Program-made: the position numbers and the translations under genes | DNA from: Amphiscolops sp. MND2022 | Taxonomy: Eukaryota | Assembly: GCA_964187785.1 (NCBI GenBank) | Contig: OZ076409.1 | Coordinates: 5,334,001 to 5,398,000 of the forward strand | Direction of reading: 5' to 3' | DNA length: 64,000 nt | Notes under the pieces: generated by a model | Database searches by the model: none | What the model saw: only the letters and a program-made list of their open reading frames with translations | What the model was told of the DNA's origin: nothing | In this document: positions 1-64,000 of the stretch, piece by piece | How the letters are laid out: each line of letters opens with the position of its first letter | Numbering within the stretch: position 1 is the stretch's first letter

Positions 1-629
1 TATCCACACGAACTGACCAAATAGTTCTACAAAAGTTCTACAAAATATTATTGCACCACAATGCACTATTTGGTCTAGCGAACTGAACCAAAAAGGTTTT
101 ACCTGTTTTTCCGCGTAACATACCAAACCGGGCGAGACCAAAGAGTCCCCCCTTTCAATTTTTTTCGGCACTGCGAGACATTTTTTTTCGGAATTTTTTT
201 TTCGAAATTTTTTTCCCCAAAGGGTCCCCCCTGCATTTTTTTGATGTTTTGCGACAGAATGGATGTTGAAAAACCTCAAAGGGTCCCCCCTTTCAGTTTT
301 TTCGGCATTGTGAGATTTTTTTCCCGAAAATGAAAAAAAATTTTTTCTTCAATTTTTCCATGTTTTGCGACAGAATGGATGTTGAAAAACCTCAAAGGGT
401 CCCCCTTTCAGTTTTTCGGCATTGTGAGACTTTAGCGCGCCAGGGGCTCGCGCTAGCGAGCCCCGGCGCGCCACTCGGTCCATTTTTTTAGTATGTAATT
501 TTTTCAAAAAAAATTTTTCGAAAAATTTTCGATTTTCGAGTACTGTAAAAGAATACTTGACACTTGGAAGTCTTTTTGCTATTTTTGAGCCTTGGATATG
601 GCGCCGACTTGGGCCGGTCCCGGCTTGTT
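1..629 (+). repeat. DINE-1/Helentron-like non-autonomous element, 3' part
   Basis: Ends ATATGGCGCCGACTTGGGCCGGTCCCGGCTTGTT; internal tandem AAAGGGTCCCCC units; GC hairpin at 435-471. Confidence 0.6.
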
Positions 630-2882
630 ATTTTTCAACCAAGAATCACCTATTTTTCTCACGAATCCTGGAAAAATGTCCGTTGATGATTTTTGGCACT
701 GAGTGATTTACGATTTTTAGTCAGCATTTTCAGAGAAAAAACACAAGTCTAACAGTGGCTAGTTTTTTTCGTCATCTCAACAAGAACGGTTTGTTTTATG
801 TGGCACTGAGCACTTTTACCATCAGCACTTATTGTTTGATTTTTAACGTATCCAAAGCCTGTAACATGCGATACAAAACCATTGCAAAGCAGAAGGACTT
901 CGTTTCTACCTTTTTTGGCACTATGAGGCTTCTCCCTCCTTTCGGCTTTGTGAGACTTTCTTTTGAAAAGTTTTTGGTATTATGCAACAGAATGGCTGTT
1001 AAAAAATCCCAATTTGTTCCTCTTACATTTTTGACAAAGTGAAACTGTAGAAAATGCTCGTTTTTTGTCTAATATTAGGTTTTCTCAATATATATCCACC
1101 AATACGTTTTTCAATACCAAATATTCAATACGAAAGTATCGGGCTATACCCGAATTTTCGGAAAAAACTGCATTTTTTTCGGTAATATGCGACATTTTTC
1201 TAATTTGTTTTTATCGAAGCCCCCTCGATGTTTATTACAAACGAAAAGTTTTGCGAGTATAGAGAATTCCTAAGCGTTTTCGGCACTAGGGATTTACCGA
1301 GGGCATTTTTCGGAAAATTTTTGTCAGTTTTTAGTCGGCGTCTTTCCTTAAGGAAAAAAGCCCGACTATTACAGTGGGTAGTTTTTTTTCTTTTTCAGCT
1401 GACAATCTCACCCTGAATGGTCCACTTTGTTATAATCTTTTGTTCATTTGTTCAACTGGTGTTCTGAGAAGCAGGAGATCGCGGGTTCGATTCTTGCACT
1501 AAGCCACAAATTTTTTTATGCTTCCAAAAGTAGAGGCGAGACCAAAGTTTCTCAACCGTTGTGCAAAAGACCTAAGCTTTTTTCAGCATTATGAGACTGT
1601 TTTCGAAGAAAAATTTCAATTTTTTCAAAGTTTGTCGTTGTTTCCAGTTGGAGAAAAAGTGGCTTTCGAGTCTTGTGTGTATCATTTCGGGTTTTTTGGC
1701 ACTGTAAAATTGATAAAATTTTAACAATTGTGTCCTTTTGCATTTTTAAAAAAAATTAACTGTTTTGAACCTTGAGCAGGGCGCTGACTTAGACTGTTTT
1801 CCCCAAACAAAAATCATCGAACCAGTTTCGTCTCTCCATATTGTAAAATTACAATGCAACAAACAAAAAAAACAAACTCGTTTCCTGTTTCCAATTTGGC
1901 CCAATCTTTAACCAATCTAATAACAAATTATCAGCAACACAAATACTTTTGAGACCTGCTCAAATTTCAGACATCACAAAAAATTGACGCTATTATAGCT
2001 TCGTTATCATTGAAAATGATGAAACTGATAAATGATCAAATGTGCTTCAATTGATGCCAATTTTTGGTATGATTCATTGAAGTTCGCTTTGATTAATTAC
2101 CATCATTGAAAATGAATAAACGGGAGCTTTATTATTTTCATTTCAATAATGGTTTTCCTTAAAGCAAAAATTTTAATTTCCGACCATATTTCCTTTCATA
2201 TGGGAAACGAAAATTCATCTCTCAACCGCCTTTTCTCCAAAAATTTGTTTTGTTCCACATGATTTAAGGATAAAAAATTAAGCTCGCAGCATATGTATTT
2301 GTGGAGGAGGTGTTCAATTGTTTTGTAAAATGAATACTCAAAATGTTATTTATCATGAGTAAAATGAATACTCAAAATTATTCTATTTTTTTTATAAGGG
2401 CGGGCTTATAGCCGGGCTTTTTCGATCTTCAATTTTTTTGAGCGGGTATAACAATTCGGAAAATAAATCGAACATTTATGCATTAAACTGGGCTATATAA
2501 TTTCCGCAATTGATTCCTTTTATTTGCTCTAAGTGAACAAAATTTTAGTGAAAAATGTTTTATTCGCACAGCTCGTAGAGCCTAGATGTCTGCCAAAAGC
2601 TGTCTGATGTTGAATTTTTGAATTCCGTTGTAAAAAATGAGGTTTTTGAAATCTCATGATGCTTAAACCTGATTATCATTTACAATTTACTTTCTGGTAT
2701 CAAATTCGTTTTCGGTCAGTTTCGTCGGATATTAAAAATGTTCAATAATTTCGGGTCGTGTTAGGATTTTTGAAACGGGCTCGGGCCGGGCTTCGGGTAG
2801 AAAATCATGACCCGGTTCAACTCTGCTGATGGGAGTTGACATGTTTTTTTTGCATTTGGAATTCTGTATTCTGCTGTTTCAG

Positions 2883-3021
2883 CCCCGATCGATTCTCGGA
2901 ATTCGGAGACCTGTTGCAGAGCCCAGAGGTCAAGGGTATCATTGGACCCGAGTGCTCGCACCACTCAAATGGGGTCGTCTCCTTCTTTGCGCACCCTTTC
3001 TTCAAAAACACGAGATACCAG
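2883..3021 (+). CDS. Host GPCR exon (PDRFSEF...GIIGPECS...NTRYQ)
   Basis: TTTCAG acceptor, CAG|GTAATA donor; IIGPxCS motif of the ANF-receptor fold. Confidence 0.75.
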
Positions 3022-6000
3022 GTAATACCGTCTTCGAACATGTAAAATAACAAATAAGCCAGGAACTGCGTAAGTCGGCGCCATACCTAAGGCTCAACAA
3101 TAGTACAAGGACTTCAAAGTGTCAAGTATTCTCTTCTACAGTACTCGAAAAACCCAAAAGTTGGACCGAACTGGCCAGCTAAAAGGGGCGACCCTTTGGC
3201 ATCTTTCAACATCCATTCTCTCGCAGAACATCAAAAAATTGAAGGCGGGACCCATTGAAAAAACGTCTCACAATGCCGAAAAAAGACTGAAAGGGTGACC
3301 CTTTAGTCTCGCCCGGTATTGTATGTTACGCTGAAAAAAAAAGAAACAACTTTTATATTTCAGTTCCTTGTGCCAAATGGTCCAATTTGACACCTTGAAG
3401 TTTCATAGATCCGTAGTTGGTCCGTTCGTGTGGATTGAAAAAAGTCACTATTATAGTCGCGTTTCGCTTCATGAAGCGCCGAGTAAATATAACATACCTC
3501 CAAACGCCGGCCAGGTGATAAGAAACAATGTTCAAATGTCATAATGTCGACATCGTTTGCGTTGAAAATTTGGTTCAATAAAGTAATTGATGTCGACATA
3601 ATCCTATCTTTTAACCTGACTGCCGATTTGGCTTGCTCCAAGTGTGAACTTTTGTTATTTTGGACTATAATAGCAAACAAAATTCCAAAACAGCTGTAGA
3701 GTCAATCTTCTAAGCATTTACAATCATATAGTATCCTATAAAAAACTCTGCAAACGTTGGGAAGTAATACTCAAAACATATTTGTCAAAGTCTTTGAAAA
3801 AATGCTCATTCTATATATTTCAGGGTTGGCTGTTAATCCGATTAAAAAGCTTCAAATCAGGATTAAGATGATTTTGAAAATCAGCAAGCAGAAAACTGAA
3901 TATTTTTGTGGAATAGGTTCAAAAACTGGATCAGAAAACAAGTTTTTGGAATTGTTAACTTCGAATTGATTTTTAGTTTTCGATTGGAATTAACAAAGTC
4001 TAAAGTAATGAGAGCGAATTCCGATTGTACAGCCTGATTGCTGGGAACGAAATTTACAAAGGGCGTATTCCTAGATCAAGTTACTCATCCACGTCGAGAA
4101 ACTGGCCTAATTTAACTGATTTTAACCAATTATAACTAAAGTAGTTTTAATAAAATTGATTATAACCTGCCAACCCTGATGTATGACTAATGAATGGTCA
4201 GTCACCCACAGGTACCATATATGGAAGTGAGAGTGACTTTGTTGTTAGGGGCGACAACACTTCGTGGGGTAGTTTTCGTGGAAGAAAAGCAGTGTTTGTA
4301 AATCTTCAGTTGAGTTGATTCAAATCTACAAAACCATCGAATTCCATGATATCAAATTCATGAGTTTATTGAATGACACAGTGACCTTTTGACCTTTTGA
4401 CCTTTCCAGAAGCCGTTTCTGACCCCGTCGGCGACGTCACGTGACCCGTTCTACCTGGGCCCGGGAGAGACACAGCTGTTCGCCTCCCTGGTAGCCGATG
4501 TGCACCAGATGCAGCAGCTGAGTGTGAAGATAGCGCACAAGTTCGGCTGGAAAAGATTCGGCATTATGCACTCGATGGGACACCTGCCCTGGGTCAAGAC
4601 TCTCGAAGGTAAGTTCCGGTCACTTTCATAATCTTGCTAGTTGAGTCACCGCTGCTTGTTGATATTACTAATTGAGGCGAGTTTTGGAAATATTTGATTA
4701 GCGGTTCCAACTAGCGCCAATCTATAAAAAGTCTAAATAAGTAAGAAGTTTCACGGAGTTTCAAAGTTTCCACAAAGTGAAGTTTTCCACCTTTTCTCGT
4801 GCAAAAGCTAAATTAAGTCTTCGTTTTATTTTAAAAAGTACTTGAAGGTAATTAGTAAACAGTGTAATGTGACGACAAGCAGTAGCCGTCGCTTTCGTCA
4901 TCTATGAAGATGGAGAAATTCACAGGATGGGTATTTGCCTCTTGAAGTAAAATTTGTCCCGTCAGGAGAGGATTTCGCCTCTAAGGAGTACTTGCCGACC
5001 TATTCGAGTCTGTAATTGCTAGCAGCAACGGGCATCTGGCTTTTGTTCTCTTAAGATCACCGCTTAGATAAGTCATAACAAGACGGGAACGTCTAAAGTC
5101 GGCGCTATATCTAAGGCTCAAAAAGCGCAAACCATTTTTTTGGAGAAATACTTGAAATTTTCGAAAAAAAATTTTCTTTCGGAAAATGTCACACAGTGCC
5201 AAAAAATGTAAAACAGGGGACAGTAGTAAATGTACGTGGCATTATATGTGGGGGGGGGGGTTGAGTGAGTAACCGAATATGGTCATAACACGGACTCCAA
5301 ATGACGTCATGATTGCGACACAATGACGTAACCGAATGCAAAACATTTAGAATAACGTCACCAATCATTACATTTCATTGGTTGACGAAAAAAAACGACT
5401 AACAAAAGTGGAATGGTTTTTGTTAAAAATAACGCAGACTTCAAATAACGTCATGATTGCGACACAATGACATAACCGATTGCAAAAAAAAAACATTTAA
5501 AATGACGTCATCAATCATTACATTTCATTGGTTGACAAAAAAGAGCGACTAACAAAATGGTTTTTTTCCATTGAGCCAAGCAAAAACTGAGTCTAAATAA
5601 AGATAGTTTTCTTGGTGATAAAGTAGTACTTTGCACAAATCCTAATTATCTTGCCTTCTTCCTTCTAGTGGGATCTGTTGGTATCCAGGTTTGAGCCTCA
5701 GCACATCCTCAATATTCTTTCCTAGTATTTGTGCAAGGGCTACTTTTCGGCAAAAAACACTGATGGTTCAAAACGAAAAGTGTAAATTCTCTACATTTGT
5801 GTTTTCGTGAATACTACTTTGAATTTAGAGATTTACGGATATTGAGAATTTGAGCAATGATTCGGACAGTCTTGCAACAGACAGCGGTTATAATTCAATG
5901 GTGTCATTTGACGAAGATGATGATGGTGATGATGGTCTAATGCATCTCAATGTTGAGGTTGTAGAACTGTTTGAACGCTTGTTGTCATGGCTGGATCAGG

Positions 6001-9000
6001 TTCAACAAATTGACGACATTTTGCAAGACTGGATGATTGATGATGAGTAGTTTGTATGATAATGTCGAAAAACCTGGAAAGAATAATATTTTCATGAATT
6101 CTGGCTGAACATGAAAACCAAAATTTTTAAACTCTTTTAACCTTTTTCACGAATCTGACGGATTTTTTCTTTTCCGAGACGCTAATTCAAACTGTTGAGC
6201 AAGCGTTTTTGCAGTCTCTAAGTCTTCCATTGTTAGCAAGGGCTCTCCCGACGAGTCAACCAGGTCAGGAAATAATTCAGCAAACGTGCAAGTTTTGCTT
6301 TGCATTTTCTAAATAAAAGTAAAAAGCTTTACAAACATTCGTGAATTGAATACTCACAGAGGACAAAAGTCAGCTACCATCACTTGTACCTCTAAATCTG
6401 AGGTTGTTGCTTTTGAAACTTTGTCTTCGAGCAGTTCCACTTTTTTCAGCAATTCAAGCTCCTCCATGTTCAAATTATCAGTGTTCTAAAGCAAAATTAA
6501 CCTTGTCCATGTCAGAGACTTTTACAGCAAGAAAAAGCAAAGATTACCTTTAAACTTTGTTCAAGATAGCTACTTGTGGATGGCTTGTTGTTACCATCAG
6601 CTTTATCATCCTCAAAGTATCATGCGACCTTGTTTTTATCATCCTCTATGAACAATTTCTCCAAAAGGTTCCTTTCTGATTCATCAACTTGGTATTCCGC
6701 AGCATCGTCCGGAAACAACACTTTATTTTGTTTGTTACTGTTAGGGGCAGTATTTTTTTGACTAACTGTGCTGTCATCACCAAGAGGTGTGTCTGAAACA
6801 TCATTAATACAAACTCGCAATTGGACTATATTTCACCTCTGGTTGGATTATGTTTAAATGTTTACCTAAACCAATAATTGCTTGTCTCGTCCTCTTCTTC
6901 TCTTTGCGAAAAACAGTAGGAGGAACAGTTGTATTTTTTCGAGTCGGTGGTGTCCATTCATTGTTAGCCATTTCTGAAAAGTTGATGAGCTTTCGTCGAA
7001 ACTGAAAGAAAAAAAACAAATATATTCAAACAAGTTTTTTAGAGAAAAAACTTCAGAGTTACGTTATACATTTATTGGGGATGTTGTAACACCATCAGCA
7101 TGCACAAATAGTTTGTTATAAAAATATGTTATAGACATTTTGTTTTGTTTATATGTGAACATGTTTCCTCGGTAGTAGCGAAATCCCTTGTTAGTTCCTT
7201 CGTAGGGCACTTTGTTGAACAAGACAGATTTAAATCTTTCCAATGGCGACTCTAGATTTTTGTTGCTTCCCTTGAGAGCCATTTTCATCTTTTTGTTGTT
7301 TTCGTTAAATGCACAGTAGGTTTTGCTGTTGAGACAAATCATTTCCGTTCCTTTCCATTCAATTTTGAAAAGTCCAGGTGTTCTTTTATCCATTGCACCG
7401 TGTTCTTTACAGCAGCTTCGTGTTAGAAAATTCAGTTGAGCATTTGGTAGATAGCAATCTTCTTCTTCATGATAATGCTTTGCATTTTCTTGCATTTGTG
7501 TCTTTGCAGCCTCAGTGAAACAATCGAAGAGGTCGTTTTCTGTCAAAGCCATGTAGAAAGAGTCGGTGTCCATCTCTATAGCCCGAAAAGTTCTTGGTCT
7601 CATAATTCTGCCGAGAAAGTCGTAACGAAACTCCAACATTCTTTGTTTTCCATTGTTTAGTACTGTAAAACCAACGAGAATGGGTTCATCGTGCACAATT
7701 TTCCTTTTAGCCATGTTGATTTCGTATATTTTTTCATCCACAATGTCATAGGACCGGAATTTCGGAGAATTGATTTTTTGATCAACTTTTCTTTCATCAA
7801 CAAAAAGCGTGTTTTGAAATTTTGATTTGTTTATGAGTTGGATGCCATATGCGCTGTTTCCAATAAGTTTGGATGTTTCTGCAATCACACTGAGCGACTT
7901 GTCTACATCTCCTCGACGCCTGTTTTCTGTTACAAAATCCAAAAAATCTTTGAAGGGTTGTGCTTTTTTGTAACAAAGAAACTGGTAGCATTTTGCTACA
8001 ACCAAACCATGTTCTAAACACCACTTGATGTAGTCGGTAGATAACATTATCTTTTCTCCAAATTAGCTGGCGACAAGACATTTCCAACCGTTTTTCATCA
8101 AACCGAACTCTTTGGCATAATCTTGCATTTCCGCGGAAAGATGTTGCCTCTCGACAGTTGTATTTTTGAAGATGGGTGGAAGTTCTTTAAAGTGTTCCTT
8201 CAAGTGATCTGGAACGTGGATGTCAATTTCAGCTATTCCATAGACTTTTTCTTTCCAAACTGCATTGAGAAAAGTCTCCAACGTTGAAAACTTTTGTGGT
8301 AGACAATCAAGTTTTCTCACAAACTCTTTTATTTCGGGGTCTGTTTCTTTAAGCTGATTGCATTGACACTCCCATTGCTCAATTACACGATATCCTGCGT
8401 TTAGAATAACTTCCGTACGCTCCTTGTCATTTTCACGTATTTTCGCCGGTGTTTTTCCATGAATTAGAGGCGGCTGAAACACTTAGCAGTTTGAAGCACT
8501 TCAAAAGAAAGTATGATTCATTATTTCAAAACTAAAATTTTGTCAACTAACCAAACTTATACAGTCATGGGCGTGATGATAACATCCCATAAATTCCCAA
8601 ACAGTTTTACAGGACACACAGATAGCATCGGGAACGAGTGTTCTAACTTGGTGGCGCATATTTGTGAAACGAGTGGTCACTGAACAACTTGGGTTTTGGT
8701 CGTGATGATGTTTGGAGATAAAAGCAACATACTGTCGTTCGGCTTGTAAAAATTTACTTTTTTCGGAAACTAGAGCGTTGTCGCTGTTGCAAACGTAATG
8801 AGTCAACGGTCCAGTTGGCATGTTCCCACCAATAGCAGATAAATACAAAGCGTTGGCATCATAACCAACTATTGATTTGACTATTTCATCATTGATGGCA
8901 GTTTCATTAACTTTTTCGTAACGACTAAACACTATACTTGGTCCTCCAAAAATGTTGTTTCGAACACTTTGATACAAATCCTTGTGTTTATAATTGAACA

Positions 9001-12000
9001 AAAAAATTCCTTCGCCTTTGTTTGATCGATGTAAAATTTTGTTGGCGGCGCCACTGAGTGTTAGAGTTTCTTTCAGCAAGTCAATCGAGTGTTGTTCATA
9101 GAAACGGGCCATTTTGGTCACAGCCTTGTGGAGGGGATAAACATCAAGGTTATTGTAATATTGTAAATAATCCATCATTGTTTGAAACCCTTCGTGGTCC
9201 CATGTTTGTTTAATGTCCTCATATACTTCCAACCCTGTCTTTGGTCTACTTGGATCAGTGAGGCTGCCTCCGTTCCGAACAAAACTGTTAATCTCGTTCT
9301 CCAAAACGTTTTCATTCTTTAGTGAGGAAAAGAATGCTTCGTAGGGTGGTAATGAAGTTTCTTGTAAAATTTCAAAACTGGTTAGATGTTCGTAAGGAAA
9401 GAAAAACTTGCTGACTTCACTACCATAGGCTTTCAAAAACTTGTCTAATGATGTACCAGCTGCAACAAAATGACTACAGTCCATGAAGCGCAGGTTTGGT
9501 GTCGAAAGGAGTAGGAAGCGAGTATTTCGTTTAATACACTTGATGGATGACAAGCTAACAAAACGCTGCAGAGACTTTAAAAGGTATGACTTTATCAAGT
9601 TCAAATCGTAGAATCCACTATTGAAACCAACAATTGGTAGCTGGTCAATGTATTGTAAGAACTGTGTTCGTGTTCTTTTCAGGAATCTGTGCAATCTCTG
9701 CTGTGTGCTGGATACAGTAGTAGTAGCGGTAGTGGTTTCGTTTAGAGCAGCTTCTTCATCATCTGAGTGTATGTTCTCTCCCATGGTGGTGTCATCTGGT
9801 TCAAATTCTAATAACATTTCATCAATTTTTTCTAGATAGGGTAAAAATTTTTGTCGCTGGTGAGAGATATTTTTGAGGGACAAGTCCATTAAATAGTCTA
9901 CAAACTTGTCTACCAAAACGTTAGGGTCTTTTTCCACTAACCATTTTGCAGCCGATTCCTCTGTTGTAATGTTTTGATATATTGCAACCGATACGGGAAT
10001 ATGTTGATGAGTAAACTCCAATTTTTTCGTCTTGATGAAACAATCATCTTGGTTGATATCAAATCCATTTGTTTGCTGTTGTGATGATGACTTTTGTCTC
10101 AAAATGGATTCAAAATCAAAAGTAACAAAAGACTTGTAGAATCTATGCTCATGCGGAACACAGACATCAAACACGGTCTCTAGCGTCGTGAAAAAAGTGT
10201 CAGTGGGCGTGTATTTCCCACCTGGATAGGAATGATCTGACTTTTCCGAGCATGACTTTAGATGGCGATTCAATTCAAACAGTCGTGAAAAGTACTGTTC
10301 TCACTTGATGCACTTGAATCGTCGAAAAAATACATTTAAATTTCGGATTAGACAAGTGTGATTATCGACTAGAAGCAGATCAACAAAATTGGATTGCATA
10401 TCCATTTCCAATGTTTTACTTCGGTATAACAATTCACCTTGTACTACATTATTTACATCAAGCTCAGCTGAAAACACTCGGATGGCGCAAGAACAAAACT
10501 TTTCAACGTCTGGCAGGTCCGTCAGCTCGATACCGGCAAAATCTTGAACGTTCTTTTGCACTCCGCGAATGTACTTTTGAAAAAGTTCCATTGTTTTAGA
10601 TTCCAATCCATGCATAGAATTTTGTTGAAAGGCAGCCAAGGCACGAAATACGCAAAGATTATCATTAAACTTTCGTTTCGTAGATCTGCTCTGGGTAAGT
10701 GTCCAAACACTCCTTGCGGACTTGATAAAGTCCGAAATATCTATTACATCTTGATCGGTGCTGCCCATTGGCAGGCGTGACAAGTGTGTGGCATGTAGAG
10801 AGACGTTGGTTAAACAGAAGAAAGTCCATTTTGTGCTGTCGCGAAAGTTTGTAAATTTTTCAATGAAGTCAGTGCTGAAAATGTCTTGTTTTAACAGTTT
10901 GAAGTGTTCAAAGTTTTCTACTAGCTTTGGTTTGGGTAAGACCGTTGTATTGTCACTTGAGTAGTAGTACCGATATTCGCCAGTTTCGTTGTTTGAGAGA
11001 ATGTATCCAAAACTGACATTCATTTTGGATACCCTAGTTATTTTTGCAAAAGCTTCATCGAGTACATTACAAATATTATCAATCCCTTCATCCTTCAAAA
11101 GAAAATTGACAGTTGTTTGGTGGGGTAGCAAAACAATTTGATCCCCCATAATGTGTCTCTTTCTACGAACAAGTTCTTTCAGTGATTCATCATCGCCAAA
11201 TTGGGCATCGTTCAGTTGAGATTTTGGTGATTTTAACATTTCATGTTCGGTATGTGTATGCTGTTGCAACTTGAGCATTGTTGCAAAGGTTGGATCACAG
11301 TAGCCGCATTTGAAGTTTTTCTTTTTCACATGCTTCAGAGATTTATGAGTGTTGAGGTCTTGGCTACTTTTTGCAATGTATTTGCACTGTCCGCAGTGTA
11401 AATCATCCTTGTCGTGGGTCTTTTCATGTCGGTTTCGGTTGTATTTGCGCGAAAACTCTTTTCCACATTTACTACAAACAAAAGTTACAAGGGATTGCTG
11501 AGAAGTTGAAGGAGTTGCTGTTGCGCCGTCAGACGACTGCATCGTAATGAATAGAGAGCAGCAGTAGCAGCAGCACTTGCCGTCGTTCTTTCGGGAGAAA
11601 TTCAATCTAAACAAGTGTCTGTTTGTTACTACAAATTCAAATAATTTTCAAAGTTTTCTGGTAACTCCTGAATTTGCTGTGGCTAAACATCAGACAAACA
11701 AGTTTTGTAACAAAAATAAGCAGTGCAAATATCACATCATGCTTTATGGTTTTGACAATATACAAAACAAGTTGATGCATCTGAATTATGATTTTGAAAA
11801 TGTAAATTGTCCCTACAGTTATTTCAAATTCTTCATTATTCTTTCGGAAAAAGTTGTTTGTATTCATGGAAACTTCCTCATGGAACCTTTGTTATTAGCT
11901 ACCAAACACAATCGTATAAATCGAAGCAAAGAATGTGTCACGAGTCTACTTTGGAGACGGATTGGTCGGAAAAAAAGGAGACGACACTCACCAGCAACAA

Positions 12001-12872
12001 CCAACAGAGGGCCACAACACACTATAGCGTCGCTGATGAATATTGTTCAAATGCAGATTGTTGTCGCGACTCGTCTATTGGAAATTTTGCAACAACATTC
12101 TTCATCTGAAATTTCCACAACCACCACAAATGACATCAGCACAATAACCGAGTAATTTTCCTTTGCAAGCTTACCTTGCAACATCAAATCATTACTTTTG
12201 TTCACTACCTACAGTTCAGTTGTTATTTGCTGATTCAAAAAATTTTGACAAAATAAAAAATTTTCATCATGTCATCAACTGCTGTCATCAACCCTGTTCA
12301 TTGTAAAGTGTTGAAATGTTTTAAAGTTGAAGTTAGTACAAAACGTTACCTTTTAATTACAGTTAAAAGCTATCCGTCTTCTTCAGAAAGCTATACAAGT
12401 ATTCAACTTTTCATTTCAAGTTGGATGAAGAGACCAAGGAATACACACCACAAAAGTATTTGACTCTCAAGTTTCAAGAATTAAACAAAATTCCTTGGGA
12501 CGACGTTTACACCAACGTTGTCAATGTCTTCGACTTTTCACTAGACGTTCGCATGCCCTACCACAAGAATGATATGGACTATTTTGACTTCATCTTTGAT
12601 GTTCAAGACTTTATCTCAAACAAATCGAGAGTCGTCAGAGTAGCTTCCAAGCGTTATCCTCAAGCAACCTACTTGTACTTAAAACTCTTTATTCAACATC
12701 AAAAGCGCTGGAAAATGCAACAAACAATAGACATTTCTTGGATGGAGCTATCTCATTTATTGAGTGTTGTCAAAGAGATTCAGAGCTACCCAAATGGAAT
12801 ACCTAAAGAAGGAAGTCCAATCACAGAGACTGGCTTATTTCGTCCAATCGCAACATTGACTAACCCAGAAAT

Positions 12873-12907
<35 letters not shown>

Positions 12908-15900
12908 TCAGTAGCAATAACCATTAACAAATTTTTTGAGTGCTTCATTACCTCTCTTACTCTTACAGAATTTAGTTGCTTGCTTGCATGATGGCTGATT
13001 TCAACTACATTATTACGTTTGTTTTGGATGTGGAGTTTTTAGAAGTTGACGTAGTTAAAGAAATTAGTGTAACCACACCGTACCACTCCGTATCTTTATC
13101 ATTCAAACCTCCCAGACCATGGAAAGATCTAACCCGTGAAGAACAACTGGAATACAACAACAATAACAACACTCTCAATGTTCCGTGGGATGAAGGCGCT
13201 ATTGACTATAAGGAACTGAGGAACGCTGTATACACCCTCATTCCACCAGGAGTCATGAAGTATGCAAAAGGAGTGCAAAAGTGTGACTTTTTCTCTCGTT
13301 TTTTCCATTTCAAAATTCACAATTTGGAAGACATGGGCTGCCCTGACGCCTCTGCAATCCAATATTTGATAAATAAGAACATTAAGGAGAACAACGACAA
13401 CGACGACGACGACGACAAAGAGAACAGGCCGTTGTGTCCCAATTTTCCCAAATATCCCAATCATTATGAAAAATGTGCAGCCATCAATAGTAAGCTTTAT
13501 CTCAAGTGGTTAGCCAATAAAATTAAAGAAGATCCTGCTGCTGCGGAAATGGCGCGAAAGACTTCCCCGCTGCGCAACGATGCAGCACTCACACTCATGT
13601 AATTATCAACATCATTTGTTAAATTTGCAGCATGACTGATCAGCCGGACCTTGCAGTGCAAGAATTCGTTTTTGATGAGAATAACCAAGAACGCAAGCCT
13701 TGGACACTTTGCGGCAAGCCTATTCCACGGTCCGAAATTGTCTTTTTCAGTCAATTACTTGCCATTCTTATGGTTATCTCATTTTGTATTTTCAAACTTT
13801 CTGTATCATCTTCAAACGATAAAGACAAGCCGGTTTGGATTGCCTTGCTGGCCAGTGCACTGGGATCTATTCTACCCAATCCGACACTGAAATGAACAAG
13901 GTCATTCCCACTGACAACCATGTGTTTATGTCTCTTGTTGGTCCATCCGGCTCTGGAAAGACTACTCCTTTGTATAAACTTTTAACCTTGCCAGTGTTTC
14001 AACCAAGGTACCAATCTGTAATTTTTTTCTATCAACATTATCAAGAAGCGTACGAAAAATTGAAGCGAGATGTTGAAGAAATTGAATTCATACAAGGACT
14101 AGACTTTGATTTGATCAATCAATCATTTACACATGACGGAAAAAAACGCTTGCTAATTTTTGATGACTTTTCAGAGGAACTTTTAAAATCTAAAGATTTC
14201 ACTCGGATTGCTACCGCTGGTAGACACTTGGGCTTGCATGTTTTGTATATTAAGCATAATTTATTTCATAAATCACCCATTGGAAGAGACGTAGAGTTGC
14301 AGTTGACTCATATCGTGCTTTTTCAATCTCCCCGTGACATTAATCAAATTGAACGACTTGGGCAACAGTTGGGCAAGCAAAAATTTTTACCTCTATGCTA
14401 TAAGGATGCCACATCCAAACCTTATGGATTTCTCATGATTGATCTGTCACCCAAAACATTGGATCTTTTACGATTTTGTACAAATTTGGAGCCAACAGTT
14501 TTCTATATACCCAGTGAAAAGGCCCGCATTACAGAGATTGACGATGACTACACAACAAGTTATTACCCTGCAGCATTTCAAGAGTCTTTCACTGGCCGAC
14601 CGGTTGGACATGTTGAAAAGATGTGAGGACAATTTCATTGAGTTTCTGGCCGAATCAGTTGTAAACATTTTGCAAGGTGTAGTGCCCGGAATCAGGCGGA
14701 AAGACATTGAAAAGTTCAAGCCACAAATTGTGCGAATCATTTCGACCAAAGCAACTCTTGCGGAACAGCGGGCCATATTCACTTCCCGAAAGGGGCTCTT
14801 GTTGCTAGATGTTATTATCGAGCATGTTATTCAATACTTTTTAAGTTAGTAGTAATGGAATTGAAAAAATTTGTATTGATACCTTTTTCACAGTACAAGA
14901 GTCAATTGGCATCGAGTAGGCCTGTCAGCACAGTATTGTACGATTCAAAATTGACCAATGAGGAAAAGACTAAAATTTTGCCTACATTGGACAGAAAAAA
15001 AAGGAGAGCTGCTGCTGTTGTAAGCACGCCCACCACCACGGTCACTGCTAGCACCGTACCTGCAAGTAGTAGTAGTAGTACAACAAAGACTATTGATCGT
15101 CAAAAGGAGGCAATTTTGTTGGATGTGGGTGGAAGCGAAACTGCTCAAAGACGTAGCGCTTCGTTGTACGACAAAATTTTGTCTAACCCAAAAATAGAAT
15201 TGACAAGTGAAGGTACAATTAAGCTGGAAAATTCCGACACAGACATTCCTCTCAGCACATTTTTATATAGATTACAGAACCCTTTTCCAAAAAGTAGTCC
15301 AGTAACACGACAGTTTTTGGACATTGTTGAAAATGTGAAAATCTCCGAACACTTGATTGCAAATCAGTCTCTGTTGAAACATCAAAGAAGTAGACAAAAT
15401 AAAGCTCCTCCTCTCGTCGGCTCGGACGACGACGCCGACGATGACGAAGAGGACTTTGAAAGCGTCGACGAAGGTGCAGGTAGCAGCAGCACGGCAACAA
15501 GCAGCAAGGAAAACAAAGAAGGAGGAAGAAAAGAATGGTATTCAGTCAAGGGCGAAAAGAAACAATTTTGAAAAAGACAGAGAAAAAAGATTGTTGGAGA
15601 AAGCTTGGAAGAGTGGTTTCTCAGCATATGGATCGCGTCAGAATTTGCAAAAAGCTACAAAATTGTCCGTGAAAAAAGTTGATGCCTTTTTGCAAGGTAA
15701 AAATTCCTACACAAAATTTTTCATTCCCCAGCGTAGATCCTATCCCCGATTGACGACACTTGCTTTCGACATTAACGACATTTGGTGCATGGACGTTGCT
15801 TACGTCGAAAAAATTGCCATGCCAAATGATGGTGTAAAATTTTTACTAGTCCGTGTAGATGTCTTGTCACGCTACTTGAGATTGGAACCACTGAAGCGAC

Positions 15901-18900
15901 TGACATCTGTTGCTGTGAAAGATGGTCTAGTTGCCACGTTAAATAAATGCCCGACAGTACATCCCAACAAAATTTGGACTGATCAAGGTCGAGAGTTTGA
16001 GGGAGAATTTCGCAAGTTTTGCAAAACTGTAGGAATACGCCAATATAATTCGTTCAGCGGTACAAAAGCAGCGTTTGCTGAGCGAGCCATTAGAGCCTTG
16101 AAGGCCCAAATTGTTCGGTATCTCGAAGAGGAGTGGTTGTGGCGCTATATTGACAAGTTGCCAGACTTTGTAAAAAATTCTCAACGACCGTGTGAATCGA
16201 TCAATTGGTATGGCACCGTCAAAAGTTGAGAAAAAACATGTGCTCAAACTTATCGCACTCAAACAAAGGTCTGCAGTGATGAAAGAAAAAAAGGCCAAGT
16301 ACAAGGTGGGCGACTTTGTACGCATTGCTTCAAAGAATGTACCCTTTAGAAAAGGATATCTGCAACAGTTTACAAATGAAATTTTTTCCATTTCCACAGT
16401 ATTCTCCACTCACCCACCCTCTTACATTTTGCGCGATGAAAAAGGCCAAGAAATTCAGGGCAAATTTTACGAAGCTGAGATTATTAAAGTACTTAAGTGA
16501 AAAAAATACATTTCACAAATCATTTTTCAGCTTTAATCGACAATGAGTGGTTGATTCCACAAACAAAACCCATTAAACAATTATTACCGTGGTCCCGTTA
16601 GACAAAGAGGAAGTGGCATTGGGTCTTTAGCCCTCAAAGTTGCACGTCATGCACTACCACTTTTGTCCAAGTACGTTTTGCCCTCTGCCAAAAGAGTGGG
16701 AAAAGATTTTGCTTTGAATTTGTTGCCCGAAGTATTTGATGTTGTCACTGGTCGTGGTGGTGAACCAGCAACATCTTCAAGCATTAAAAAGGCAGTAAAG
16801 CGTGCAGCGGGAAAAACAGTAAAGAAACAATTGGGCACTGGTGCAGCAAAAAAGAAGAGACGACAACAGTCAGTTGGAAAGCGTTCCAAGACCAAAAACA
16901 GTCGCACAGCAAAAAAGGGCCGCAAAAAAACATCAGGAGGCAAAACAACAACAACGAAAAAGACTCAAAAACGCAAAAAGATTGACATTTTTCAAAACTT
17001 GCCTTGACGGTCAATAACATTCGTAATATTATTCTCAAAACAATGACGACGACGGCGGCGCACATAATACCTAAAGCGGCAACCCACTCTAGTCTGGACA
17101 TTTTTTCTAAGCCAGAAGTGCTTGTGTCTTTTGACAATTCGTTTGAACAAGAAACGTTGCCAGTCACTGCACACGATGCACCAGTTTTTGAGTTTGTACT
17201 CACAACCGATCGAAACATTTACTTGGATTTGCAAAGCGTCGAATTGAAGTTGGAGGCAAAAATTGGAAAGGATGCCAATGGCAATACTAATTTGGAGACG
17301 GAGTTGGCTAGAGGCAACACTGTAGCTAAAGCAACCGACAAAGTCAGCTTCATCAACAACACTCTACACTCCTTCTTTTCCAATTGTGACATTTTAATCA
17401 ACAATGAAATTGTACACACGTCCAACAATTTGTATGCACAGAGAGCTTTTGTTGAAACTGAACTGTCCCACACACAGGGCTGTGCCACAACAAAGCTCAT
17501 TACGCAAGGCTACAACTTTGAGCCCGCCACCGGTGATATGCTTGCCCACCGAGAAACATGGACCTTAGGCTCCGCTTCAAAGACATTTTATGGAAAACTG
17601 GCGGTGGATTTCCTGGCATGTGATCAACTTCTCATTCCCAACTGTTCTATGCGAATTCGACTGACACGGAACAAGCCCGAATACTTGCTGCAAAGTGCTG
17701 TCACCAACCCTGCCTTCACCCCAAAAATTGAACGAGTGTCAATTTTTGCTCGTTACTACACTGTTGCAGAAAACTATCACGTCAATTTACAACGATCTCT
17801 ACTCAAGTGGCCTGCTAGATACAACTATTTTGAAGTACGCAGCAAGACATTTGTGATTCCAAGGGACCAAAGTCATTTCATTCGTGAAGATATTTTCAAT
17901 GCAGAACCCATTAGACGCATGGTACTGGCCATGTGTCCCAACAATCAGTTTACTGGACGTTGGACAGACACTCCGCTCGCATTCCACAAACACAATTTGA
18001 AGAAAGTGCGAGTATTGCGGAATGGTGTACCAGTGGTGGAATATAGCACAAGTTCCAACACTCAACTTTACTTTAAGACTATTCAAAAAATCCATTTCGA
18101 TCAAGACGGTCCCCTAATCAAGTTGGACAATTATGAAAATCACTACTATCTAGTTTTCGACCTTACCTCCACACTACAGTGCAATCAAGAAATTTACTAC
18201 CCCGAAATTGTGGGAGCACGAATACGGATCGAGCTCGAATTTTCGACCAACACTAGCACGCCTTTGGAGCTGTTTGTGCTGGGAGAACGATTTACAACAG
18301 TTCAAATTGATCATACAGGCAAAGTGTTGAAACATGGATAGTGCAGCCTTGCTACAAGTTATTTCCAAAATTCCCGCACTAAAATATCGATACTTGGGTT
18401 GCTTCGACCCCAATACTTTCATTTTCCCAATGCCAATAGACACTTTTCAAATTGTAAACACCACTACAGACGTTGAGGGACATTGGATAACGTTGATCCG
18501 CTTATCCAACGGTTTTCACTATTTTGGAGATTCCCTGAAAGCAACAAGTTTGAATCAATACCCATTGTTGTTTACCCGACTGCCAGAACAGAAGACAACA
18601 ACAACAACAACATTATTTCTACCTTTGAACACTTCAATAAAGCAGGTCGATTCCTTGTGTGGTCTCTATTGTATTTATTTTGCATGGAACTTGTTTGATA
18701 ATACACCTAAAGTGACGAATGATTTTGAATTGTATCAATTGTTTTGTAATCTTTTATAGAAAAAAAATGTTTGTAAAGAAAGTTTTTTTTTCAATCAGTA
18801 ATTGCAGGCACATGTTTTTTGCGAAAATGTAAATTTAAAACTACAAGACCCAAACTGGTAAAGGGAATTAATTTTCCCTTCATATCCCGAATCTCAATCT

Positions 18901-21900
18901 GTATACTATTGAAATTATCCAAACAAACATTTCGATACTGCAAATTGGAAAATGATCGGTTGTCGTAAGGGTATATGACAATCAAATCCTCATTTTTTGT
19001 TCGTTGACGAAATGTGAAGGCACGTAAAAGTTGGTTCTTCAAATTGCCCACGTTACTAAAGTCTACAATATCGCTGTATACAAAAATTGTGTGAAAACGT
19101 GCAATATCACAAGGGTAGGGAGCAATGATTTGGTCGGCCTCACAGTACACAGCATCCGTTCCCAATCCCAAAATTTGAGCCAAGTCATCACTTTGAATTT
19201 TGAAGTATACACGGCTCTGTCCTTCTGTAGTTCCTTCAAACGTGAATGAAAGGTTCAAAGTTTCCTCGTTGTAGGCAAAGAACATTGTCCTCTCCATGTT
19301 TGTAAAAGTAGCAATTTGAGTATTCATTGCGTCAATAATTTGACCAATTTCTGTGTAACAACCCTTTGGAATGTTAAAAGTACGATATTGATTCAAAAAG
19401 GGCACATCTGGATAACTATTTATAAGTTCCTTGCTGACAGTATCAGGTTTGTTTACAACAACACGATATCGTTGAAGAGTCGGTGTAGGAATATAGCCTA
19501 GCGTGAATTCACCGTCGGTGACATTGTATACTCGGTTTGGGAACGAAATGTCTGTCAGTGCAACTTCCCATTCACTACCTCTGCCCAAATTGATTGGATT
19601 TGACATAAAGTTTGAAAAAAATGCCAGAGTATTATTTGGATAAATGTCCAAACTTGCATTAGACAATAGATCAATGTAAAAGGAAGTCATTGTTTTAGGG
19701 AACTGTATAGGAAACACAGAATTTGATTGAATGAGAGTCAATCACTCTTCATTCATCTTCACTGCTGCTGCTGGAGCCAATCATCAGCTTTACCCTCTTT
19801 AGTTTTTTCTTTTTCGGTTGGCGAGAACATTTTTCGTCGTCGACATCCGCCGAAGTTTCTGCGTTGCTATCTGTATTATCGGATATCGACCAATAAGATC
19901 GTAAGGATTCTTCGTATTCTTGTGTTCCCAATTGATTCTCCGTAATGGGCACTAGTGTGTTTTCCAAACGATTGAACTCTCTTCTCAATTCCAGACTCAA
20001 ACAACCTGGATGTGTGCATTCCATTTCTTTCCAGTCATACGTTTCCAACAACATCAAATCAACAGAGTATTGACGGGGCAGTTGCGGCGGACTAGGAGCT
20101 GTCAAGTCAAAAAAACTTTGGTCGTCAGTGTCACTTTCTCCTTGCTCGTCGTCGTCGTCGTCGTCGTTCGATCTGAGCATTTTTTTTGCCGTATCAACTG
20201 TAACTTGAGCACTAATTAAGTGCAATAAATGAACCGGTAGGAGAAAAGACTCAACAATTTTCCATTCATCATTTGTTGCTGAGTTTTTCACTTCCTTTAT
20301 TAGGATTGCCGACGCTCCGAAATGTGTCTTGTAGGCAAATATACGTTCGACGTCATTACGTTGTGTGAATATGTAAATCATTGTTTCCAACAACAACAAA
20401 TTTATTCTGAAAACAAAAAAATGTTAGACTACTGCAAAAAACAATCACTTTGACTGTTGAAGGAGCTTCAGCAGTGACCAGTAGAATGGATGAGAGCTGC
20501 TTTCTTGACGAAGCGTGTTTTTAATTGATGGGAAAAAAGTTTATAAAAATTATACATTCTAATGCAAAATTTTTTTGCAGTGTGGAAAAAGGGCAGAATT
20601 TGCTATGTTACGTTGATCATTGTGAATCTTGTATAGTTGTCGGGTGGTAAACAAGAGCTACTCTAACTGCTATTCTCAGTCAATAAAAATGAAAACAAAA
20701 AAAATTTTTGAAAAAAAATTCAGAACAAAATATTGAGTGAACCCTAGACATGGGCACATCAAATTCGTCTAATTTTTCGTCCCGAATCTAAATTTTGCAT
20801 CAAAACGGCGTTTCTCGTAAAATTGGGGTTTTTCAAAAATTTTGCCCTATGGGGGGATTTTTCCCCTTTCGGAAAATAATTTTTCAAATGGTTATTTTTT
20901 GGTCTTTCCAATGATATATATGACGATGGGTGTTCGTGATAGTCATTGACAAGTGAAATTTCGAGTTTTAAAATTGACAAAAAATGACTGAAACTAAGTT
21001 TTTCCGTGAATCGAAACCATGCATTCATGTTTAAATTTTAATTCCAACCAGAATATGACAAAGATACCTCATTTCAGAATTTTTCATTTTTCTCCATGAT
21101 AAGGGGTTGTTGACGTTACAGTTATAAGTAGAAATTGAATATGTACAAAACTAGATTCATATCCATAAAGTGAGTCTTGAAGAATATTAGTGTTAAATGA
21201 AGAAAACTACAACTTAGCTATTAGTTGTTTTTGGGAGACGCCAATTGGAGAACATCGAGCAAAGTTCGTTCCAAAAACTGCCGAGTGTAGTGAAATTGGT
21301 CAGTCATGTCGACGCCCCTGGTACGCATCTTGTGCACGTTCAAAGATTTGCACTTTTCGAGCTGTTTCTGCAAAACTTTACCGACCCTTTTTTTGTTCGA
21401 ATTGGGAAGAAGTTGATTACGTCTCGCCAGACCAATCACTAGTTTGACACCTTTCGTTTTGCAAACTCTGTTCCATAGCATTAGTTTATCCGTAAGGTCT
21501 TTAGGTGACAGTGTTGAAACACTATTGTTCCCTTAAACACATTGTTTCCCAATCAACTATCATTTTTTATCGCAAGAAAAAAACTCAATTTTGTTGCTAC
21601 GGGGCAACAGGGTTAGGGTTAGGGTTAGGGTTAGGGTTAGGGTTAGGGTTAGGGTCGAAAAAAAAACACAAAAGAGTACAACTAACTTGGTGGCGTTGTG
21701 AGCGAATTGTAGAGAATGTCGGGAAAGATAAAGACGAACTGACACCCTGGTCGAGAAAGGGCTCGGAAAAACAAGGAGTCAAGTGTAGGTTTTGAAAAGT
21801 TTTGTTTAGAAGAGGAGGAGGAGGAGGAGTATTCATGACGACCGCCACTTTCGGCGAGAATTTGGATATGTTTATAATGAGATGAATCCTTAATGATTCT

Positions 21901-24900
21901 ACAAAGATTTGAAGCACCAATAACAATCGCGTGCTTTTTTTCCATAAAACTTGAAAACAGATGATGTGTTATTTCAGAGTCAGAGCAGAATAGTTTTGGT
22001 ACTAGAACAAATCGTGCAAGTACAGACAAAAACAAAAAAAACATGCAAATATTCATATTAGAACTGATTTTTGATACAAAAATACTTATGAGAGTTGTTT
22101 ATGCGTTTTTGGAGGGCCTGGAGGATACCCACATCAAGGGTACCTTTCCTCCAGGCCTCCACACATGCGCGCAGGAGCCCGCGCTCGTGCTTTCTGATCG
22201 CCCAGAAGGCGAACAGATCGAGCACGGGCTCCATCGCCGTCCCATCGATGTAGGATTGGATTCCCTGCAGCAAAAAGGTATTGGTTATTTTAACGAGTGT
22301 TTAACCTGAAGTTTCGAAAACAAAACTTAACGTACCTCGTGACGACAAATCATCAGCAAAGCGTCCCATGTCTCCGTCGATATTTCAGTGAGGCAGGAAC
22401 CTCTACATTTTTTGTTAATTAACCCCCAAGAATAATGATCCAAAAGGTCCAGTTCTTGGAGATTTAACATTTTGTTTAGGAATTGGTCTCAAGAATTGTT
22501 GCTGGTAACTTTTTGTTGCTGGTTGTTAAGTATTGTTGCTGGTGTTTAAATTTCTGAGCAAGGAATGAATTTTCCGTGCTCGTCAGGCTCAACCCACTAA
22601 GCAACTCCTCCGATTTTTTCGAGTTTCACTTTTATCTGGGAAACATCAAAGATTTTAACCCAGGCACATTTTCCATATCTGATCATTTGGAAACTCGGAT
22701 AAACAACCATATTCACTTTTTAGGGCCCATAAGACCTCGATCAAAGGCTCGGCTATCTTTTGAACCTGCTTTCAAAGTGCTGCAGGGTCCACCTTTATTC
22801 CTTTGAAATTCAGAACCCACCAAATTTGAGTTTCCAAGTGATGAATCAAAGAAAAGACCGACACTCTGTTAATTGGCATTGTTTTTTTTTCAGTTATAAT
22901 TAACAAAAAAATGTTGCCTTCACAATTCCAAAACAAATTAGAAGGCATTTTGATTGCTTTTTTTCCAAAAATTTAGCATTTTTTCCCGAAATTTTCATGC
23001 TTTTCTCAGACATTTTAGGTCATTTTGTCTCTTTACAGAATGTGAAAATTCGGTGTAAAAAGAAGCTGGGATGATTTCCATATGCTTGCTGGAATAGTTA
23101 ATGACTGTTTCCATTACGCAAATGAAGGCAATATCAGGGAAATTTGTTCCACAGCAATCACACTTCTAAAGAAAGGTAATATAATCTAAGAGCACATTCA
23201 TTTCAAAGTTGCTAGATTAAAAGAATTTTTATTGATTCCATTTCCTTTCATCCCATCTGCGTTCCATTTCCATTCCTAACAAACCACTCCTTCCATTTTT
23301 ATTACTTTCCAGCACGCCAAGGTAAGGAACTTTCCTTTCATTGCCTGAAATACGAACAAAAAATTATCGGGCCTGTATTTTGTTTTCGGATTTTGTTCGG
23401 CTCTCGGTGATTTTTTTTGTTCGGATATGTCATGTTCGTATCGCAAATATTACGTAACGTTTCAGAAAGTTTTCTTGTCCATATTTGGTTACTCACTCAA
23501 CCCCCCCCCCCCCACCTATAATGCCACGTACATTTACTACTGGGGACCCTTTTTGATTTCCAAACATGCATTCTGTTGCAGAATAACAAAAAACTCAAAG
23601 GGGGGACCCTTTGGGGACATTAAAAAATTTTCGAAAAAAGTCGCACAGTGCCGAAAAAAATCAAAAGGGGGGACCCTTTAGCCTCGGCCGGTTTTGTAGG
23701 TTACGTTAAAAAAGTAAAAAATGAAAGGGGGACCCTTTGCACTAAGTTTGTCTAGGCCCCTTTGCCGGCCTGGGGGCCTTAGGTGGTTTCAGGATTGTTT
23801 TTAAAAAGTGGACCGATCAGTGTGAGGATTGTAGTCTGAAGAAAACAAGACGGGAACGTCTAAAGTCGGCGCTATATCTAAGGCTCAAGAAGCGCAAAAA
23901 AATTTTTTTTTCCAAAAAATTTTTGAATAATTTTTCTTTCAGAAATAGTGGGATAGTGCCGAAAAATGTAAAAGGGGGGACCCTTTGGGCTTCATCAACA
24001 TATATTTTGTTGCAAAATATCAAAAACTCGAAAGGGGGACTCTTTTGATACATTAAAAAAATTTTGAAAAAAAGTCGCACAATGCCGAAAAAAAATGTAA
24101 GGGGGGACCCTTTAGTCTCGTCCGGTTTTGTAAAATAGTCTCGTCCGCTACGGTAAAATAGTAAAATATGAAAGGGGGGACCCTTTTGCACTAATTTCCG
24201 CTGACCGGAATTGGCCTTATGCTAGTAGTTTTAGTAGTTTCGATTGTAAGAAATGTGGCCCAATCAGAGTGAGACTGTAGTCTGACGAAAAAAAAAGAAA
24301 AAAAGAAAACTAGCCACTGTAAGAGTCGGGCACTTTTCTCTAGAAAAGCGCCGACTAAAAACGGGGGTGGTGGTGTCAACGATAAATTTTCTATTAAATC
24401 GCAGGCAAAGTAACAATTAGTAGTTCACGAGCTAAGACATCATGAAAATACGATAACTTACGGCATTATTGACTTTGCAAAACTTATTGACTTATTGCAC
24501 GAAAAAGAAAAAGGACACAAGCACCGTATGCTTATTTAAGCAAAAAGATTCATTTAGGCAATTGCAACAATTAGTAGCATTATGCTAAAGAATGCGCAAG
24601 TTTCAGTTTTGTTCTGTCTTGGCGAAATTAGCACTCAGCTAATTGATTTTTTTTTCGAACGAACCTGGCGTTATTTCGGTCTGCTTTTCGGATTCTCGGT
24701 CGTTGCAATTATGATTTCGTCTTTTGCAATTCTCGGGAAAGATCTTCGAGTTGACGCGGACATCACTTGCGGCATTCGATTGAAAATTCTAGTTATTTGA
24801 GTTTCTTCTAATTTTTCAGACATGTCACCAAATGTTGCAAACGTTGATGGTAGATGTCGATTTGATAAGGGAACTTGACATAACGATTTCAGTGAAATAG

Positions 24901-27900
24901 AAATTTTGAACGTTGCGGTTTAGGCATTAGCAGTAAAAACTCTGCTATTTTGGGTTTTGATTTACCGGTCTTGATTGAAGGTCTCCATCACATTGTATGG
25001 CAACATTCCAACTGTGGGTGGTATTTGGAAACCGTGACACATAGAACATCAGGGACAAAACGTCATGCACTTGAGACGAAAACGATGACTTGAAAAAACT
25101 AGGGTTGATTAAAGACCTAACGCTCTTTCCGAAATGGACATTTCAACTACTTTCTTCGAAATATTTCAATGTAGCTATCAGAAATTTAATCTGTTTTTAA
25201 ATTTAAATTAAGTAATTTAAAGTTTTGACACCGCTAATCTAGTTCATGCGATTTAGAGAATTAACGGCAGAGCAGAATTCTTAAGCGATTGTATTAGCGA
25301 TTTAAATCAGCTCAGCGGCAACTAAAAAAATGTCCGAATTCAAGACTTCCGTTATTATACAAGGGGGTTTCAAAGTGAATTTCGAATAGTTCAAACTCTC
25401 ACCCTTGCAAAATCACCACTGTATGAAAATGTTTTTCTTGCAAAAACGGAATTAGGTTATTCTGAAACTTACTTAAAGTTGAACATTTAATAGATGTCAG
25501 AGAAAGTTTTCCAGCGAAATAGCGATTTCAAAATTAGCGGTTTGGTGATAAGCGAAAAAAATAGCAATGTCAAAGCCTTGTGTGCAGTTTTTGTCATTTG
25601 TGGATTTTTGCAGAAGCCATGCAGGGCGGACTTCAAGCTACCATGATTCAACAGGATGGCATGTCCGAAACTGACATGAGACGCCAGTTACAGGTTAGTT
25701 GGGCACTTATAGCAACCCATCAATTACAACCACCTTGAATTCAGACTGTTCAGACCAATCATCATTTTGTAGGATCCTTGAAACCATCTGGCATCAATGG
25801 AACGTTTTAATTTCCCCCTTTTGCAATATTGGCAGCATTTTAAAACGAACAATTGAGAAATAAGGCCTCACAGTACCTAAGTTAACAGTCACTGAAAATT
25901 GTTCAAAAGGTACCGTGTAAACTTCAGTCTTGGTGAATCTTTAATGCCATACTTGCGCTGACGAGTTGGCCGCTATCACATCGCTATTTTATGCCAAGCC
26001 GCTTTTCGGTCAGGTGGGGGTATTTGGTCTAAAAACCGCTAGCGCAGTCGCTATCAATTACCGCTATTCTGGTAAAAGCGAACTTTATCCAAACTATTAA
26101 TCAGTTCGGCAACAGATTATTTTCCAAAAAGCACCGCTTCCGAAAAGCCGATCAGTCGTAAGTGCTAGGAGAGATAACCGCGCTAATTGTTGAAGCCTCA
26201 GATTACCAAAAATTCTGACGTCAGAATTTAAATTTAGTCGTCGGGAATTATGTTCTTCAAAAATTGTCGCGCTTCAGAAACTGACAGTAAATAACCACTA
26301 TTATTCACAGTTGCTGTCCAATTTTAAGCATTTTCAAAAAGAAAAAAATTACGCTCATTAGAGAGAATTTTCAGTTAGTTGCAAAATTTCGTTCCATGAT
26401 TGCTCATATATTGCAAGAAAAGCGATTTTTTTTTCGTTAAAACCACCCACGCAAAAATTATGTGAAAAAGCTGTCAAATTTGCATGAAATGGTAGTTGAT
26501 TACATGCATTTATCTGACGTCATCAAAATAGAGTGCCATATAATGCTTTAGGATCTGTTAAAAAGTAATTTGAAAAAAAATGGAGGTGAAAAACTAGTTT
26601 TTTGAAAGCGTGGAGTTAGAGGAACAAGCCGGAACCGGCCCAAGTCGGCGCCATATCTAAGGTTGAAAAATGCCGATAGGACTTCAAAATGTCAAAGTAT
26701 TGGTGTATTGGGGACCCTTTTATGGAAAAATTTTTTGAAGAAAGTCTCACAATGCCGAAAAACGTGAAAGGGAGGACCCATTGGGATTTTTCAACATCCA
26801 TTCTGTCGCATAAATCCAAAAAATTGAAGGGGGGACTTTTTGGTGGAAAAAAATCGAAAAAGTCGCACAATGCCGAAAAAAACTGAAAGGGAGGTCCTTT
26901 AGTCTCGACCGGTAATGTATGTTACGCTGAAAAAAGGAAAAAGTTTTTGGTTCAATTCCCTCGTCTAACTGGTGAAATTTTATTTTGTAGAACTTTTGGT
27001 TGAATTATTTTGGTCACTTCAGGTGTATCGAAAAAAACAGTGACGGAAAGCCATGACTATAGTCGACTCTTTTCTCAACAAAAGCGAAGACTAAAAATAG
27101 CCAATCTATGTAGAAACAAAAAATTTGAAATATCCAAGCATAGGGACTATAATAGTTGACAGCAAGTCACAAATTTCGCATTACTTTTGTGGCCATCTGA
27201 TTTCATCCATCAAACAGGAGCCTGTGCAGCACTGAGATAATTTCTGCCCTGAATTACTTTAGCAAAGACATTTTTGAAGCTCGAGCGTAGCCGATACATT
27301 ACGAAACTTCCTTGAAAAAACAAAAAAAAATGTAATTTGAACAAGTTTTGGGTCTTCCTGGTTCATTTTAGGTTCAATTTCTTTTGAAAAAAGTTTCAAT
27401 TGGTCTTCTAGGAAAAAACATGGTAAGTGGCTAATGGTTTTTAGTCGGCGCTTTTTGTAGAAAAACGCAGACTATAATAGTGACTTTTCTTTTTTTAAAA
27501 AAAAGCATCGAAGTGACAGATTTTTGAAGCTTTATAAGCTGGCTTCCACTAACTGCCACACTGTTGTAGCTTCTTCTGCTTCTGATTTTTTGAGGATTGT
27601 TTGAGGTCTTCCAAGGCGAAGGACGTGGGTTCGAATCCCGCCCTTTACCAAAATTTTTTATGCATGTTATTTCGGCTTTGTGAGACTTTTTTGCAATTTT
27701 TAGTCGGCGCTTTATCCTTCCAAGAAAAAATGCCTGACTATAGCAGTGACCTTTTTTTTCTTCAGACTACAATCCTCACACTGATCGGTCCACTTTTTCG
27801 AAACAAATCTGAAACCACCTAAGGCCAAGACAAACTTATTCCAAAGGGTCCCTTTGGTTTTCTACTTTCTCTAGGAAACCTACAAAGCCGGACGGTCCCC

Positions 27901-30900
27901 CATGTGGATTTTTTTCGGCACTGTGCGACATTTTTCAGTTTTTTTGATATTCGAGTTTTTTTTGATATTTTGCAACAGAAGGCCCCCTTCTCAAAATGTT
28001 CAAGATTTTTCCAAAAAAATGTTTTGGGCTTTTTGGGCCTTAGATATAGCGCCGACTTTAGACGTTCTCGTCTTGTTTTTAATCTTTCAAAAAGGGCCTC
28101 TTCATCTTTTTATATTTTGCAACAAAAGGGACGTTCGAAAAATCCCAAAGGGTCCCCCTTTTACATTTTTTGGCACTATGCGACTTACCGGAGACTTCAA
28201 AAAAAGTTCGAAAGAAAATTCAGTAAATTTTTTATCAATTTGTTTTTCATTTTTTCGACATAGTGCGACTTCTTTTAGACAAAAAACTTCCGCAAAGGTT
28301 CCGCCTTCATTTTTTCTGGAGTTTTGCGGCAGAATGGATCTTGAAAAATACCAAAAGGTCCTCCTTTCATTTTTTTTCGGAATTGTGAGACTTTTTTCAA
28401 CCGAGGGGTCCGCCTTTCATTTTGTTTGATGATTTATGACAGAAGGGATAAAAAATGTCGAAGCGTTCCCCTGGCGCGCCAATCCGGTCCAATTTTTGGG
28501 TTTTTGGGGTGCTTTAGAAGAGAATACTTTGACACTTCGAAGTCGTTTTGCTATCTTTGAGCCTTAGAGTTGGCGCCGACTTCGGCTGTTCCCGGCATGT
28601 TTTTTTAGGACCAACGATGTAACAGGTTTTATAAGTTTCATAAGCTGGCTTTCTTTAACTGCCAAACTAATGTAAGTTGTGCATAGAGGTTGATTAGGAT
28701 TTTTTGCGGTCTGCAAAGCAGAAAGACATGGAATCGAGTCTCGCCATTGACCAAATTTTTTGCAGGTAAAAAAATCACTGAATTCCCTTCAAATAATAGA
28801 TAGAGAACAATATACTGAACATACAAATTCAAAAACAAATCGTTTTCTGTAATGATGTTTCGGTATTTCCAAAAATATGTAGCAGACCTATATTCAAGCA
28901 ATAATTTGATAGGAAAAATACTGTGTTTGATTTTGAGGTCACTTGAAGAGTCAGATTTGTTGCGGTTGAAACAAGCTTTTACAGCCAAACTCAATTGTTT
29001 TTCGAGTGCAGTAATAAGATTTCGTGATATGCTATTCAAAACGATAGCTAGATGTTGTGTTTGACTTAATACTAGGGCATTCAATTTTAGACGAATTTCT
29101 TGTTATTTCGGCGTTGTGGGACTTTTTCCGCAAATTTTTATAATGTCTTCAAAGGGTACCTCTTCAATTTTTTTCAATTTTGCAACAAAATGGATGTTTA
29201 ATAAGCCCTAAACACTTAAAACAAGCTGAAACGTATGCAATGTATAATATTTTCGACAAAAAAAATATCTGATTTTGAAATCAAAAAAAATGAAAGTGTG
29301 AAAACTTTAAAAACTAAAAAAATGATGATTTGGAAATAGCTTAATCAGCCAATGAGATTTGTTTTTTTGCCTGTTTCCGCGTGCTTTGCTGCTTTTAATA
29401 ATATCACTACTGTACAAATTTCTCATATATAGTAATGTTTGACGTATATCACCGGGCACTTTTTAAAATGTTCCCATGAATCCATATGCATATGCTACGA
29501 ACTGTTTTCTTCATTTTATTTTTTATTTGTGGAAGAAACATTATCTCTCGAGTATAAAGTTGAAACATGGCCAGATTTGGAAAACAACGAAAATATGGAA
29601 ATGTGGAAATATTTGCGGAAAATAACAAGACGCCCGCTAAGCACCGGGATAATTTCCGCTAAAAATGTAACGCATCAGCACGGGTTCGAACCCACGACCT
29701 CCTGTCTTCCAGGCGGACACACTACCAACTGGGCCACGGTGACTAAAACATCCAAATACTAAATGGAGTAATAAAAAAGGAAGTTTGGCAGAATTTGGAA
29801 AAAACGCTGCACATACCGTGAATTTCCTCCCCCTACGCAAAAAATTGCGGGGACGAAAAATAACAATTAGTCATTTAACTGAGTAATAACTCATACTAAG
29901 TAGTTATCAATTACTTTTCCAGGTGTTCGTAGACCACGATATCAAGATTTTCTTCGTGCTAATCAGCCAGGGCTGGAATCTGTTGTGCATCGCTGCCGAC
30001 ATGCAACTCATGGGCAACTCAAATGTCTGGTTCGTGGATGCCTGGCTCTGGGAATTCGCCAAAAACGAGATGCGCAAAAACTGCACCAAAGAACAACTCG
30101 AGGTTAGAGAACAGAAAACCAAGAAAAACACTCAAAAATGCCAAAAACGACGTTGTTGCTAGTTTTGCACTAAAACTCACACTTTTTTCACTGAAAACAG
30201 GTGCAAAAGCACACTTTAAGTTGCAACAGGGAGAAACAAGCATGAACAAACGATTCCCCATCACAAATTATGCAATCAAAACTTTTTTCATACCATACCT
30301 CAAAAAATTGGTACTTCGGGAATGAGGGGTGGTACCTCGCCGTCGTTTTTCTCAAACCCGAGACCAGCCAGAGAGACGGTTTGAACCGTCAGCAACGTCA
30401 GTGTTTCCGCTAGCAACTCGAGGTTAGATAACAGCCATTGGCCATAAAATGAGCACAAATTTTGCGGAAATCATAGGAAATCTATTCATGAAAACATTTC
30501 AAATCTGTATTTAGAAACATTAGAATCGATGAAGAATTATGAGAATAATAAGACCATAATATCTACTTCGTGGATTGATAATTTACCAAAAATACCCCAA
30601 AAAACGAAAATCCTACCTAACTGGCGGCTCCAGGAAACGCGGTACCGAAAAGCGTGCTACCCGGGCCATTCGGATAATCCATATAACAGAATAGAAACAA
30701 CGGTATAAAAAAGAAACAACAAGAAAATGATTCATGGATGCGCACCGATTTCCAATAATAACCGCTATGATCATAGTCACCGTCATGCTATTCATAGTAT
30801 GAGAATCATTTTCCATCATGACCGTACTATGGCATGTTATGATTCACCATTTTCGAATGTGTCGGTCAACCTCGGATTAGCTCAAGTTGGCGTCTATTCA

Positions 30901-33900
30901 AAGTGACCAAAAATTGCAGAAAAAAAAACAATAAATGGTATCACTGTGGCTAAATTGATTTTCGATAGCGGAGAAAAAACAAAAAAATTTAACTGCAGCA
31001 GAAAATTTGGGTTTGTTAAACAAATCCCCGGTTCAAATAATGCCCCAGTTCAATAAAACGGGTACAGTTTACCCTATAAAACCTCGAAAGTGATTTCGTC
31101 CTCAAATGGGAACAGCGAATTTTTTTCGCAATCTGTAAAAAAATACGAAAAAACACAAAAGCATCTAAGAAAACGATAATTTGTCTATGTGATTCACAAT
31201 CTATCGTACTAACTGGGGTGAGTTGTTATATGCGTTAATATAGTTTCTTTCCCGAACCGTGGGCAAAAAGTAACTTGAAAAAAGTGAAAACTTTCAACGT
31301 TGCTTTTTCTCCATAACTGAACAACTGTTTACTAAGTTACTGTCCCACTCAAGTAACACAGTTGGCCACGATTGAAAACACTTATGGAAGTTTTGTCAAT
31401 GAAGCTTCAGCTATGAGTAGGACTGGCATTTGAAATGTTCGGCGAAGCATTTGAAAGGTAAAGGGGTTTCAGGAACAGAAAAACTATTTGAGCTCCAGCT
31501 AATATTCCTGGAGAAATGAAAATATGAATACGTTGAATAAGTATGACATATTCATAATATATATGTAAGCTGTTAGGAACAAGTATTGAATTCGACAGTT
31601 TCTCTTTTTTAAAAGTAGTATCAAATTGTATATATGACAAGACGCCCGCCAAGCACCGAGATCTTTTCAGCCTTTTTAGTTGACTATTTTAGTTACTTGA
31701 CTATTTAGTTACTAGTAGCTAGAATAGTCAAGTAACTAAAAGAGTCAAGTAGTGAGTGGAGACCGTTATCATTACTTTATCAACCAATTTAAATAAAATC
31801 AGCAGCAAAATACCCAGCTAACTAGTTCGTTAGCTCTCTTCAAAATTTAAAAACTGCAATAACGGTTTAAAAAATAACCTTTTCAACTCTCAAGTTCGAC
31901 CAAAGCTTCTTGACTTTCTCAATTGGCGGCGCCGTTTGCAAAGAATATTACCAATTACGACCATTCAGCTAGTTTGGACTTAGTTTGGAGTTAGAGTTTA
32001 GCCTTTTTAATAAAACAATCTATATAATCAAGTTTATGTAATTGGTCCTAATTAGTTTTTTTTCCATAAAATATCAGCTGTTAATTTCTGAGAAACAACT
32101 TCAGACATGAAAGCCTAGATTTCGGCGTCATTTTTTGAATGCTATGGATGACCGATAAAAATGGAAATGGAAAAACAAAATTCAAAAGCAACCTGCAGAG
32201 GATTTTTACAAACCGATTTTTTGCAACAGTGTGATAGTTCACGAACCAATAGAATCCTGACATCTTTCCCAAAACCTTTTGATGCTCCTAATTGGAATTT
32301 TGATGCCGCAGTAACGCAGTAGTTTGAAATTTCAGTCAATTTTTGCCAAATTCTCAAATTCTTGTCAAGTTTTTGTGTTCCAGGTAGTTAGGGGGATGAT
32401 GGTCCTTGTTAAAATCTAAACCCATGGAAGCATCCCAACAAAAAATACTAAACAGCGTATTGAGAAACTTTGACCAAATTTCATGAAATTAAAATTGTCT
32501 TTAACTTTTGAAAAGTAAGTTTGTAAATACTATTGGTGCGCCTACATTTTGAGTAGCGGACGGCTCATTCTTTGTCCTTTTTGATGTTTGATAATTAGTT
32601 TTTCAATGGACACACATTAAAAGTTGATTTTTACAACATCAATAAAAAACTTATTTGAGCCACTGAAGCAACATATAATAGCACACACAAGACTGGTAAA
32701 CTGAAGTGGAATTGTGTTCTTATCTCTACTTCAGTCAAACAGTCTTGTGTCTTTTATCATCTGCTGCTTCAGGGGCGCACACATCGTAGTCGCTGTGATT
32801 GGTCAGGGCCTTTGATTGGTGCACGTCCTGTTTCCTGAACACTTGAACGAATTTTTGAGATACAGTACATGATGTAAATCTTGACAAAGTTGCATTTTTA
32901 GTCGGCGCTTTTCGTAGAAAAACGAAGACTATAGTAGTGACTTTTCTTTTTTTTCTTTTTTAAGACCAACGAAGTGACAGATTTTATAAGCTTTATAAGC
33001 TGGCTTCCACCAACTGCCACAATGATGTAGCTTCTTCTGCTTCTGATTTTTTGAGGATTTTTTGAGGTCTGCTAAGCAGAAGGACGTGGGTTCGAGTCCC
33101 GCCCTTGACCAAAAGTTTTTTGTGCAGGTTATTTCGGCTTTGCGAGACTTCGCAAATTTTTTAAATGTCTTCAAAGGGTCCCCTTTCAATTTTTTTTATT
33201 TTACAATAGAATGGATGTTCATTAACTCCTAAAGGGCCCCTCTTTTTCATTTTTTGGCACTATGCAACTTACCGGACCGGAGACGTCAAAAAAAATTTCG
33301 AAAAAATTTCGGAAAAATTTTTTCCTCAATTTTTAGTTTTTGAGACCTTTTGTCTCCTGTTGTAGAAAAAGTGGTTTTCGAGTCTTATTGAGCCTTAGAT
33401 ATGGCGCCGACTCGGGCCGTTCCCGGCTTGTTCTTCATTCAGCTGTTTCTATTTTTTTAGCTGGTTCTGAACTCGAACCCACTGTTGGACGTGCAGGAGT
33501 GGAGTCGCAGCGAGAAGGGTGCTAAGGAGACGATCTCGGGGTACAACTCTTCCGAGGTGGCTTCTAGGGTGGACACGGCACTGACTAAAGACAACATCCG
33601 TTTTACCAAAGACAGAAACCTATCCTGGGATCTTCTGGGTTATTACACGTTTTACAAGAAGATTCCATGCAGGGTCCCGAATTTTCTATGTTTTTTATTT
33701 TTTAATCGCCGCTTTTAGAATAAAAGAGACCGAAAATTACAATCACTAGTTTTTTCTCCTTAGGACTCGTTTTTTCCTTTGAGACTCGTGTTTTTTTCTT
33801 TAGCCACGAGTTTTTTTTCATTTTCTACTTTTTAAACGTGACACACAAAACCGGACGAGACAGAAGATCCCCCCTTTCAATTTTTTTTCGTCGATGAGAC

Positions 33901-36900
33901 TTTTTTCCGATTTTTTTCGAGTCTTCAAAGGCTCTTCTTTTGAATTGTTTTGAAATTTAGTGTGAGAAAATCCCAATAGGGTCTGGAGAGAGTTTTACGT
34001 CCAATTGGAAGCTCAACAGAAAAAAGGTTGTTTAGTGAGTTAGCTAACTCTTAGTGTAGTTACTTTCAATTTCTCTCTCCAGTTGTTTTTCTTCTGGCTC
34101 ACGACTATCAATTCACGAGAAACCAGATTGCAATATTTCCAATTAATATGAAGATGATAGCTATAACATCCAGTCAGATACATCCCCACAATACTTTCTA
34201 AAATTTCCAAAAAAAAGTTACAACCACAATCAAATCCGCGGCTCAACTAGGTACGTTAGGCACGATTCAATCTTGACGGAGCTCCAATTATAACCAAATC
34301 ACAAGTCCCGGACTAGTCAGTAATTATACTATGAGCTAGTAAGAACATAATCTCCTAGAACAGTATGTTGTCTCCGTGAGACTCAACTATCTTCTAGCTC
34401 TCTAACTCGGTTGCCTTTTCGCGTATATTCCAATTCCGCCTCAATTTTGTTTATTCATCGCGCGTGCTTCAGGCGATCTCACCTTGAAAATCTATCATAC
34501 TTGAGTTTTACATTACTGTGTGTCGGCATTTGAAGTTTGCATGCTTTTACCCTCATGTTTATCTACTCAATTTATGGCATAGCGACGCGGTTACGACATC
34601 CCTAGTTAAACATCAGCTAAACACTCTTCGCCGCCAATGTCAAACAATTCAACATCTTGTGTGAACTACAATTTCCGCGATAATTTAGGTCTTCCAAGAT
34701 AATTAAAATATCGAGACATTTGCTCAATGACTTGTAATTACATGATTTACATGTTTTCAAAGTGTACGTGCGAGGTAATTTTCCGTCATTCTCAGTGCGG
34801 TGCAATGCGATTTATTTTGCCCGGCTAAAATGTATGAATTATCAAGCGAAGACGCTGTTTTGAATGTTTCAAAGTACGTTTTTCAATCATTTCAGGGGTC
34901 ACCCCCAGAAATAACCTTGAGGTTCGCCCGCGACCTTGACTTTCTTTGCAGTCATCCAAAGTTGCTACATGCCAATTGTATGGTCCTAGTTTCAATAGTT
35001 CCCAAGTTATATGATATAAATATGGTTGATTTATTTAAGGCGATTACCCCCGAATTTCCCACAAATACGGTTTCTTCCACGTTAGTAAGTCGACTACACT
35101 CAATAATACAGTTCAATTGAGGTATTCCAAGACAAAAGTGAAATGTTCTCTTTCCACTAGGTCCGCGCGTACGATCCCGCGTGCCTTAAACAAACAATGC
35201 TTCGCGCGCCATAGACCGATTAATGTATTTTTCATGTTTATTACATAGGGTTGGTAGGTGATTATCTTACATACGTTTCATGATCCCGGGTCGACTGGTG
35301 ACGATTTTCATAACATTCGGAGTTTGTTTACTTAGGATCCGTGCTCTTCTTGCGCGTGTCCTAGGCTCCCAAAAATATAGGCAAATGGCCTAATATCCTA
35401 GAGGCTATCAGTTCTATCTATTTGATGACCTATTCCATGCTTCTCCGGTGCTAATAGCCTCGTTCCAATTTGTATTTGATTCCTGAAAAATGTCGTCTAC
35501 TAAGTAAACACCAAGTTTGCCAAATAAGACTCAGTAAAACACATTACAATGAGCTTTTTTTAAATTTTGTCTATCGTCTGGACTTCGCACAAAAACAATA
35601 GGATTTTCATATGAATGCCAAATCTAACAATTCCCAATTTTGCATCAAATTGGACGTTTTTGCGCCTTAGATATAGCACCGACTTTAGATGTTCCCGTCT
35701 TGTTAAGCTTTTCACCAGCATCTAATCGCTATTGTCAGAATGGTGTAAAAATGTCCCAATGCGAAAACAAAAATAAAATTCAAATTTTATGATCCCACAT
35801 CGATTTTTAAACCAGTTTAACGAGCAAAAATTTGTAATGAAATTGATAGTAAAAACTGAAACTTCGCTTCAGGTTTTCAAATTTTTATCAATTAAAGTTC
35901 GATCAGCAAAAGAAGCTTCATTGTTCATTACTGTCAGGCATTTCAATACCAGCTGGTTGTTTGAGAATTGTGCTTTGATTTTTTCTAAGCATTAAACACA
36001 CCCAACTTTCCAAAAATGGGTACAATAGTTGTTCGAGGTATTGTTATCACTAGAACGACTGGTCCGTGAAACTTACTCTATCAGATACATTTTTTTCAAA
36101 TCATCATTTTGTAATTCTGTTTTTCGCCTCTGTCTCACAAATTTCCCTCGAGACGATATTTTGTGCCATTTCGACAATTTTTTGTTTCCATAAATCTTCA
36201 AAAATTTTGCCATGAAAACTTTCGGTTTTTTCCTTTTTTTTGTGAAAAAAAAATAAGCATGCGTACTCGAATGCTGTATGTTAAACACACTTTGGCTACC
36301 AAACCTTTCAATTAGGATACCAAAATTCAAATTTTTTGTTCTAGCTTACGACTGTGTGTGGCTCATGTCTCTGGCAGTTAAGAATGCCCTGGAAAAATGC
36401 ACCCAGCAAACGCCGCCCTCTTGCGACCAAAACTGGCCAGACCGGGTCATGCGGGAGATGCATTCGATCGAGTTCGAAGGTGCATCTGGAAGGTACTTAT
36501 GATACTATAATCCCCCCACCCCCTTCCCCCGGTTCATTAGCTTGGAAAAACCGGCAAATGTATCTTTAAAGCCAGACACGTGCCCCAGACATAAGCGCCA
36601 GAGACAAAAGCACCCAAGACAAAAGATGCCATTTTACACTGGTCATAGGCGCACCAGTCAAAAGCGCCCCAATGCAGAACGTATTAACTCATTGGTAATG
36701 CCAGATTTGACATTTTTACACCTTACAAATCTCAATTAAACACAACTTAAACTGTTAATTTTGGCTTTTCTGAACAAAGTATATCAATTTATTATTGATT
36801 AAATTGTCAATACACTGGTTTGAGATGAAAAACTGATACCTATTCAACTGGAGTGCGGAACTTAAAATTGGTGGTGGAAAAGAGTTCCATGTAGTCTTTG

Positions 36901-39900
36901 ACTGGCGCGCTTATGACTGGGGCGCTTTTGTCTAAGGCGCTTTTGTTTGGGGCGCTTTTGTCTGGTAACCAGACGCTTTCATTGAAAATGTTTATTCGAC
37001 ACTGCCCTGAGTAAACCTTGGTTGATTTAAAATCCTTTCTTTGCAGAGGTCATGCAAGAATTTCGTAGGAATTTTGCATTCTACAATCGTTTCCTAACGA
37101 GATTTTTTAGAATTTTGCATTCTCAACAAAAATACAGCTAAAGTTTCACATAGGATTTTTCGTGCAGCATTTCGAAGAAAAACAATTACCCAGGTCAAAT
37201 AGAGTCATATATACGGAAACTTGCTATTTTATACATTAGAGATGATAAACACCTTTTTTCAATATTTTCTGAAAATCTCGGCGTTAAATACAACTCCCTT
37301 CACAAGATTTAAAAAATGTTCCAGGTTTGGTTCTCGAGGGCGAGCAATCGAAGAGCACTGGTGCTCCTTCCTAGTCAATTTGGATTCGCTGATTTTCAAT
37401 AAAGTGGAGGTTTTATAGTATAACATATTACATAGATTCATGTACATACTGTTCTATTTCTTGGTTAGATAAGAAAACAATATAGTCTTTTGTTAAAAGT
37501 ATCTTTAAACTCAAAAGCAAAGTCAAATCGATCTTCTTTCTATACTGATCTGTATCACAAATGATGTATCTTTAATATGAAAGATTTAGCACTATGTTTA
37601 CAAATATATATATAAACTTTTGTTCTATGAATGTCTAAAGGGAAGATCTAAGTTTGATTGACATTTGTCATCCGAAAGATTCGGTTCGGTATTACACCGT
37701 ATAACATTTCCTCCCTTCTGGGCTCTCTTCGTTTACTGGTTCGATGGTCATGGAGTCGGTGTTTTTTCCCGGGTGAAATCTGCTGGTTTGGTCAACGGTT
37801 TCGGTGGCTCTTTTTGGATGTTCCATCTCTCACCTGTAACCATTTTGTTTAAAAATTCACACCCAGAAATTTTTTGTATATGTAACCCCCCGTATCTATT
37901 CGGTTGTCTACTTTCACGGTTTGACCGTCTTGTTCCTTCGTTTTCGGTTGTATTGTTTTTAAGTTTTTTCTCACCGGTATCTATTTCACCGTCGGTATGT
38001 AGATTGAGTTCATCCTCGGGGGATGTTGTCACTGGTCGGTTGCAGCTGTTTTTCTCGGAGGTATCGATTCTCGAAATCCCTCTCGTCATCCTCTATTTCC
38101 CCTCTTCACTTTCCGAGTCTGATTCGGTTCTTTGGTTTGGAACGATTTTCAACTTTCCGTTGAGTACGTCACGCAGTACCTCGTTCCATTGTATATTTTT
38201 ACCGTCGACTCCTCTGGGGCAATGGCAATTTTTGGGGGTGATGTTGTCTCCGATTTTCGGGGCGGCCTTCCTTTCTTTCTGAAATACAATTGGACCCGAA
38301 ATAAATTTTCGGTGGATAATTTTTTCGGTGTCGGTGGTTACGGTATGTTCCGTACCATTCACTGCGTTTTGTAATTTTTTCTGAAATCTACCTTCCAATG
38401 ATTTTTTGTTATGGTTCTTTTCAAAGAATTGGAAAGGGTATATACCAACCGAATTTTTCTTCTTCGGAGATTTTTGCGGCTAATGCTTTTTTGTTCACTC
38501 TTGGTCCGGGCCATTACTATGTGATTTGACACTTCTCCATCACCATTTCTGGTTATACAGATGGGGATCTTCGGTTTATCACTTGCTAAAACAGGTAATT
38601 CCGACCAATTAGAAAGGAATGATCTTCCGTTTTTTATCACGTTCGTTAGTTCCGTTCTTGGTTTCCGACCGTAGTGTAGTTCGAATGGCGTGATTTTTAT
38701 CCCCGTGTGTATTGTGAAACGCATCACCTTCAATGCTCTATTTACGCATTCGGTTAGGCATATGTTTTCTTCTAGGTTGGTTTCATTAAATACTTCAATG
38801 TTTGTATTGCGCGTTCTACTGCTCCCGTACCGGTATGGATTCTCGGTGTGCTATATTCAATTTCTATATATTTTGATTCACAACATTCTTTGTACTCTTT
38901 CGAGTGGAACGCCCGCCTTTATCCGTTTTTATTTTCTCCGGCAATCTGTATAAGTTAAACTTCTCTTTTAGAAAATTTAGGACTTCTTTGGTTTCCGCTG
39001 TTTCACAGATTTTTGCGGTCGGCCATTTGCTATATCTGTCTACCGCAATTAGGATCCGATATTCTCTGTTTAGTTTTTCGTTATTTAGTTTCTGGAAAAA
39101 TCAATTTGATTTTCTTGTCCCGGTTCCGTTAGTGTTTTTGATTTTCCGAAATTCCGTTTCGGTATTTGGTATTTTAAATTCTTACCGTATGCCATGCAGG
39201 CCACACAGTTTTTTGCTTTCTCTTCGATCTCCTTTTGCATGTTTGGCCACCAAAAGATGTTGGCTTCCGCTGCCGCTTTCCTTCTCAATTCATTTGGCAC
39301 AATTATTCGGTCATCATTGAATGTTAGTCTCCACTTGTTGCTCAATTTTTCAAATGTTGTTCGGTATGCTTCCGGGGCAGTATTTTTCTCATTTCTTCTC
39401 ATTGCACTACTGACTCTATTCAGTTCTGCGTCGGTTGCTGATTTGGCTATCAGCGTTTTTAGGTCGAGCATGAAGTTGATTTCGGCCTTTTTGATTGTTT
39501 CTTCGGTTACTTTTTTGTTCCCGGTAACTTTGTCGATCACTTGATTGATCTCTATGAATTGGGCTTCTTTTCCTTCTGTGTTGAATGCCTTCAGATCAAC
39601 GATGGGAAAATTGTTGCCCCTGATTATCTGGCTTTCGCCCTCACTTTCTACTTCGGCTTTTTCGATTATCTCCGGTTGTTGTGGTTCTTGATCCTCCTCT
39701 TCTGCTTGTTCTTCTAATGGTTGATAGCCTCCTCCAAATCTGTTGGCCCGTGTTAATAGTTCGCCGTCTGTTTCCGCAATCTCCTCCCTGCTTCTTTTGT
39801 TTGGCCTTGAGGGGACCCATATTTGTCTTTGGGCATTCATGTCGAACTTTCTTCTCATGGTTCCGGGTCGGGAAATTTCCAGACGTCTCTCTACCAATCT

Positions 39901-42900
39901 GAGAGTTTTCGGGCTTTTCCTCCTCTTTCTGATAATTTCCATTATTTCGGCAGTTGCGCCCCAGTTAAAATAATCCGGGTCCATTTCGGTCTTAAGTAGA
40001 GGTAAGTTTTGTAATGAATTTGGATTCGAATTCGAGTTTTGATTCAATTTTCGGATTTGACTTTCCATTTTAGCTTTTCGTCGTCGATTATCTTTTGTTA
40101 GTTCCGCTTGATGATGTTTTTTGTTCTTGTCTCGGTTTCTCTCGAAAGTTCTATTCCGCTGTGATTGGTCGTTAAATTTTGTTTCGGTCGTTTTTGTTGT
40201 TTCCGTCGCGTTTTGTGATTGGTCGGCGAATATTGGTCCGTATTTTCTATCTAATTCGGCTTGTTCTGAGAGGATGTTAATTACAAATTGCTCATCGTAA
40301 ACGTCTTCGGTTGTTGCGTTTGCTACCGGATTTCTACTTAGAAAGGCGGTAAACTTTAGATTACTTCCTGCATTGTGTTGAATAGCTATAGTAAAGTGTG
40401 CTAGGCGGTCTAACCATCTAGTCAATCTCGCGCTATATTGTCTATTACATCGGTTCCTTGTAATCAAAGGTTCAAGCGCTTGGTGGTCTGTGTAAAGAAA
40501 GATTCTCTTTCCGTATAAATAAAAATGGAATTTTTTTAAACCCCAGACAACTGCCAAAAATTCTAGTTCTCCGATTGAATAGTTTTTTTCACTGTCGTTT
40601 AAGTATCTGCTACCGAATGCTATCGGTTTAATTTCCCCCTCCTATTGTTTTTGCCATATTGTAATTCCGAGACCGGTTTTGCTTGCGTCGGTTGTCACTA
40701 TGTTTTCTCTATCTTTAGCGTAATGTGCCAAGAAGGGTTCTTCGGTTAGCATTTTCTTTTTATTGTTGAAATCTTCATCTTGTTGTTTTCCCCAATTCCA
40801 TGTGGAATCTTTCTTCAACAGTCTTCGGAGTCTTTCCGTCCTTTCCGATAGTCTCGTTAAGAATTTCGCCAGACATTGAAATGCGCCGAGAAATGATTTC
40901 AGTTGTTTTTGGTTTTCCGGGTGTTTTAATTCCAGTATTGCTTTTACTTTTTCTTTGTTCGGTTTAATTCCCGTTTAATCAATTTCGTGACCAAGCTATT
41001 TGATTTTATTCAAGAAGAATTCGGATTTTCTTTTGCTTGCTCGGTATCCTGCCTTCTCCAATTTTCCCAATATATCGTAAAAAAATTTTTCGTGTTCTTT
41101 TCGGTCACCCCGTGTTACCACTATAATGTCATCCAGCCATGCCGGTGTGGAGTACTCTAGTGTTCGGTCATTTTTTTCTTGGAATATTGTAGGGATATCG
41201 GCGAGACCGTAGAATCCCTTTTTGAATCTGTAGTATCCGCTAAAATTTCCTCCTGTTATTGCGAATACGCAATGTCGGCTTGTTTTTTTAATAGTTTCAT
41301 TCGGCCGTATGCATAATCGAGGTCGATCTTTGATATCCTGAATTCTTTTGTTCGGTGGCTGGTAAATTCCGCCGAGATTTTATTTAGCAGTTCTTCCATG
41401 TTCGGCATGTGTGGTCGGATTTTTATACAGCTGTCATTTAACTTTCTTGAGTCCAATGCTCTTTTACCGACTTGTCGTTTTTTACTGTAATTACTACCTG
41501 TGAAACGAAGCAATCTTCATCTACTTGTTTTACTTTTTCCAAGTGTCCGGTTTCTATCAATTGTTCTAGTTCTTTCCCGACTTCTTCTTGTAGATGTAAA
41601 GGGAACGGTCTTGCTTTTTGTTTCACCGGATAATGTCCGGGTTTTAATTGAATATTTATTTCGGTATCTTTTATCGTGGTGTTGTTCTTGAATAAGTCTG
41701 GAAACTTTTCAATTACTCGTCTCTTTTCTGATTGGCTGTTGTCTTCCAATCGGATGTTTCTGATTGTCAAAATAAATTTCTTCATCCAGTCCATTCCGAG
41801 TAATGGTGTAATGTCATTTCTTTCGGTAATTAGAATTTGCATTTTCTGTTTATTGTTTTCGTATTCAATGTTTGCCGGTATTTTCCCTCGGAATTTCACT
41901 TCATTTTTGTTTACGTCTGGTACCGTTGTTTCACTTTTTGTATCTCGGTTTTTTTCAATTTTTTTCTCGTTGACGGGCATTATTGAAATTGGTGATCCGG
42001 TGTCCACTATAAACTCCTTTTCGATACCGTTTATTTTTATCACGGCTGTCAGGCATTTGTTTCTGTCGGTAATTCTATTTATTCTTTCAATTCTGTGTAT
42101 GCTTGTCTCTGATTTTTCGGATTCTCCTTCAATTGTCCCCGATTTGTCTTCGGTTCCATTGCGTACTTTGCGTTTGTAGTTTTCTCTTTGTCTGCATACC
42201 CGTGCGAAATGTCTTTTCTTTCCGCAATTGTTGCAAAGTTTTCTCAATGCCGGACATTTGTGAGTGGGGTTCCAATTCCGTGCATTGCAAAATTTACATG
42301 GTTTCTCATTTGTAAATTTATTCTTCGATCTTGTCTCACATATTTCCATTCGTTGTATCGGCTCTTCTTTTATTTCCTTTTTTTTTGGTGTGAAATCAGA
42401 GCTTCCGGTATGGTGTTTTTTCTGTTCTTTCTCTCCCACGTGTTTTGTTTGATCATTTCGATTGTTTTTTTTTCAGTTCCAGTTTTTTTCTTTCTTTAAT
42501 TTATCCCGAAGTTTCGTGTCCGTAATTGCGGTCATAAATTTTGAAATCAATAAATCTTCTGCTGTTATTCCTTCAAATGCGCATTCTTTTTCTATTTCGA
42601 TGAGTCTCCGCCAGAAGTCTTCCGGTGTTTCGGATTCAGTTTGTCTTGTCCAGAGGAATTCTCCGCGGTTATGGTAAGTGTTTCGTTTCGGCTCGTGTCA
42701 TTTGTTCTCCGCTCGTGTCGTTTGGTACAAATCTTCGGGGCCGATTCCCCATATAAAGTCTTCTTGAATTTCAGCTTCTTTTCCGGACCAACCGGTTTGT
42801 GTTATTTCGGCTCCCCGTCCTAATTCGGTGATATCCATTTTGTGTTTTCTCTTGGTATATTGCCGAAACCTTTCAAGCCATTGTTTCGGAGTGAAGATTC

Positions 42901-45900
42901 TTTTTCCGTCTGATGTGGCTTCGCAATTCGGTACTTCGATTTTGCTTTCTTCTGTCGTTTTCTTTGTTGTAAATAGAAATTCTTGGGTAGTTTAGATCTT
43001 CCCTTTAGACATTCATAGAAGAAAAGAGATTTATGTTTATTTATATTTGTAAACATAGTGCTAAATTGTTCATATTAAAGATACATCATTTGTGATACAG
43101 ATCAGTATAGAAAGAAGATCGATTTGACTTTGCTTTTGAGTTTAAAGATACTTTTAACAAAAGACTATATTGTTTTCTTATCTAACCAAGAAATAGAACA
43201 TGGCGCAGTCATTAATTTTAGATTAATGACTGCGCCATGTTCTATTTCTTGGTTAGATAAGAAAACAATATAGTCTTTTGTTAAAAGTATCTTTAAACTC
43301 AAAAGCAAAGTCAAATCGATCTTCTTTCTATACTGATCTGTATCACAAATGATGTATCTTTAATATGAACGATTTAGCACTATGTTTACAAATATAAATA
43401 AACATAAATCTCTTTTCTTCTATGAATGTCTAAAGGGAAGATCTAAGTTTGATTGACACATGTCATCCGAAAGATTCGGTTCTGTATTACACCGTGTAAT
43501 ACATACATTATAAAATTTTCGTTTCAACACAGCATCCAAGTAAAACAACTTTACGTTAGTTTACTTTACTTAAGTTGCTAGATCTACCTAGCAAGGGTTG
43601 TTTTCAATCATATAAGTTTGAAAGTTGAAAACAAATTCACTTTTGACTGTCAAAGGGCCAAAAAATTCTTGATTTCGTCTGCATAAAACGCATTTTGTAA
43701 GTTTACACTGTGATAACTTGCAGCGAAACAAGTGGTTATGTTTCGAAATTCAACAATTCAGTTAAAAATTGTTTTCACCAAAAATTGTGTTTACATATAG
43801 GTTTTCAAACTGTTTGACAAAATGTCACTTTTGACCACCAAAAACAAAAACACTACGTGGAAGTAACAGTACCCATGACAGAATAACTCCAATATCAAAA
43901 GACTTTCTAGAACGAAAATTTGAAAAACAACTGAGCGAATTACAAAAAACACCAAAGATAGAGTTGTTTAATTTTCTCCCTCGAGCTACCGTTTTTTCTC
44001 AATTAAGTTTCCACAACCAATTTCTGGTCAAAACTATTGCCTTCTTAACTTGAGTGAATCCACTCGGCGCGGCATTAACACAAACATAGTTTCCCATCAG
44101 TTTTTTAGTAGTCGCTTTTCTTAAGAAAAATGTCGACTATAGTCGTCAGTGTTTCTTTAAAGACCATCTGAAGTAACCAAAATAGTTCTAACAAAAGTTC
44201 TACAAAATTTTGAGAAGACGCCAAATTGTACCTGTTGGCCCAAGGAACTGAACCAAAAAGGGTTCCCGCGTAACATACAATACCGGACGAGACCAAACGG
44301 CCCCCCTTTAGATTTTTTTCGGCACTGTGCGACTTTTTTCAAAAATTTTTTCCACCAAAGGGCCTCCTTCAATTTTTTGGAGTTTTGCAACAGAATGGAT
44401 GTTGAAAAATCCCAAAAGGTCCTCCCTTTCAGTTTTTTCGGTATTATGAGACCCTTTTCAAAATTTTTTCATAAACGGTTCCAAATTCACCAATACTTTG
44501 ACATTTTGGAGTCCTTTTGCAATTTTTGAGCCTCAGATATGGCGCCGACTTGGGCCGGTCCCGGCTTGTTTGAAAAAGTATTTTAACGGATGATTTCCAT
44601 TTCTGTACTAATGGCCAATCAACTTTAACAGGCGATGGTTGTTGTTAGGGTGGGTCTGAAAGACTATGCCACCAAGTTTCCGGCAGTGAGGGCATTCTAC
44701 TACAAGGACTGGACCAGTGCTGTAGAAATGATGACTGCCAATTCGGAGGAAATCAAATTTCTGGCTCCCTTCGACTGGAAAGACTGGAAAAATGTCAGCG
44801 TCATTCTGGGTGAGCTTCCTGTTGGCCTATTTAAAAACTCTGGTCTTTTCTAAACAAATGGCACTTCTGGAAAAAACATGCTTTTTTGATAAATCGTACC
44901 ATGACATTATGAGTATCATGCTAAGATCTTTCCAGGAATTGTCCCAAGCTCTCTATGGAGAGCCAACCGGGCAGGTAAAGAAAGGGGTATGTTTTTTCAA
45001 CGAGTGGAGGGCGAGATAGGAAAAGAGATTCCAAAAGTTGGAAATTATAAAGATAATTTTTATACAAACGAATCATGTGTAGGCAGATATTCTGAAACTA
45101 TTAGAATTCATGAGCACTTGTCAAACTCAAAAAAGGCAAATTTATTCGGAAAACTATGAACATTCCAGTGCGAAAATCCTTGAAACATTGCCACAAAACA
45201 TTGCTTATTTTTGAGTATTTCCAACCAATCGCCAAAGTTTTGATGGGATCTTGTTCAATTTTGTTTCACACAAACAGGTTTCAGGTAACCTAATAAATTA
45301 ATGAATAAATTCGCTTTGAAATTCTTCAACATTGGAAACAACTGGCTTTATCTTTCTGATCGTTCTACTACCAGAGGAATATCTTGTTGACAAAGTTTAC
45401 GATGCAAAAATTAATCAAATTAAACAATGGTTCATATCAATAGCCTTTTATATTAACACGGCCTGGAATTGATTTTTAGATGCTCTATTAAGTCAGCGCA
45501 CTATAATCTTTAATCTGACTTTTACATTTCTCCAAAAAATCCCCTAGTTCGAAAGTACCACTACAACAAGCACAAGTTTTTTTTAAAATATCAAGTTTCC
45601 TCAATATTCAAAGGACACTATTTTTAGATTTTTATCAGTTTCTCAGTGCCGAAAAATACCCCAAGGTATATGCATAAAACTCGAAAACCACTTTTAACTC
45701 AGCTTAAAAGAACACAGTTTTTCAAAATTAATTTTACGAACGTTTTCGTTAAGAATAAGTCTCATAGTGCCCGTTGACCAAATAAACTTCTCTTCGACAA
45801 AAGTCGCACAGTGCCAAATCGTGCATTTGGACTCCAAAAATTGTTATCCTGTCAGAAAATCTCAAAAAACCGAAAATTTGAGGAAAAACGGTTTTTGGAA

Positions 45901-46371
45901 AAGTGTATAACAAAATTCTCTTAAATCTTCGGAAAGTCGCATTTCACCAAAAAACCGAACGTGGCGCTTTGTTGTTGCTAACAATCAAATCACTTCAAAT
46001 AAAGAAAGTTTTTTTGAAAATCGCTTAGTGCCGAAAATTCAAAAAGGGGACTTTTTGGTGTTCCCCGACTTGAAATATTTTAGTTGCTTCAGGTGTATCG
46101 AAAAAAATCTGACAAAAAGTCATGACTATAGTCGAAGTTTTTCTGGAAAAAAACGCCGACTACAAAATGCACAGCTATCGTTTGATTTTAACCGTGGATC
46201 GTGCTCTTTCCAGATCATACGGTTCGTCTGGAAGTGGTGAAACAGAACCGGACTGAGAAGATAGGTCTGGCATTGGCGGTGACTGGAAACTCCGTCTGCG
46301 GCATCATGACCCTTTTCTGCACCTTGCTTCTCATCTTCAACTACTACTACCGACACCAAAAACTCATCAAG
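2883..46371 (+). CDS. Host gene (partial, multi-exon): class C GPCR, GABA-B-receptor-like (Venus flytrap/ANF-receptor domain through TM1)
   Basis: AG/GT-bounded exons 2883-3021, 4410-4608, 25614-25693, 29923-30102, 33461-33638, 36345-36492, 44632-44809, 46214-46371. They translate to GIIGPECS, PFLTPSATS, KFGWKRFGI, LCIAADMQLMGNSNVW...CTKEQL, TISG, AYDCVW...FEGASG and TM1 ending FNYYYRHQKLIK. Phases agree except 36492->44632, so an exon is probably missed there. The 5' and 3' exons were not found in the window. Confidence 0.8.
3821..4178. mobile_element. MITE-like element with CAGGGTTGGC TIRs
   Basis: CAGGGTTGGC at 3821 and GCCAACCCTG ending at 4178; no clean TSD. Confidence 0.45.
4410..4608 (+). 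CDS. Host GPCR exon (KPFLTPSATS...KFGWKRFGI...KTLE)
   Basis: TTCCAG acceptor, G|GTAAGT donor; GC-rich open frame; phase 0 in, phase 1 out. Confidence 0.85.
5077..5221 (-). repeat. DINE-1-like copy interrupted by the Polinton (continues at 23542)
   Basis: Starts AACAAGACGGGAACGTCTAAAGTCGGCGC; joined to 23548 onward it is colinear with the intact copy at 23844. Confidence 0.7.
5222..5282 (+). repeat. Polinton left terminal inverted repeat
   Basis: AGTAGTAAATGTACGTGGCATTATA-TGT-G11-TTGAGTGAGTAACCGAATATGG; reverse complement of 23479-23541 apart from 2 mismatches and G-run length. Confidence 0.95.
5293..5567 (+). promoter_or_regulatory. Two ~144-bp tandem direct repeats with CRE (TGACGTCA) and CCAAT-type motifs, next to the left TIR
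   Basis: Units start at 5293 and 5437; perfect TGACGTCA at 5302-5309 and 5503-5510, plus variants (TGACGTAA, TAACGTCA) and ATTGG/CCAAT. Regulatory role is inferred. Confidence 0.55.
5829..6050 (+). CDS. Polinton small acidic protein (last exon) carrying DSGYNS
   Basis: Open frame after a TTTAG acceptor at 5828; very acidic; start exon not resolved (candidate ATG near 5763). Confidence 0.45.
   Translation, partial: RFTDIENLSNDSDSLATDSGYNSMVSFDEDDDGDDGLMHLNVEVVELFERLLSWLDQVQQIDDILQDWMIDDE
6147..6971 (-). pseudogene. Polinton left-arm spliced hypothetical gene (degraded)
   Basis: Open segments separated by AAG|GTAATC...TTTAG (6547-6486) and GTGAGT...TTTAG (6357-6309); an internal TGA at 6622-6620 and a frame break near 6830. 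Confidence 0.4.
7064..11542 (-). pseudogene. polB: Protein-primed family B DNA polymerase (pPolB) with N-terminal C2H2 fingers, vOTU-like domain and an internal VSR-like nuclease; 2 nonsense codons and 1 intron
   Basis: The four ORF-track pieces share one frame. ExoI FDFES, ExoII FNSGFYD, ExoIII YNNLDV, Pol motif A YDANALY, B KLIGNSAYG, C DTDS. In-frame TGA at 10303-10301 and TAA at 8065-8063; candidate intron 8551-8474. Confidence 0.93.
11880..12155 (+). CDS. Polinton small basic hypothetical protein
   Basis: ATG at 11880, 91 aa, RRIGRKKRRR NLS-like stretch; no family recognised. Confidence 0.3.
   Translation: MEPLLLATKHNRINRSKECVTSLLWRRIGRKKRRRHSPATTNRGPQHTIASLMNIVQMQIVVATRLLEILQQHSSSEISTTTTNDISTITE
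12269..12927 (+). pseudogene. Polinton hypothetical protein, possibly tandem PC4-like ssDNA-binding domains; frameshifted
   Basis: ORFs 12269-12463 and 12421-12927 join if one copy of the TTTCA-TTTCA duplication (~12409-12418) is removed (...QLFKLDEE...). Two repeats of a beta-rich unit plus helix; (AGC)11 poly-Ser near the C-terminus. Confidence 0.5.
12991..13602 (+). CDS. DEDD-family 3'-5' exonuclease-like protein (Polinton accessory)
   Basis: VLDVEF...VKEIS...FKPP.PW...W..G...Y...YAKG..K...NLEDMGCP pattern; intact ORF. Confidence 0.65.
   Translation: MADFNYIITFVLDVEFLEVDVVKEISVTTPYHSVSLSFKPPRPWKDLTREEQLEYNNNNNTLNVPWDEGAIDYKELRNAVYTLIPPGVMKYAKGVQKCDFFSRFFHFKIHNLEDMGCPDASAIQYLINKNIKENNDNDDDDDKENRPLCPNFPKYPNHYEKCAAINSKLYLKWLANKIKEDPAAAEMARKTSPLRNDAALTLM
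13632..13895 (+). CDS. Small two-helix membrane protein of Polinton/adintovirus type
   Basis: WxxCGxxxPRSEIVFFSQ plus two hydrophobic segments and LPNP; stop overlaps the ATPase start (ATGA). Confidence 0.7.
   Translation: MTDQPDLAVQEFVFDENNQERKPWTLCGKPIPRSEIVFFSQLLAILMVISFCIFKLSVSSSNDKDKPVWIALLASALGSILPNPTLK
13892..14626 (+). CDS. A32/FtsK-like DNA packaging ATPase
   Basis: Walker A GPSGSGKT, Walker B LLIFDD, arginine-finger motif GRH; ATG at 13892. Confidence 0.93.
   Translation: MNKVIPTDNHVFMSLVGPSGSGKTTPLYKLLTLPVFQPRYQSVIFFYQHYQEAYEKLKRDVEEIEFIQGLDFDLINQSFTHDGKKRLLIFDDFSEELLKSKDFTRIATAGRHLGLHVLYIKHNLFHKSPIGRDVELQLTHIVLFQSPRDINQIERLGQQLGKQKFLPLCYKDATSKPYGFLMIDLSPKTLDLLRFCTNLEPTVFYIPSEKARITEIDDDYTTSYYPAAFQESFTGRPVGHVEKM
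14544..14849 (+). CDS. Conserved small Polinton protein (101 aa, helical)
   Basis: FLAESVVNILQG...KFK pattern resembling the small gene usually found after the Polinton ATPase. Confidence 0.6.
   Translation: MTTQQVITLQHFKSLSLADRLDMLKRCEDNFIEFLAESVVNILQGVVPGIRRKDIEKFKPQIVRIISTKATLAEQRAIFTSRKGLLLLDVIIEHVIQYFLS
14855..15571 (+). CDS. Polinton hypothetical protein (KKFVLIP N-terminus, acidic C-terminus)
   Basis: Intact 238-aa ORF in the compact gene cluster just upstream of the integrase. Confidence 0.65.
   Translation: MELKKFVLIPFSQYKSQLASSRPVSTVLYDSKLTNEEKTKILPTLDRKKRRAAAVVSTPTTTVTASTVPASSSSSTTKTIDRQKEAILLDVGGSETAQRRSASLYDKILSNPKIELTSEGTIKLENSDTDIPLSTFLYRLQNPFPKSSPVTRQFLDIVENVKISEHLIANQSLLKHQRSRQNKAPPLVGSDDDADDDEEDFESVDEGAGSSSTATSSKENKEGGRKEWYSVKGEKKQF
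15441..16500 (+). pseudogene. int: Retroviral-like (rve) DDE integrase of the Polinton; one frameshift, no chromodomain
   Basis: WCMD...VDVLSRY, TDQGREF, AERAIR, then SIGMAP and YKVGDFVRI...FRKGY...FYEAEI. An extra A in the A6 run at 16172-16177 breaks FVKILNDRVNRSIG. Start position uncertain. Confidence 0.92.
16543..17007 (+). pseudogene. Basic virion core-like protein (QRGSGIG motif, Lys/Arg-rich tail) with an early stop
   Basis: ATG at 16543 is in frame with ORF 16663-17007: MSG*FHKQ...YRGPVRQRGSGIGSLA; TGA at 16552-16554. Confidence 0.7.
17043..18341 (+). CDS. Major capsid protein (double jelly-roll, PY/hexon-like)
   Basis: SSLDIFSKP, YLDL, NNTLHSFFS, Y..RAF.ET.L and VFDLT motifs; intact ~432 aa. 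Confidence 0.92.
   Translation: MTTTAAHIIPKAATHSSLDIFSKPEVLVSFDNSFEQETLPVTAHDAPVFEFVLTTDRNIYLDLQSVELKLEAKIGKDANGNTNLETELARGNTVAKATDKVSFINNTLHSFFSNCDILINNEIVHTSNNLYAQRAFVETELSHTQGCATTKLITQGYNFEPATGDMLAHRETWTLGSASKTFYGKLAVDFLACDQLLIPNCSMRIRLTRNKPEYLLQSAVTNPAFTPKIERVSIFARYYTVAENYHVNLQRSLLKWPARYNYFEVRSKTFVIPRDQSHFIREDIFNAEPIRRMVLAMCPNNQFTGRWTDTPLAFHKHNLKKVRVLRNGVPVVEYSTSSNTQLYFKTIQKIHFDQDGPLIKLDNYENHYYLVFDLTSTLQCNQEIYYPEIVGARIRIELEFSTNTSTPLELFVLGERFTTVQIDHTGKVLKHG
18334..18759 (+). CDS. Adenain-like cysteine maturation protease
   Basis: IVNT...GHWI, FGDSL, Q...SLCGLYC (His-Asp-Gln-Cys). Confidence 0.9.
   Translation: MDSAALLQVISKIPALKYRYLGCFDPNTFIFPMPIDTFQIVNTTTDVEGHWITLIRLSNGFHYFGDSLKATSLNQYPLLFTRLPEQKTTTTTTLFLPLNTSIKQVDSLCGLYCIYFAWNLFDNTPKVTNDFELYQLFCNLL
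18791..19690 (-). CDS. Minor capsid protein (penton, PX)
   Basis: FYIDLLSNAS..YP.N...F, WEVAL, FVYSDIV...VGN...LLR, IPF...LHFR. Confidence 0.9.
   Translation of the reverse strand: MTSFYIDLLSNASLDIYPNNTLAFFSNFMSNPINLGRGSEWEVALTDISFPNRVYNVTDGEFTLGYIPTPTLQRYRVVVNKPDTVSKELINSYPDVPFLNQYRTFNIPKGCYTEIGQIIDAMNTQIATFTNMERTMFFAYNEETLNLSFTFEGTTEGQSRVYFKIQSDDLAQILGLGTDAVYCEADQIIAPYPCDIARFHTIFVYSDIVDFSNVGNLKNQLLRAFTFRQRTKNEDLIVIYPYDNRSFSNLQYRNVCLDNFNSIQIEIRDMKGKLIPFTSLGLVVLNLHFRKKHVPAITD
19749..20381 (-). CDS. Polinton hypothetical protein (acidic tracts, C-terminal NLS-like PKKKKLKR)
   Basis: Intact ~210-aa ORF from ATG 20381; no firm family. Confidence 0.55.
   Translation of the reverse strand: MIYIFTQRNDVERIFAYKTHFGASAILIKEVKNSATNDEWKIVESFLLPVHLLHLISAQVTVDTAKKMLRSNDDDDDDEQGESDTDDQSFFDLTAPSPPQLPRQYSVDLMLLETYDWKEMECTHPGCLSLELRREFNRLENTLVPITENQLGTQEYEESLRSYWSISDNTDSNAETSADVDDEKCSRQPKKKKLKRVKLMIGSSSSSEDE
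21221..21945 (-). CDS. Two-exon SGNH/GDSL-hydrolase-like protein (~189 aa)
   Basis: Exon 21945-21687, intron 21686-21532 (GTTAGT...TTTAAG), exon 21531-21221 join in frame. Blocks IVIGASN, SGG, DILYNSL, DQFHYT. Confidence 0.6.
21613..21654 (+). repeat. (TTAGGG)7 telomere-type repeat
   Basis: Perfect hexamer array read directly. Confidence 0.97.
22058..22470 (-). CDS. Two-exon Polinton orphan protein (113 aa)
   Basis: ATG 22470; exon 22470-22336 (45 codons); intron 22335-22265 GTACGT...CTGCAG in phase 0; exon 22264-22058. Confidence 0.65.
23479..23541 (-). repeat. Polinton right terminal inverted repeat
   Basis: CCATATTTGGTTACTCACTCAA-C13-ACCTATAATGCCACGTACATTTACTACT. Confidence 0.95.
23844..24361 (-). 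repeat. DINE-1/Helentron-like element, full length
   Basis: AACAAG...AGTCGGCGC at one end, AGTCGGGCACTTTT...AAAAGCGCCGACTAAAA hairpin at the other. Confidence 0.65.
25614..25693 (+). CDS. Host GPCR exon (EAMQGG...DMRRQLQ)
   Basis: TTTGCAG acceptor, CAG|GTTAGT donor; phase 1 in and phase 0 out match both neighbours. Confidence 0.7.
26623..27097 (-). repeat. DINE-1/Helentron-like element
   Basis: Same terminal structures and internal blocks. Confidence 0.6.
27438..28602 (+). repeat. Nested DINE-1/Helentron-like copies
   Basis: Two TTTTAGTCGGCGCTTT starts (~27438, ~27697) and two GCGCCGACT...TGTT ends (~28077, ~28602). Confidence 0.55.
29676..29745 (-). repeat. tRNA-derived SINE-like head
   Basis: A-box-like TGGCCCAGTTGG and B-box GGTTCGAACCC; no convincing acceptor stem. 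Confidence 0.45.
29923..30102 (+). CDS. Host GPCR exon (VFVDHDIKIFF...CTKEQLE)
   Basis: TTCCAG acceptor, GAG|GTTAGA donor; GABA-B-like LC-x-A...VW...W...CT pattern. Confidence 0.8.
32896..33432 (+). repeat. DINE-1/Helentron-like element, full length
   Basis: TTTTAGTCGGCGCTTTT start, GGCGCCGACTCGGGCCGTTCCCGGCTTGTT end. Confidence 0.65.
33461..33638 (+). CDS. Host GPCR exon (LVLNSNP...TISG...SWDLL)
   Basis: TTTTTAG acceptor; TISG motif; the donor (G|GTTATT) was chosen for phase and is less certain. Confidence 0.6.
36345..36492 (+). CDS. Host GPCR exon (AYDCVWL...FEGASG)
   Basis: TTCTAG acceptor, AG|GTACTT donor; AYDxVW and FxGxSG motifs. Confidence 0.85.
36570..36969. mobile_element. MITE-like element with internally repeated inverted ends (AGACAAAAGCGCCCC units)
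   Basis: Tandem ~15-bp units at 36570-36672 are inverted relative to GGGGCGCTTTTGTCT units at 36900-36969. Confidence 0.5.
37450..37706 (-). repeat. 3' LTR of Gypsy element 1
   Basis: TG...CA ends, adjacent to the polypurine tract 37707-37719. Confidence 0.93.
37748..42990 (-). pseudogene. gag-pol of Gypsy element 1, multiply frameshifted
   Basis: Zinc knuckle CNNCGKKRHFARVC, protease FIVDTGS, RT LDSRKLND / KIDLDYAY / WLDDI (~41130), RNase H TDAS and YTDHQAL, integrase remnants TPFELHYGRKP. Confidence 0.9.
42992..43446. repeat. Near-perfect palindrome, 225-bp arms with a 5-nt loop (inverted copy of LTR+PBS)
   Basis: 42992-43216 is the reverse complement of 43222-43446 (one mismatch seen); loop TTTAG. 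Confidence 0.95.
43238..43501 (-). repeat. 5' LTR of Gypsy element 1
   Basis: Direct repeat of 37450-37706 with several differences; followed on the - strand by PBS TGGCGCAGTC. Confidence 0.93.
44102..44570 (+). repeat. DINE-1/Helentron-like element
   Basis: Same terminal structures. Confidence 0.6.
44632..44809 (+). CDS. Host GPCR exon (AMVVVRVG...VSVIL)
   Basis: AACAG acceptor, G|GTGAGC donor; phase 1 out matches the next exon. Confidence 0.6.
46214..46371 (+). CDS. Host GPCR exon containing TM1 (...CGIMTLFCTLLLIFNYYYRHQKLIK)
   Basis: TTCCAG acceptor, AAG|GTCAGA donor; hydrophobic helix followed by FNxxYRxxKxIK as in GABA-B-type TM1/ICL1. Confidence 0.8.
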
Positions 46372-49300
46372 GTCAGACAACGCGACGATTACCTTATGCC
46401 GTGTTCTGCTTATTATCAGACATGTCCTATATTTTAAGTAAACCTGTTTGGTGGCTACATAACTTATTTTCGGGACATGTCTTACATTGACAAAAAATAG
46501 TGACAAACTTACGAATAACTGTATATGCAATGACGTCATTCGTTTTTGTTATCAGTCGCTATTGAAAAGTGACTTGCAGTCAAAATTATCTGAGTCTTAA
46601 CTTCAATTTCAAACTTCAAAATACCACGTGATGTCCCTTCTAAAATTTTGATTCGACTTAGAAACAAGAAATACCGTTGTAATTCTGATCAAAATTTGAG
46701 AGATTTTTTGCTCCTGGTACGTTTTTGTAAATTGAATATATTAAAAGATATTGCGCATTGCAATATTCGTAAGCCAAATCTAGTGTTTTTAGCTTTTTGG
46801 TTCCCTATTGTATGTTGTTATTATTGATTTTAGAAGTTAATTATTACTGTACCCCTCAAAATTTTCCGCTTTGTTGCCTCTATTGTAGGCAAAAAATGAA
46901 CGTTTTCTGTTTGACCTCCACAGCTTTCTCACGGAGCGTGGGTCAATAGCTCTCCTTCACAGGGCTCAGTGATTGCTGGGTTGTAGAGTGCTTAGGGCTT
47001 CTAATGAAGTTTTTAGTTACCGTGTTCCGCTTATTATATGACATTTCTTATTTTTTCAGTAAACCTGTTTGGTGGTACGTGACTTTTTTTTCCGCACATG
47101 ACTTATTTTGACAAAAAATAGTGACAATAGTGTAGATGCAATGACGTCATTCGTATTTGTTATCAGTCCCCATTGAGAAGTGATTTATATTCGAATAGTG
47201 TCTTATACTTTTGAAATGCAACCAAATTTAACAAGTGTCTTACTTTCAGAAGTGTCGTATAATAGGCAGAACACGGTAATAGTAGCCGTGATTTGAGCCG
47301 ACCGGGATTAAATTAACTAAAGCTTTTTACCAACTTTGCTATCATAACCTTTCATTTCCAAAACAACGCTCAGTTGTTATTTTATTCAAAAGTTTCCTTT
47401 TTGCAAAAAGTAGTTCATGTTTTCAAAATTAAAGTGTTTGATATAGGGTAATTCTATACTCAACTTTTTCAAAAACACACCCAACAAACAAAGAAAAACA
47501 TAAAAATATAAAGTGTCATTTTCCAACTTTTGTACAGTTTGGAGTAATTTCTGGGTTGTAGAAAATGAAATATGTCTCCGAGCACTTGATAAAAGTACTA
47601 CTTTCAATCATTTTTCAAAACATTGTAACATATTTACCTCAAACATTTGAATTTTTTGTCGCCCTTTTTCGGATGTCCTTAGATAAGGAAAACTCAAGAA
47701 GGAATTCATACTCAGAATGAAACGACTCGGAATTATACAATGATATAAGCTGCCTTTTTGTTCATGTGCCCAAAATCGAACAAAAAATTATATTGATGCA
47801 AAATATATTGTTATCTTTAACTCAATTACAAGCAAAAGATTTTGCTCGATGGCATCTTCTAATATAGAAACAAAAGAATCACTTTAGAGGGGCGGTCTTT
47901 GTTTTAAAAAATGTAACGTCCAGCAAAAGAAGCACACGCTAGAGCTGCGACAATGCTTAGGTTGCCTGGACAGGAGACCATAGTCTATAAACAAGCCTAA
48001 ACACTAGTTTTTCTCCGAAAAGTGGTCTTCTAGGAGACCATTCAAACGTCGAGGAGACTCCTCCTTTTAGAGCTCTGTGGCGACAAGCTGGCACACTCAA
48101 ACTCCAAACACGTCCCACAAGCACGTAAAACCGGTTTTCTAGGGTACCTGGGACTTTCTACATACTTCCGAAATTAGCTAGAATATAGTAAATTGGTCAA
48201 GTATGGTAAAAAATACCGGCAGATCTAGCAAAAAACCTAGCATATGATACATTTCCAAACACCTGAAAAAGAGCACATGCAGAGTTCTGTCGGGAAAACA
48301 TTGCAAATCATGGTGAATATCAAGACTCTTTAACCAAAATCCGGTTGTGTCCGCATTTCTGGGGTTAATTTTCTAATGAATCGCTGTACGGGACGTCTAC
48401 GCACGTTCTTTAAGTTGTTGGTCACGAGTTGGTGTTCTCTGGGAGTTTTCCGGTACGTTTTCTTGACTGATTTTGCGTACGGGCCAAATCGGTCATTTTG
48501 TGTGCAATATTACTTCGAATTTTTGTAACGTTTGGCAGGGGTTCTGTCACCAGGCTGGTGGATGTTACAAAAAGACAAGCTCTGTAAAAACAAAGTTTAC
48601 CATTTTCAATCCACAACATTCCTAATTCTTACTTATCACCTTGAAAAAGTAAACTGAACAAGTTTTCAAATTATTGATAATTTCGCGTTAAACTTGATAA
48701 ATTCAAGTTTAAGTGCACTGAAAAAAAAAACAATTTGAACTTGGTTTTTGATCAAAATGACCGTTTTGAATACTGCGTTGAAGTTGTTTTGAATTCTCGC
48801 CTAAACTTCTCAAATTATCAATCCTCAATTTAATGTGCTCCCAAAATTTTTCTGCAATTTCTGTTGGAAGCGGAACAAAATAGCCGTAATTCTAAACAGA
48901 ATAAAATAGCTGGATTTAGACCAGTGACAGAACAAGAATAAATCGGGTTTTATCGTTTTTTCGAAAATGAGCAATTTTGTCACCCCAATTTCAAAAATCG
49001 GCTGTTTTGTGCTATTTTGAACGCCAGCTTTTTTTGTCCCGTGTTCACTCCTGCGAACTGACCCGAACTTTTCCTGTCTCATTCCTTTAATTCCTGTTTA
49101 ATGAATTTCTGTCATTAACAAAAACAAGGGACGTGGAAATAATTAAGCTCACTCGTTTTCAGTAGCTTGAAATGCCGAATTTGAGATCGGATCAAACAGC
49201 GCCAACTTTTTTCGGGGAAATCAAGCGCTCGGAAAGTTTCTCCGAAGCTTTCATCTCCTGATCTAACACAAAATCAAAAGGGCAAAAAATAAACGGGCTC

Positions 49301-49377
49301 GGGAGGTATAATTTCCTGTCAAAAACACATTAACTCAAAAGACAAATTTGGAAGTAAAAATTAATGTATTCCCATCG

Positions 49378-49790
49378 TGTCATAGATCAAAAAGTTTAGG
49401 CAGAGCGGTGGAAAAGTTTTATTCATTTTGGCAATTCTTCTAGGAGCTGAAGGGTTCTCTCCTATAGAGATTCTCCGGAAAGTGAGAGTTGATGTTTTGA
49501 ATAATTAATTAGAGTGTTTCAGAGACATGAAGTTATTTACAAATTGTAAGAAGGAGTTTAGCATAGTTGAAGATATACTCAAAATATCGAAAAAAAATGA
49601 TAGAGGTTCTGGTTGAACGTGTTTATAGTTCACTAGTTCTCTCAGTTGTGTGTCGGGTCCACTTCCAGTGCTACAGAGGCTTTCTCATCGTATTCGTGTT
49701 GATCTGTGATTGGCTGCCACATCTGATTAGTCCACGTCTGTCCTGTGAATACTTGAACGAAATTTTGTACATGATTCTTGAATCATGACA
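49378..49790 (-). repeat. 3' LTR of env-Gypsy
   Basis: TGTCAT...ATGACA ends; direct repeat of 62668-63080. Confidence 0.96.
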
Positions 49791-50900
49791 CTACCCACAA
49801 TTGAGAAGTGTGGAATGTCCAGGTGAAGACAGACGGGGTTTGCAGCAGCGTCAGGCGATGAAGAAGAGCGTGAAACACAGAAGGAACCTTTATTACTGGG
49901 ATAGCCGACACAAAAACCCGGGGAAAGGAAAAAGGAAAAATGAAGAAAGTTAAGGAAAAAGGGGAGCCTCAAAAAATGAAATGAAAGAGCCTCTTGAAGA
50001 AAAGCATGAAAAGTAGAAAAGAGTGGCCAAAAGGGCCAAATTGAGCTATACGGTTAGTTCAATAAAGGTGCTAGTTTGTTTATAAAATGTTTGTCGTTTT
50101 AATTTATAAATATTGATAGTAAATAAAATGTTTACGTTGTGTGATGTTTTATCACCGAATTCAGGGGACGTGCGGCGGCACGTGCCTGAAAGTAGGTTTG
50201 CTTTATCAGTCAGTTTCCTGTACGAACTAACTGGGCTTATCTCAGTTTTGTGATTAGCGTATTTGTTTTGTTCGCGGTTTTCTGTTCTTCAGGTACTTAT
50301 GTTTACAAACTGAAGTGGGTACGCGATGAAGGTGTCAACAAAGTTGAGCAGTCAGCTAAAGAGAAAAAGCTATTCAAAGTCCAAAAGAATATATTATGAA
50401 AGTGGTTTTATGATTGGATAAATACAACAACCAATGAAGATGTGAACAGTTTTCATCAGTTGAATAGTTTCAAAAAACGGAGTATAAGGAAGTGTCTTAA
50501 AAATTCAATAACTGGGTGAGAAATGTATGTCTCGATGAGCTGGATGACAAAACAACTCAGCGATGTTCAGAGGCCAAAGTTTACAGTAACAAATAAAGGA
50601 GTCTGTTAAATAGGAAACAGCAGTTGATGGGAGAAGTTTGAAAACTTCCAAAGAAGCAATGAAGAAAATCTTGATACTGATGTATAGCAGAGTCACGACA
50701 AATATATTGAAGAGAGTATTACATGCAAAGTTAGAAGAGAAGCAGTAGGCTCTTCTAATCTGAATGAAAGCGCTGGAATAAAGTTTCGCAATATGGAAAT
50801 GAAAAACAACAAAGAAAGTGTTGCAATCACAGCACTGACATTAATCCCAAAAGGGAGGTTTTGAACTTCTCAGGGAAGATCTCAAAAGAAGGGGGTGATA

Positions 50901-53178
50901 TTACAAGTGAGTGATAGGTTGTTCGATTTCGTCATAAGGGTTACTATGAGTAGTACGCTTTTGCATTTTAGAGGTTGATGGAGTGATTTGGTGGAGTAGT
51001 TTATTTACTTTTGTAACTGGTACTACACAGTGTTTTCCACTGCCAATATTGGGGTCAGCCATGGCATCATGGAAATCATTGTCGTGAACAGTTAAAAGAG
51101 GGCGCAGTTTGATTTTCTTGTTTGTGGTTTTATCATGGTGTGTGAATGAAAGAAGACGTCTTAGAGGGGCGTATCGAAAATACAAGAATGTAAATAGAAT
51201 GTGAAGCGCCATTGATATGATAAAAGAAACTATGCCCATGATTATTGTTGTGCGAAAATTAGCGAGAGAATCAAATTTTTCACTATACATATTGTTCATG
51301 TGAGTCATTTTGATTGCTACTGGTTTAGCAATTTGATGGAGTGTGTCGTCATCTTTTGCGAGTGCAGGTGACACATATTTTATTTCGTTTTGATTGATTT
51401 TAGGAGCGCAATGTTTGCTTGGCTTCTCGTTGCATACATTGGCAATTCATCTATGGATGGGAGAGCACTGAGAACGTTTGATAGAGGAACTGGTAAATCT
51501 ACATTCATGATGGTTGCAGGGATCTTCGAACAGCTCTGCAAATCAGAACGAATCCTGATGTTGGGACCCGAAATCTGCTTTCCACAAGCAAGCATGACGA
51601 CGCATATTCGGCATCCAGGGAAGCTTGAAGATCCAACTGGGGTTGAGGAATTCATATATGATTCTGTTAGAGTGTAGTCAGCGGAAGCGGCGGTTATTAG
51701 CCAAATGCCATATCTGAGGCTAACAGCACGTTCCTTGATGGGCAAGGTCACAGGTTTCACGTCGCATACCTTCATGGCTTGCACTAAGTTCCCAAAGAAG
51801 AGGAGACTGAGACAGGAGGATTGGACTCCTTCTGTCGCAAGACCCTCGTGACAGATGCTATAACGCGAGGAACCAATACACATGTCCAATTGATTCCTGG
51901 AGATAAGGGCTGTTTCTCGACCATCTTCCGATACTGCCAGGTACTCAGATTCAATCTCCCATTGAATCGCTTCAACATCATCCACCTGGGGCATGGGAAG
52001 TGGGAGAGCCTGGTAAGTGGTCATAACCGTCCTTCGGGAAGCCAGAGGTATGGACATTGTCAGCATTAATCCATGTGGCAGTGTCAAGACATCTTGCAGT
52101 AATTGAGCTTCGTAATAGGATAGTAACTCCTGAATCGGAATGGCAAGAGTCAGACGGTCCAAAGCACGGATTTGTTGGATGGCAACTTTATTTAGAACAA
52201 TTTCGAGAGATTCCTTGCTTAAAAGTGACATAGGGACGTACTTGCTGAGAAGAGCTGGAATACTATTCAGCAAGTTTATTCTGTATGCAAAAAGAGCAGC
52301 TCGGTAGCTCTTAATGTTCGAATAAAACAATGAAAGCAAAGAAGAAACCGTATCGAAGTTGAAGTTGATCTGCTGTCTGGAGTACAGCATCTGATCGCAG
52401 TTTCTCATGAGGTGCATGTCCTGTTTGAAGGTATCCATTTGGGTTGCCATTACTTCCCAGTTTGCATTCTGTATAGATCGCATTCCTGAAGATCATGCAG
52501 TTTGTGTAGCTCTTTACTGACGATATAGAACTTGTCATTCGTTTCTTCATTAAATTCTTGGACACTTTCAGACAATGAAGAAGCTACATCAAACAAGCGG
52601 TTAATGTTTGCAGCATTTTTGTCGGATTGACAGCTACCAAAGATTCCACTAAGCCCGCAACTGCCTGGACCCATTGTTATTCCAGCACCGAAAAGTCCAA
52701 TTGCACCCAGTGCGGCGGCAGCAACTGGTACAGCTCTCTTGGTGCGGTCAGCAGAATTGGGAGAAATGGGCTTCAAGAATGAGGCAGTTTCCTGTTGCAT
52801 GGATTGGAGCTCGGCAGTGGCAGCATCTATCTCGTTCTGTACTTCCTTCCTTAGCCAGTCAACATTGAACCCTTCCATGGACAGATTGGTAAATTTCAAA
52901 TTGCAGTTATACGATGACATTTTCCAAAGAATTTCCAAAACAGATGTTAAATGAGTTAATTCCTTTTGAATTTGCACATCGAATTGAGGAAATGGCAATA
53001 GAAACTGGGTATTCACAAATTTTTTGGCTAACAAGATCTTCTTGTCTTCATGAAAGATTATCCTTTTTTTAAGGGGGCCATCAGAGGTGTCATATGGTAA
53101 CACCGGAGATTGTAGGTGTACTATTGACATAAGAGAAAGAAAAACAAGAAGTTTAAAGGTGATGAGGCGAAAGTCCAT
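50901..53178 (-). pseudogene. env: Envelope class I fusion glycoprotein (F-protein-like), two frameshifts
   Basis: Signal peptide MDFRLITFKLLVFLSL; furin site RTKR (52746-52735) followed by fusion peptide AVPVAAAALGAIGLFGAG; heptad-like region; Cys-rich ectodomain; TM IIMGIVSFIISMALHILFTFLYF. Frame breaks near 52485 and 51385. Confidence 0.88.
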
Positions 53179-53767
53179 GGTGGTGTGATCGGGTGATCAA
53201 CTAAATTTGGTTCTTTTGTACAAATTTGGAACTTTTGGTGATTTCTTGAATAAAGTTTAACTTTCAAAGATACTTGTTTCTAGATCGGTTCGCAAAGAAG
53301 TGAGGCGTGGTAACGTTTACATCCGGAGATGAGGAAGTTCGGTCATTTCAATATTTGAACCAAACATTTGTTCATTTGCGATTATATCGAGTAGTTTGTT
53401 TCAACTCTTGAAGTTCCTGCTTTCTTTTAAACAGTCTGTTTATTTGTTTGAGTCTTCTACTTTAGTTTCACAAGTGAGTACACATGTTTGAGCAGTTTTC
53501 GAGTTTTTCAGAGTCTGTGTGTTGTCTTAAGACAAATTTAAAGCTAATCTAAAAAGGAAGTCAAGTTGTCTAAGCTAAAATCTACAGTCAAAGTCTTCTA
53601 AAGTCTACAGTCAAAAGATGTGTGACATCGTGTCCTTCTTGAAGTTCGTTTTGTTGTGTTGCCCTGGAAGGACTTACATAAAAGAAGGAGATCGTATGAT
53701 CTCTTTTAAACGAGAAAGGGACAGCAGGTGCCCTCCTCTCATTATGCAGTCGGAGTCAAAAGTTGAC

Positions 53768-53869
53768 ATGGAGTCAGTGGTTGTCATCTTTGTCATCATA
53801 GGGATGATCAGTCTCTTGCTAATGTATTATATGTACAAAGTGTATAAAGCTTTTGGGCGTCAGCGTTAG
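53768..53869 (+). CDS. Possible antisense single-TM micropeptide (MESVVVIFVIIGMISLLLMYYMYKVYKAFGRQR)
   Basis: Hydrophobic helix plus basic tail; upstream in-frame ATGs exist; short, could be chance. Confidence 0.25.
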   Translation: MESVVVIFVIIGMISLLLMYYMYKVYKAFGRQR

Positions 53870-54163
53870 TGTACAGTTAGAGAGTCAAGTCAGATGTCAG
53901 TCAGTTAAAAACTAAACAATTTCTAAACTATAGATGTATCTAGTGTATAACTGTAGTTAGTTGTATTTTTATAGTTTTATATAGTTTTGTAGAGTTTTGT
54001 ATAGTTAGTTTTTGTATATAAGTGTAGAGTTGTATAATCGAGTTTGTATATAGTCGCGAAATTCAGTATTTCGTGAAGAAAGAGTTTTCTATAGGATCTA
54101 ATAGTTATAGTGAAGTTTTTGGCTTGATTTTCGTCAGTTTTGCTCATTTAGGAATTGTAAATC

Positions 54164-55382
54164 ATGGATATGTATCTGCGGGAAGCTATTATGAAATATC
54201 TAGAGACTCAAGAAGTCAACGATGTTGTCTTGGCTACCGCAGAGGAAAGGAAGAATTTTCGTCGGTTCTGTGATACCCTTATCTTGAAAGACAACAAATT
54301 GCTGTGCAAGGGAAGGTCTGGTGAAGAACCGAAGGTGATCCCTACCCCTCAACAAGTGGACGAATGTCTATTTGAACGTCATGTGGGGCTTTTGGGTAAC
54401 CACCTAACGGACAGACAAACCCTTGTGAAGGCATTGTCTAATGCAGGTTATGGGTATCCGGTCCGATTTGGGGGGCTCGCAGCTCTTGTGGACGAGTGAG
54501 TAAAAACGCGAATTTTGCACAATGTTGGACAGCAGGCAAGTAGAAATGGCATGATCATTTACAGGTTTCTCCGGAATTGTCAAACCTGTTTCTTTTCCGG
54601 GGTCGCAAGACCAAGGGAAAGAATGTTTCCTGTGTCAGTGGCTAGGCGAATTGAGCTTTGTGCGAAATTCAACTATACCTGTCAATGGGAGGAGGTTGGA
54701 TCCTCTAGGACAGGCGAGACAACGATGGAGTTAGACAGTCCACGGAAGAAAGAGCCCATTGGAAAACTAGCGGAGGTCGGAGGGGAGTGTTTCTTCCCCT
54801 CCATATATTACCTACTAGTCGGGCGAAAGTCTGGGAAGAGAATATCACATAGATGGAAAAAAACTAAGATTTTATTTTGTTTTTTTTTTTGTAAAAAGTG
54901 AAAGCGACTAATATGAATGTGTGTGCAGATCGACATAGCACTAACGAGACCAAGAAGTGTCGTGCTATTCGGATAGCGGCCATGGAAGTAGCGAAAGACG
55001 CCGCGTTCAAGAAGTTCTGCAAAGAAACTCTTGGAACGGCAATTAGCGACTTCATGGCTCAGGAATGTGCCAAAGCTTCAGTAGCCGTCACTGAGCACGG
55101 GTTTAGGAAAAATATGGTCAGAATGAAAAGTAGTAGAGTACATAGAGGCGAAATGTGTAAAAAAATGCAACATTTTCACAGATGCTGGCCACAGCAACAC
55201 TCCTGCAGACTGACATTGCAGTATACTGGCAGTATCAGAATGGAGGGGGCTGGGTCAGATACCGTTATGGAGAGGAGTCAAAGGGCCGAACTGGAGTATT
55301 CCTGCTTCAGTGCATTCAGGGCGGTCGAGGCCACTATGGTGCATTCCATTGTGAACCCCTATGGGACTATCCTGAAGCTTAG
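54164..55382 (+). CDS. Antisense spliced gene: integrase-type HHCC Zn-binding domain fused to OTU-like cysteine protease
   Basis: Exon 54164-54495, intron 54496-54564 (GTGAGT...TACAG), exon 54565-~54821, exon 54929-55116, intron 55117-55181 (GTCAGA...CACAG), exon 55182-55382. Motifs ERH..GNH...CQTC, GGECFFPSIYYLL, ATATLLQTDIAVY...W..Y...GHY. The second donor is unresolved. Confidence 0.62.
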
Positions 55383-56159
55383 TGAGTGAAAACACAAAAA
55401 AAAAAACGAAAAAAGAAGAAATTGATTGTTCGGGGAACATTGTGTATTTTTTCGCAGTGTAATGCCTTTAAAACGACATCGGGGGCTCACGCAGGAACCC
55501 TGGGACAGCGACGAAGCTGAGGGAGCGGTGGGAGGGAGTTCCACGGCTATTTGACGACAATAAATGTAAGTTAAAATCATCCAAAAATTTGAAAAGCATG
55601 TATAAGGTCAGTTTTTTGACGGAAAAATCAATAAAAATAAAATAAAATTGTACCAAATATAGGGTTATAGGGTACCATTAGACGCGTATTGAAGAGAGAA
55701 ATCCAATGAAGCTATTTGCAAGGGTCTACGACTAACCAATGTGGAAAAATAGGCAAAAAAACTGAAATTTTCCATGTTTGGGTCAAAAATGGGACGTAAG
55801 ACAAGAATTTAAAAATTTTTGTCTCCGATTTTCGATTTTTATGGCTTAATCGGTCTATGGGGTCAAAATATGACAATTGGGCAAAAACCAGAGGTATCCA
55901 AAGTGATTTGGTGAAGTTAGAGACCAAAATGTGCGGCTAATCTGAGGTATTTTTCGTAAGCAAACTTTTGGTCAAATTTTCACTATGGAAAAGTACGGGG
56001 GGGTCGAAAAGACAATAGGAATGGATTCTCCTGGGGCTAACGAAGATAACGGTACCAAAATTTTGCGGCTCGGATAAATATTCGTGGAGAAAACTTGAAA
56101 AAATGACGAAAAATGTCACTTTTTTGGTCAAAAATGGTCGTTTTTTGGGATTTTGTGGA

Positions 56160-59100
56160 CTATTTCCACGGGGGATTATGGAAAAATGAGGTTTTTTTCG
56201 GTTTTTGGCGTAATCTGGTATCACGCTGAGTCAATTGTGAGGGTTGTTGGGGCGTACGATCATATATCGATGGTATGATCACACCTGGATAGCGTTCTTG
56301 AAGTGTTAATTCAGCATTTGGAGTTTGGGCTGAGGAGTCACAAAGTGAGCTTCTAGGCGGCGGAGGGAGGTAAAATGGTGATTGGGCCTCAAATTGAGGG
56401 TGGCTAAGATGAAGTGGAGTGCTAGAAGCCATGTGGGAGGTCTGAGTCAAAATTCGAGGTCTAGGTGACATAGTACGTGAAATAGGAGAAATCGGTCTAG
56501 GTATTCTAGATTGAAAAGAAGGTGGTGGTGACACCATAGTCGGTAAAGGGGCACTCGGAAGGGTGCTCGGGTGGGTATAGGTTACAGTGGTGTGTGTTGA
56601 ACCACATTGAGGGCTATAAGAAGGTCTATTGAGACAACGGTCCGCTCGGGACAAAGTTTGACTATCAAAACCCAAAAATGTTGAATTTGATGAATTTATG
56701 TCTGATGAAGAATATATACGGGAAGGTGTTCGAGATCTAGTCAAAATGCTAGAGGAAGGGTCACACAGCGGTGGAGTTGCATGTGAAACCACAAAAGCAT
56801 CAGAATTGTCAGTAGACGACGAATCATCACTAGAACTGGTGTCTAAAGCGACATCATCTAGTGTGAAATTGGGGTTTACCGGGAGTTCATTAAGATCATC
56901 CTGTGGCGGTGCCTGGTTCAAAGGCGGAGCCATGGGAGGCTGGGGTGCCAAAGGAGGCGCGGGAGGTGCAGGTGGGGGTGCTACACGACGCGGAGTGTAA
57001 TAAAATAAAACACTCGGAGCATCAGTAATTTCGTCTGTAGGTGTAAACGACTTGTCAGTTAAAAGATCAGGTAATGTACTATCAAAAAGGGACGGTTCCG
57101 ACGTGTGTCTAGTGGACGGATCCGGAACGAAGTTATTTTGATGGATTTGGGCTAAATCTTCAATCTGATACTGAGGGTTAACGGGTCTAAGTCGGATACG
57201 GTGTACACATTGTGTGTAGTTCGTACCAACTTTTCGAACAATATAGTTGGAGTTTGTCAAAACTTGTTCTATTCGGTATAGAGGAAGCCATTTGGCTAAA
57301 GATTTTCCCATATGATCGTTAACATTGGATAATTTGGGATTTAAAAGTAGACAGTAACGGTGTTTTGTCAAAGGTGCGGCGTTCGCTTTTCTATCGTAGA
57401 AGTGTCTATATTTGTTATATGCGGTGATAGTGGCATCACGCGCAGCAGAGAACACTTCCTTCATCCGATCTTGCATTGAACTAGTGAATTCGTATCTGGT
57501 TTCAAGGTTCTGGAGCGTTCGTAAATTAAAACGGACATCTAGCGGTTTTACCGGTTTACGGCCATGGAAAAGATAAGTTGGAGTACAACCTATTGATACA
57601 TGGTATGACGTATTGTGAACAAAAGTCGCTAAGTCAACATACGTGTGCCAGTCCTTTTTGATTTTGTTTTCATAAATTCCGAGATACTGCTTGAGAGACG
57701 CATGAGTGCGCTCGACGGAGCCAACTGTTTGTGGATGTTTTACAGTGGCGTATTGCATTGTTATTTCAAGTAGTTTTGACAATTCAGTCATTTTTTAGCA
57801 GTAAAAGCAGTTCCCATGTCAGAGAGTACAGTTTTGGGTATGTATGATGTTCGCATAAAAAGGTGAAAAAGCTGTTTGGCAACATTTGGGGAACTTGCAT
57901 TTCGTAGAGGTATCGCAAAAAGATATTTTGAAAAAACATCCTTAGCAGTCAAAATATGAGTAAAGCCACCTGAATCTGGCAATTTCCCAACAATATCGAC
58001 CTGAAGCAAGTCTCCTGGGAAATGCTGGTCCACAGCTAGGGACAAAAGCGGAGGCTTCAATGTGGCATGTTTGACTGGTTTGACTTGCAAACACGAAAAT
58101 CAGTTCTTGATATAGTTCGTCAAAAATTCTACAAAATTCGGGAAATAAAATTTTTGTCTAAAAATCTGAGCGGTTTTTGTGATACCGATGTGTCCTGCTG
58201 TTTTACTGTTGTGAACACGGTACAGAAGTTCTGTACGTAAGTGAGCAGGGACAACATATTGGCGGGTGATTGTTTTTCCAGTATCATCAAAAAACTTTCG
58301 GTATAACACACCTTGGTAATTTTCCAATCGATTAAAGTGTTTAAGGTTTTTACGTAGTTCTGAACTCAAGTATGGAGATGGGTCTGGAGGATGGGTTTCC
58401 ATCCAATGTAACACTAGTTTGATGTTAGCATCTTTTTGTTGTTCCTCTCGGAGATTTAGAGAAGTCATCTTGGTAGTTAAATCAAATTCATCAAGAGGAT
58501 TGGGAGCATGCAAAGCGTTCAGTGATTCAAAGGCTTTTGAGCAAGTGTTTCCAATTTTAAACGGCATGCAATCGTAGCGGATTGCGTTCACTGAATTATC
58601 TGGTACTTGCATTCCCATTTTTAGCGTTACGTTTTTGACAGGTATTTGAGAATTAAAGCGAAGTTCAAGCTTTGTATGGGGGTGGACATGAATCCTAGAC
58701 AAGTAATCCGCAGCAGCATTGGCTTTGCCCGGAATATGTCCAAGGACAAAATTAAAATTCAACACGTGGTCCACACAGGTGCAAAGACTAGATGGTATGG
58801 TCTTAGCTTGAAAGAAGCGTGTTAAACTACGGTTATCAGTTAAGACGAGTACTGGTTTAGTGCTACCCCACAAATTGTGTGCAAAAGCGTCAAAAGCAAA
58901 ATGCACGGCCAAAAATTCTTTAGCGTAAATAGACAGTTTCAGGTACGTAGGCGTGAAAATTTTCGATCCAAAAGAAACGGGTACGTAAAATTTATAAGTT
59001 TTACCTGATTGGTCAGTAATGTAATCTTCTATCATTAGTACATAACCGGCAGCATAGAAACTTGCATCGGTTAGGATTACATACTGTGCGTTAGCTTTTG

Positions 59101-61197
59101 GTAATCTAAGAGACAATGTACAAGCTTGTTCAAGATCTTTTCGCAAGGTTTCAATTTGTTTATGGTGTTCGTCTGTAAGAACAGTTTCGTTTTCTTGGCG
59201 TAAAAGTTTGTAAAAAGGTAGAAGTTTTTCTCCTAACTTAGGTATGAAAGCTCGAAAATATTGGAAAAACCCAATAAATCGGCGAATTTGTTTAGGCGTT
59301 TTCGGAACTTTGAGCGTAGACAAAAAGTCAGTTACTTTTTTCTTGTCTGGTTGCATACCTTCGTTGGTGATTGTGTTACCGAGAAAGGTCATTTCTTTCA
59401 ATCCAAATTCACATTTACTTGGAGTAAACTTCAAACCTGCCTTCTCTATGCAAACAAAAATTGCTTTCAAGTTGTTAATGAATTCGTCAAAGGTGTTAGC
59501 AGCGGTGCCTAAGTCATCTACGTATTGAAAGCATTGGTCAGCTACAATACAAGGGTAGAGATATTTACGCATAAAAGAGCTAAAAGCACTAACTGAGCGA
59601 CTAAGTCCTTGTGCTAAGCGTAAATAGGCAAAAGTACGCGACAAAAAGTTAAAAGAAAGAAGCTGCACTGACAGAGGATCTGCCATTTGCAGTACGTGAT
59701 ATGCTTGGCTACAGTCAAGCTTTGCAAAGAATTTCTTTCCCGCTAAGTGTGCGCTTACGTCTGCTAACGTTGCAATCGGAAAATTATGGTTATCATAGTC
59801 ATGTCGAATAAGGTGATTTATTCGACGAAGATCTACCAAAAGACGGAGTTTACCAGAAGGTTTTCGAACTGCAAAGATGGGGCTAGAGTATTTCGAATAC
59901 TTCAATGTGGTTATCACACCCCAATACTGTAACAAGGCTAGTTCTACTAACACTTCATCACGGTAATGAATCGGTGTAGGCGGTCCTTGAGTGTACATAG
60001 GTTCATCATGTTCTGGCGTTAGTTTAACTTTGAAATCAACATTTTTTCCAATGTCTAACCTATGTCTAGCAAAAATGTGGTGGTAGTCTAAGAGAAGGTT
60101 TTCTACTGTACGTCTTTGTTCACTATTAAACACGGAATTTTTCCAAGGAAATTGAGCTAAGAATTTCTGTTTGTCTAAGGCGTTTGAGATAGGATCTAGT
60201 TTCTCTTCTTTTTTCAGTTGAACAATTTCATCGTAAATGCGTTTTTCAATTCCAGTCAATGTTTCGGGATTAGAACAATTTTCGGGAGTTGGAAACCAAA
60301 GCTCATCTGTCGACGGTGAAACTTTGATCTCCGAATCCTGAATAAGCGCATTAATGTTCTGGTTAAAATAATTCGACAAAAGTTGCGGGTTTATAGGCTG
60401 TAGGTATTCGGCTTGTTTCGGTGTTAGTATCGTGATTCGTGCAATAACAGAGTTTTTCTGAACGGTAACTTTATGAGGCAGAACATTCAAAATGGCAAGT
60501 GAAACATCTTGTTCTGCTTTAAGAGTTATGAGTGCACTAGTGACACAAAGTCCTGTTTGGTTTTCAAATTTAGCATTAGGTTCAATAATGGCTACAGTTC
60601 CATCTGGGTAGGAACAGTTTGGAAAAGAACATTGAACTATTTCAGTAGTGTTCGGGTTTATCGATAAGGAACTGTTATTTCTCAAAAAATGGTTCTTTTT
60701 CGAAGAAACAGCACTAATTTTTCCATTTGTATGGATTTTTTCGGTGAGTTGAAGAGTTAAATCGGCAGTTTAAGAGTGCGACTCTTTGGGTGTATAGAAA
60801 TGTCGTTTTTCTCAAAAAATGGAAGTCCAAGAATCGTTTGATTCATTTTCTTCAGTAGTAAGAAAGTATCTGTAAATTTTTCGTTTGCAATGTTGAAAGT
60901 GGCTTTAAATGTGCCATACGTAGGTACAAGTGATCCATTTGCTACTTTAATGGAGCTTGGTGTTGGATCGAAATTGGTTATACTGGTTGGGCTTTCTTTT
61001 TGAAGTTTTTTGAAAATGTTTAGAGGCATAGCGCTACAAAATGCGCCTGTATGAATAAGAGCTTTAATAGGAAAAGTAAAGTTAATAGGTACTGAGAAAA
61101 GTGAAGTGCGAGGCTTTGAGGATAAAACATTAATAGAGGAAAAAGATGAAGGATTAGGTGAGGCAGAAAAAGAACGGGTTATGTGTGGCTTACCTAG
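56160..61197 (-). pseudogene. pol: pol: protease (catalytic D->H), possible dUTPase-like relic, RT, RNase H, integrase with long Pro/Ser-rich tail
   Basis: LIHTGA, VDLRRIN, KLDCSQAY, YVDD, LTDAS, TDNRSL, H-x6-H...KN*FSC, QVDIVG, SDMG, VERTH. Frameshifts near 60760 and 57790; TGA at 58102-58100. Confidence 0.95.
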
Positions 61198-62421
61198 TTT
61201 TTTTGGTTCTGTGCCATATTCGCATCATAGTAGGGTGACCAAGGTTGGGTCATCGGGTTGTATTGTGGCATCATCGGTGTAGTCATCTGAGGTTGAGAGA
61301 ATGACGGTTGGGAAAATGACGGTTGGGGTTGGTAGTTGGAAAATTGTTGATAAGGTAATTGAGGCAGTTGGCGATTTTGTGGGCGAAACCAACATTGGGC
61401 AATTGTATGTCCAAATTTATTGCAGTGACTACAATGGCGTTGAGAAGATTGAGCATTTCGATTGTTCTGGTTATTTCGTCCATTTTGCCAATTATTGTTG
61501 CATTTCCCATTATTGTTATTGTTGCAATTGTTATTGTTTTGGCGATTATTCCAGTTATTATTTCGCTTCTGGTTATTCCAATTCTGGTTATTACGTGGCT
61601 TGTTTTGTTGCCGATTTTGATTTTAAGAGTTTTGCTTATTAGTTTTCTGCTGGCTTTGATTTTGATTTTTCTGCATCAGCTGATTTATTGTAGGCTGAAT
61701 GGTTTTGGTTAAATCTCTGATTTCTTCAGAAATTTTTGCAGTCTCTTGTTTTCAAAGTATCATGAGCAACAGAGAGTGCTTGCAATCCCGACAAAAGTTC
61801 TTTATTTGAAGCTGGACTTACTTCATTGAATGCCGTATCATCATCCTCTGGATAGAGGCGATCAACGATCATTCTACTGGCAGCTTTTGCGCAGAGATCC
61901 TCGATTGTCGTGTCTTCTGGCTGTGTCATCAGAAATCTTCTGAGTTTGATTGGCATTCCGTTTATGAATGCTTCTCGTACTCGTCTCGCTCTCCCGAGTG
62001 CTCTATTTTCAGCAGCAACTGCGGGTCGTCCTCCTGCAGCAGCTCTGGCAACGACGTTAGGGTACGCCTCCAATGCCAAACGTTGGAGGTCAGTGAGGAA
62101 GTCTTGGGCGCTTTCCTCGGACGATTTCAATTTTCTGGCTGAGAAGATGAGTTTCTGCAATTGAACGCGCTGGTCGTTCTGGTATCTCTCACGAAGTGCA
62201 GCTACGGCGAGATCATAGTCAACTCTCGTGGCTTCGGGCAGTTGATCGAAGAATGTTAATGCACCACCCTTAAGGTGCAAATGCAGATACTGATGACGAT
62301 CATTATCGGCAATGCCTGCAATTTGGATGCAGCTTGCAAGTTGTCTGAGGAACTCATTTAAATTTTCTTTTTCTGTACCTTTGAAGGGTTGAAGATTTAC
62401 AAAAGGTTGAATTGCGGCCAT
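61194..62421 (-). pseudogene. gag: gag (frameshift near 61740), Asn-rich linker, CCHC knuckle
   Basis: FKG...LHLKGGALTFF...L.ERY Gag pattern; CSHCNKFGHTIAQC near 61395-61436; ends CAA AAA AAC TAG. Confidence 0.88.
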
Positions 62422-62667
62422 TGAGAAAGAAGTATTGTTTTTGTTTTCAAGAGCGATTTGAATTTGTCAGAAGAAAGCAATGAGATTTTGTTGAAATGAA
62501 TTTTATTATTCAGTCAGCAGCAGAAGTGAAGAGAAGAGGTTTTGTCAGCATTATCAGCATGTTATTGTTAGTGAAGTGAGTTTATTGTAGAGAGAGTGGC
62601 ACTTGAGCATTGTTATATTTTAAGTGATTTTGGTTTCTGGAGAAAAGGAGAATAGCTCCTGTCACCA

Positions 62668-63080
62668 TGTCATAGATCAAAAAGTTTAGGCAGAGCGGTG
62701 GAAAAGTTTTATTCATTTTGGCAAATCTTCTAGGAGCTGAAGGGTTCTCTCCTATTGAGATTCTCCGGAAAGTGAGAGTTGATGTTTTGAATAATTAATT
62801 AGAGTGTTTCAGAGAGATGAAGTTATTTACAAAATGTAAGAAGGAGTTTAGCATAGTTGAAGATATACTCAAAATATCGAAAAGAAATGATAGAGGTTCT
62901 GGTTGAACGTGTTTATAGTTCACTAGTTCTCTCAGTTGTGTGTCAGGTCCACTTCCAGTGCTACAGAGGCTTTCTCATCGTATTCGTGTTGATCTGTGAT
63001 TGGCTGCCACATCTGATTAGTCCACGTCTGTCCTGTGAATACTTGAACGAAATTTTGTACATGATTCTTGAATCATGACA
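62668..63080 (-). repeat. 5' LTR of env-Gypsy
   Basis: TGTCAT...ATGACA ends; followed on the - strand by a TGG-initiated PBS. Confidence 0.96.
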
Positions 63081-64000
63081 CATCGCCACTACAAAATTGA
63101 ATTTTTCGTTTGATTAAAAATGATCATGCTCCGTTGAAATTGATTAAAAGTGTGGCTCTTTTCTCTGAACGTTCAAGAAACGGTCATAAGTAGGCTCCAA
63201 ACAAACAAACAAACTATCCCCAGTGGCTGACAGTTACTTGTGCGAGTTCACGTGGAGACAACAAATCAAAAGATTTATTTGAAGAAATGTTAAACGATAT
63301 AGCCAAATATAATCCTTTATGTTGAATTTTTTTCTTTGAAATTGTGGGGAAAAGGAAAAAGAGCCGCAATTCTTATCATTAAAAAACTCACATCATCAAT
63401 TTGAAAAAAGACAACTTTTATTGGACAAACAGTTCATTGCAAAAAAAGAAAATGTTAAAACTCCATTTTGAGTTCAATCATTGAAAATATGCGTTGCAAT
63501 TTTACTATGGCAACTCACTTCAACTTTCTCGACAATTCTGATTGGAAGTAGTTTTGTAGTCGGTGCCTTTCTCAAGAAAAGAGCCGACTATAGTCATGAC
63601 TTTTCGTCAGTGTTTTTTTCGATACACCTTAAGTGACCCAAATAGTTCTACCAAAAGTTCTGCAAAATTTTAAATTGTACCTGTTGGCCAAACTTTTCAC
63701 CAAAGGGTCCCTCCTTCGTTTTTTTTGGAGTTTTGCGACAGAATGGATGAAAAATCTCAAAGCGTCCCCCCTGGCACGCCAATTCGGTCCAACTTTTGGT
63801 TTTTCGGGTGCTGTAGAAGAGAATACTTTGATACATTTCAGAAAAAGCCATTTTCGAGTCTCAAGGGTACCTCCGGGTATTTTTGGCTCCCAAATATTTC
63901 AAACACTCTGTTTTTTCTTCAACCTTGAGCGAGGAGCCGACTTGAGTCCAAACGAGACTACCCCTCTTGATTTATAAGCCTCTGGGTGGATGTAATTTAT

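Follow-up and report, generated by a model that had tools for sequence, protein, structure and literature searches.

The window (64,000 nt of contig OZ076409.1 from Amphiscolops sp. MND2022) includes a decayed Polinton/Maverick copy of 18,320 bp (5222–23541) with AGTAGT...ACTACT ends. Its terminal inverted repeats have well-matched cores at 5222–5284 (plus strand; a weaker match extends to about 120 nt) and 23477–23541 (minus strand), and it is flanked by identical 6-bp target-site duplications, GGGGAC, at 5216–5221 and 23542–23547 (both plus strand). Polintons are defined by terminal inverted repeats that end in (AGT)2//(ACT)2 and by a target duplication of 6 bp (PMC8097293); both are present here, along with above-cut-off Pfam matches for three typical genes: a protein-primed DNA polymerase region (7064–11647, minus strand; DNA_pol_B_2) that carries zinc fingers at its N-terminal end and is broken into four open-frame pieces; an A32-like packaging ATPase (13823–14626, plus strand; Pox_A32, E 8.6e-10); and an integrase (15378–16500, plus strand; rve, E 4e-11), broken into two overlapping frames. 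There is also a block (16986–19741) which, from the size, order, and motifs of its ORFs, we take to encode a major capsid protein (16986–18341, plus), a protease (18331–18759, plus), and a minor capsid protein (18791–19741, minus); none of these has a Pfam or PDB match.

The gene of interest lies inside the inverted repeats, as a sequence-only reading of this DNA had placed it. That reading joined two minus-strand ORFs (21682–22056 and 21221–21481, coordinates that we also obtain) in frame across a 155-nt phase-1 segment, and re-reading of the coordinates and of the GTTAGT and TTTAAG ends bears this out. The resulting gene (21221–21945, minus strand) runs 189 codons from an ATG at 21945. Its first coding part (21687–21945, minus; 86 codons plus 1 nt) includes a predicted first strand with G-A-S (Ser12), then S-G-G-R (Gly34), a serine run, and D-I-L-Y-N-S (Asn80); its second (21221–21531, minus) has a helix-strand-helix-strand pattern followed by D-Q-F-H (Asp164 and His167 in the 189-residue count), a last helix, and a stop. 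Both are open in the present copy, and removing the putative spliceosomal intron between them (21532–21686, minus) as a GT..AG unit with an AAG acceptor leaves a single open frame. Of 56 frame-keeping GT/AG pairs listed, 21686/21532 gives the longest product (189), followed by 21682/21522 (187). A pyrimidine-rich TAG at 21597–21599 (minus) competes with the AAG acceptor; if it were used, the frame would close about 14 codons on, ahead of the DxxH block. The intron also contains 7.8 copies of a telomere-type hexamer (21609–21655), which the reading frames of two other copies (P0034 and P0036) enter as well.

With the junction (21687/21531) inferred from sequence, the two ORFs are very probably exons of a single spliced gene. 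Assembly from run X1 (0.06 of words) proves nothing in this respect: it produced contigs without a joint at the intron, with the first part barely covered. A single contig spans the second part together with the last 35 nt of the intron, at a depth of 12.2, compared with 11 for the integrase contig, 12.1 for the capsid, and 12.3 for the minor capsid, contig depth being a rough guide only. Joint folding of the two halves scored 0.46 (best control, 0.01), with at least 76% contact agreement between runs and a partner pLDDT of at least 62. The result is graded weak. Of solved pairs, 51 of 78 came up to the mark, and of mismatched pairs 2 of 108, yet scores of 0.60 or less include just 5 of the 78 solved pairs and all 4 passing mismatches, and halves of a split gene may pass through likeness to solved folds.

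The gene may begin upstream of the ATG at 21945. The in-frame stretch upstream (21946–22056, minus) has two ATGs and a hydrophobic run, but copies shift frame inside it, and it is more likely an intron or leader than a signal peptide. Beyond it is a spliced-looking unit (22058–22470, minus), consisting of part A (22470–22336), a 71-nt GTACGT..TGCAG segment (22335–22265), and part B (22264–22058), which could be either a separate gene or 5′ exons of the gene described here. A conserved part A is also present in P0076, whose frame continues across these splice-like sites. If these exons were joined just before the 21945 ATG, the encoded domain would form the C-terminal portion of a larger spliced protein, or else would follow a spliced 5′ leader. 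In keeping with this, 23 of the 24 sister records that reach upstream diverge two codons before the ATG in a manner that would suit a canonical acceptor, and the gap from the upstream stop to the ATG is only 113 nt, in which none of the scanned hexamers of poly(A) or TATA type occurs. Against it, part B brings its own stop, which closes an open frame of 113 codons, and in-frame donors readily arise by chance; we regard it as a tentative alternative. It would alter the gene model and not the fold, and is compatible with the interpretation favored below. Of 14 start codons, 5 have an acceptor-like site no more than 30 nt away (background 0.12); the pattern was picked after looking, and this is a lead only. 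A four-exon model in the left arm was rejected, as it stops after 92 codons.

Database entries for this gene family consist of dozens of unnamed half-proteins. The gene recurs in further copies, with 57 close records of the first half and nine of the second, although this does not imply a Polinton setting for the more distant relatives. No contiguous or intronless homologue was found among the 71 family records (57, 9, and 5 distant ones). The reading as one gene, inside the Polinton and split by a conserved intron, has indirect support from the position of the break in relatives. The same end point is used by 48 of the 57 close first-part records, but conservation among close copies says little, because they are about 90% alike.

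The distant records are all five decayed in appearance. P0008 and P0010, found through the second half, independently match the first (41% over 78 aa, pairwise E 6e-15, and 36% over 76 aa, pairwise E 2e-12, respectively). They carry inserts of 30 and 35 residues, rich in F, L, S, and K, directly after the shared motif at the break point. When the frame that follows the insert is shifted by one base, P0008, P0010, and P0005 can encode 8, 10, and 10, respectively, of the 12 residues that open the second part; none of the other windows does as well (0 of 269, 200, and 114), and only 1, 0, and 0 of 500 shuffled targets do. By this codon test the second half of the relatives begins at the proposed acceptor, and the three proteins thus appear to have an intron position in common, with inserts that differ in length and sequence. 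The first and last codons of the P0008 insert, as judged from its residues, would fit a canonical donor and a YAG acceptor, while the matching codons of P0005 and P0010 are incompatible with GT..AG. In P0067 the acceptor letters are identical, traversed in a different frame.

Searches farther afield returned little. Word searches found no longer relatives of either half; viral contigs had no match to P0002 (the second coding part), the capsid, or a degenerate junction motif, and metagenome contigs none to family alignments A3 and A5. A phage tblastn gave just three chance matches (E 6–7), and alignment A6 found six weak matches in 201 bacterial genomes, four of them containing internal stops. 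Of six second-half matches, two (P0006 and P0007) were discarded as repeat proteins, along with their cluster mate P0011.

The sequence-only reading proposed an SGNH/GDSL-hydrolase-like product. The S, G, N, and DxxH motifs do occur in SGNH order, with spacings of 22 (Ser-Gly) and 87 (Asn-His); 0 of 20,000 shuffles and 0 of 345 ORF slices from the window pass the same pattern, as against 7 of 15 bacterial GDSL domains, but the true chance rate must be higher, since the pattern was written after the protein had been seen. In block I, which typically reads G-[D/N/Q/S/T]-S, the Gly and Ser are present (Ser kept in 55 of 57 close records) around a middle Ala, a residue found before the Ser in none of the 30 rows of Table 2 in PMC10792757. 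The block II Gly in S-G-G-R is kept in all 57 close records and in P0008 and P0010. Asn80, in block III, is kept in 48 of the 49 records that reach it and in P0008, without a G-x-N-D reading; this block is reported to vary among solved SGNH members (PMC10792757). D-Q-F-H fits block V and is kept in seven of nine close records, with D and H in P0004 and E and H in P0005. Within the 40%-identical subfamily (P0008, P0004), each of the Ser, Gly, Asn, Asp, and His positions is retained by one member or more.

A separate line of evidence, language-model neighbors in the Atlas, agrees with the motif order. The first match scored 0.93, GDSL families were found on 14–16% of members (recognition 2807), and the ten best family-bearing matches all belong to one family or clan; this first match shares 132 of 256 features, where true family matches mostly share at least 170, and 4–10 per 100 shuffled proteins also get to 0.9. 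The first half alone had no usable match. Profile and structure methods did not add to this. There was no match for the protein in Pfam, PHROGs, NCBIfam, or PDB sequences. The fold check by hhalign, against sets of 15 and 33 bacterial GDSL domains, stayed at noise (probabilities 0.8 and 1.3), with a first score of 16.4 that does not exceed block shuffles (mean 16.0, maximum 21.6), and a global run aligned 3 columns, too few to be informative. A local HMM score was marginal, being equalled by 35 of 1000 shuffles, and AlphaFold models (pLDDT 36 and 47.5) were too poor to use, with blank Foldseek results. Matches to ribosomal eL33 (E 0.02–0.07) were set aside, as they rest largely on intron read-through columns. 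The SGNH-like call is carried by motif order and spacing and by the language-model neighbors, and on these an SGNH fold is probable.

The nearest layout among SGNH/GDSL hydrolases is that of the ORF1 esterase of the ZfL2-1 non-LTR retrotransposon (PDB 4C1B; PMC3905857, PMC10792757), likewise a basic protein of a mobile element, with S, G, N, and DxxH in the same order; both spacings given above equal those of 4C1B (Table 2 in PMC10792757). They differ in that ZfL2-1 has G-D-S where this protein has G-A-S, a G-T-N-D block that is lacking here, and a Gly-Asn spacing of 30 rather than 46. Also unlike ZfL2-1, the present gene is split by an intron and belongs to a DNA element, and no alignment score supports homology.

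Taken together, the best explanation, to which we give a probability of about 0.55, is that this is a spliced SGNH-fold hydrolase, a membrane-acting accessory gene of the Polinton. It would be a two-exon gene in the right arm of a Polinton family, present in many copies, whose 155-nt intron is presumably taken out by the host spliceosome. Judging from the motifs, the product would be a small, very basic serine hydrolase (predicted pI 10.1; 31 Lys/Arg and 13 Asp/Glu) with Ser12 as nucleophile, Gly34 and probably Asn80 in the oxyanion hole, and Asp164-His167 as acid and base; hydrolase activity as such seems fairly probable. Because of this excess of basic residues and the lack of a clear signal peptide, it would most likely bind acidic membranes from the cell interior or from an uncoating particle, and cleave acyl esters of lipids. 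The ZfL2-1 esterase is reported to bind acidic phospholipids (PMC3905857). The likeliest single use, by analogy, would be membrane passage during spread, but such an entry or membrane role, though plausible, is less likely than not.

Lipolytic genes of other kinds are described in Polintons and their relatives: PLA2X in Alpha adintoviruses (PMC8502044), a phospholipase in group 2 Mavericks and Gosseviruses (10.64898/2026.06.19.733378), and an alpha/beta-hydrolase in PgVV-14T particles (10.1101/2022.07.28.501842). What these share with the present gene is the broad virus group and possibly a membrane-acting enzyme; the fold is different, and the present protein is known from its gene alone. No PLA2 or alpha/beta-hydrolase Pfam match was found among the 19 proteins scanned. 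Searches for Polinton-type elements with an SGNH-family enzyme found none, the single mention of an SGNH hydrolase being for wastewater virophages (PMC13768754).

As a less likely possibility, this could be a real spliced SGNH esterase that is plain cargo from the host or another mobile element, acting on the host cell (by deacylation or deacetylation of lipid, glycan, or protein) and uninvolved in particles or entry. SGNH genes are known in non-LTR elements, Terminons, a casposon, and a Helitron, and the agreement in spacing is with a retrotransposon esterase. Nematode Mavericks are reported to carry intron-bearing cargo (wasp proteases, KRMA kinases) beside intronless core genes (10.1101/2022.07.12.499685); the present gene is likewise multicopy and spliced, and adjoins other spliced-looking units in an accessory arm. 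The enzyme family is a different one, with no host source or horizontal transfer apparent here. Neither a host homologue nor one from a retroelement turned up in profile-free and alignment searches, Polinton-type viruses repeatedly carry lipases, and the many copies together with a 40%-identical subfamily suggest long residence.

Chance motif likeness in some other alpha/beta protein, or a dead gene whose 155-nt segment was inserted or whose splicing uses 21597, seems improbable. The blank profile and fold searches, the broken polymerase and integrase, and the telomere-type array and rival acceptor within the segment count in favor of such a reading; against it, 40%-identical relatives with different inserts share the break point, both parts are open in this copy, and motif order and Atlas neighbors agree. 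Very unlikely is the RNA-binding role, like that of the OSK domain of Oskar (PDB 5A4A), that the sequence-only reading had offered as an alternative: an inactive SGNH-like fold could go with so basic a protein and its atypical blocks I and III, but in OSK an Asp stands in place of the Ser and the Asp/His pair is missing (PMC10792757), whereas this family keeps the catalytic residues, which point to an enzyme, and the basic ZfL2-1 esterase is reported to bind lipids, not oligo-A RNA (PMC3905857). Use of the gene name "Oskar" in some adintovirus records was not confirmed.

There is precedent for lipases in Polinton-like viruses, for SGNH genes in other mobile elements, and for spliced cargo in Mavericks. 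It is a more speculative suggestion that in this Polinton lineage a spliced, divergent SGNH lipase joins PLA2 and alpha/beta-hydrolases as a third kind of membrane-penetration enzyme, recruited independently, with arm genes expressed by host splicing, perhaps through shared leaders. If true, an esterase of retrotransposon type would be linked with the entry of particles in an animal Polinton; if the gene is only cargo, it would be a further case of SGNH genes carried by mobile elements. ORF-only annotation overlooks spliced accessory genes of this kind in Polintons. As a candidate enzyme that is small and soluble and has a named nucleophile, the product is cheap to assay, and it bears on the questions of whether animal Polintons form particles at all and how they pass membranes.

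The SGNH-like gene of the Polinton, on the minus strand, opens with an ATG at 21945 that starts 86 open codons; 102 more open codons follow a 155-nt segment (21686-21532, GTTAGT..TTTAAG) and end with a stop at 21221. The in-frame joining of two ORFs over this putative intron, as proposed in the sequence-only reading, is borne out by the coordinates: among the 56 listed GT/AG pairs preserving the frame, 21686/21532 gives the longest product, 189 codons. If the pyrimidine-rich rival TAG acceptor at 21597 (minus strand) were used, the frame would end about 14 codons on. The segment holds 7.8 telomere-type hexamers. Their array (21609-21655) is common to other copies (database records P0034 and P0036), and its sense strand repeats the word CTAAC, which we take to be branch-point-like, immediately ahead of the rival acceptor.

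A phmmer search with the second half against 1.84 billion representatives returned six matches, four of them real. Two distant relatives reached in this way also align with the first half: P0008 at 41% over 78 residues and P0010, which shares a cluster with P0005, at 36% over 76. Where the window copy has the 155-nt segment, they carry inserts of 30 and 35 residues, in which F, L, S, and K abound. In a reading shifted by one base, the residues following the inserts are able to encode 8 to 10 of the 12 residues with which the second part begins. Nowhere else do the relatives' proteins reach this match, and shuffled targets do so at most once in 500. By this test, the exon of the relatives starts at the 21532 acceptor. 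The codons at the ends of the P0008 insert fit canonical splice sites, donor as well as acceptor; in P0005 and P0010 they do not, and these records look decayed. We put the probability that the segment is removed by splicing at roughly 0.85.

An alignment search and cluster look-ups turned up 57 close records of the first part, of which 48 end at the same position, and nine close records of the second part, all of them ENA entries on long contigs. The gene recurs in other copies, but only by halves: none of the 57 and nine records holds both. A related copy is present in a marine run: its contigs over integrase, over capsid and minor capsid, and over the second part all have a depth of 11-12 (a rough guide), and the one over the second part also includes 35 nt at the end of the intron. 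Intact Mavericks of vertebrates are reported to lack introns; nematode Mavericks do carry spliced cargo (10.1101/2022.07.12.499685, accessible part).

A spliced leader or additional N-terminal exons may precede the SGNH-like domain. Of 24 sister records reaching upstream, 23 depart from the window copy at a point two codons ahead of the ATG, in a way that a canonical acceptor there would allow, and 113 nt separate the ATG from the end of a conserved, spliced-looking upstream unit. Pyrimidine-rich acceptor-like sites at 6974, 19703, 20407, and ~21950 (minus strand) lie just ahead of start codons; such sites precede 5 of 14 starts vs. a background of 0.12 (the pattern was chosen after looking), as expected for spliced leaders or trans-splicing. 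The stretch that runs in frame from 22056 is hydrophobic but unlikely to be a signal peptide, because its frame changes among copies. The second spliced-looking unit (22058-22470, minus strand) has 113 open codons over a 71-nt GTACGT..TGCAG segment and no Pfam match; its first part (22470-22336) is conserved in record P0076. In the left arm, 5900-6971 (minus strand) looks like a multi-exon gene, with GT..AG segments of 49-73 nt (6865-6793, 6547-6486, and 6357-6309) and a first join open over 92 codons. Records P0039 and P0064 join the first-part start to sequence ~1 kb upstream in the window (22775-22972, minus strand), so some copies are rearranged.

The element itself (5222-23541) ends in AGTAGT and ACTACT, with the same six bases on both flanks, as described for Mavericks in the accessible part of PMC8097293. 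The SGNH-like gene sits 1.6-2.3 kb inside its right end. Its polymerase, integrase, and ATPase have Pfam matches above cut-off, the first two broken into pieces, and the copy is therefore decayed; other ORFs, lacking Pfam or PDB matches, we take to be capsid and protease. Small ORFs at 14439-14849 and 16555-17007 (plus strand), also without Pfam matches, are reminiscent of the gasdermin-like and cupiennin-like genes that Beta adintovirus modules carry. The Polinton is inserted in a dispersed-repeat member (5077-5221 and 23542-24185) with GGGGGACCCTTT cores, of a family recurring across the window. Directly behind the left terminal repeat, a two-copy, 144-150-nt tandem repeat (5285-5565) with TGACGTCA and CCAAT words is a possible promoter. 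Elsewhere, 42992-43446 is a perfect inverted repeat of 225 nt around a 5-nt spacer, and 163 nt of this repeat also match 37450-37612, the other end of a decayed retroelement; and 49373-62962 is LTR retroelement-like (300-nt direct repeats, 97% identical), with what we take to be gag/pol-like ORFs and an env-like region (50901-53196).

In the 189-codon product, Ser12, Gly34, Asn80, Asp164, and His167 stand in SGNH order. A motif pattern whose spacings were taken from Table 2 of PMC10792757 (accessible part), drawn up once the protein had been seen, was passed by none of 20,000 shuffles, by none of 345 ORF slices of the window, and by 7 of 15 bacterial GDSL domains; in the same table, two of the three motif spacings of the ZfL2-1 retrotransposon esterase are identical to those here. 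In the Atlas search of language-model feature neighbours, the second half lies next to GDSL-bearing clusters (0.93; 132 of 256 features), and the first has no usable neighbour. Co-folding of the halves gave 0.46 vs. 0.01 for the best control (runs agreeing in at least 76% of contacts; partner pLDDT 62 or more), graded weak by the tool; its mark is reached by 51 of 78 solved pairs and by 2 of 108 mismatched ones, but at 0.60 or below by 5 of 78 solved pairs and all four passing mismatches, and split halves can pass through likeness to solved folds. The SGNH reading is supported by motif order and Atlas neighbours, but not by Pfam, PHROGs, NCBIfam, or PDB sequences (no match), by hhalign (noise level), or by predicted structures (too poor for use); a local HMM score was equalled by 35 of 1000 shuffles. 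Unusually for SGNH hydrolases, block I has Ala ahead of Ser, and block III lacks G-x-N-D. Some uncharacterised invertebrate proteins may have similar motifs. An SGNH fold seems likely to us; the product is probably an esterase of this fold whose blocks I and III are unusual.

SGNH or GDSL genes are described, in the accessible parts of the sources, in wastewater virophages (PMC13768754), Terminons and LTR elements (PMC6431247), and a casposon (PMC4779613); a Helitron-borne SGNH gene is named in a reference title cited by PMC7599744. Term searches found no passage on an SGNH gene in the accessible text of PMC11071308, PMC11131425, and 10.1101/2024.03.25.586562, and no match in that of one supplement of PMC8502044. 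In the open-access texts consulted, we found no publication joining adintovirus with Oskar and no description of an SGNH gene in an animal Polinton.

Nearly all close records keep the catalytic positions, and every one of these positions is retained by one or more members of the 40%-identical subfamily. With a pI of 10.1, the protein is very basic; the ZfL2-1 esterase, also basic, binds acidic phospholipids, not oligo-A RNA (PMC3905857, accessible part). Lipases of the PLA2 or alpha/beta-hydrolase kind occur in related viruses, and one of them has been found in particles (PMC8502044; 10.64898/2026.06.19.733378; 10.64898/2026.10.13.758929; 10.1101/2022.07.28.501842; accessible parts); neither family was matched among the 19 proteins scanned here. 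The likeliest single role, itself doubtful, would be that of a lipid esterase aiding membrane passage, with cargo acting on the host cell instead close behind. The OSK-like RNA-binding alternative that had also been raised is disfavoured: OSK lacks the catalytic residues that this family keeps, making an enzyme likelier than an RNA binder. This is a real, multicopy, and very probably spliced accessory gene of the Polinton, whose protein resembles an SGNH hydrolase and probably functions in the same manner.

Follow-up and report, generated by a model that had tools for sequence, protein, structure and literature searches.

A spliced antisense gene with an integrase-like N-terminal half and a divergent OTU-like C-terminal half in env-bearing Ty3/gypsy-type elements of Amphiscolops sp.

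Animal LTR retroelements are usually described as gag-pol machines, env aside. They seldom carry accessory genes for enzymes, and most known antisense accessory genes belong to plant elements, where their function is unknown, or to a few complex retroviruses. A locus of Amphiscolops sp. MND2022 raises the question of whether such a gene may be carried by an animal element. Between the pol and env genes of an LTR retroelement located in the analyzed window (64,000 nucleotides of contig OZ076409.1, positions 5,334,001–5,398,000), on the strand opposite to the element's own genes, there are several short open reading frames (ORFs) separated by intron-like sequences. The original prediction interpreted them as a spliced accessory gene combining an integrase-type HHCC zinc finger with an OTU-like protease or, alternatively, as a nested, internally deleted Ginger transposon. 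Our analysis makes it probable that this is a spliced antisense accessory gene of an env-bearing gypsy-type element, uniting an integrase N-terminus with a divergent OTU-type domain and acting in the manner proposed below.

The host element

The host element is a 13.7-kb LTR retroelement (49378–63081) encoded on the minus strand. Two 414-bp direct repeats of 98.55% identity, the 5' LTR (62668–63081) and the 3' LTR (49378–49791), surround gag, protease, reverse transcriptase, RNase H, and integrase in this order, with an env-like ORF downstream, which is the organization of an env-bearing Ty3/gypsy-type element. The gag-like ORF (61726–62466) gave weak Pfam matches (DUF1759, E 4.6e-5; Retrotrans_gag, E 0.034), and the aspartic protease region (60757–61224) gave a match under the cut-off (gag-asp_proteas, E 0.0039). 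In the pol frame (58100–60769), delimited by Pfam and the ORF table, RVT_1 (4e-18), RT_RNaseH (1.7e-13), and the start of the integrase zinc finger (Integrase_H2C2, 3.2e-10) were recognized. The integrase core (rve, 1.1e-10) and a long C-terminal tail (56160–58099) come next, and the env-like gene (50901–53196) follows, all on the minus strand. The translations of the latter begin with a signal-peptide-like sequence and contain an RTKR site, behind which comes a hydrophobic stretch rich in Gly and Ala; another hydrophobic segment is located at the C-terminus. The env-like pieces had no Pfam, NCBIfam, or PDB sequence match, and the name "env" is therefore a putative one, given for these features and for the selection described below.

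The copy in the window is a provirus that has decayed. Its pol frame stops within the zinc finger, the integrase core and tail are divided between two frames (57788–58099 and 56160–57794), the env-like gene is spread over three (52450–53196, 51380–52492, and 50901–51446), and the donor of one intron of the antisense gene is non-canonical.

Two other conserved features were found in the spacer between pol and env. The first is a second ORF of the plus strand (53618–53869; 83 aa), Cys-rich, with one hydrophobic segment and a basic tail, for which no Pfam or NCBIfam match was obtained. Its start and stop are retained in most of 14 aligned copies, its dN/dS between families is 0.20–0.22, and a comparable ORF is present upstream of the antisense gene in the most divergent family (L049). 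The second is a non-coding block, with no strand assigned (55740–55960), between the 3' end of the antisense gene and the pol stop, which shares 76–85% identity with the 74% family, compared with 56–68% in the adjoining non-coding sequence; it has stops in all six frames and a pN/pS of 0.64–1.05.

Structure of the antisense gene

The antisense gene occupies positions 54164–55554 of the plus strand and comprises five exons, together encoding 361 aa, and four short introns. A candidate TATA box (TATATAAG, 54015–54022, plus strand) is predicted about 140 bp 5' of the ATG at 54164. Exon 1 (54164–54495) encodes an N-terminal helix, the hairpin region "KNFRR..L.LKDNKLL", and both His residues of the HHCC motif. 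It is followed by intron 1 (54496–54564; 69 nt) and by exon 2 (54565–54833), in which the CxxC of the same motif is connected by a linker to the Cys motif GGECFF(P/S)SIYYLLVGRKS. Beyond intron 2 (54834–54928), exon 3 (54929–55116) would encode the helical middle of the OTU-like domain, and beyond intron 3 (55117–55181; 65 nt, GT..AG), exon 4 (55182–55381) carries the helix-strand "LATATLLQTDIAVYWQY", further strands, and the FHCEP motif (His-x-Glu). Intron 4 (55382–55457) separates it from exon 5 (55458–55554), which encodes an acidic C-terminal tail and ends with TGA (55552–55554), just 3' of which there is an AATAAA polyadenylation-signal motif (55559–55564, plus strand).

Both the sequence and the ORF table place the plus-strand ORFs where the original prediction had located them, and the two introns named in it (introns 1 and 3) are bounded by GT..AG and connect the frames in the stated way. 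The intron set was incomplete, since intron 2 had been left unnamed and intron 4 had been missed, and there are five exons instead of four. The TAG at 55380–55382, previously considered the stop codon, overlaps the GTGAGT donor of intron 4. Exon 5 was matched also in the divergent family L050. The donor of intron 2 reads GG in the window copy and in one other copy, GC in one, and GT in 27 of 30; the window copy is therefore probably splice-defective at this intron.

Conservation and selection

The conservation profile falls at each of the four introns. In 14 of 30 copies, among them the family of 74% identity, exons 1–4 measure exactly 332/269/188/200 nt, and the lengths of introns 1–4 vary among the 30 copies (52–77, 77–117, 58–65, and 69–82 nt, respectively). 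The splice dinucleotides are largely retained: GT..AG in 30/30 copies for intron 1, the acceptor AG in 30/30 for intron 2, GT in 24/30 and AG in 30/30 for intron 3, and GT in 30/30 and AG in 28/30 for intron 4.

A comparison of dN/dS across copies, proposed earlier as a check, gave 0.076–0.082 for the spliced frame at a dS of 1.13–1.19 (two copies of different families); between families, the antisense gene is under strong purifying selection. In the same pair, the p-distance of the introns is 0.45, i.e., they diverge freely, and the dN/dS values for comparison are 0.10 for the N-terminal part of env and 0.26–0.28 for the pol tail. Within families, dN/dS of the antisense gene is about 0.3, which shows that many of its copies are decaying.

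These data bear on the simplest alternative, according to which a non-coding spacer contains the ORFs and splice-like sites by chance. It is contradicted by the exon/intron conservation pattern, the invariant exon lengths, and the dN/dS of 0.08 at a dS of about 1.2, and we rejected it, as this coding pattern of the gene differs from the rest of the spacer, which has stops in six frames and a pN/pS near 1. The probability that chance explains the locus is, in our opinion, negligible, and the pattern of sequence change reads as that of a real, spliced gene.

Distribution among copies and families

The region 54100–55500 has 43 matches in the genome (73–100% identity). Alignment of other copies of the LTR family had been suggested as a way of verifying the prediction, and 29 of the 30 copies fetched (73–100% identity) align past the gene into pol and/or env, the segment being collinear with these flanks. 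The search with exon 3 yielded 137 genome matches, and the exon-4 peptide gave 150 scored matches among 272 candidates (100–44% identity, mostly over residues 1–64/66). The divergent families retain the intron positions and phases, and in four of them (L045, L046, L047, and L050) the gene is arranged tail-to-tail with the pol C-terminus. Shared by the copies and families related to this one and kept by purifying selection, the antisense gene belongs to the element in all families examined. The homologous exons with the same intron positions, found genome-wide down to 44% identity, indicate that it is old.

A search for intron-less copies revealed open frames at exons 3 and 4 reaching at most 212 aa, which were rejected as cases of intron loss because they are in-frame read-throughs of introns. 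The protein databases searched contain the antisense protein in exon-sized fragments only. Exon 1, compared with longer proteins, matched two unnamed ENA ORFs reading through intron 1, and the exon 1+2 read-through protein P0001, compared with 1.84 billion representatives, gave 45 matches to unnamed, exon-sized ORFs of 50–220 aa.

The distribution of the gene is also relevant to the possibility that the segment is a dead passenger, i.e., a nested, internally deleted DNA transposon of the Ginger1 type. Given the composition of Ginger1 transposases described in passages of PMC2836005, the domain order would fit one deprived of its DDE core. The collinearity of the segment with pol and/or env in 29/30 copies of several families, and its tail-to-tail arrangement with pol in far more divergent families, speak against this, as do the dN/dS of 0.08 and the retained splice sites. 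Moreover, terminal inverted repeats (TIRs) are absent, in agreement with the original observation: a search inside 53100–56250 found A/T-rich chance inverted pairs only. Neither DDE nor GPY/F lies between the zinc finger and the OTU-like domain. The nested-transposon reading was rejected, and we consider it very improbable. The same evidence (collinear copies, lack of TIRs bounding the segment, and purifying selection) favors an accessory gene, as first proposed. An ancient capture from a Ginger-like source is possible as the origin of the gene, which would not make it a dead relic.

The integrase-like N-terminal half

In the spliced translation, the first splice completes the H-x6-H...CxxC motif, as had been predicted. 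The pattern H-x(3-7)-H-x(20-35)-C-x2-C, preceded by the hairpin region "l.l.dglLy...vvP", is conserved across families, with the second Cys of the CxxC lost in the L050 family. The profile comparison (hhalign) with the N-termini of gypsy integrases of the same genome provided support for an integrase-type HHCC (P 1.2e-4, score 30.3), with His, His, and CxxC in register; none of 60 column shuffles reached this score (mean 11.5, maximum 17.3). All 30 ESM-Atlas feature matches were clusters of Integrase_H2C2 (PF17921; score 0.91–0.92), which we treat as a lead only. The Pfam Integrase_H2C2 model had no match on exon 1, P0001, or the L027 ORF; the domain is split by intron 1, and both P0001 and the L027 ORF carry a 25-aa intron read-through inside the zinc-binding domain. 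The absence of a DDE core behind the HHCC motif also stood, as there is no rve match and the interval from CxxC to the Cys motif measures about 65 aa. These results support, at the level of sequence, the assignment of the N-terminal half to the N-terminal region of integrases, i.e., an HHCC zinc-binding domain together with the segment preceding it, without amounting to proof.

The OTU-like C-terminal half

In 12/12 aligned exon-2 peptides, the Cys of the motif G-G-[EK]-C-[FW]-F-[SA] is invariant. The motif aligns with GDGNC of Pfam-positive OTU domains, although the first Asp and the Asn of the consensus D-G-N-C-[LF]-F-R are not kept (GGEC). The FHCEP motif of exon 4 falls opposite EHYSPL and NHFEPV in OTU domains; across 10 peptides, down to 44–45% identity, its His56 never varies, and conservation is 90% or more at both Cys57 and Glu58.

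The C-terminal half was compared by hhalign with four Pfam-positive OTU domains of the same genome, one of them being the BEL-type ORF described below, itself possibly a relative. With shallow alignments (Neff about 2), as in all our profile tests, this gave P 5.8e-6 and a score of 31.7 over 136 columns, with the Cys motif, helix-strand, and His motif in register. None of 100 shuffles reached the score (mean 2.9, maximum 12.4), the reversed control gave 3.3, and the local score was 39.5 versus a shuffle maximum of 24.6. At the profile level, the prediction of an OTU-like domain is thus supported for the Cys box, the helix-strand core, and the domain as a whole, and failed for the His box "GHY", which is not conserved (RFR in several families); the conserved His is that of FHCEP.

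The Pfam OTU model (PF02338) had no match on exons taken singly or on two-exon read-through ORFs of other families, the domain being split over exons 2–4, and neither Pfam nor NCBIfam returned any family for single exons, for these read-through ORFs, or for P0001. In the genome-wide scan, this model gave 23 matches, all away from the element copies. A model of a natural read-through ORF (exon 3, intron 3, and exon 4), based on a partial-row alignment, had a mean pLDDT of 49.8, too low to be of use, and the ESM Atlas contained no usable match for this ORF. Taken together, the data support, and do not prove, that the C-terminal half is a very divergent OTU-type cysteine-protease domain, whose candidate catalytic residues are the Cys of GGECFFS and the His-x-Glu of FHCEP.

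A possible intronless relative in BEL/Pao elements

An HMM built from seven spliced proteins was compared with ORFs around the OTU matches. None of the hits was significant (E 0.07–0.27), and the top five were OTU-bearing ORFs. This comparison led to an intronless ORF of 325–347 aa, located antisense and just 3' of pol in BEL/Pao elements of the same genome, which begins at the inner edge of the 3' LTR. Pfam matches of this ORF were OTU (6e-6) and Integrase_H2C2 (0.1). Its alignment with the window protein is collinear and covers 273 columns at 25% identity (P 0.001–0.003; compared exon by exon, P 4.9e-4 and 0.0029). Its structural model matched the N-terminal regions of Ty3 and PFV integrases (Z 6.5 each), followed by OTU domains (Z 3.9–5.4), all of these scores being middling and below 8; the OTU part of the model is of low confidence. 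In protein databases, the ORF matched six unnamed ENA proteins, and among PDB sequences OTUD3 alone (E 0.063). BEL/Pao elements, which are unrelated to the host element, carry an antisense ORF of the same architecture.

This relative has to be taken into account when weighing the more serious alternative, in which the gene is real and selected, and its OTU-like half lacks protease activity. The integrase N-terminal domain would then act alone, e.g., in dominant-negative or copy-number control within integrase multimers, or the protein would be a ubiquitin-binding adaptor. Such a view would be consistent with a domain so divergent that Pfam misses it, with the change of D-G-N-C to G-G-E-C, and with the N-terminal region being the best-folding part of the BEL-type model (pLDDT 80–90). 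On the other hand, no positions are better conserved, down to 44% identity, than the putative catalytic Cys and the His-x-Glu, and the BEL-type relative keeps the canonical GDGNC...HVD and exceeds the Pfam OTU cut-off. We consider this alternative rather unlikely, though deserving attention, and retain the reading of an accessory gene with an OTU-type protease domain.

Comparison with known systems

The closest counterparts are Ginger1 transposases, which, according to passages of Bao, Kapitonov and Jurka 2010 (PMC2836005), are composed of YPYY, H2C2, DDE, and GPY/F followed by a C-terminal OTU or Ulp1 domain, with 0–4 introns; OTU domains fused in cis are mentioned there also for animal Helitron proteins. 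Common to Ginger1 and the antisense gene are a gypsy-integrase-type N-terminus with H2C2, an OTU domain, introns in the coding sequence, and invertebrate hosts. As described in the same passages, however, Ginger1 retains DDE and GPY/F, is bounded by TIRs and a target-site duplication, and transposes as DNA, whereas the antisense gene lacks the DDE core, has no TIRs that we could find, and is situated antisense in LTR retroelements, by which it is propagated.

Another similar case is aORF-3R of plant Ty3/gypsy elements, an extra antisense ORF downstream of pol with a proposed role like that of retroviral accessory genes (passages of Vicient and Casacuberta 2020, PMC7264820). The location of an extra antisense ORF 3' of pol in Ty3/gypsy elements is shared. 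In the passages concerned, no enzymatic domain is assigned to the plant ORFs, and the text of the review nowhere uses the word "intron", whereas the gene described here has four conserved introns, an architecture of two recognizable domains, and another small antisense ORF as its neighbor.

The antisense gene also invites comparison, as an antisense spliced gene, with HBZ of HTLV-1. HBZ, a bZIP transcription factor, is encoded by a spliced transcript of the provirus minus strand, which starts in the 3' LTR and is independent of the 5' LTR promoter. The BEL-type ORF, with its start bordering the 3' LTR on the inside, is similar to HBZ in this respect. The two genes are unrelated in sequence, and the antisense gene is located between pol and env and apparently encodes an enzyme.

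OTU proteases of viruses are known from the nairovirus L protein, arteriviruses, and tymoviruses. As in these viruses and in Helitrons, a mobile element would encode its own OTU-type protease, but there the domains are parts of large sense-encoded polyproteins, and here a small separate protein is led by an integrase N-terminal domain. It is worth mentioning that in the same genome the unusual H-x-E-P recurs (NHFEPV versus FHCEPL) in a 2244-aa ORF (L034) for which Pfam reports an OTU match. Searches of the full-text literature other than Repbase Reports and subscription journals yielded no account of an accessory gene in LTR retroelements that is antisense or bears an OTU domain, and a text search found no mention of OTU in PMC6338049 or PMC5408684.

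Proposed function and significance

On the reading that we prefer, the antisense gene would be transcribed from proviral DNA, from its own promoter directed away from env, and then spliced. As its introns are antisense in the genomic RNA of the element, they would never be removed before reverse transcription and would therefore be passed to every new copy. The integrase-like N-terminus may join the element's integrase, the intasome, or LTR DNA, and the OTU domain may clear integrase, Gag, or a host factor of ubiquitin or of a ubiquitin-like mark, by which the pre-integration complex would be protected or host restriction blunted. Both the deubiquitinase activity and the docking to integrase are what we infer from the architecture; the OTU domain would work in trans here, in contrast to its cis fusion in Ginger1 transposases and animal Helitron proteins.

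A broader scenario, which we put forward tentatively and hold to be less probable than the accessory gene itself, assumes a whole clade of endogenous-retrovirus-like elements of invertebrates with an antisense cassette, consisting of a small membrane protein and a spliced, trans-acting deubiquitinase that reaches the intasome via its borrowed integrase N-terminus, with an intronless version in BEL/Pao. The conserved introns would imply uptake of the gene in DNA form, a Ginger1-like transposon being one possible source, and the cassette would counter host ubiquitin control.

What distinguishes this locus is an antisense gene with four conserved introns retained across many diverged element families. 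It constitutes a natural intron experiment, as introns can survive retrotransposition in the antisense orientation only, and it carries a lesson for annotation, since gene finders and repeat maskers will overlook such genes. Its architecture suggests that integrase and the ubiquitin system are directly connected, in a way open to testing. The OTU domains of Ginger1 and Helitron transposons are fused in cis, and the antisense gene offers their counterpart acting in trans; with a small separate protein, it can be tested why mobile elements so often carry ubiquitin-like proteases. If the antisense-cassette scenario is true, it would exemplify gene flow from a DNA transposon to retroelements, as well as "complex" retroelements opposing ubiquitin-based host control.

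Structure of the antisense gene

Between the pol and env genes of the minus-strand LTR element, the plus strand carries a five-exon gene (54164-55554) with a spliced frame of 1086 nt (361 aa). In the original prediction, four ORFs within 54164..55382 were joined through two introns (54496-54564 and 55117-55181); the ORFs are indeed present on the plus strand there, and both introns are of the GT..AG type, while the extent of the gene had to be corrected, as a further intron was unnamed, the stop was misplaced and the fifth exon was missed. Comparison with other copies located intron 2 at 54834-54928 (+). Its donor is GT in 27 of 30 copies (mostly within G|GTAAGA), GC in one, and GG in one other copy and in the window copy, which is why it could not be named from the window alone; the latter copy is therefore probably incapable of correct splicing. 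The previously proposed stop (TAG, 55380-55382) overlaps the GTGAGT donor of intron 4 (55382-55457, +), which is followed by exon 5 (55458-55554, +), ending in TGA, and by AATAAA (55559-55564, +).

Conservation and selection

Searching the 1.07-Gb genome at the DNA level with the region 54100-55500 yielded 43 matches (73-100% identity), and 30 loci were fetched with 1.5-kb flanks and compared with the window. As for the question whether sister copies always carry the segment, in 29 of the 30 the alignment with the window runs past the gene to reach pol and/or env, the exception (L021) being aligned over 53961-55779 only. Conservation falls at all four introns, and again directly after the stop. 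Exons 1-4 measure exactly 332/269/188/200 nt in 14 of the 30 copies, including the family with about 74% identity to the window gene region, and intron lengths vary within 52-77, 77-117, 58-65, and 69-82 nt (introns 1-4, respectively); a spliced frame without a stop was found in 14/30 copies. In the 74% family (L027-L030), AA occupies the aligned donor of intron 3, with a GT in frame 9 nt further downstream; this family may use the shifted donor, with three codons added.

For two copies of different families, the dN/dS of the gene is 0.076-0.082 at dS 1.13-1.19 (Nei-Gojobori), and the intron p-distance is 0.45; values for the env N-terminus and the pol C-terminal tail of the same pair are 0.10 and 0.26-0.28, respectively. 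Within families the ratio for the gene is about 0.3, as expected from decay of copies after insertion. The possibility that the gene is a passenger insertion in the element was rejected on the grounds of the collinearity of 29/30 copies, the between-family dN/dS of about 0.08 and the absence of terminal inverted repeats bounding the segment. Three things about the gene are shown: it belongs to the element, it is under selection, and its introns are conserved.

The family reaches deep into the genome. Among 272 candidates for the exon-4 peptide there were 150 scored matches, graded from 100% to 44% identity and nearly all covering residues 1-64/66, i.e., the extent of the exon, and the exon-3 peptide gave 137. 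The gene is also present in nine divergent loci, where its introns keep their positions and phases. Four of these loci (L045, L046, L047, and L050) have, on the other strand and converging on the gene, a pol C-terminus with the common ending '...RDTRLRPKP.RT.FF..KPWK'. The exon-3 and exon-4 matches and divergent loci examined included no intron-less copy; the longest open frames around exons 3/4 (up to 212 aa) were considered as intron loss and rejected, being in-frame intron read-throughs. In the protein collections searched, the gene is represented solely by exon-sized fragments without names.

Once its two plus-strand ORFs are set aside, the spacer between pol and env is interrupted by stops in every one of the six frames, and its pN/pS is close to 1. 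The second of these conserved antisense ORFs (53618-53869, +), which precedes the main gene by about 300 bp, encodes an 83-aa, Cys-rich protein with a single hydrophobic segment and a tail of basic residues; it matches no family, and its between-family dN/dS is 0.20-0.22. The most divergent family (L049) has a comparable small ORF ahead of the gene, and both genes may form a two-gene antisense cassette. A non-coding block (55740-55960), with stops in six of six frames, is 76-85% conserved across element families vs. 56-68% for its surroundings; it may act in cis, as RNA or as DNA, for the retroelement or for the antisense gene.

The host element

The host, a minus-strand LTR retroelement of 13.7 kb, is bounded by 414-bp direct repeats (49378-49791 and 62668-63081; 98.55% identical). 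Pfam matches between the LTRs (gag-like ORF, aspartic-protease region, RT, RNase H, integrase zinc finger, and integrase core) assign it to the Ty3/gypsy type. The gene at 53196-50901 (-) begins like a signal peptide, contains an RTKR site with a hydrophobic stretch rich in Gly/Ala behind it, and has a C-terminal hydrophobic segment; by these features it is a putative env, which evolves under purifying selection (dN/dS 0.10 between families) and has no match to families or PDB. Despite the LTR identity, the window copy is decayed: in the pol region (56160-60769, -) the open frame stops within the zinc finger of the integrase, which continues in two further frames, and env (50901-53196, -) is broken across three frames.

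Elsewhere in the window, a second Ty3/gypsy-type pol fragment (39085-42472, -) has RT_RNaseH, Integrase_H2C2, and gag-asp_proteas matches, and an ORF cluster (7064-20423) with DNA_pol_B_2 (8543-10300, -) and Pox_A32 packaging-ATPase (13823-14626, +) matches suggests a Polinton/Maverick-like element.

Domain architecture of the encoded protein

The predicted H-x6-H...CxxC motif is, as proposed, completed by the first splice, and H...H...CxxC is conserved across families (the second Cys is lost in one). Profile comparison with gypsy integrase N-termini of the same genome gave a score of 30.3 (P 1.2e-4; 60 column shuffles: mean 11.5, maximum 17.3), and both His and the CxxC are aligned in register. 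The read-through protein of exons 1+2 had 30 ESM-Atlas feature hits, all of them Integrase_H2C2 clusters (score 0.91-0.92), which we treat as a lead towards this identity. The lack of a DDE core holds: CxxC and the next motif are only about 65 residues apart, and no rve match was obtained.

The C-terminal half contains three conserved motifs, GG[EK]C[FW]FS[ST]I[YF]YLLVG[RK]KS, L..TA..L..D..VYWQY, and FHCEP, which align, in this order, with the Cys loop, helix-strand core, and His motif of four Pfam-recognised OTU domains of the same genome. Global profile comparison with these domains gave a score of 31.7 (P 5.8e-6; 100 shuffles: mean 2.9, maximum 12.4), the local score was 39.5 (shuffle maximum 24.6), and the reversed control scored 3.3. 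The OTU-like reading is thus supported by profile similarity but not by the Pfam OTU model, which matched nothing on exons, two-exon read-through ORFs, or element copies in the genome scan, where pieces rather than the whole spliced domain were scored. The GHY originally taken for the His motif is not conserved; the conserved His sits in FHCEP, and H-x-E-P is common to the gene and one comparator, a 2244-aa OTU-bearing ORF (L034). A predicted model of low confidence (mean pLDDT 49.8) for one natural ORF of the family also weighs against the OTU reading.

So does the divergence from the canonical OTU motif DGNC, of which the gene lacks D and N. The main rival explanation accepts the gene as real and takes its OTU half as inactive, the protein being an integrase-binding regulator; all three motifs of this half are kept down to 36-45% identity. 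An integrase N-terminal region joined to an OTU-like domain is, judging by these comparisons, the probable architecture.

Open frames of 2244-2816 aa with Pfam OTU matches (L034, L040, C2:103635724, and C1:3609704) are, going by the literature, probably Helitron-type proteins. An OTU-positive 511-aa ORF on the small contig C1676 (L032) has a translated stretch rich in Ala, Arg, and Pro, unlike the window with its GC of about 38%, and might derive from another organism in the assembly.

An intronless relative in BEL/Pao elements

The Pfam OTU scan also revealed an intronless ORF of 325-347 aa (OTU, E 6e-6, above the cut-off; Integrase_H2C2 weak, E 0.1), antisense and tail-to-tail with pol in BEL/Pao-type elements (L041 3745-10000 with L066, genome C1:86419000-86432500; also L042-L044). 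These have 307-bp LTRs (97.7% identical) and DUF1759, Peptidase_A17, Integrase_H2C2, rve, and DUF5641 matches. The stop-to-stop frame opens within the 3' LTR, and the likely ATG lies about 50 bp inside its inner edge. The ORF is collinear with the window protein (25% identity over 273 columns, P 0.001-0.003; against single exons, P 4.9e-4 and 0.0029), and both start with MD..L...I..(W/Y)LE.

The AlphaFold model of this ORF is confident for residues 31-143 only. In a Foldseek-independent structure search, its top matches were Ty3 integrase (7q5b_A, Z 6.5, 94 aligned) and PFV integrase (4bac_A, Z 6.5, 81 aligned), both covering residues 32-135, followed by OTUD3 (Z 5.4), DUBA (4.9), OTUD1 (4.8), nairovirus OTUs (3.9-4.6), and yeast Otu2 (4.5). 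These Z values are middling, yet integrase and OTU families occupy the top of the list for the predicted model.

Possible function and relation to known systems

We regard a real, conserved, spliced antisense accessory gene as very likely. It would be transcribed from proviral DNA by a promoter of its own, for which TATATAAG, about 140 bp upstream of the ATG, is a candidate sign. Its introns, being antisense in the genomic RNA, would escape splicing before reverse transcription, and this would be the sole orientation allowing a retroelement to retain an intron-bearing gene. Through its integrase-like N-terminus the protein may reach the integrase, intasome, or LTR DNA of the element, where the OTU domain would strip ubiquitin or a ubiquitin-like mark. 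That the protein is an active deubiquitinase acting on the intasome is plausible, if tentative.

Ginger1 transposases (PMC2836005) share the same domains with the gene but retain a DDE core, carry TIRs and are mobile as DNA, whereas the gene has none of these defining features; capture from a Ginger-like source is possible. Antisense extra ORFs occur in plant LTR elements, their function not being established (PMC7264820). The full-text literature searched, which does not include Repbase Reports and subscription journals, describes no accessory gene of LTR retroelements that is antisense or OTU-bearing. The gene combines two known kinds, i.e., the accessory genes of retroelements and the OTU domains borne by transposons.
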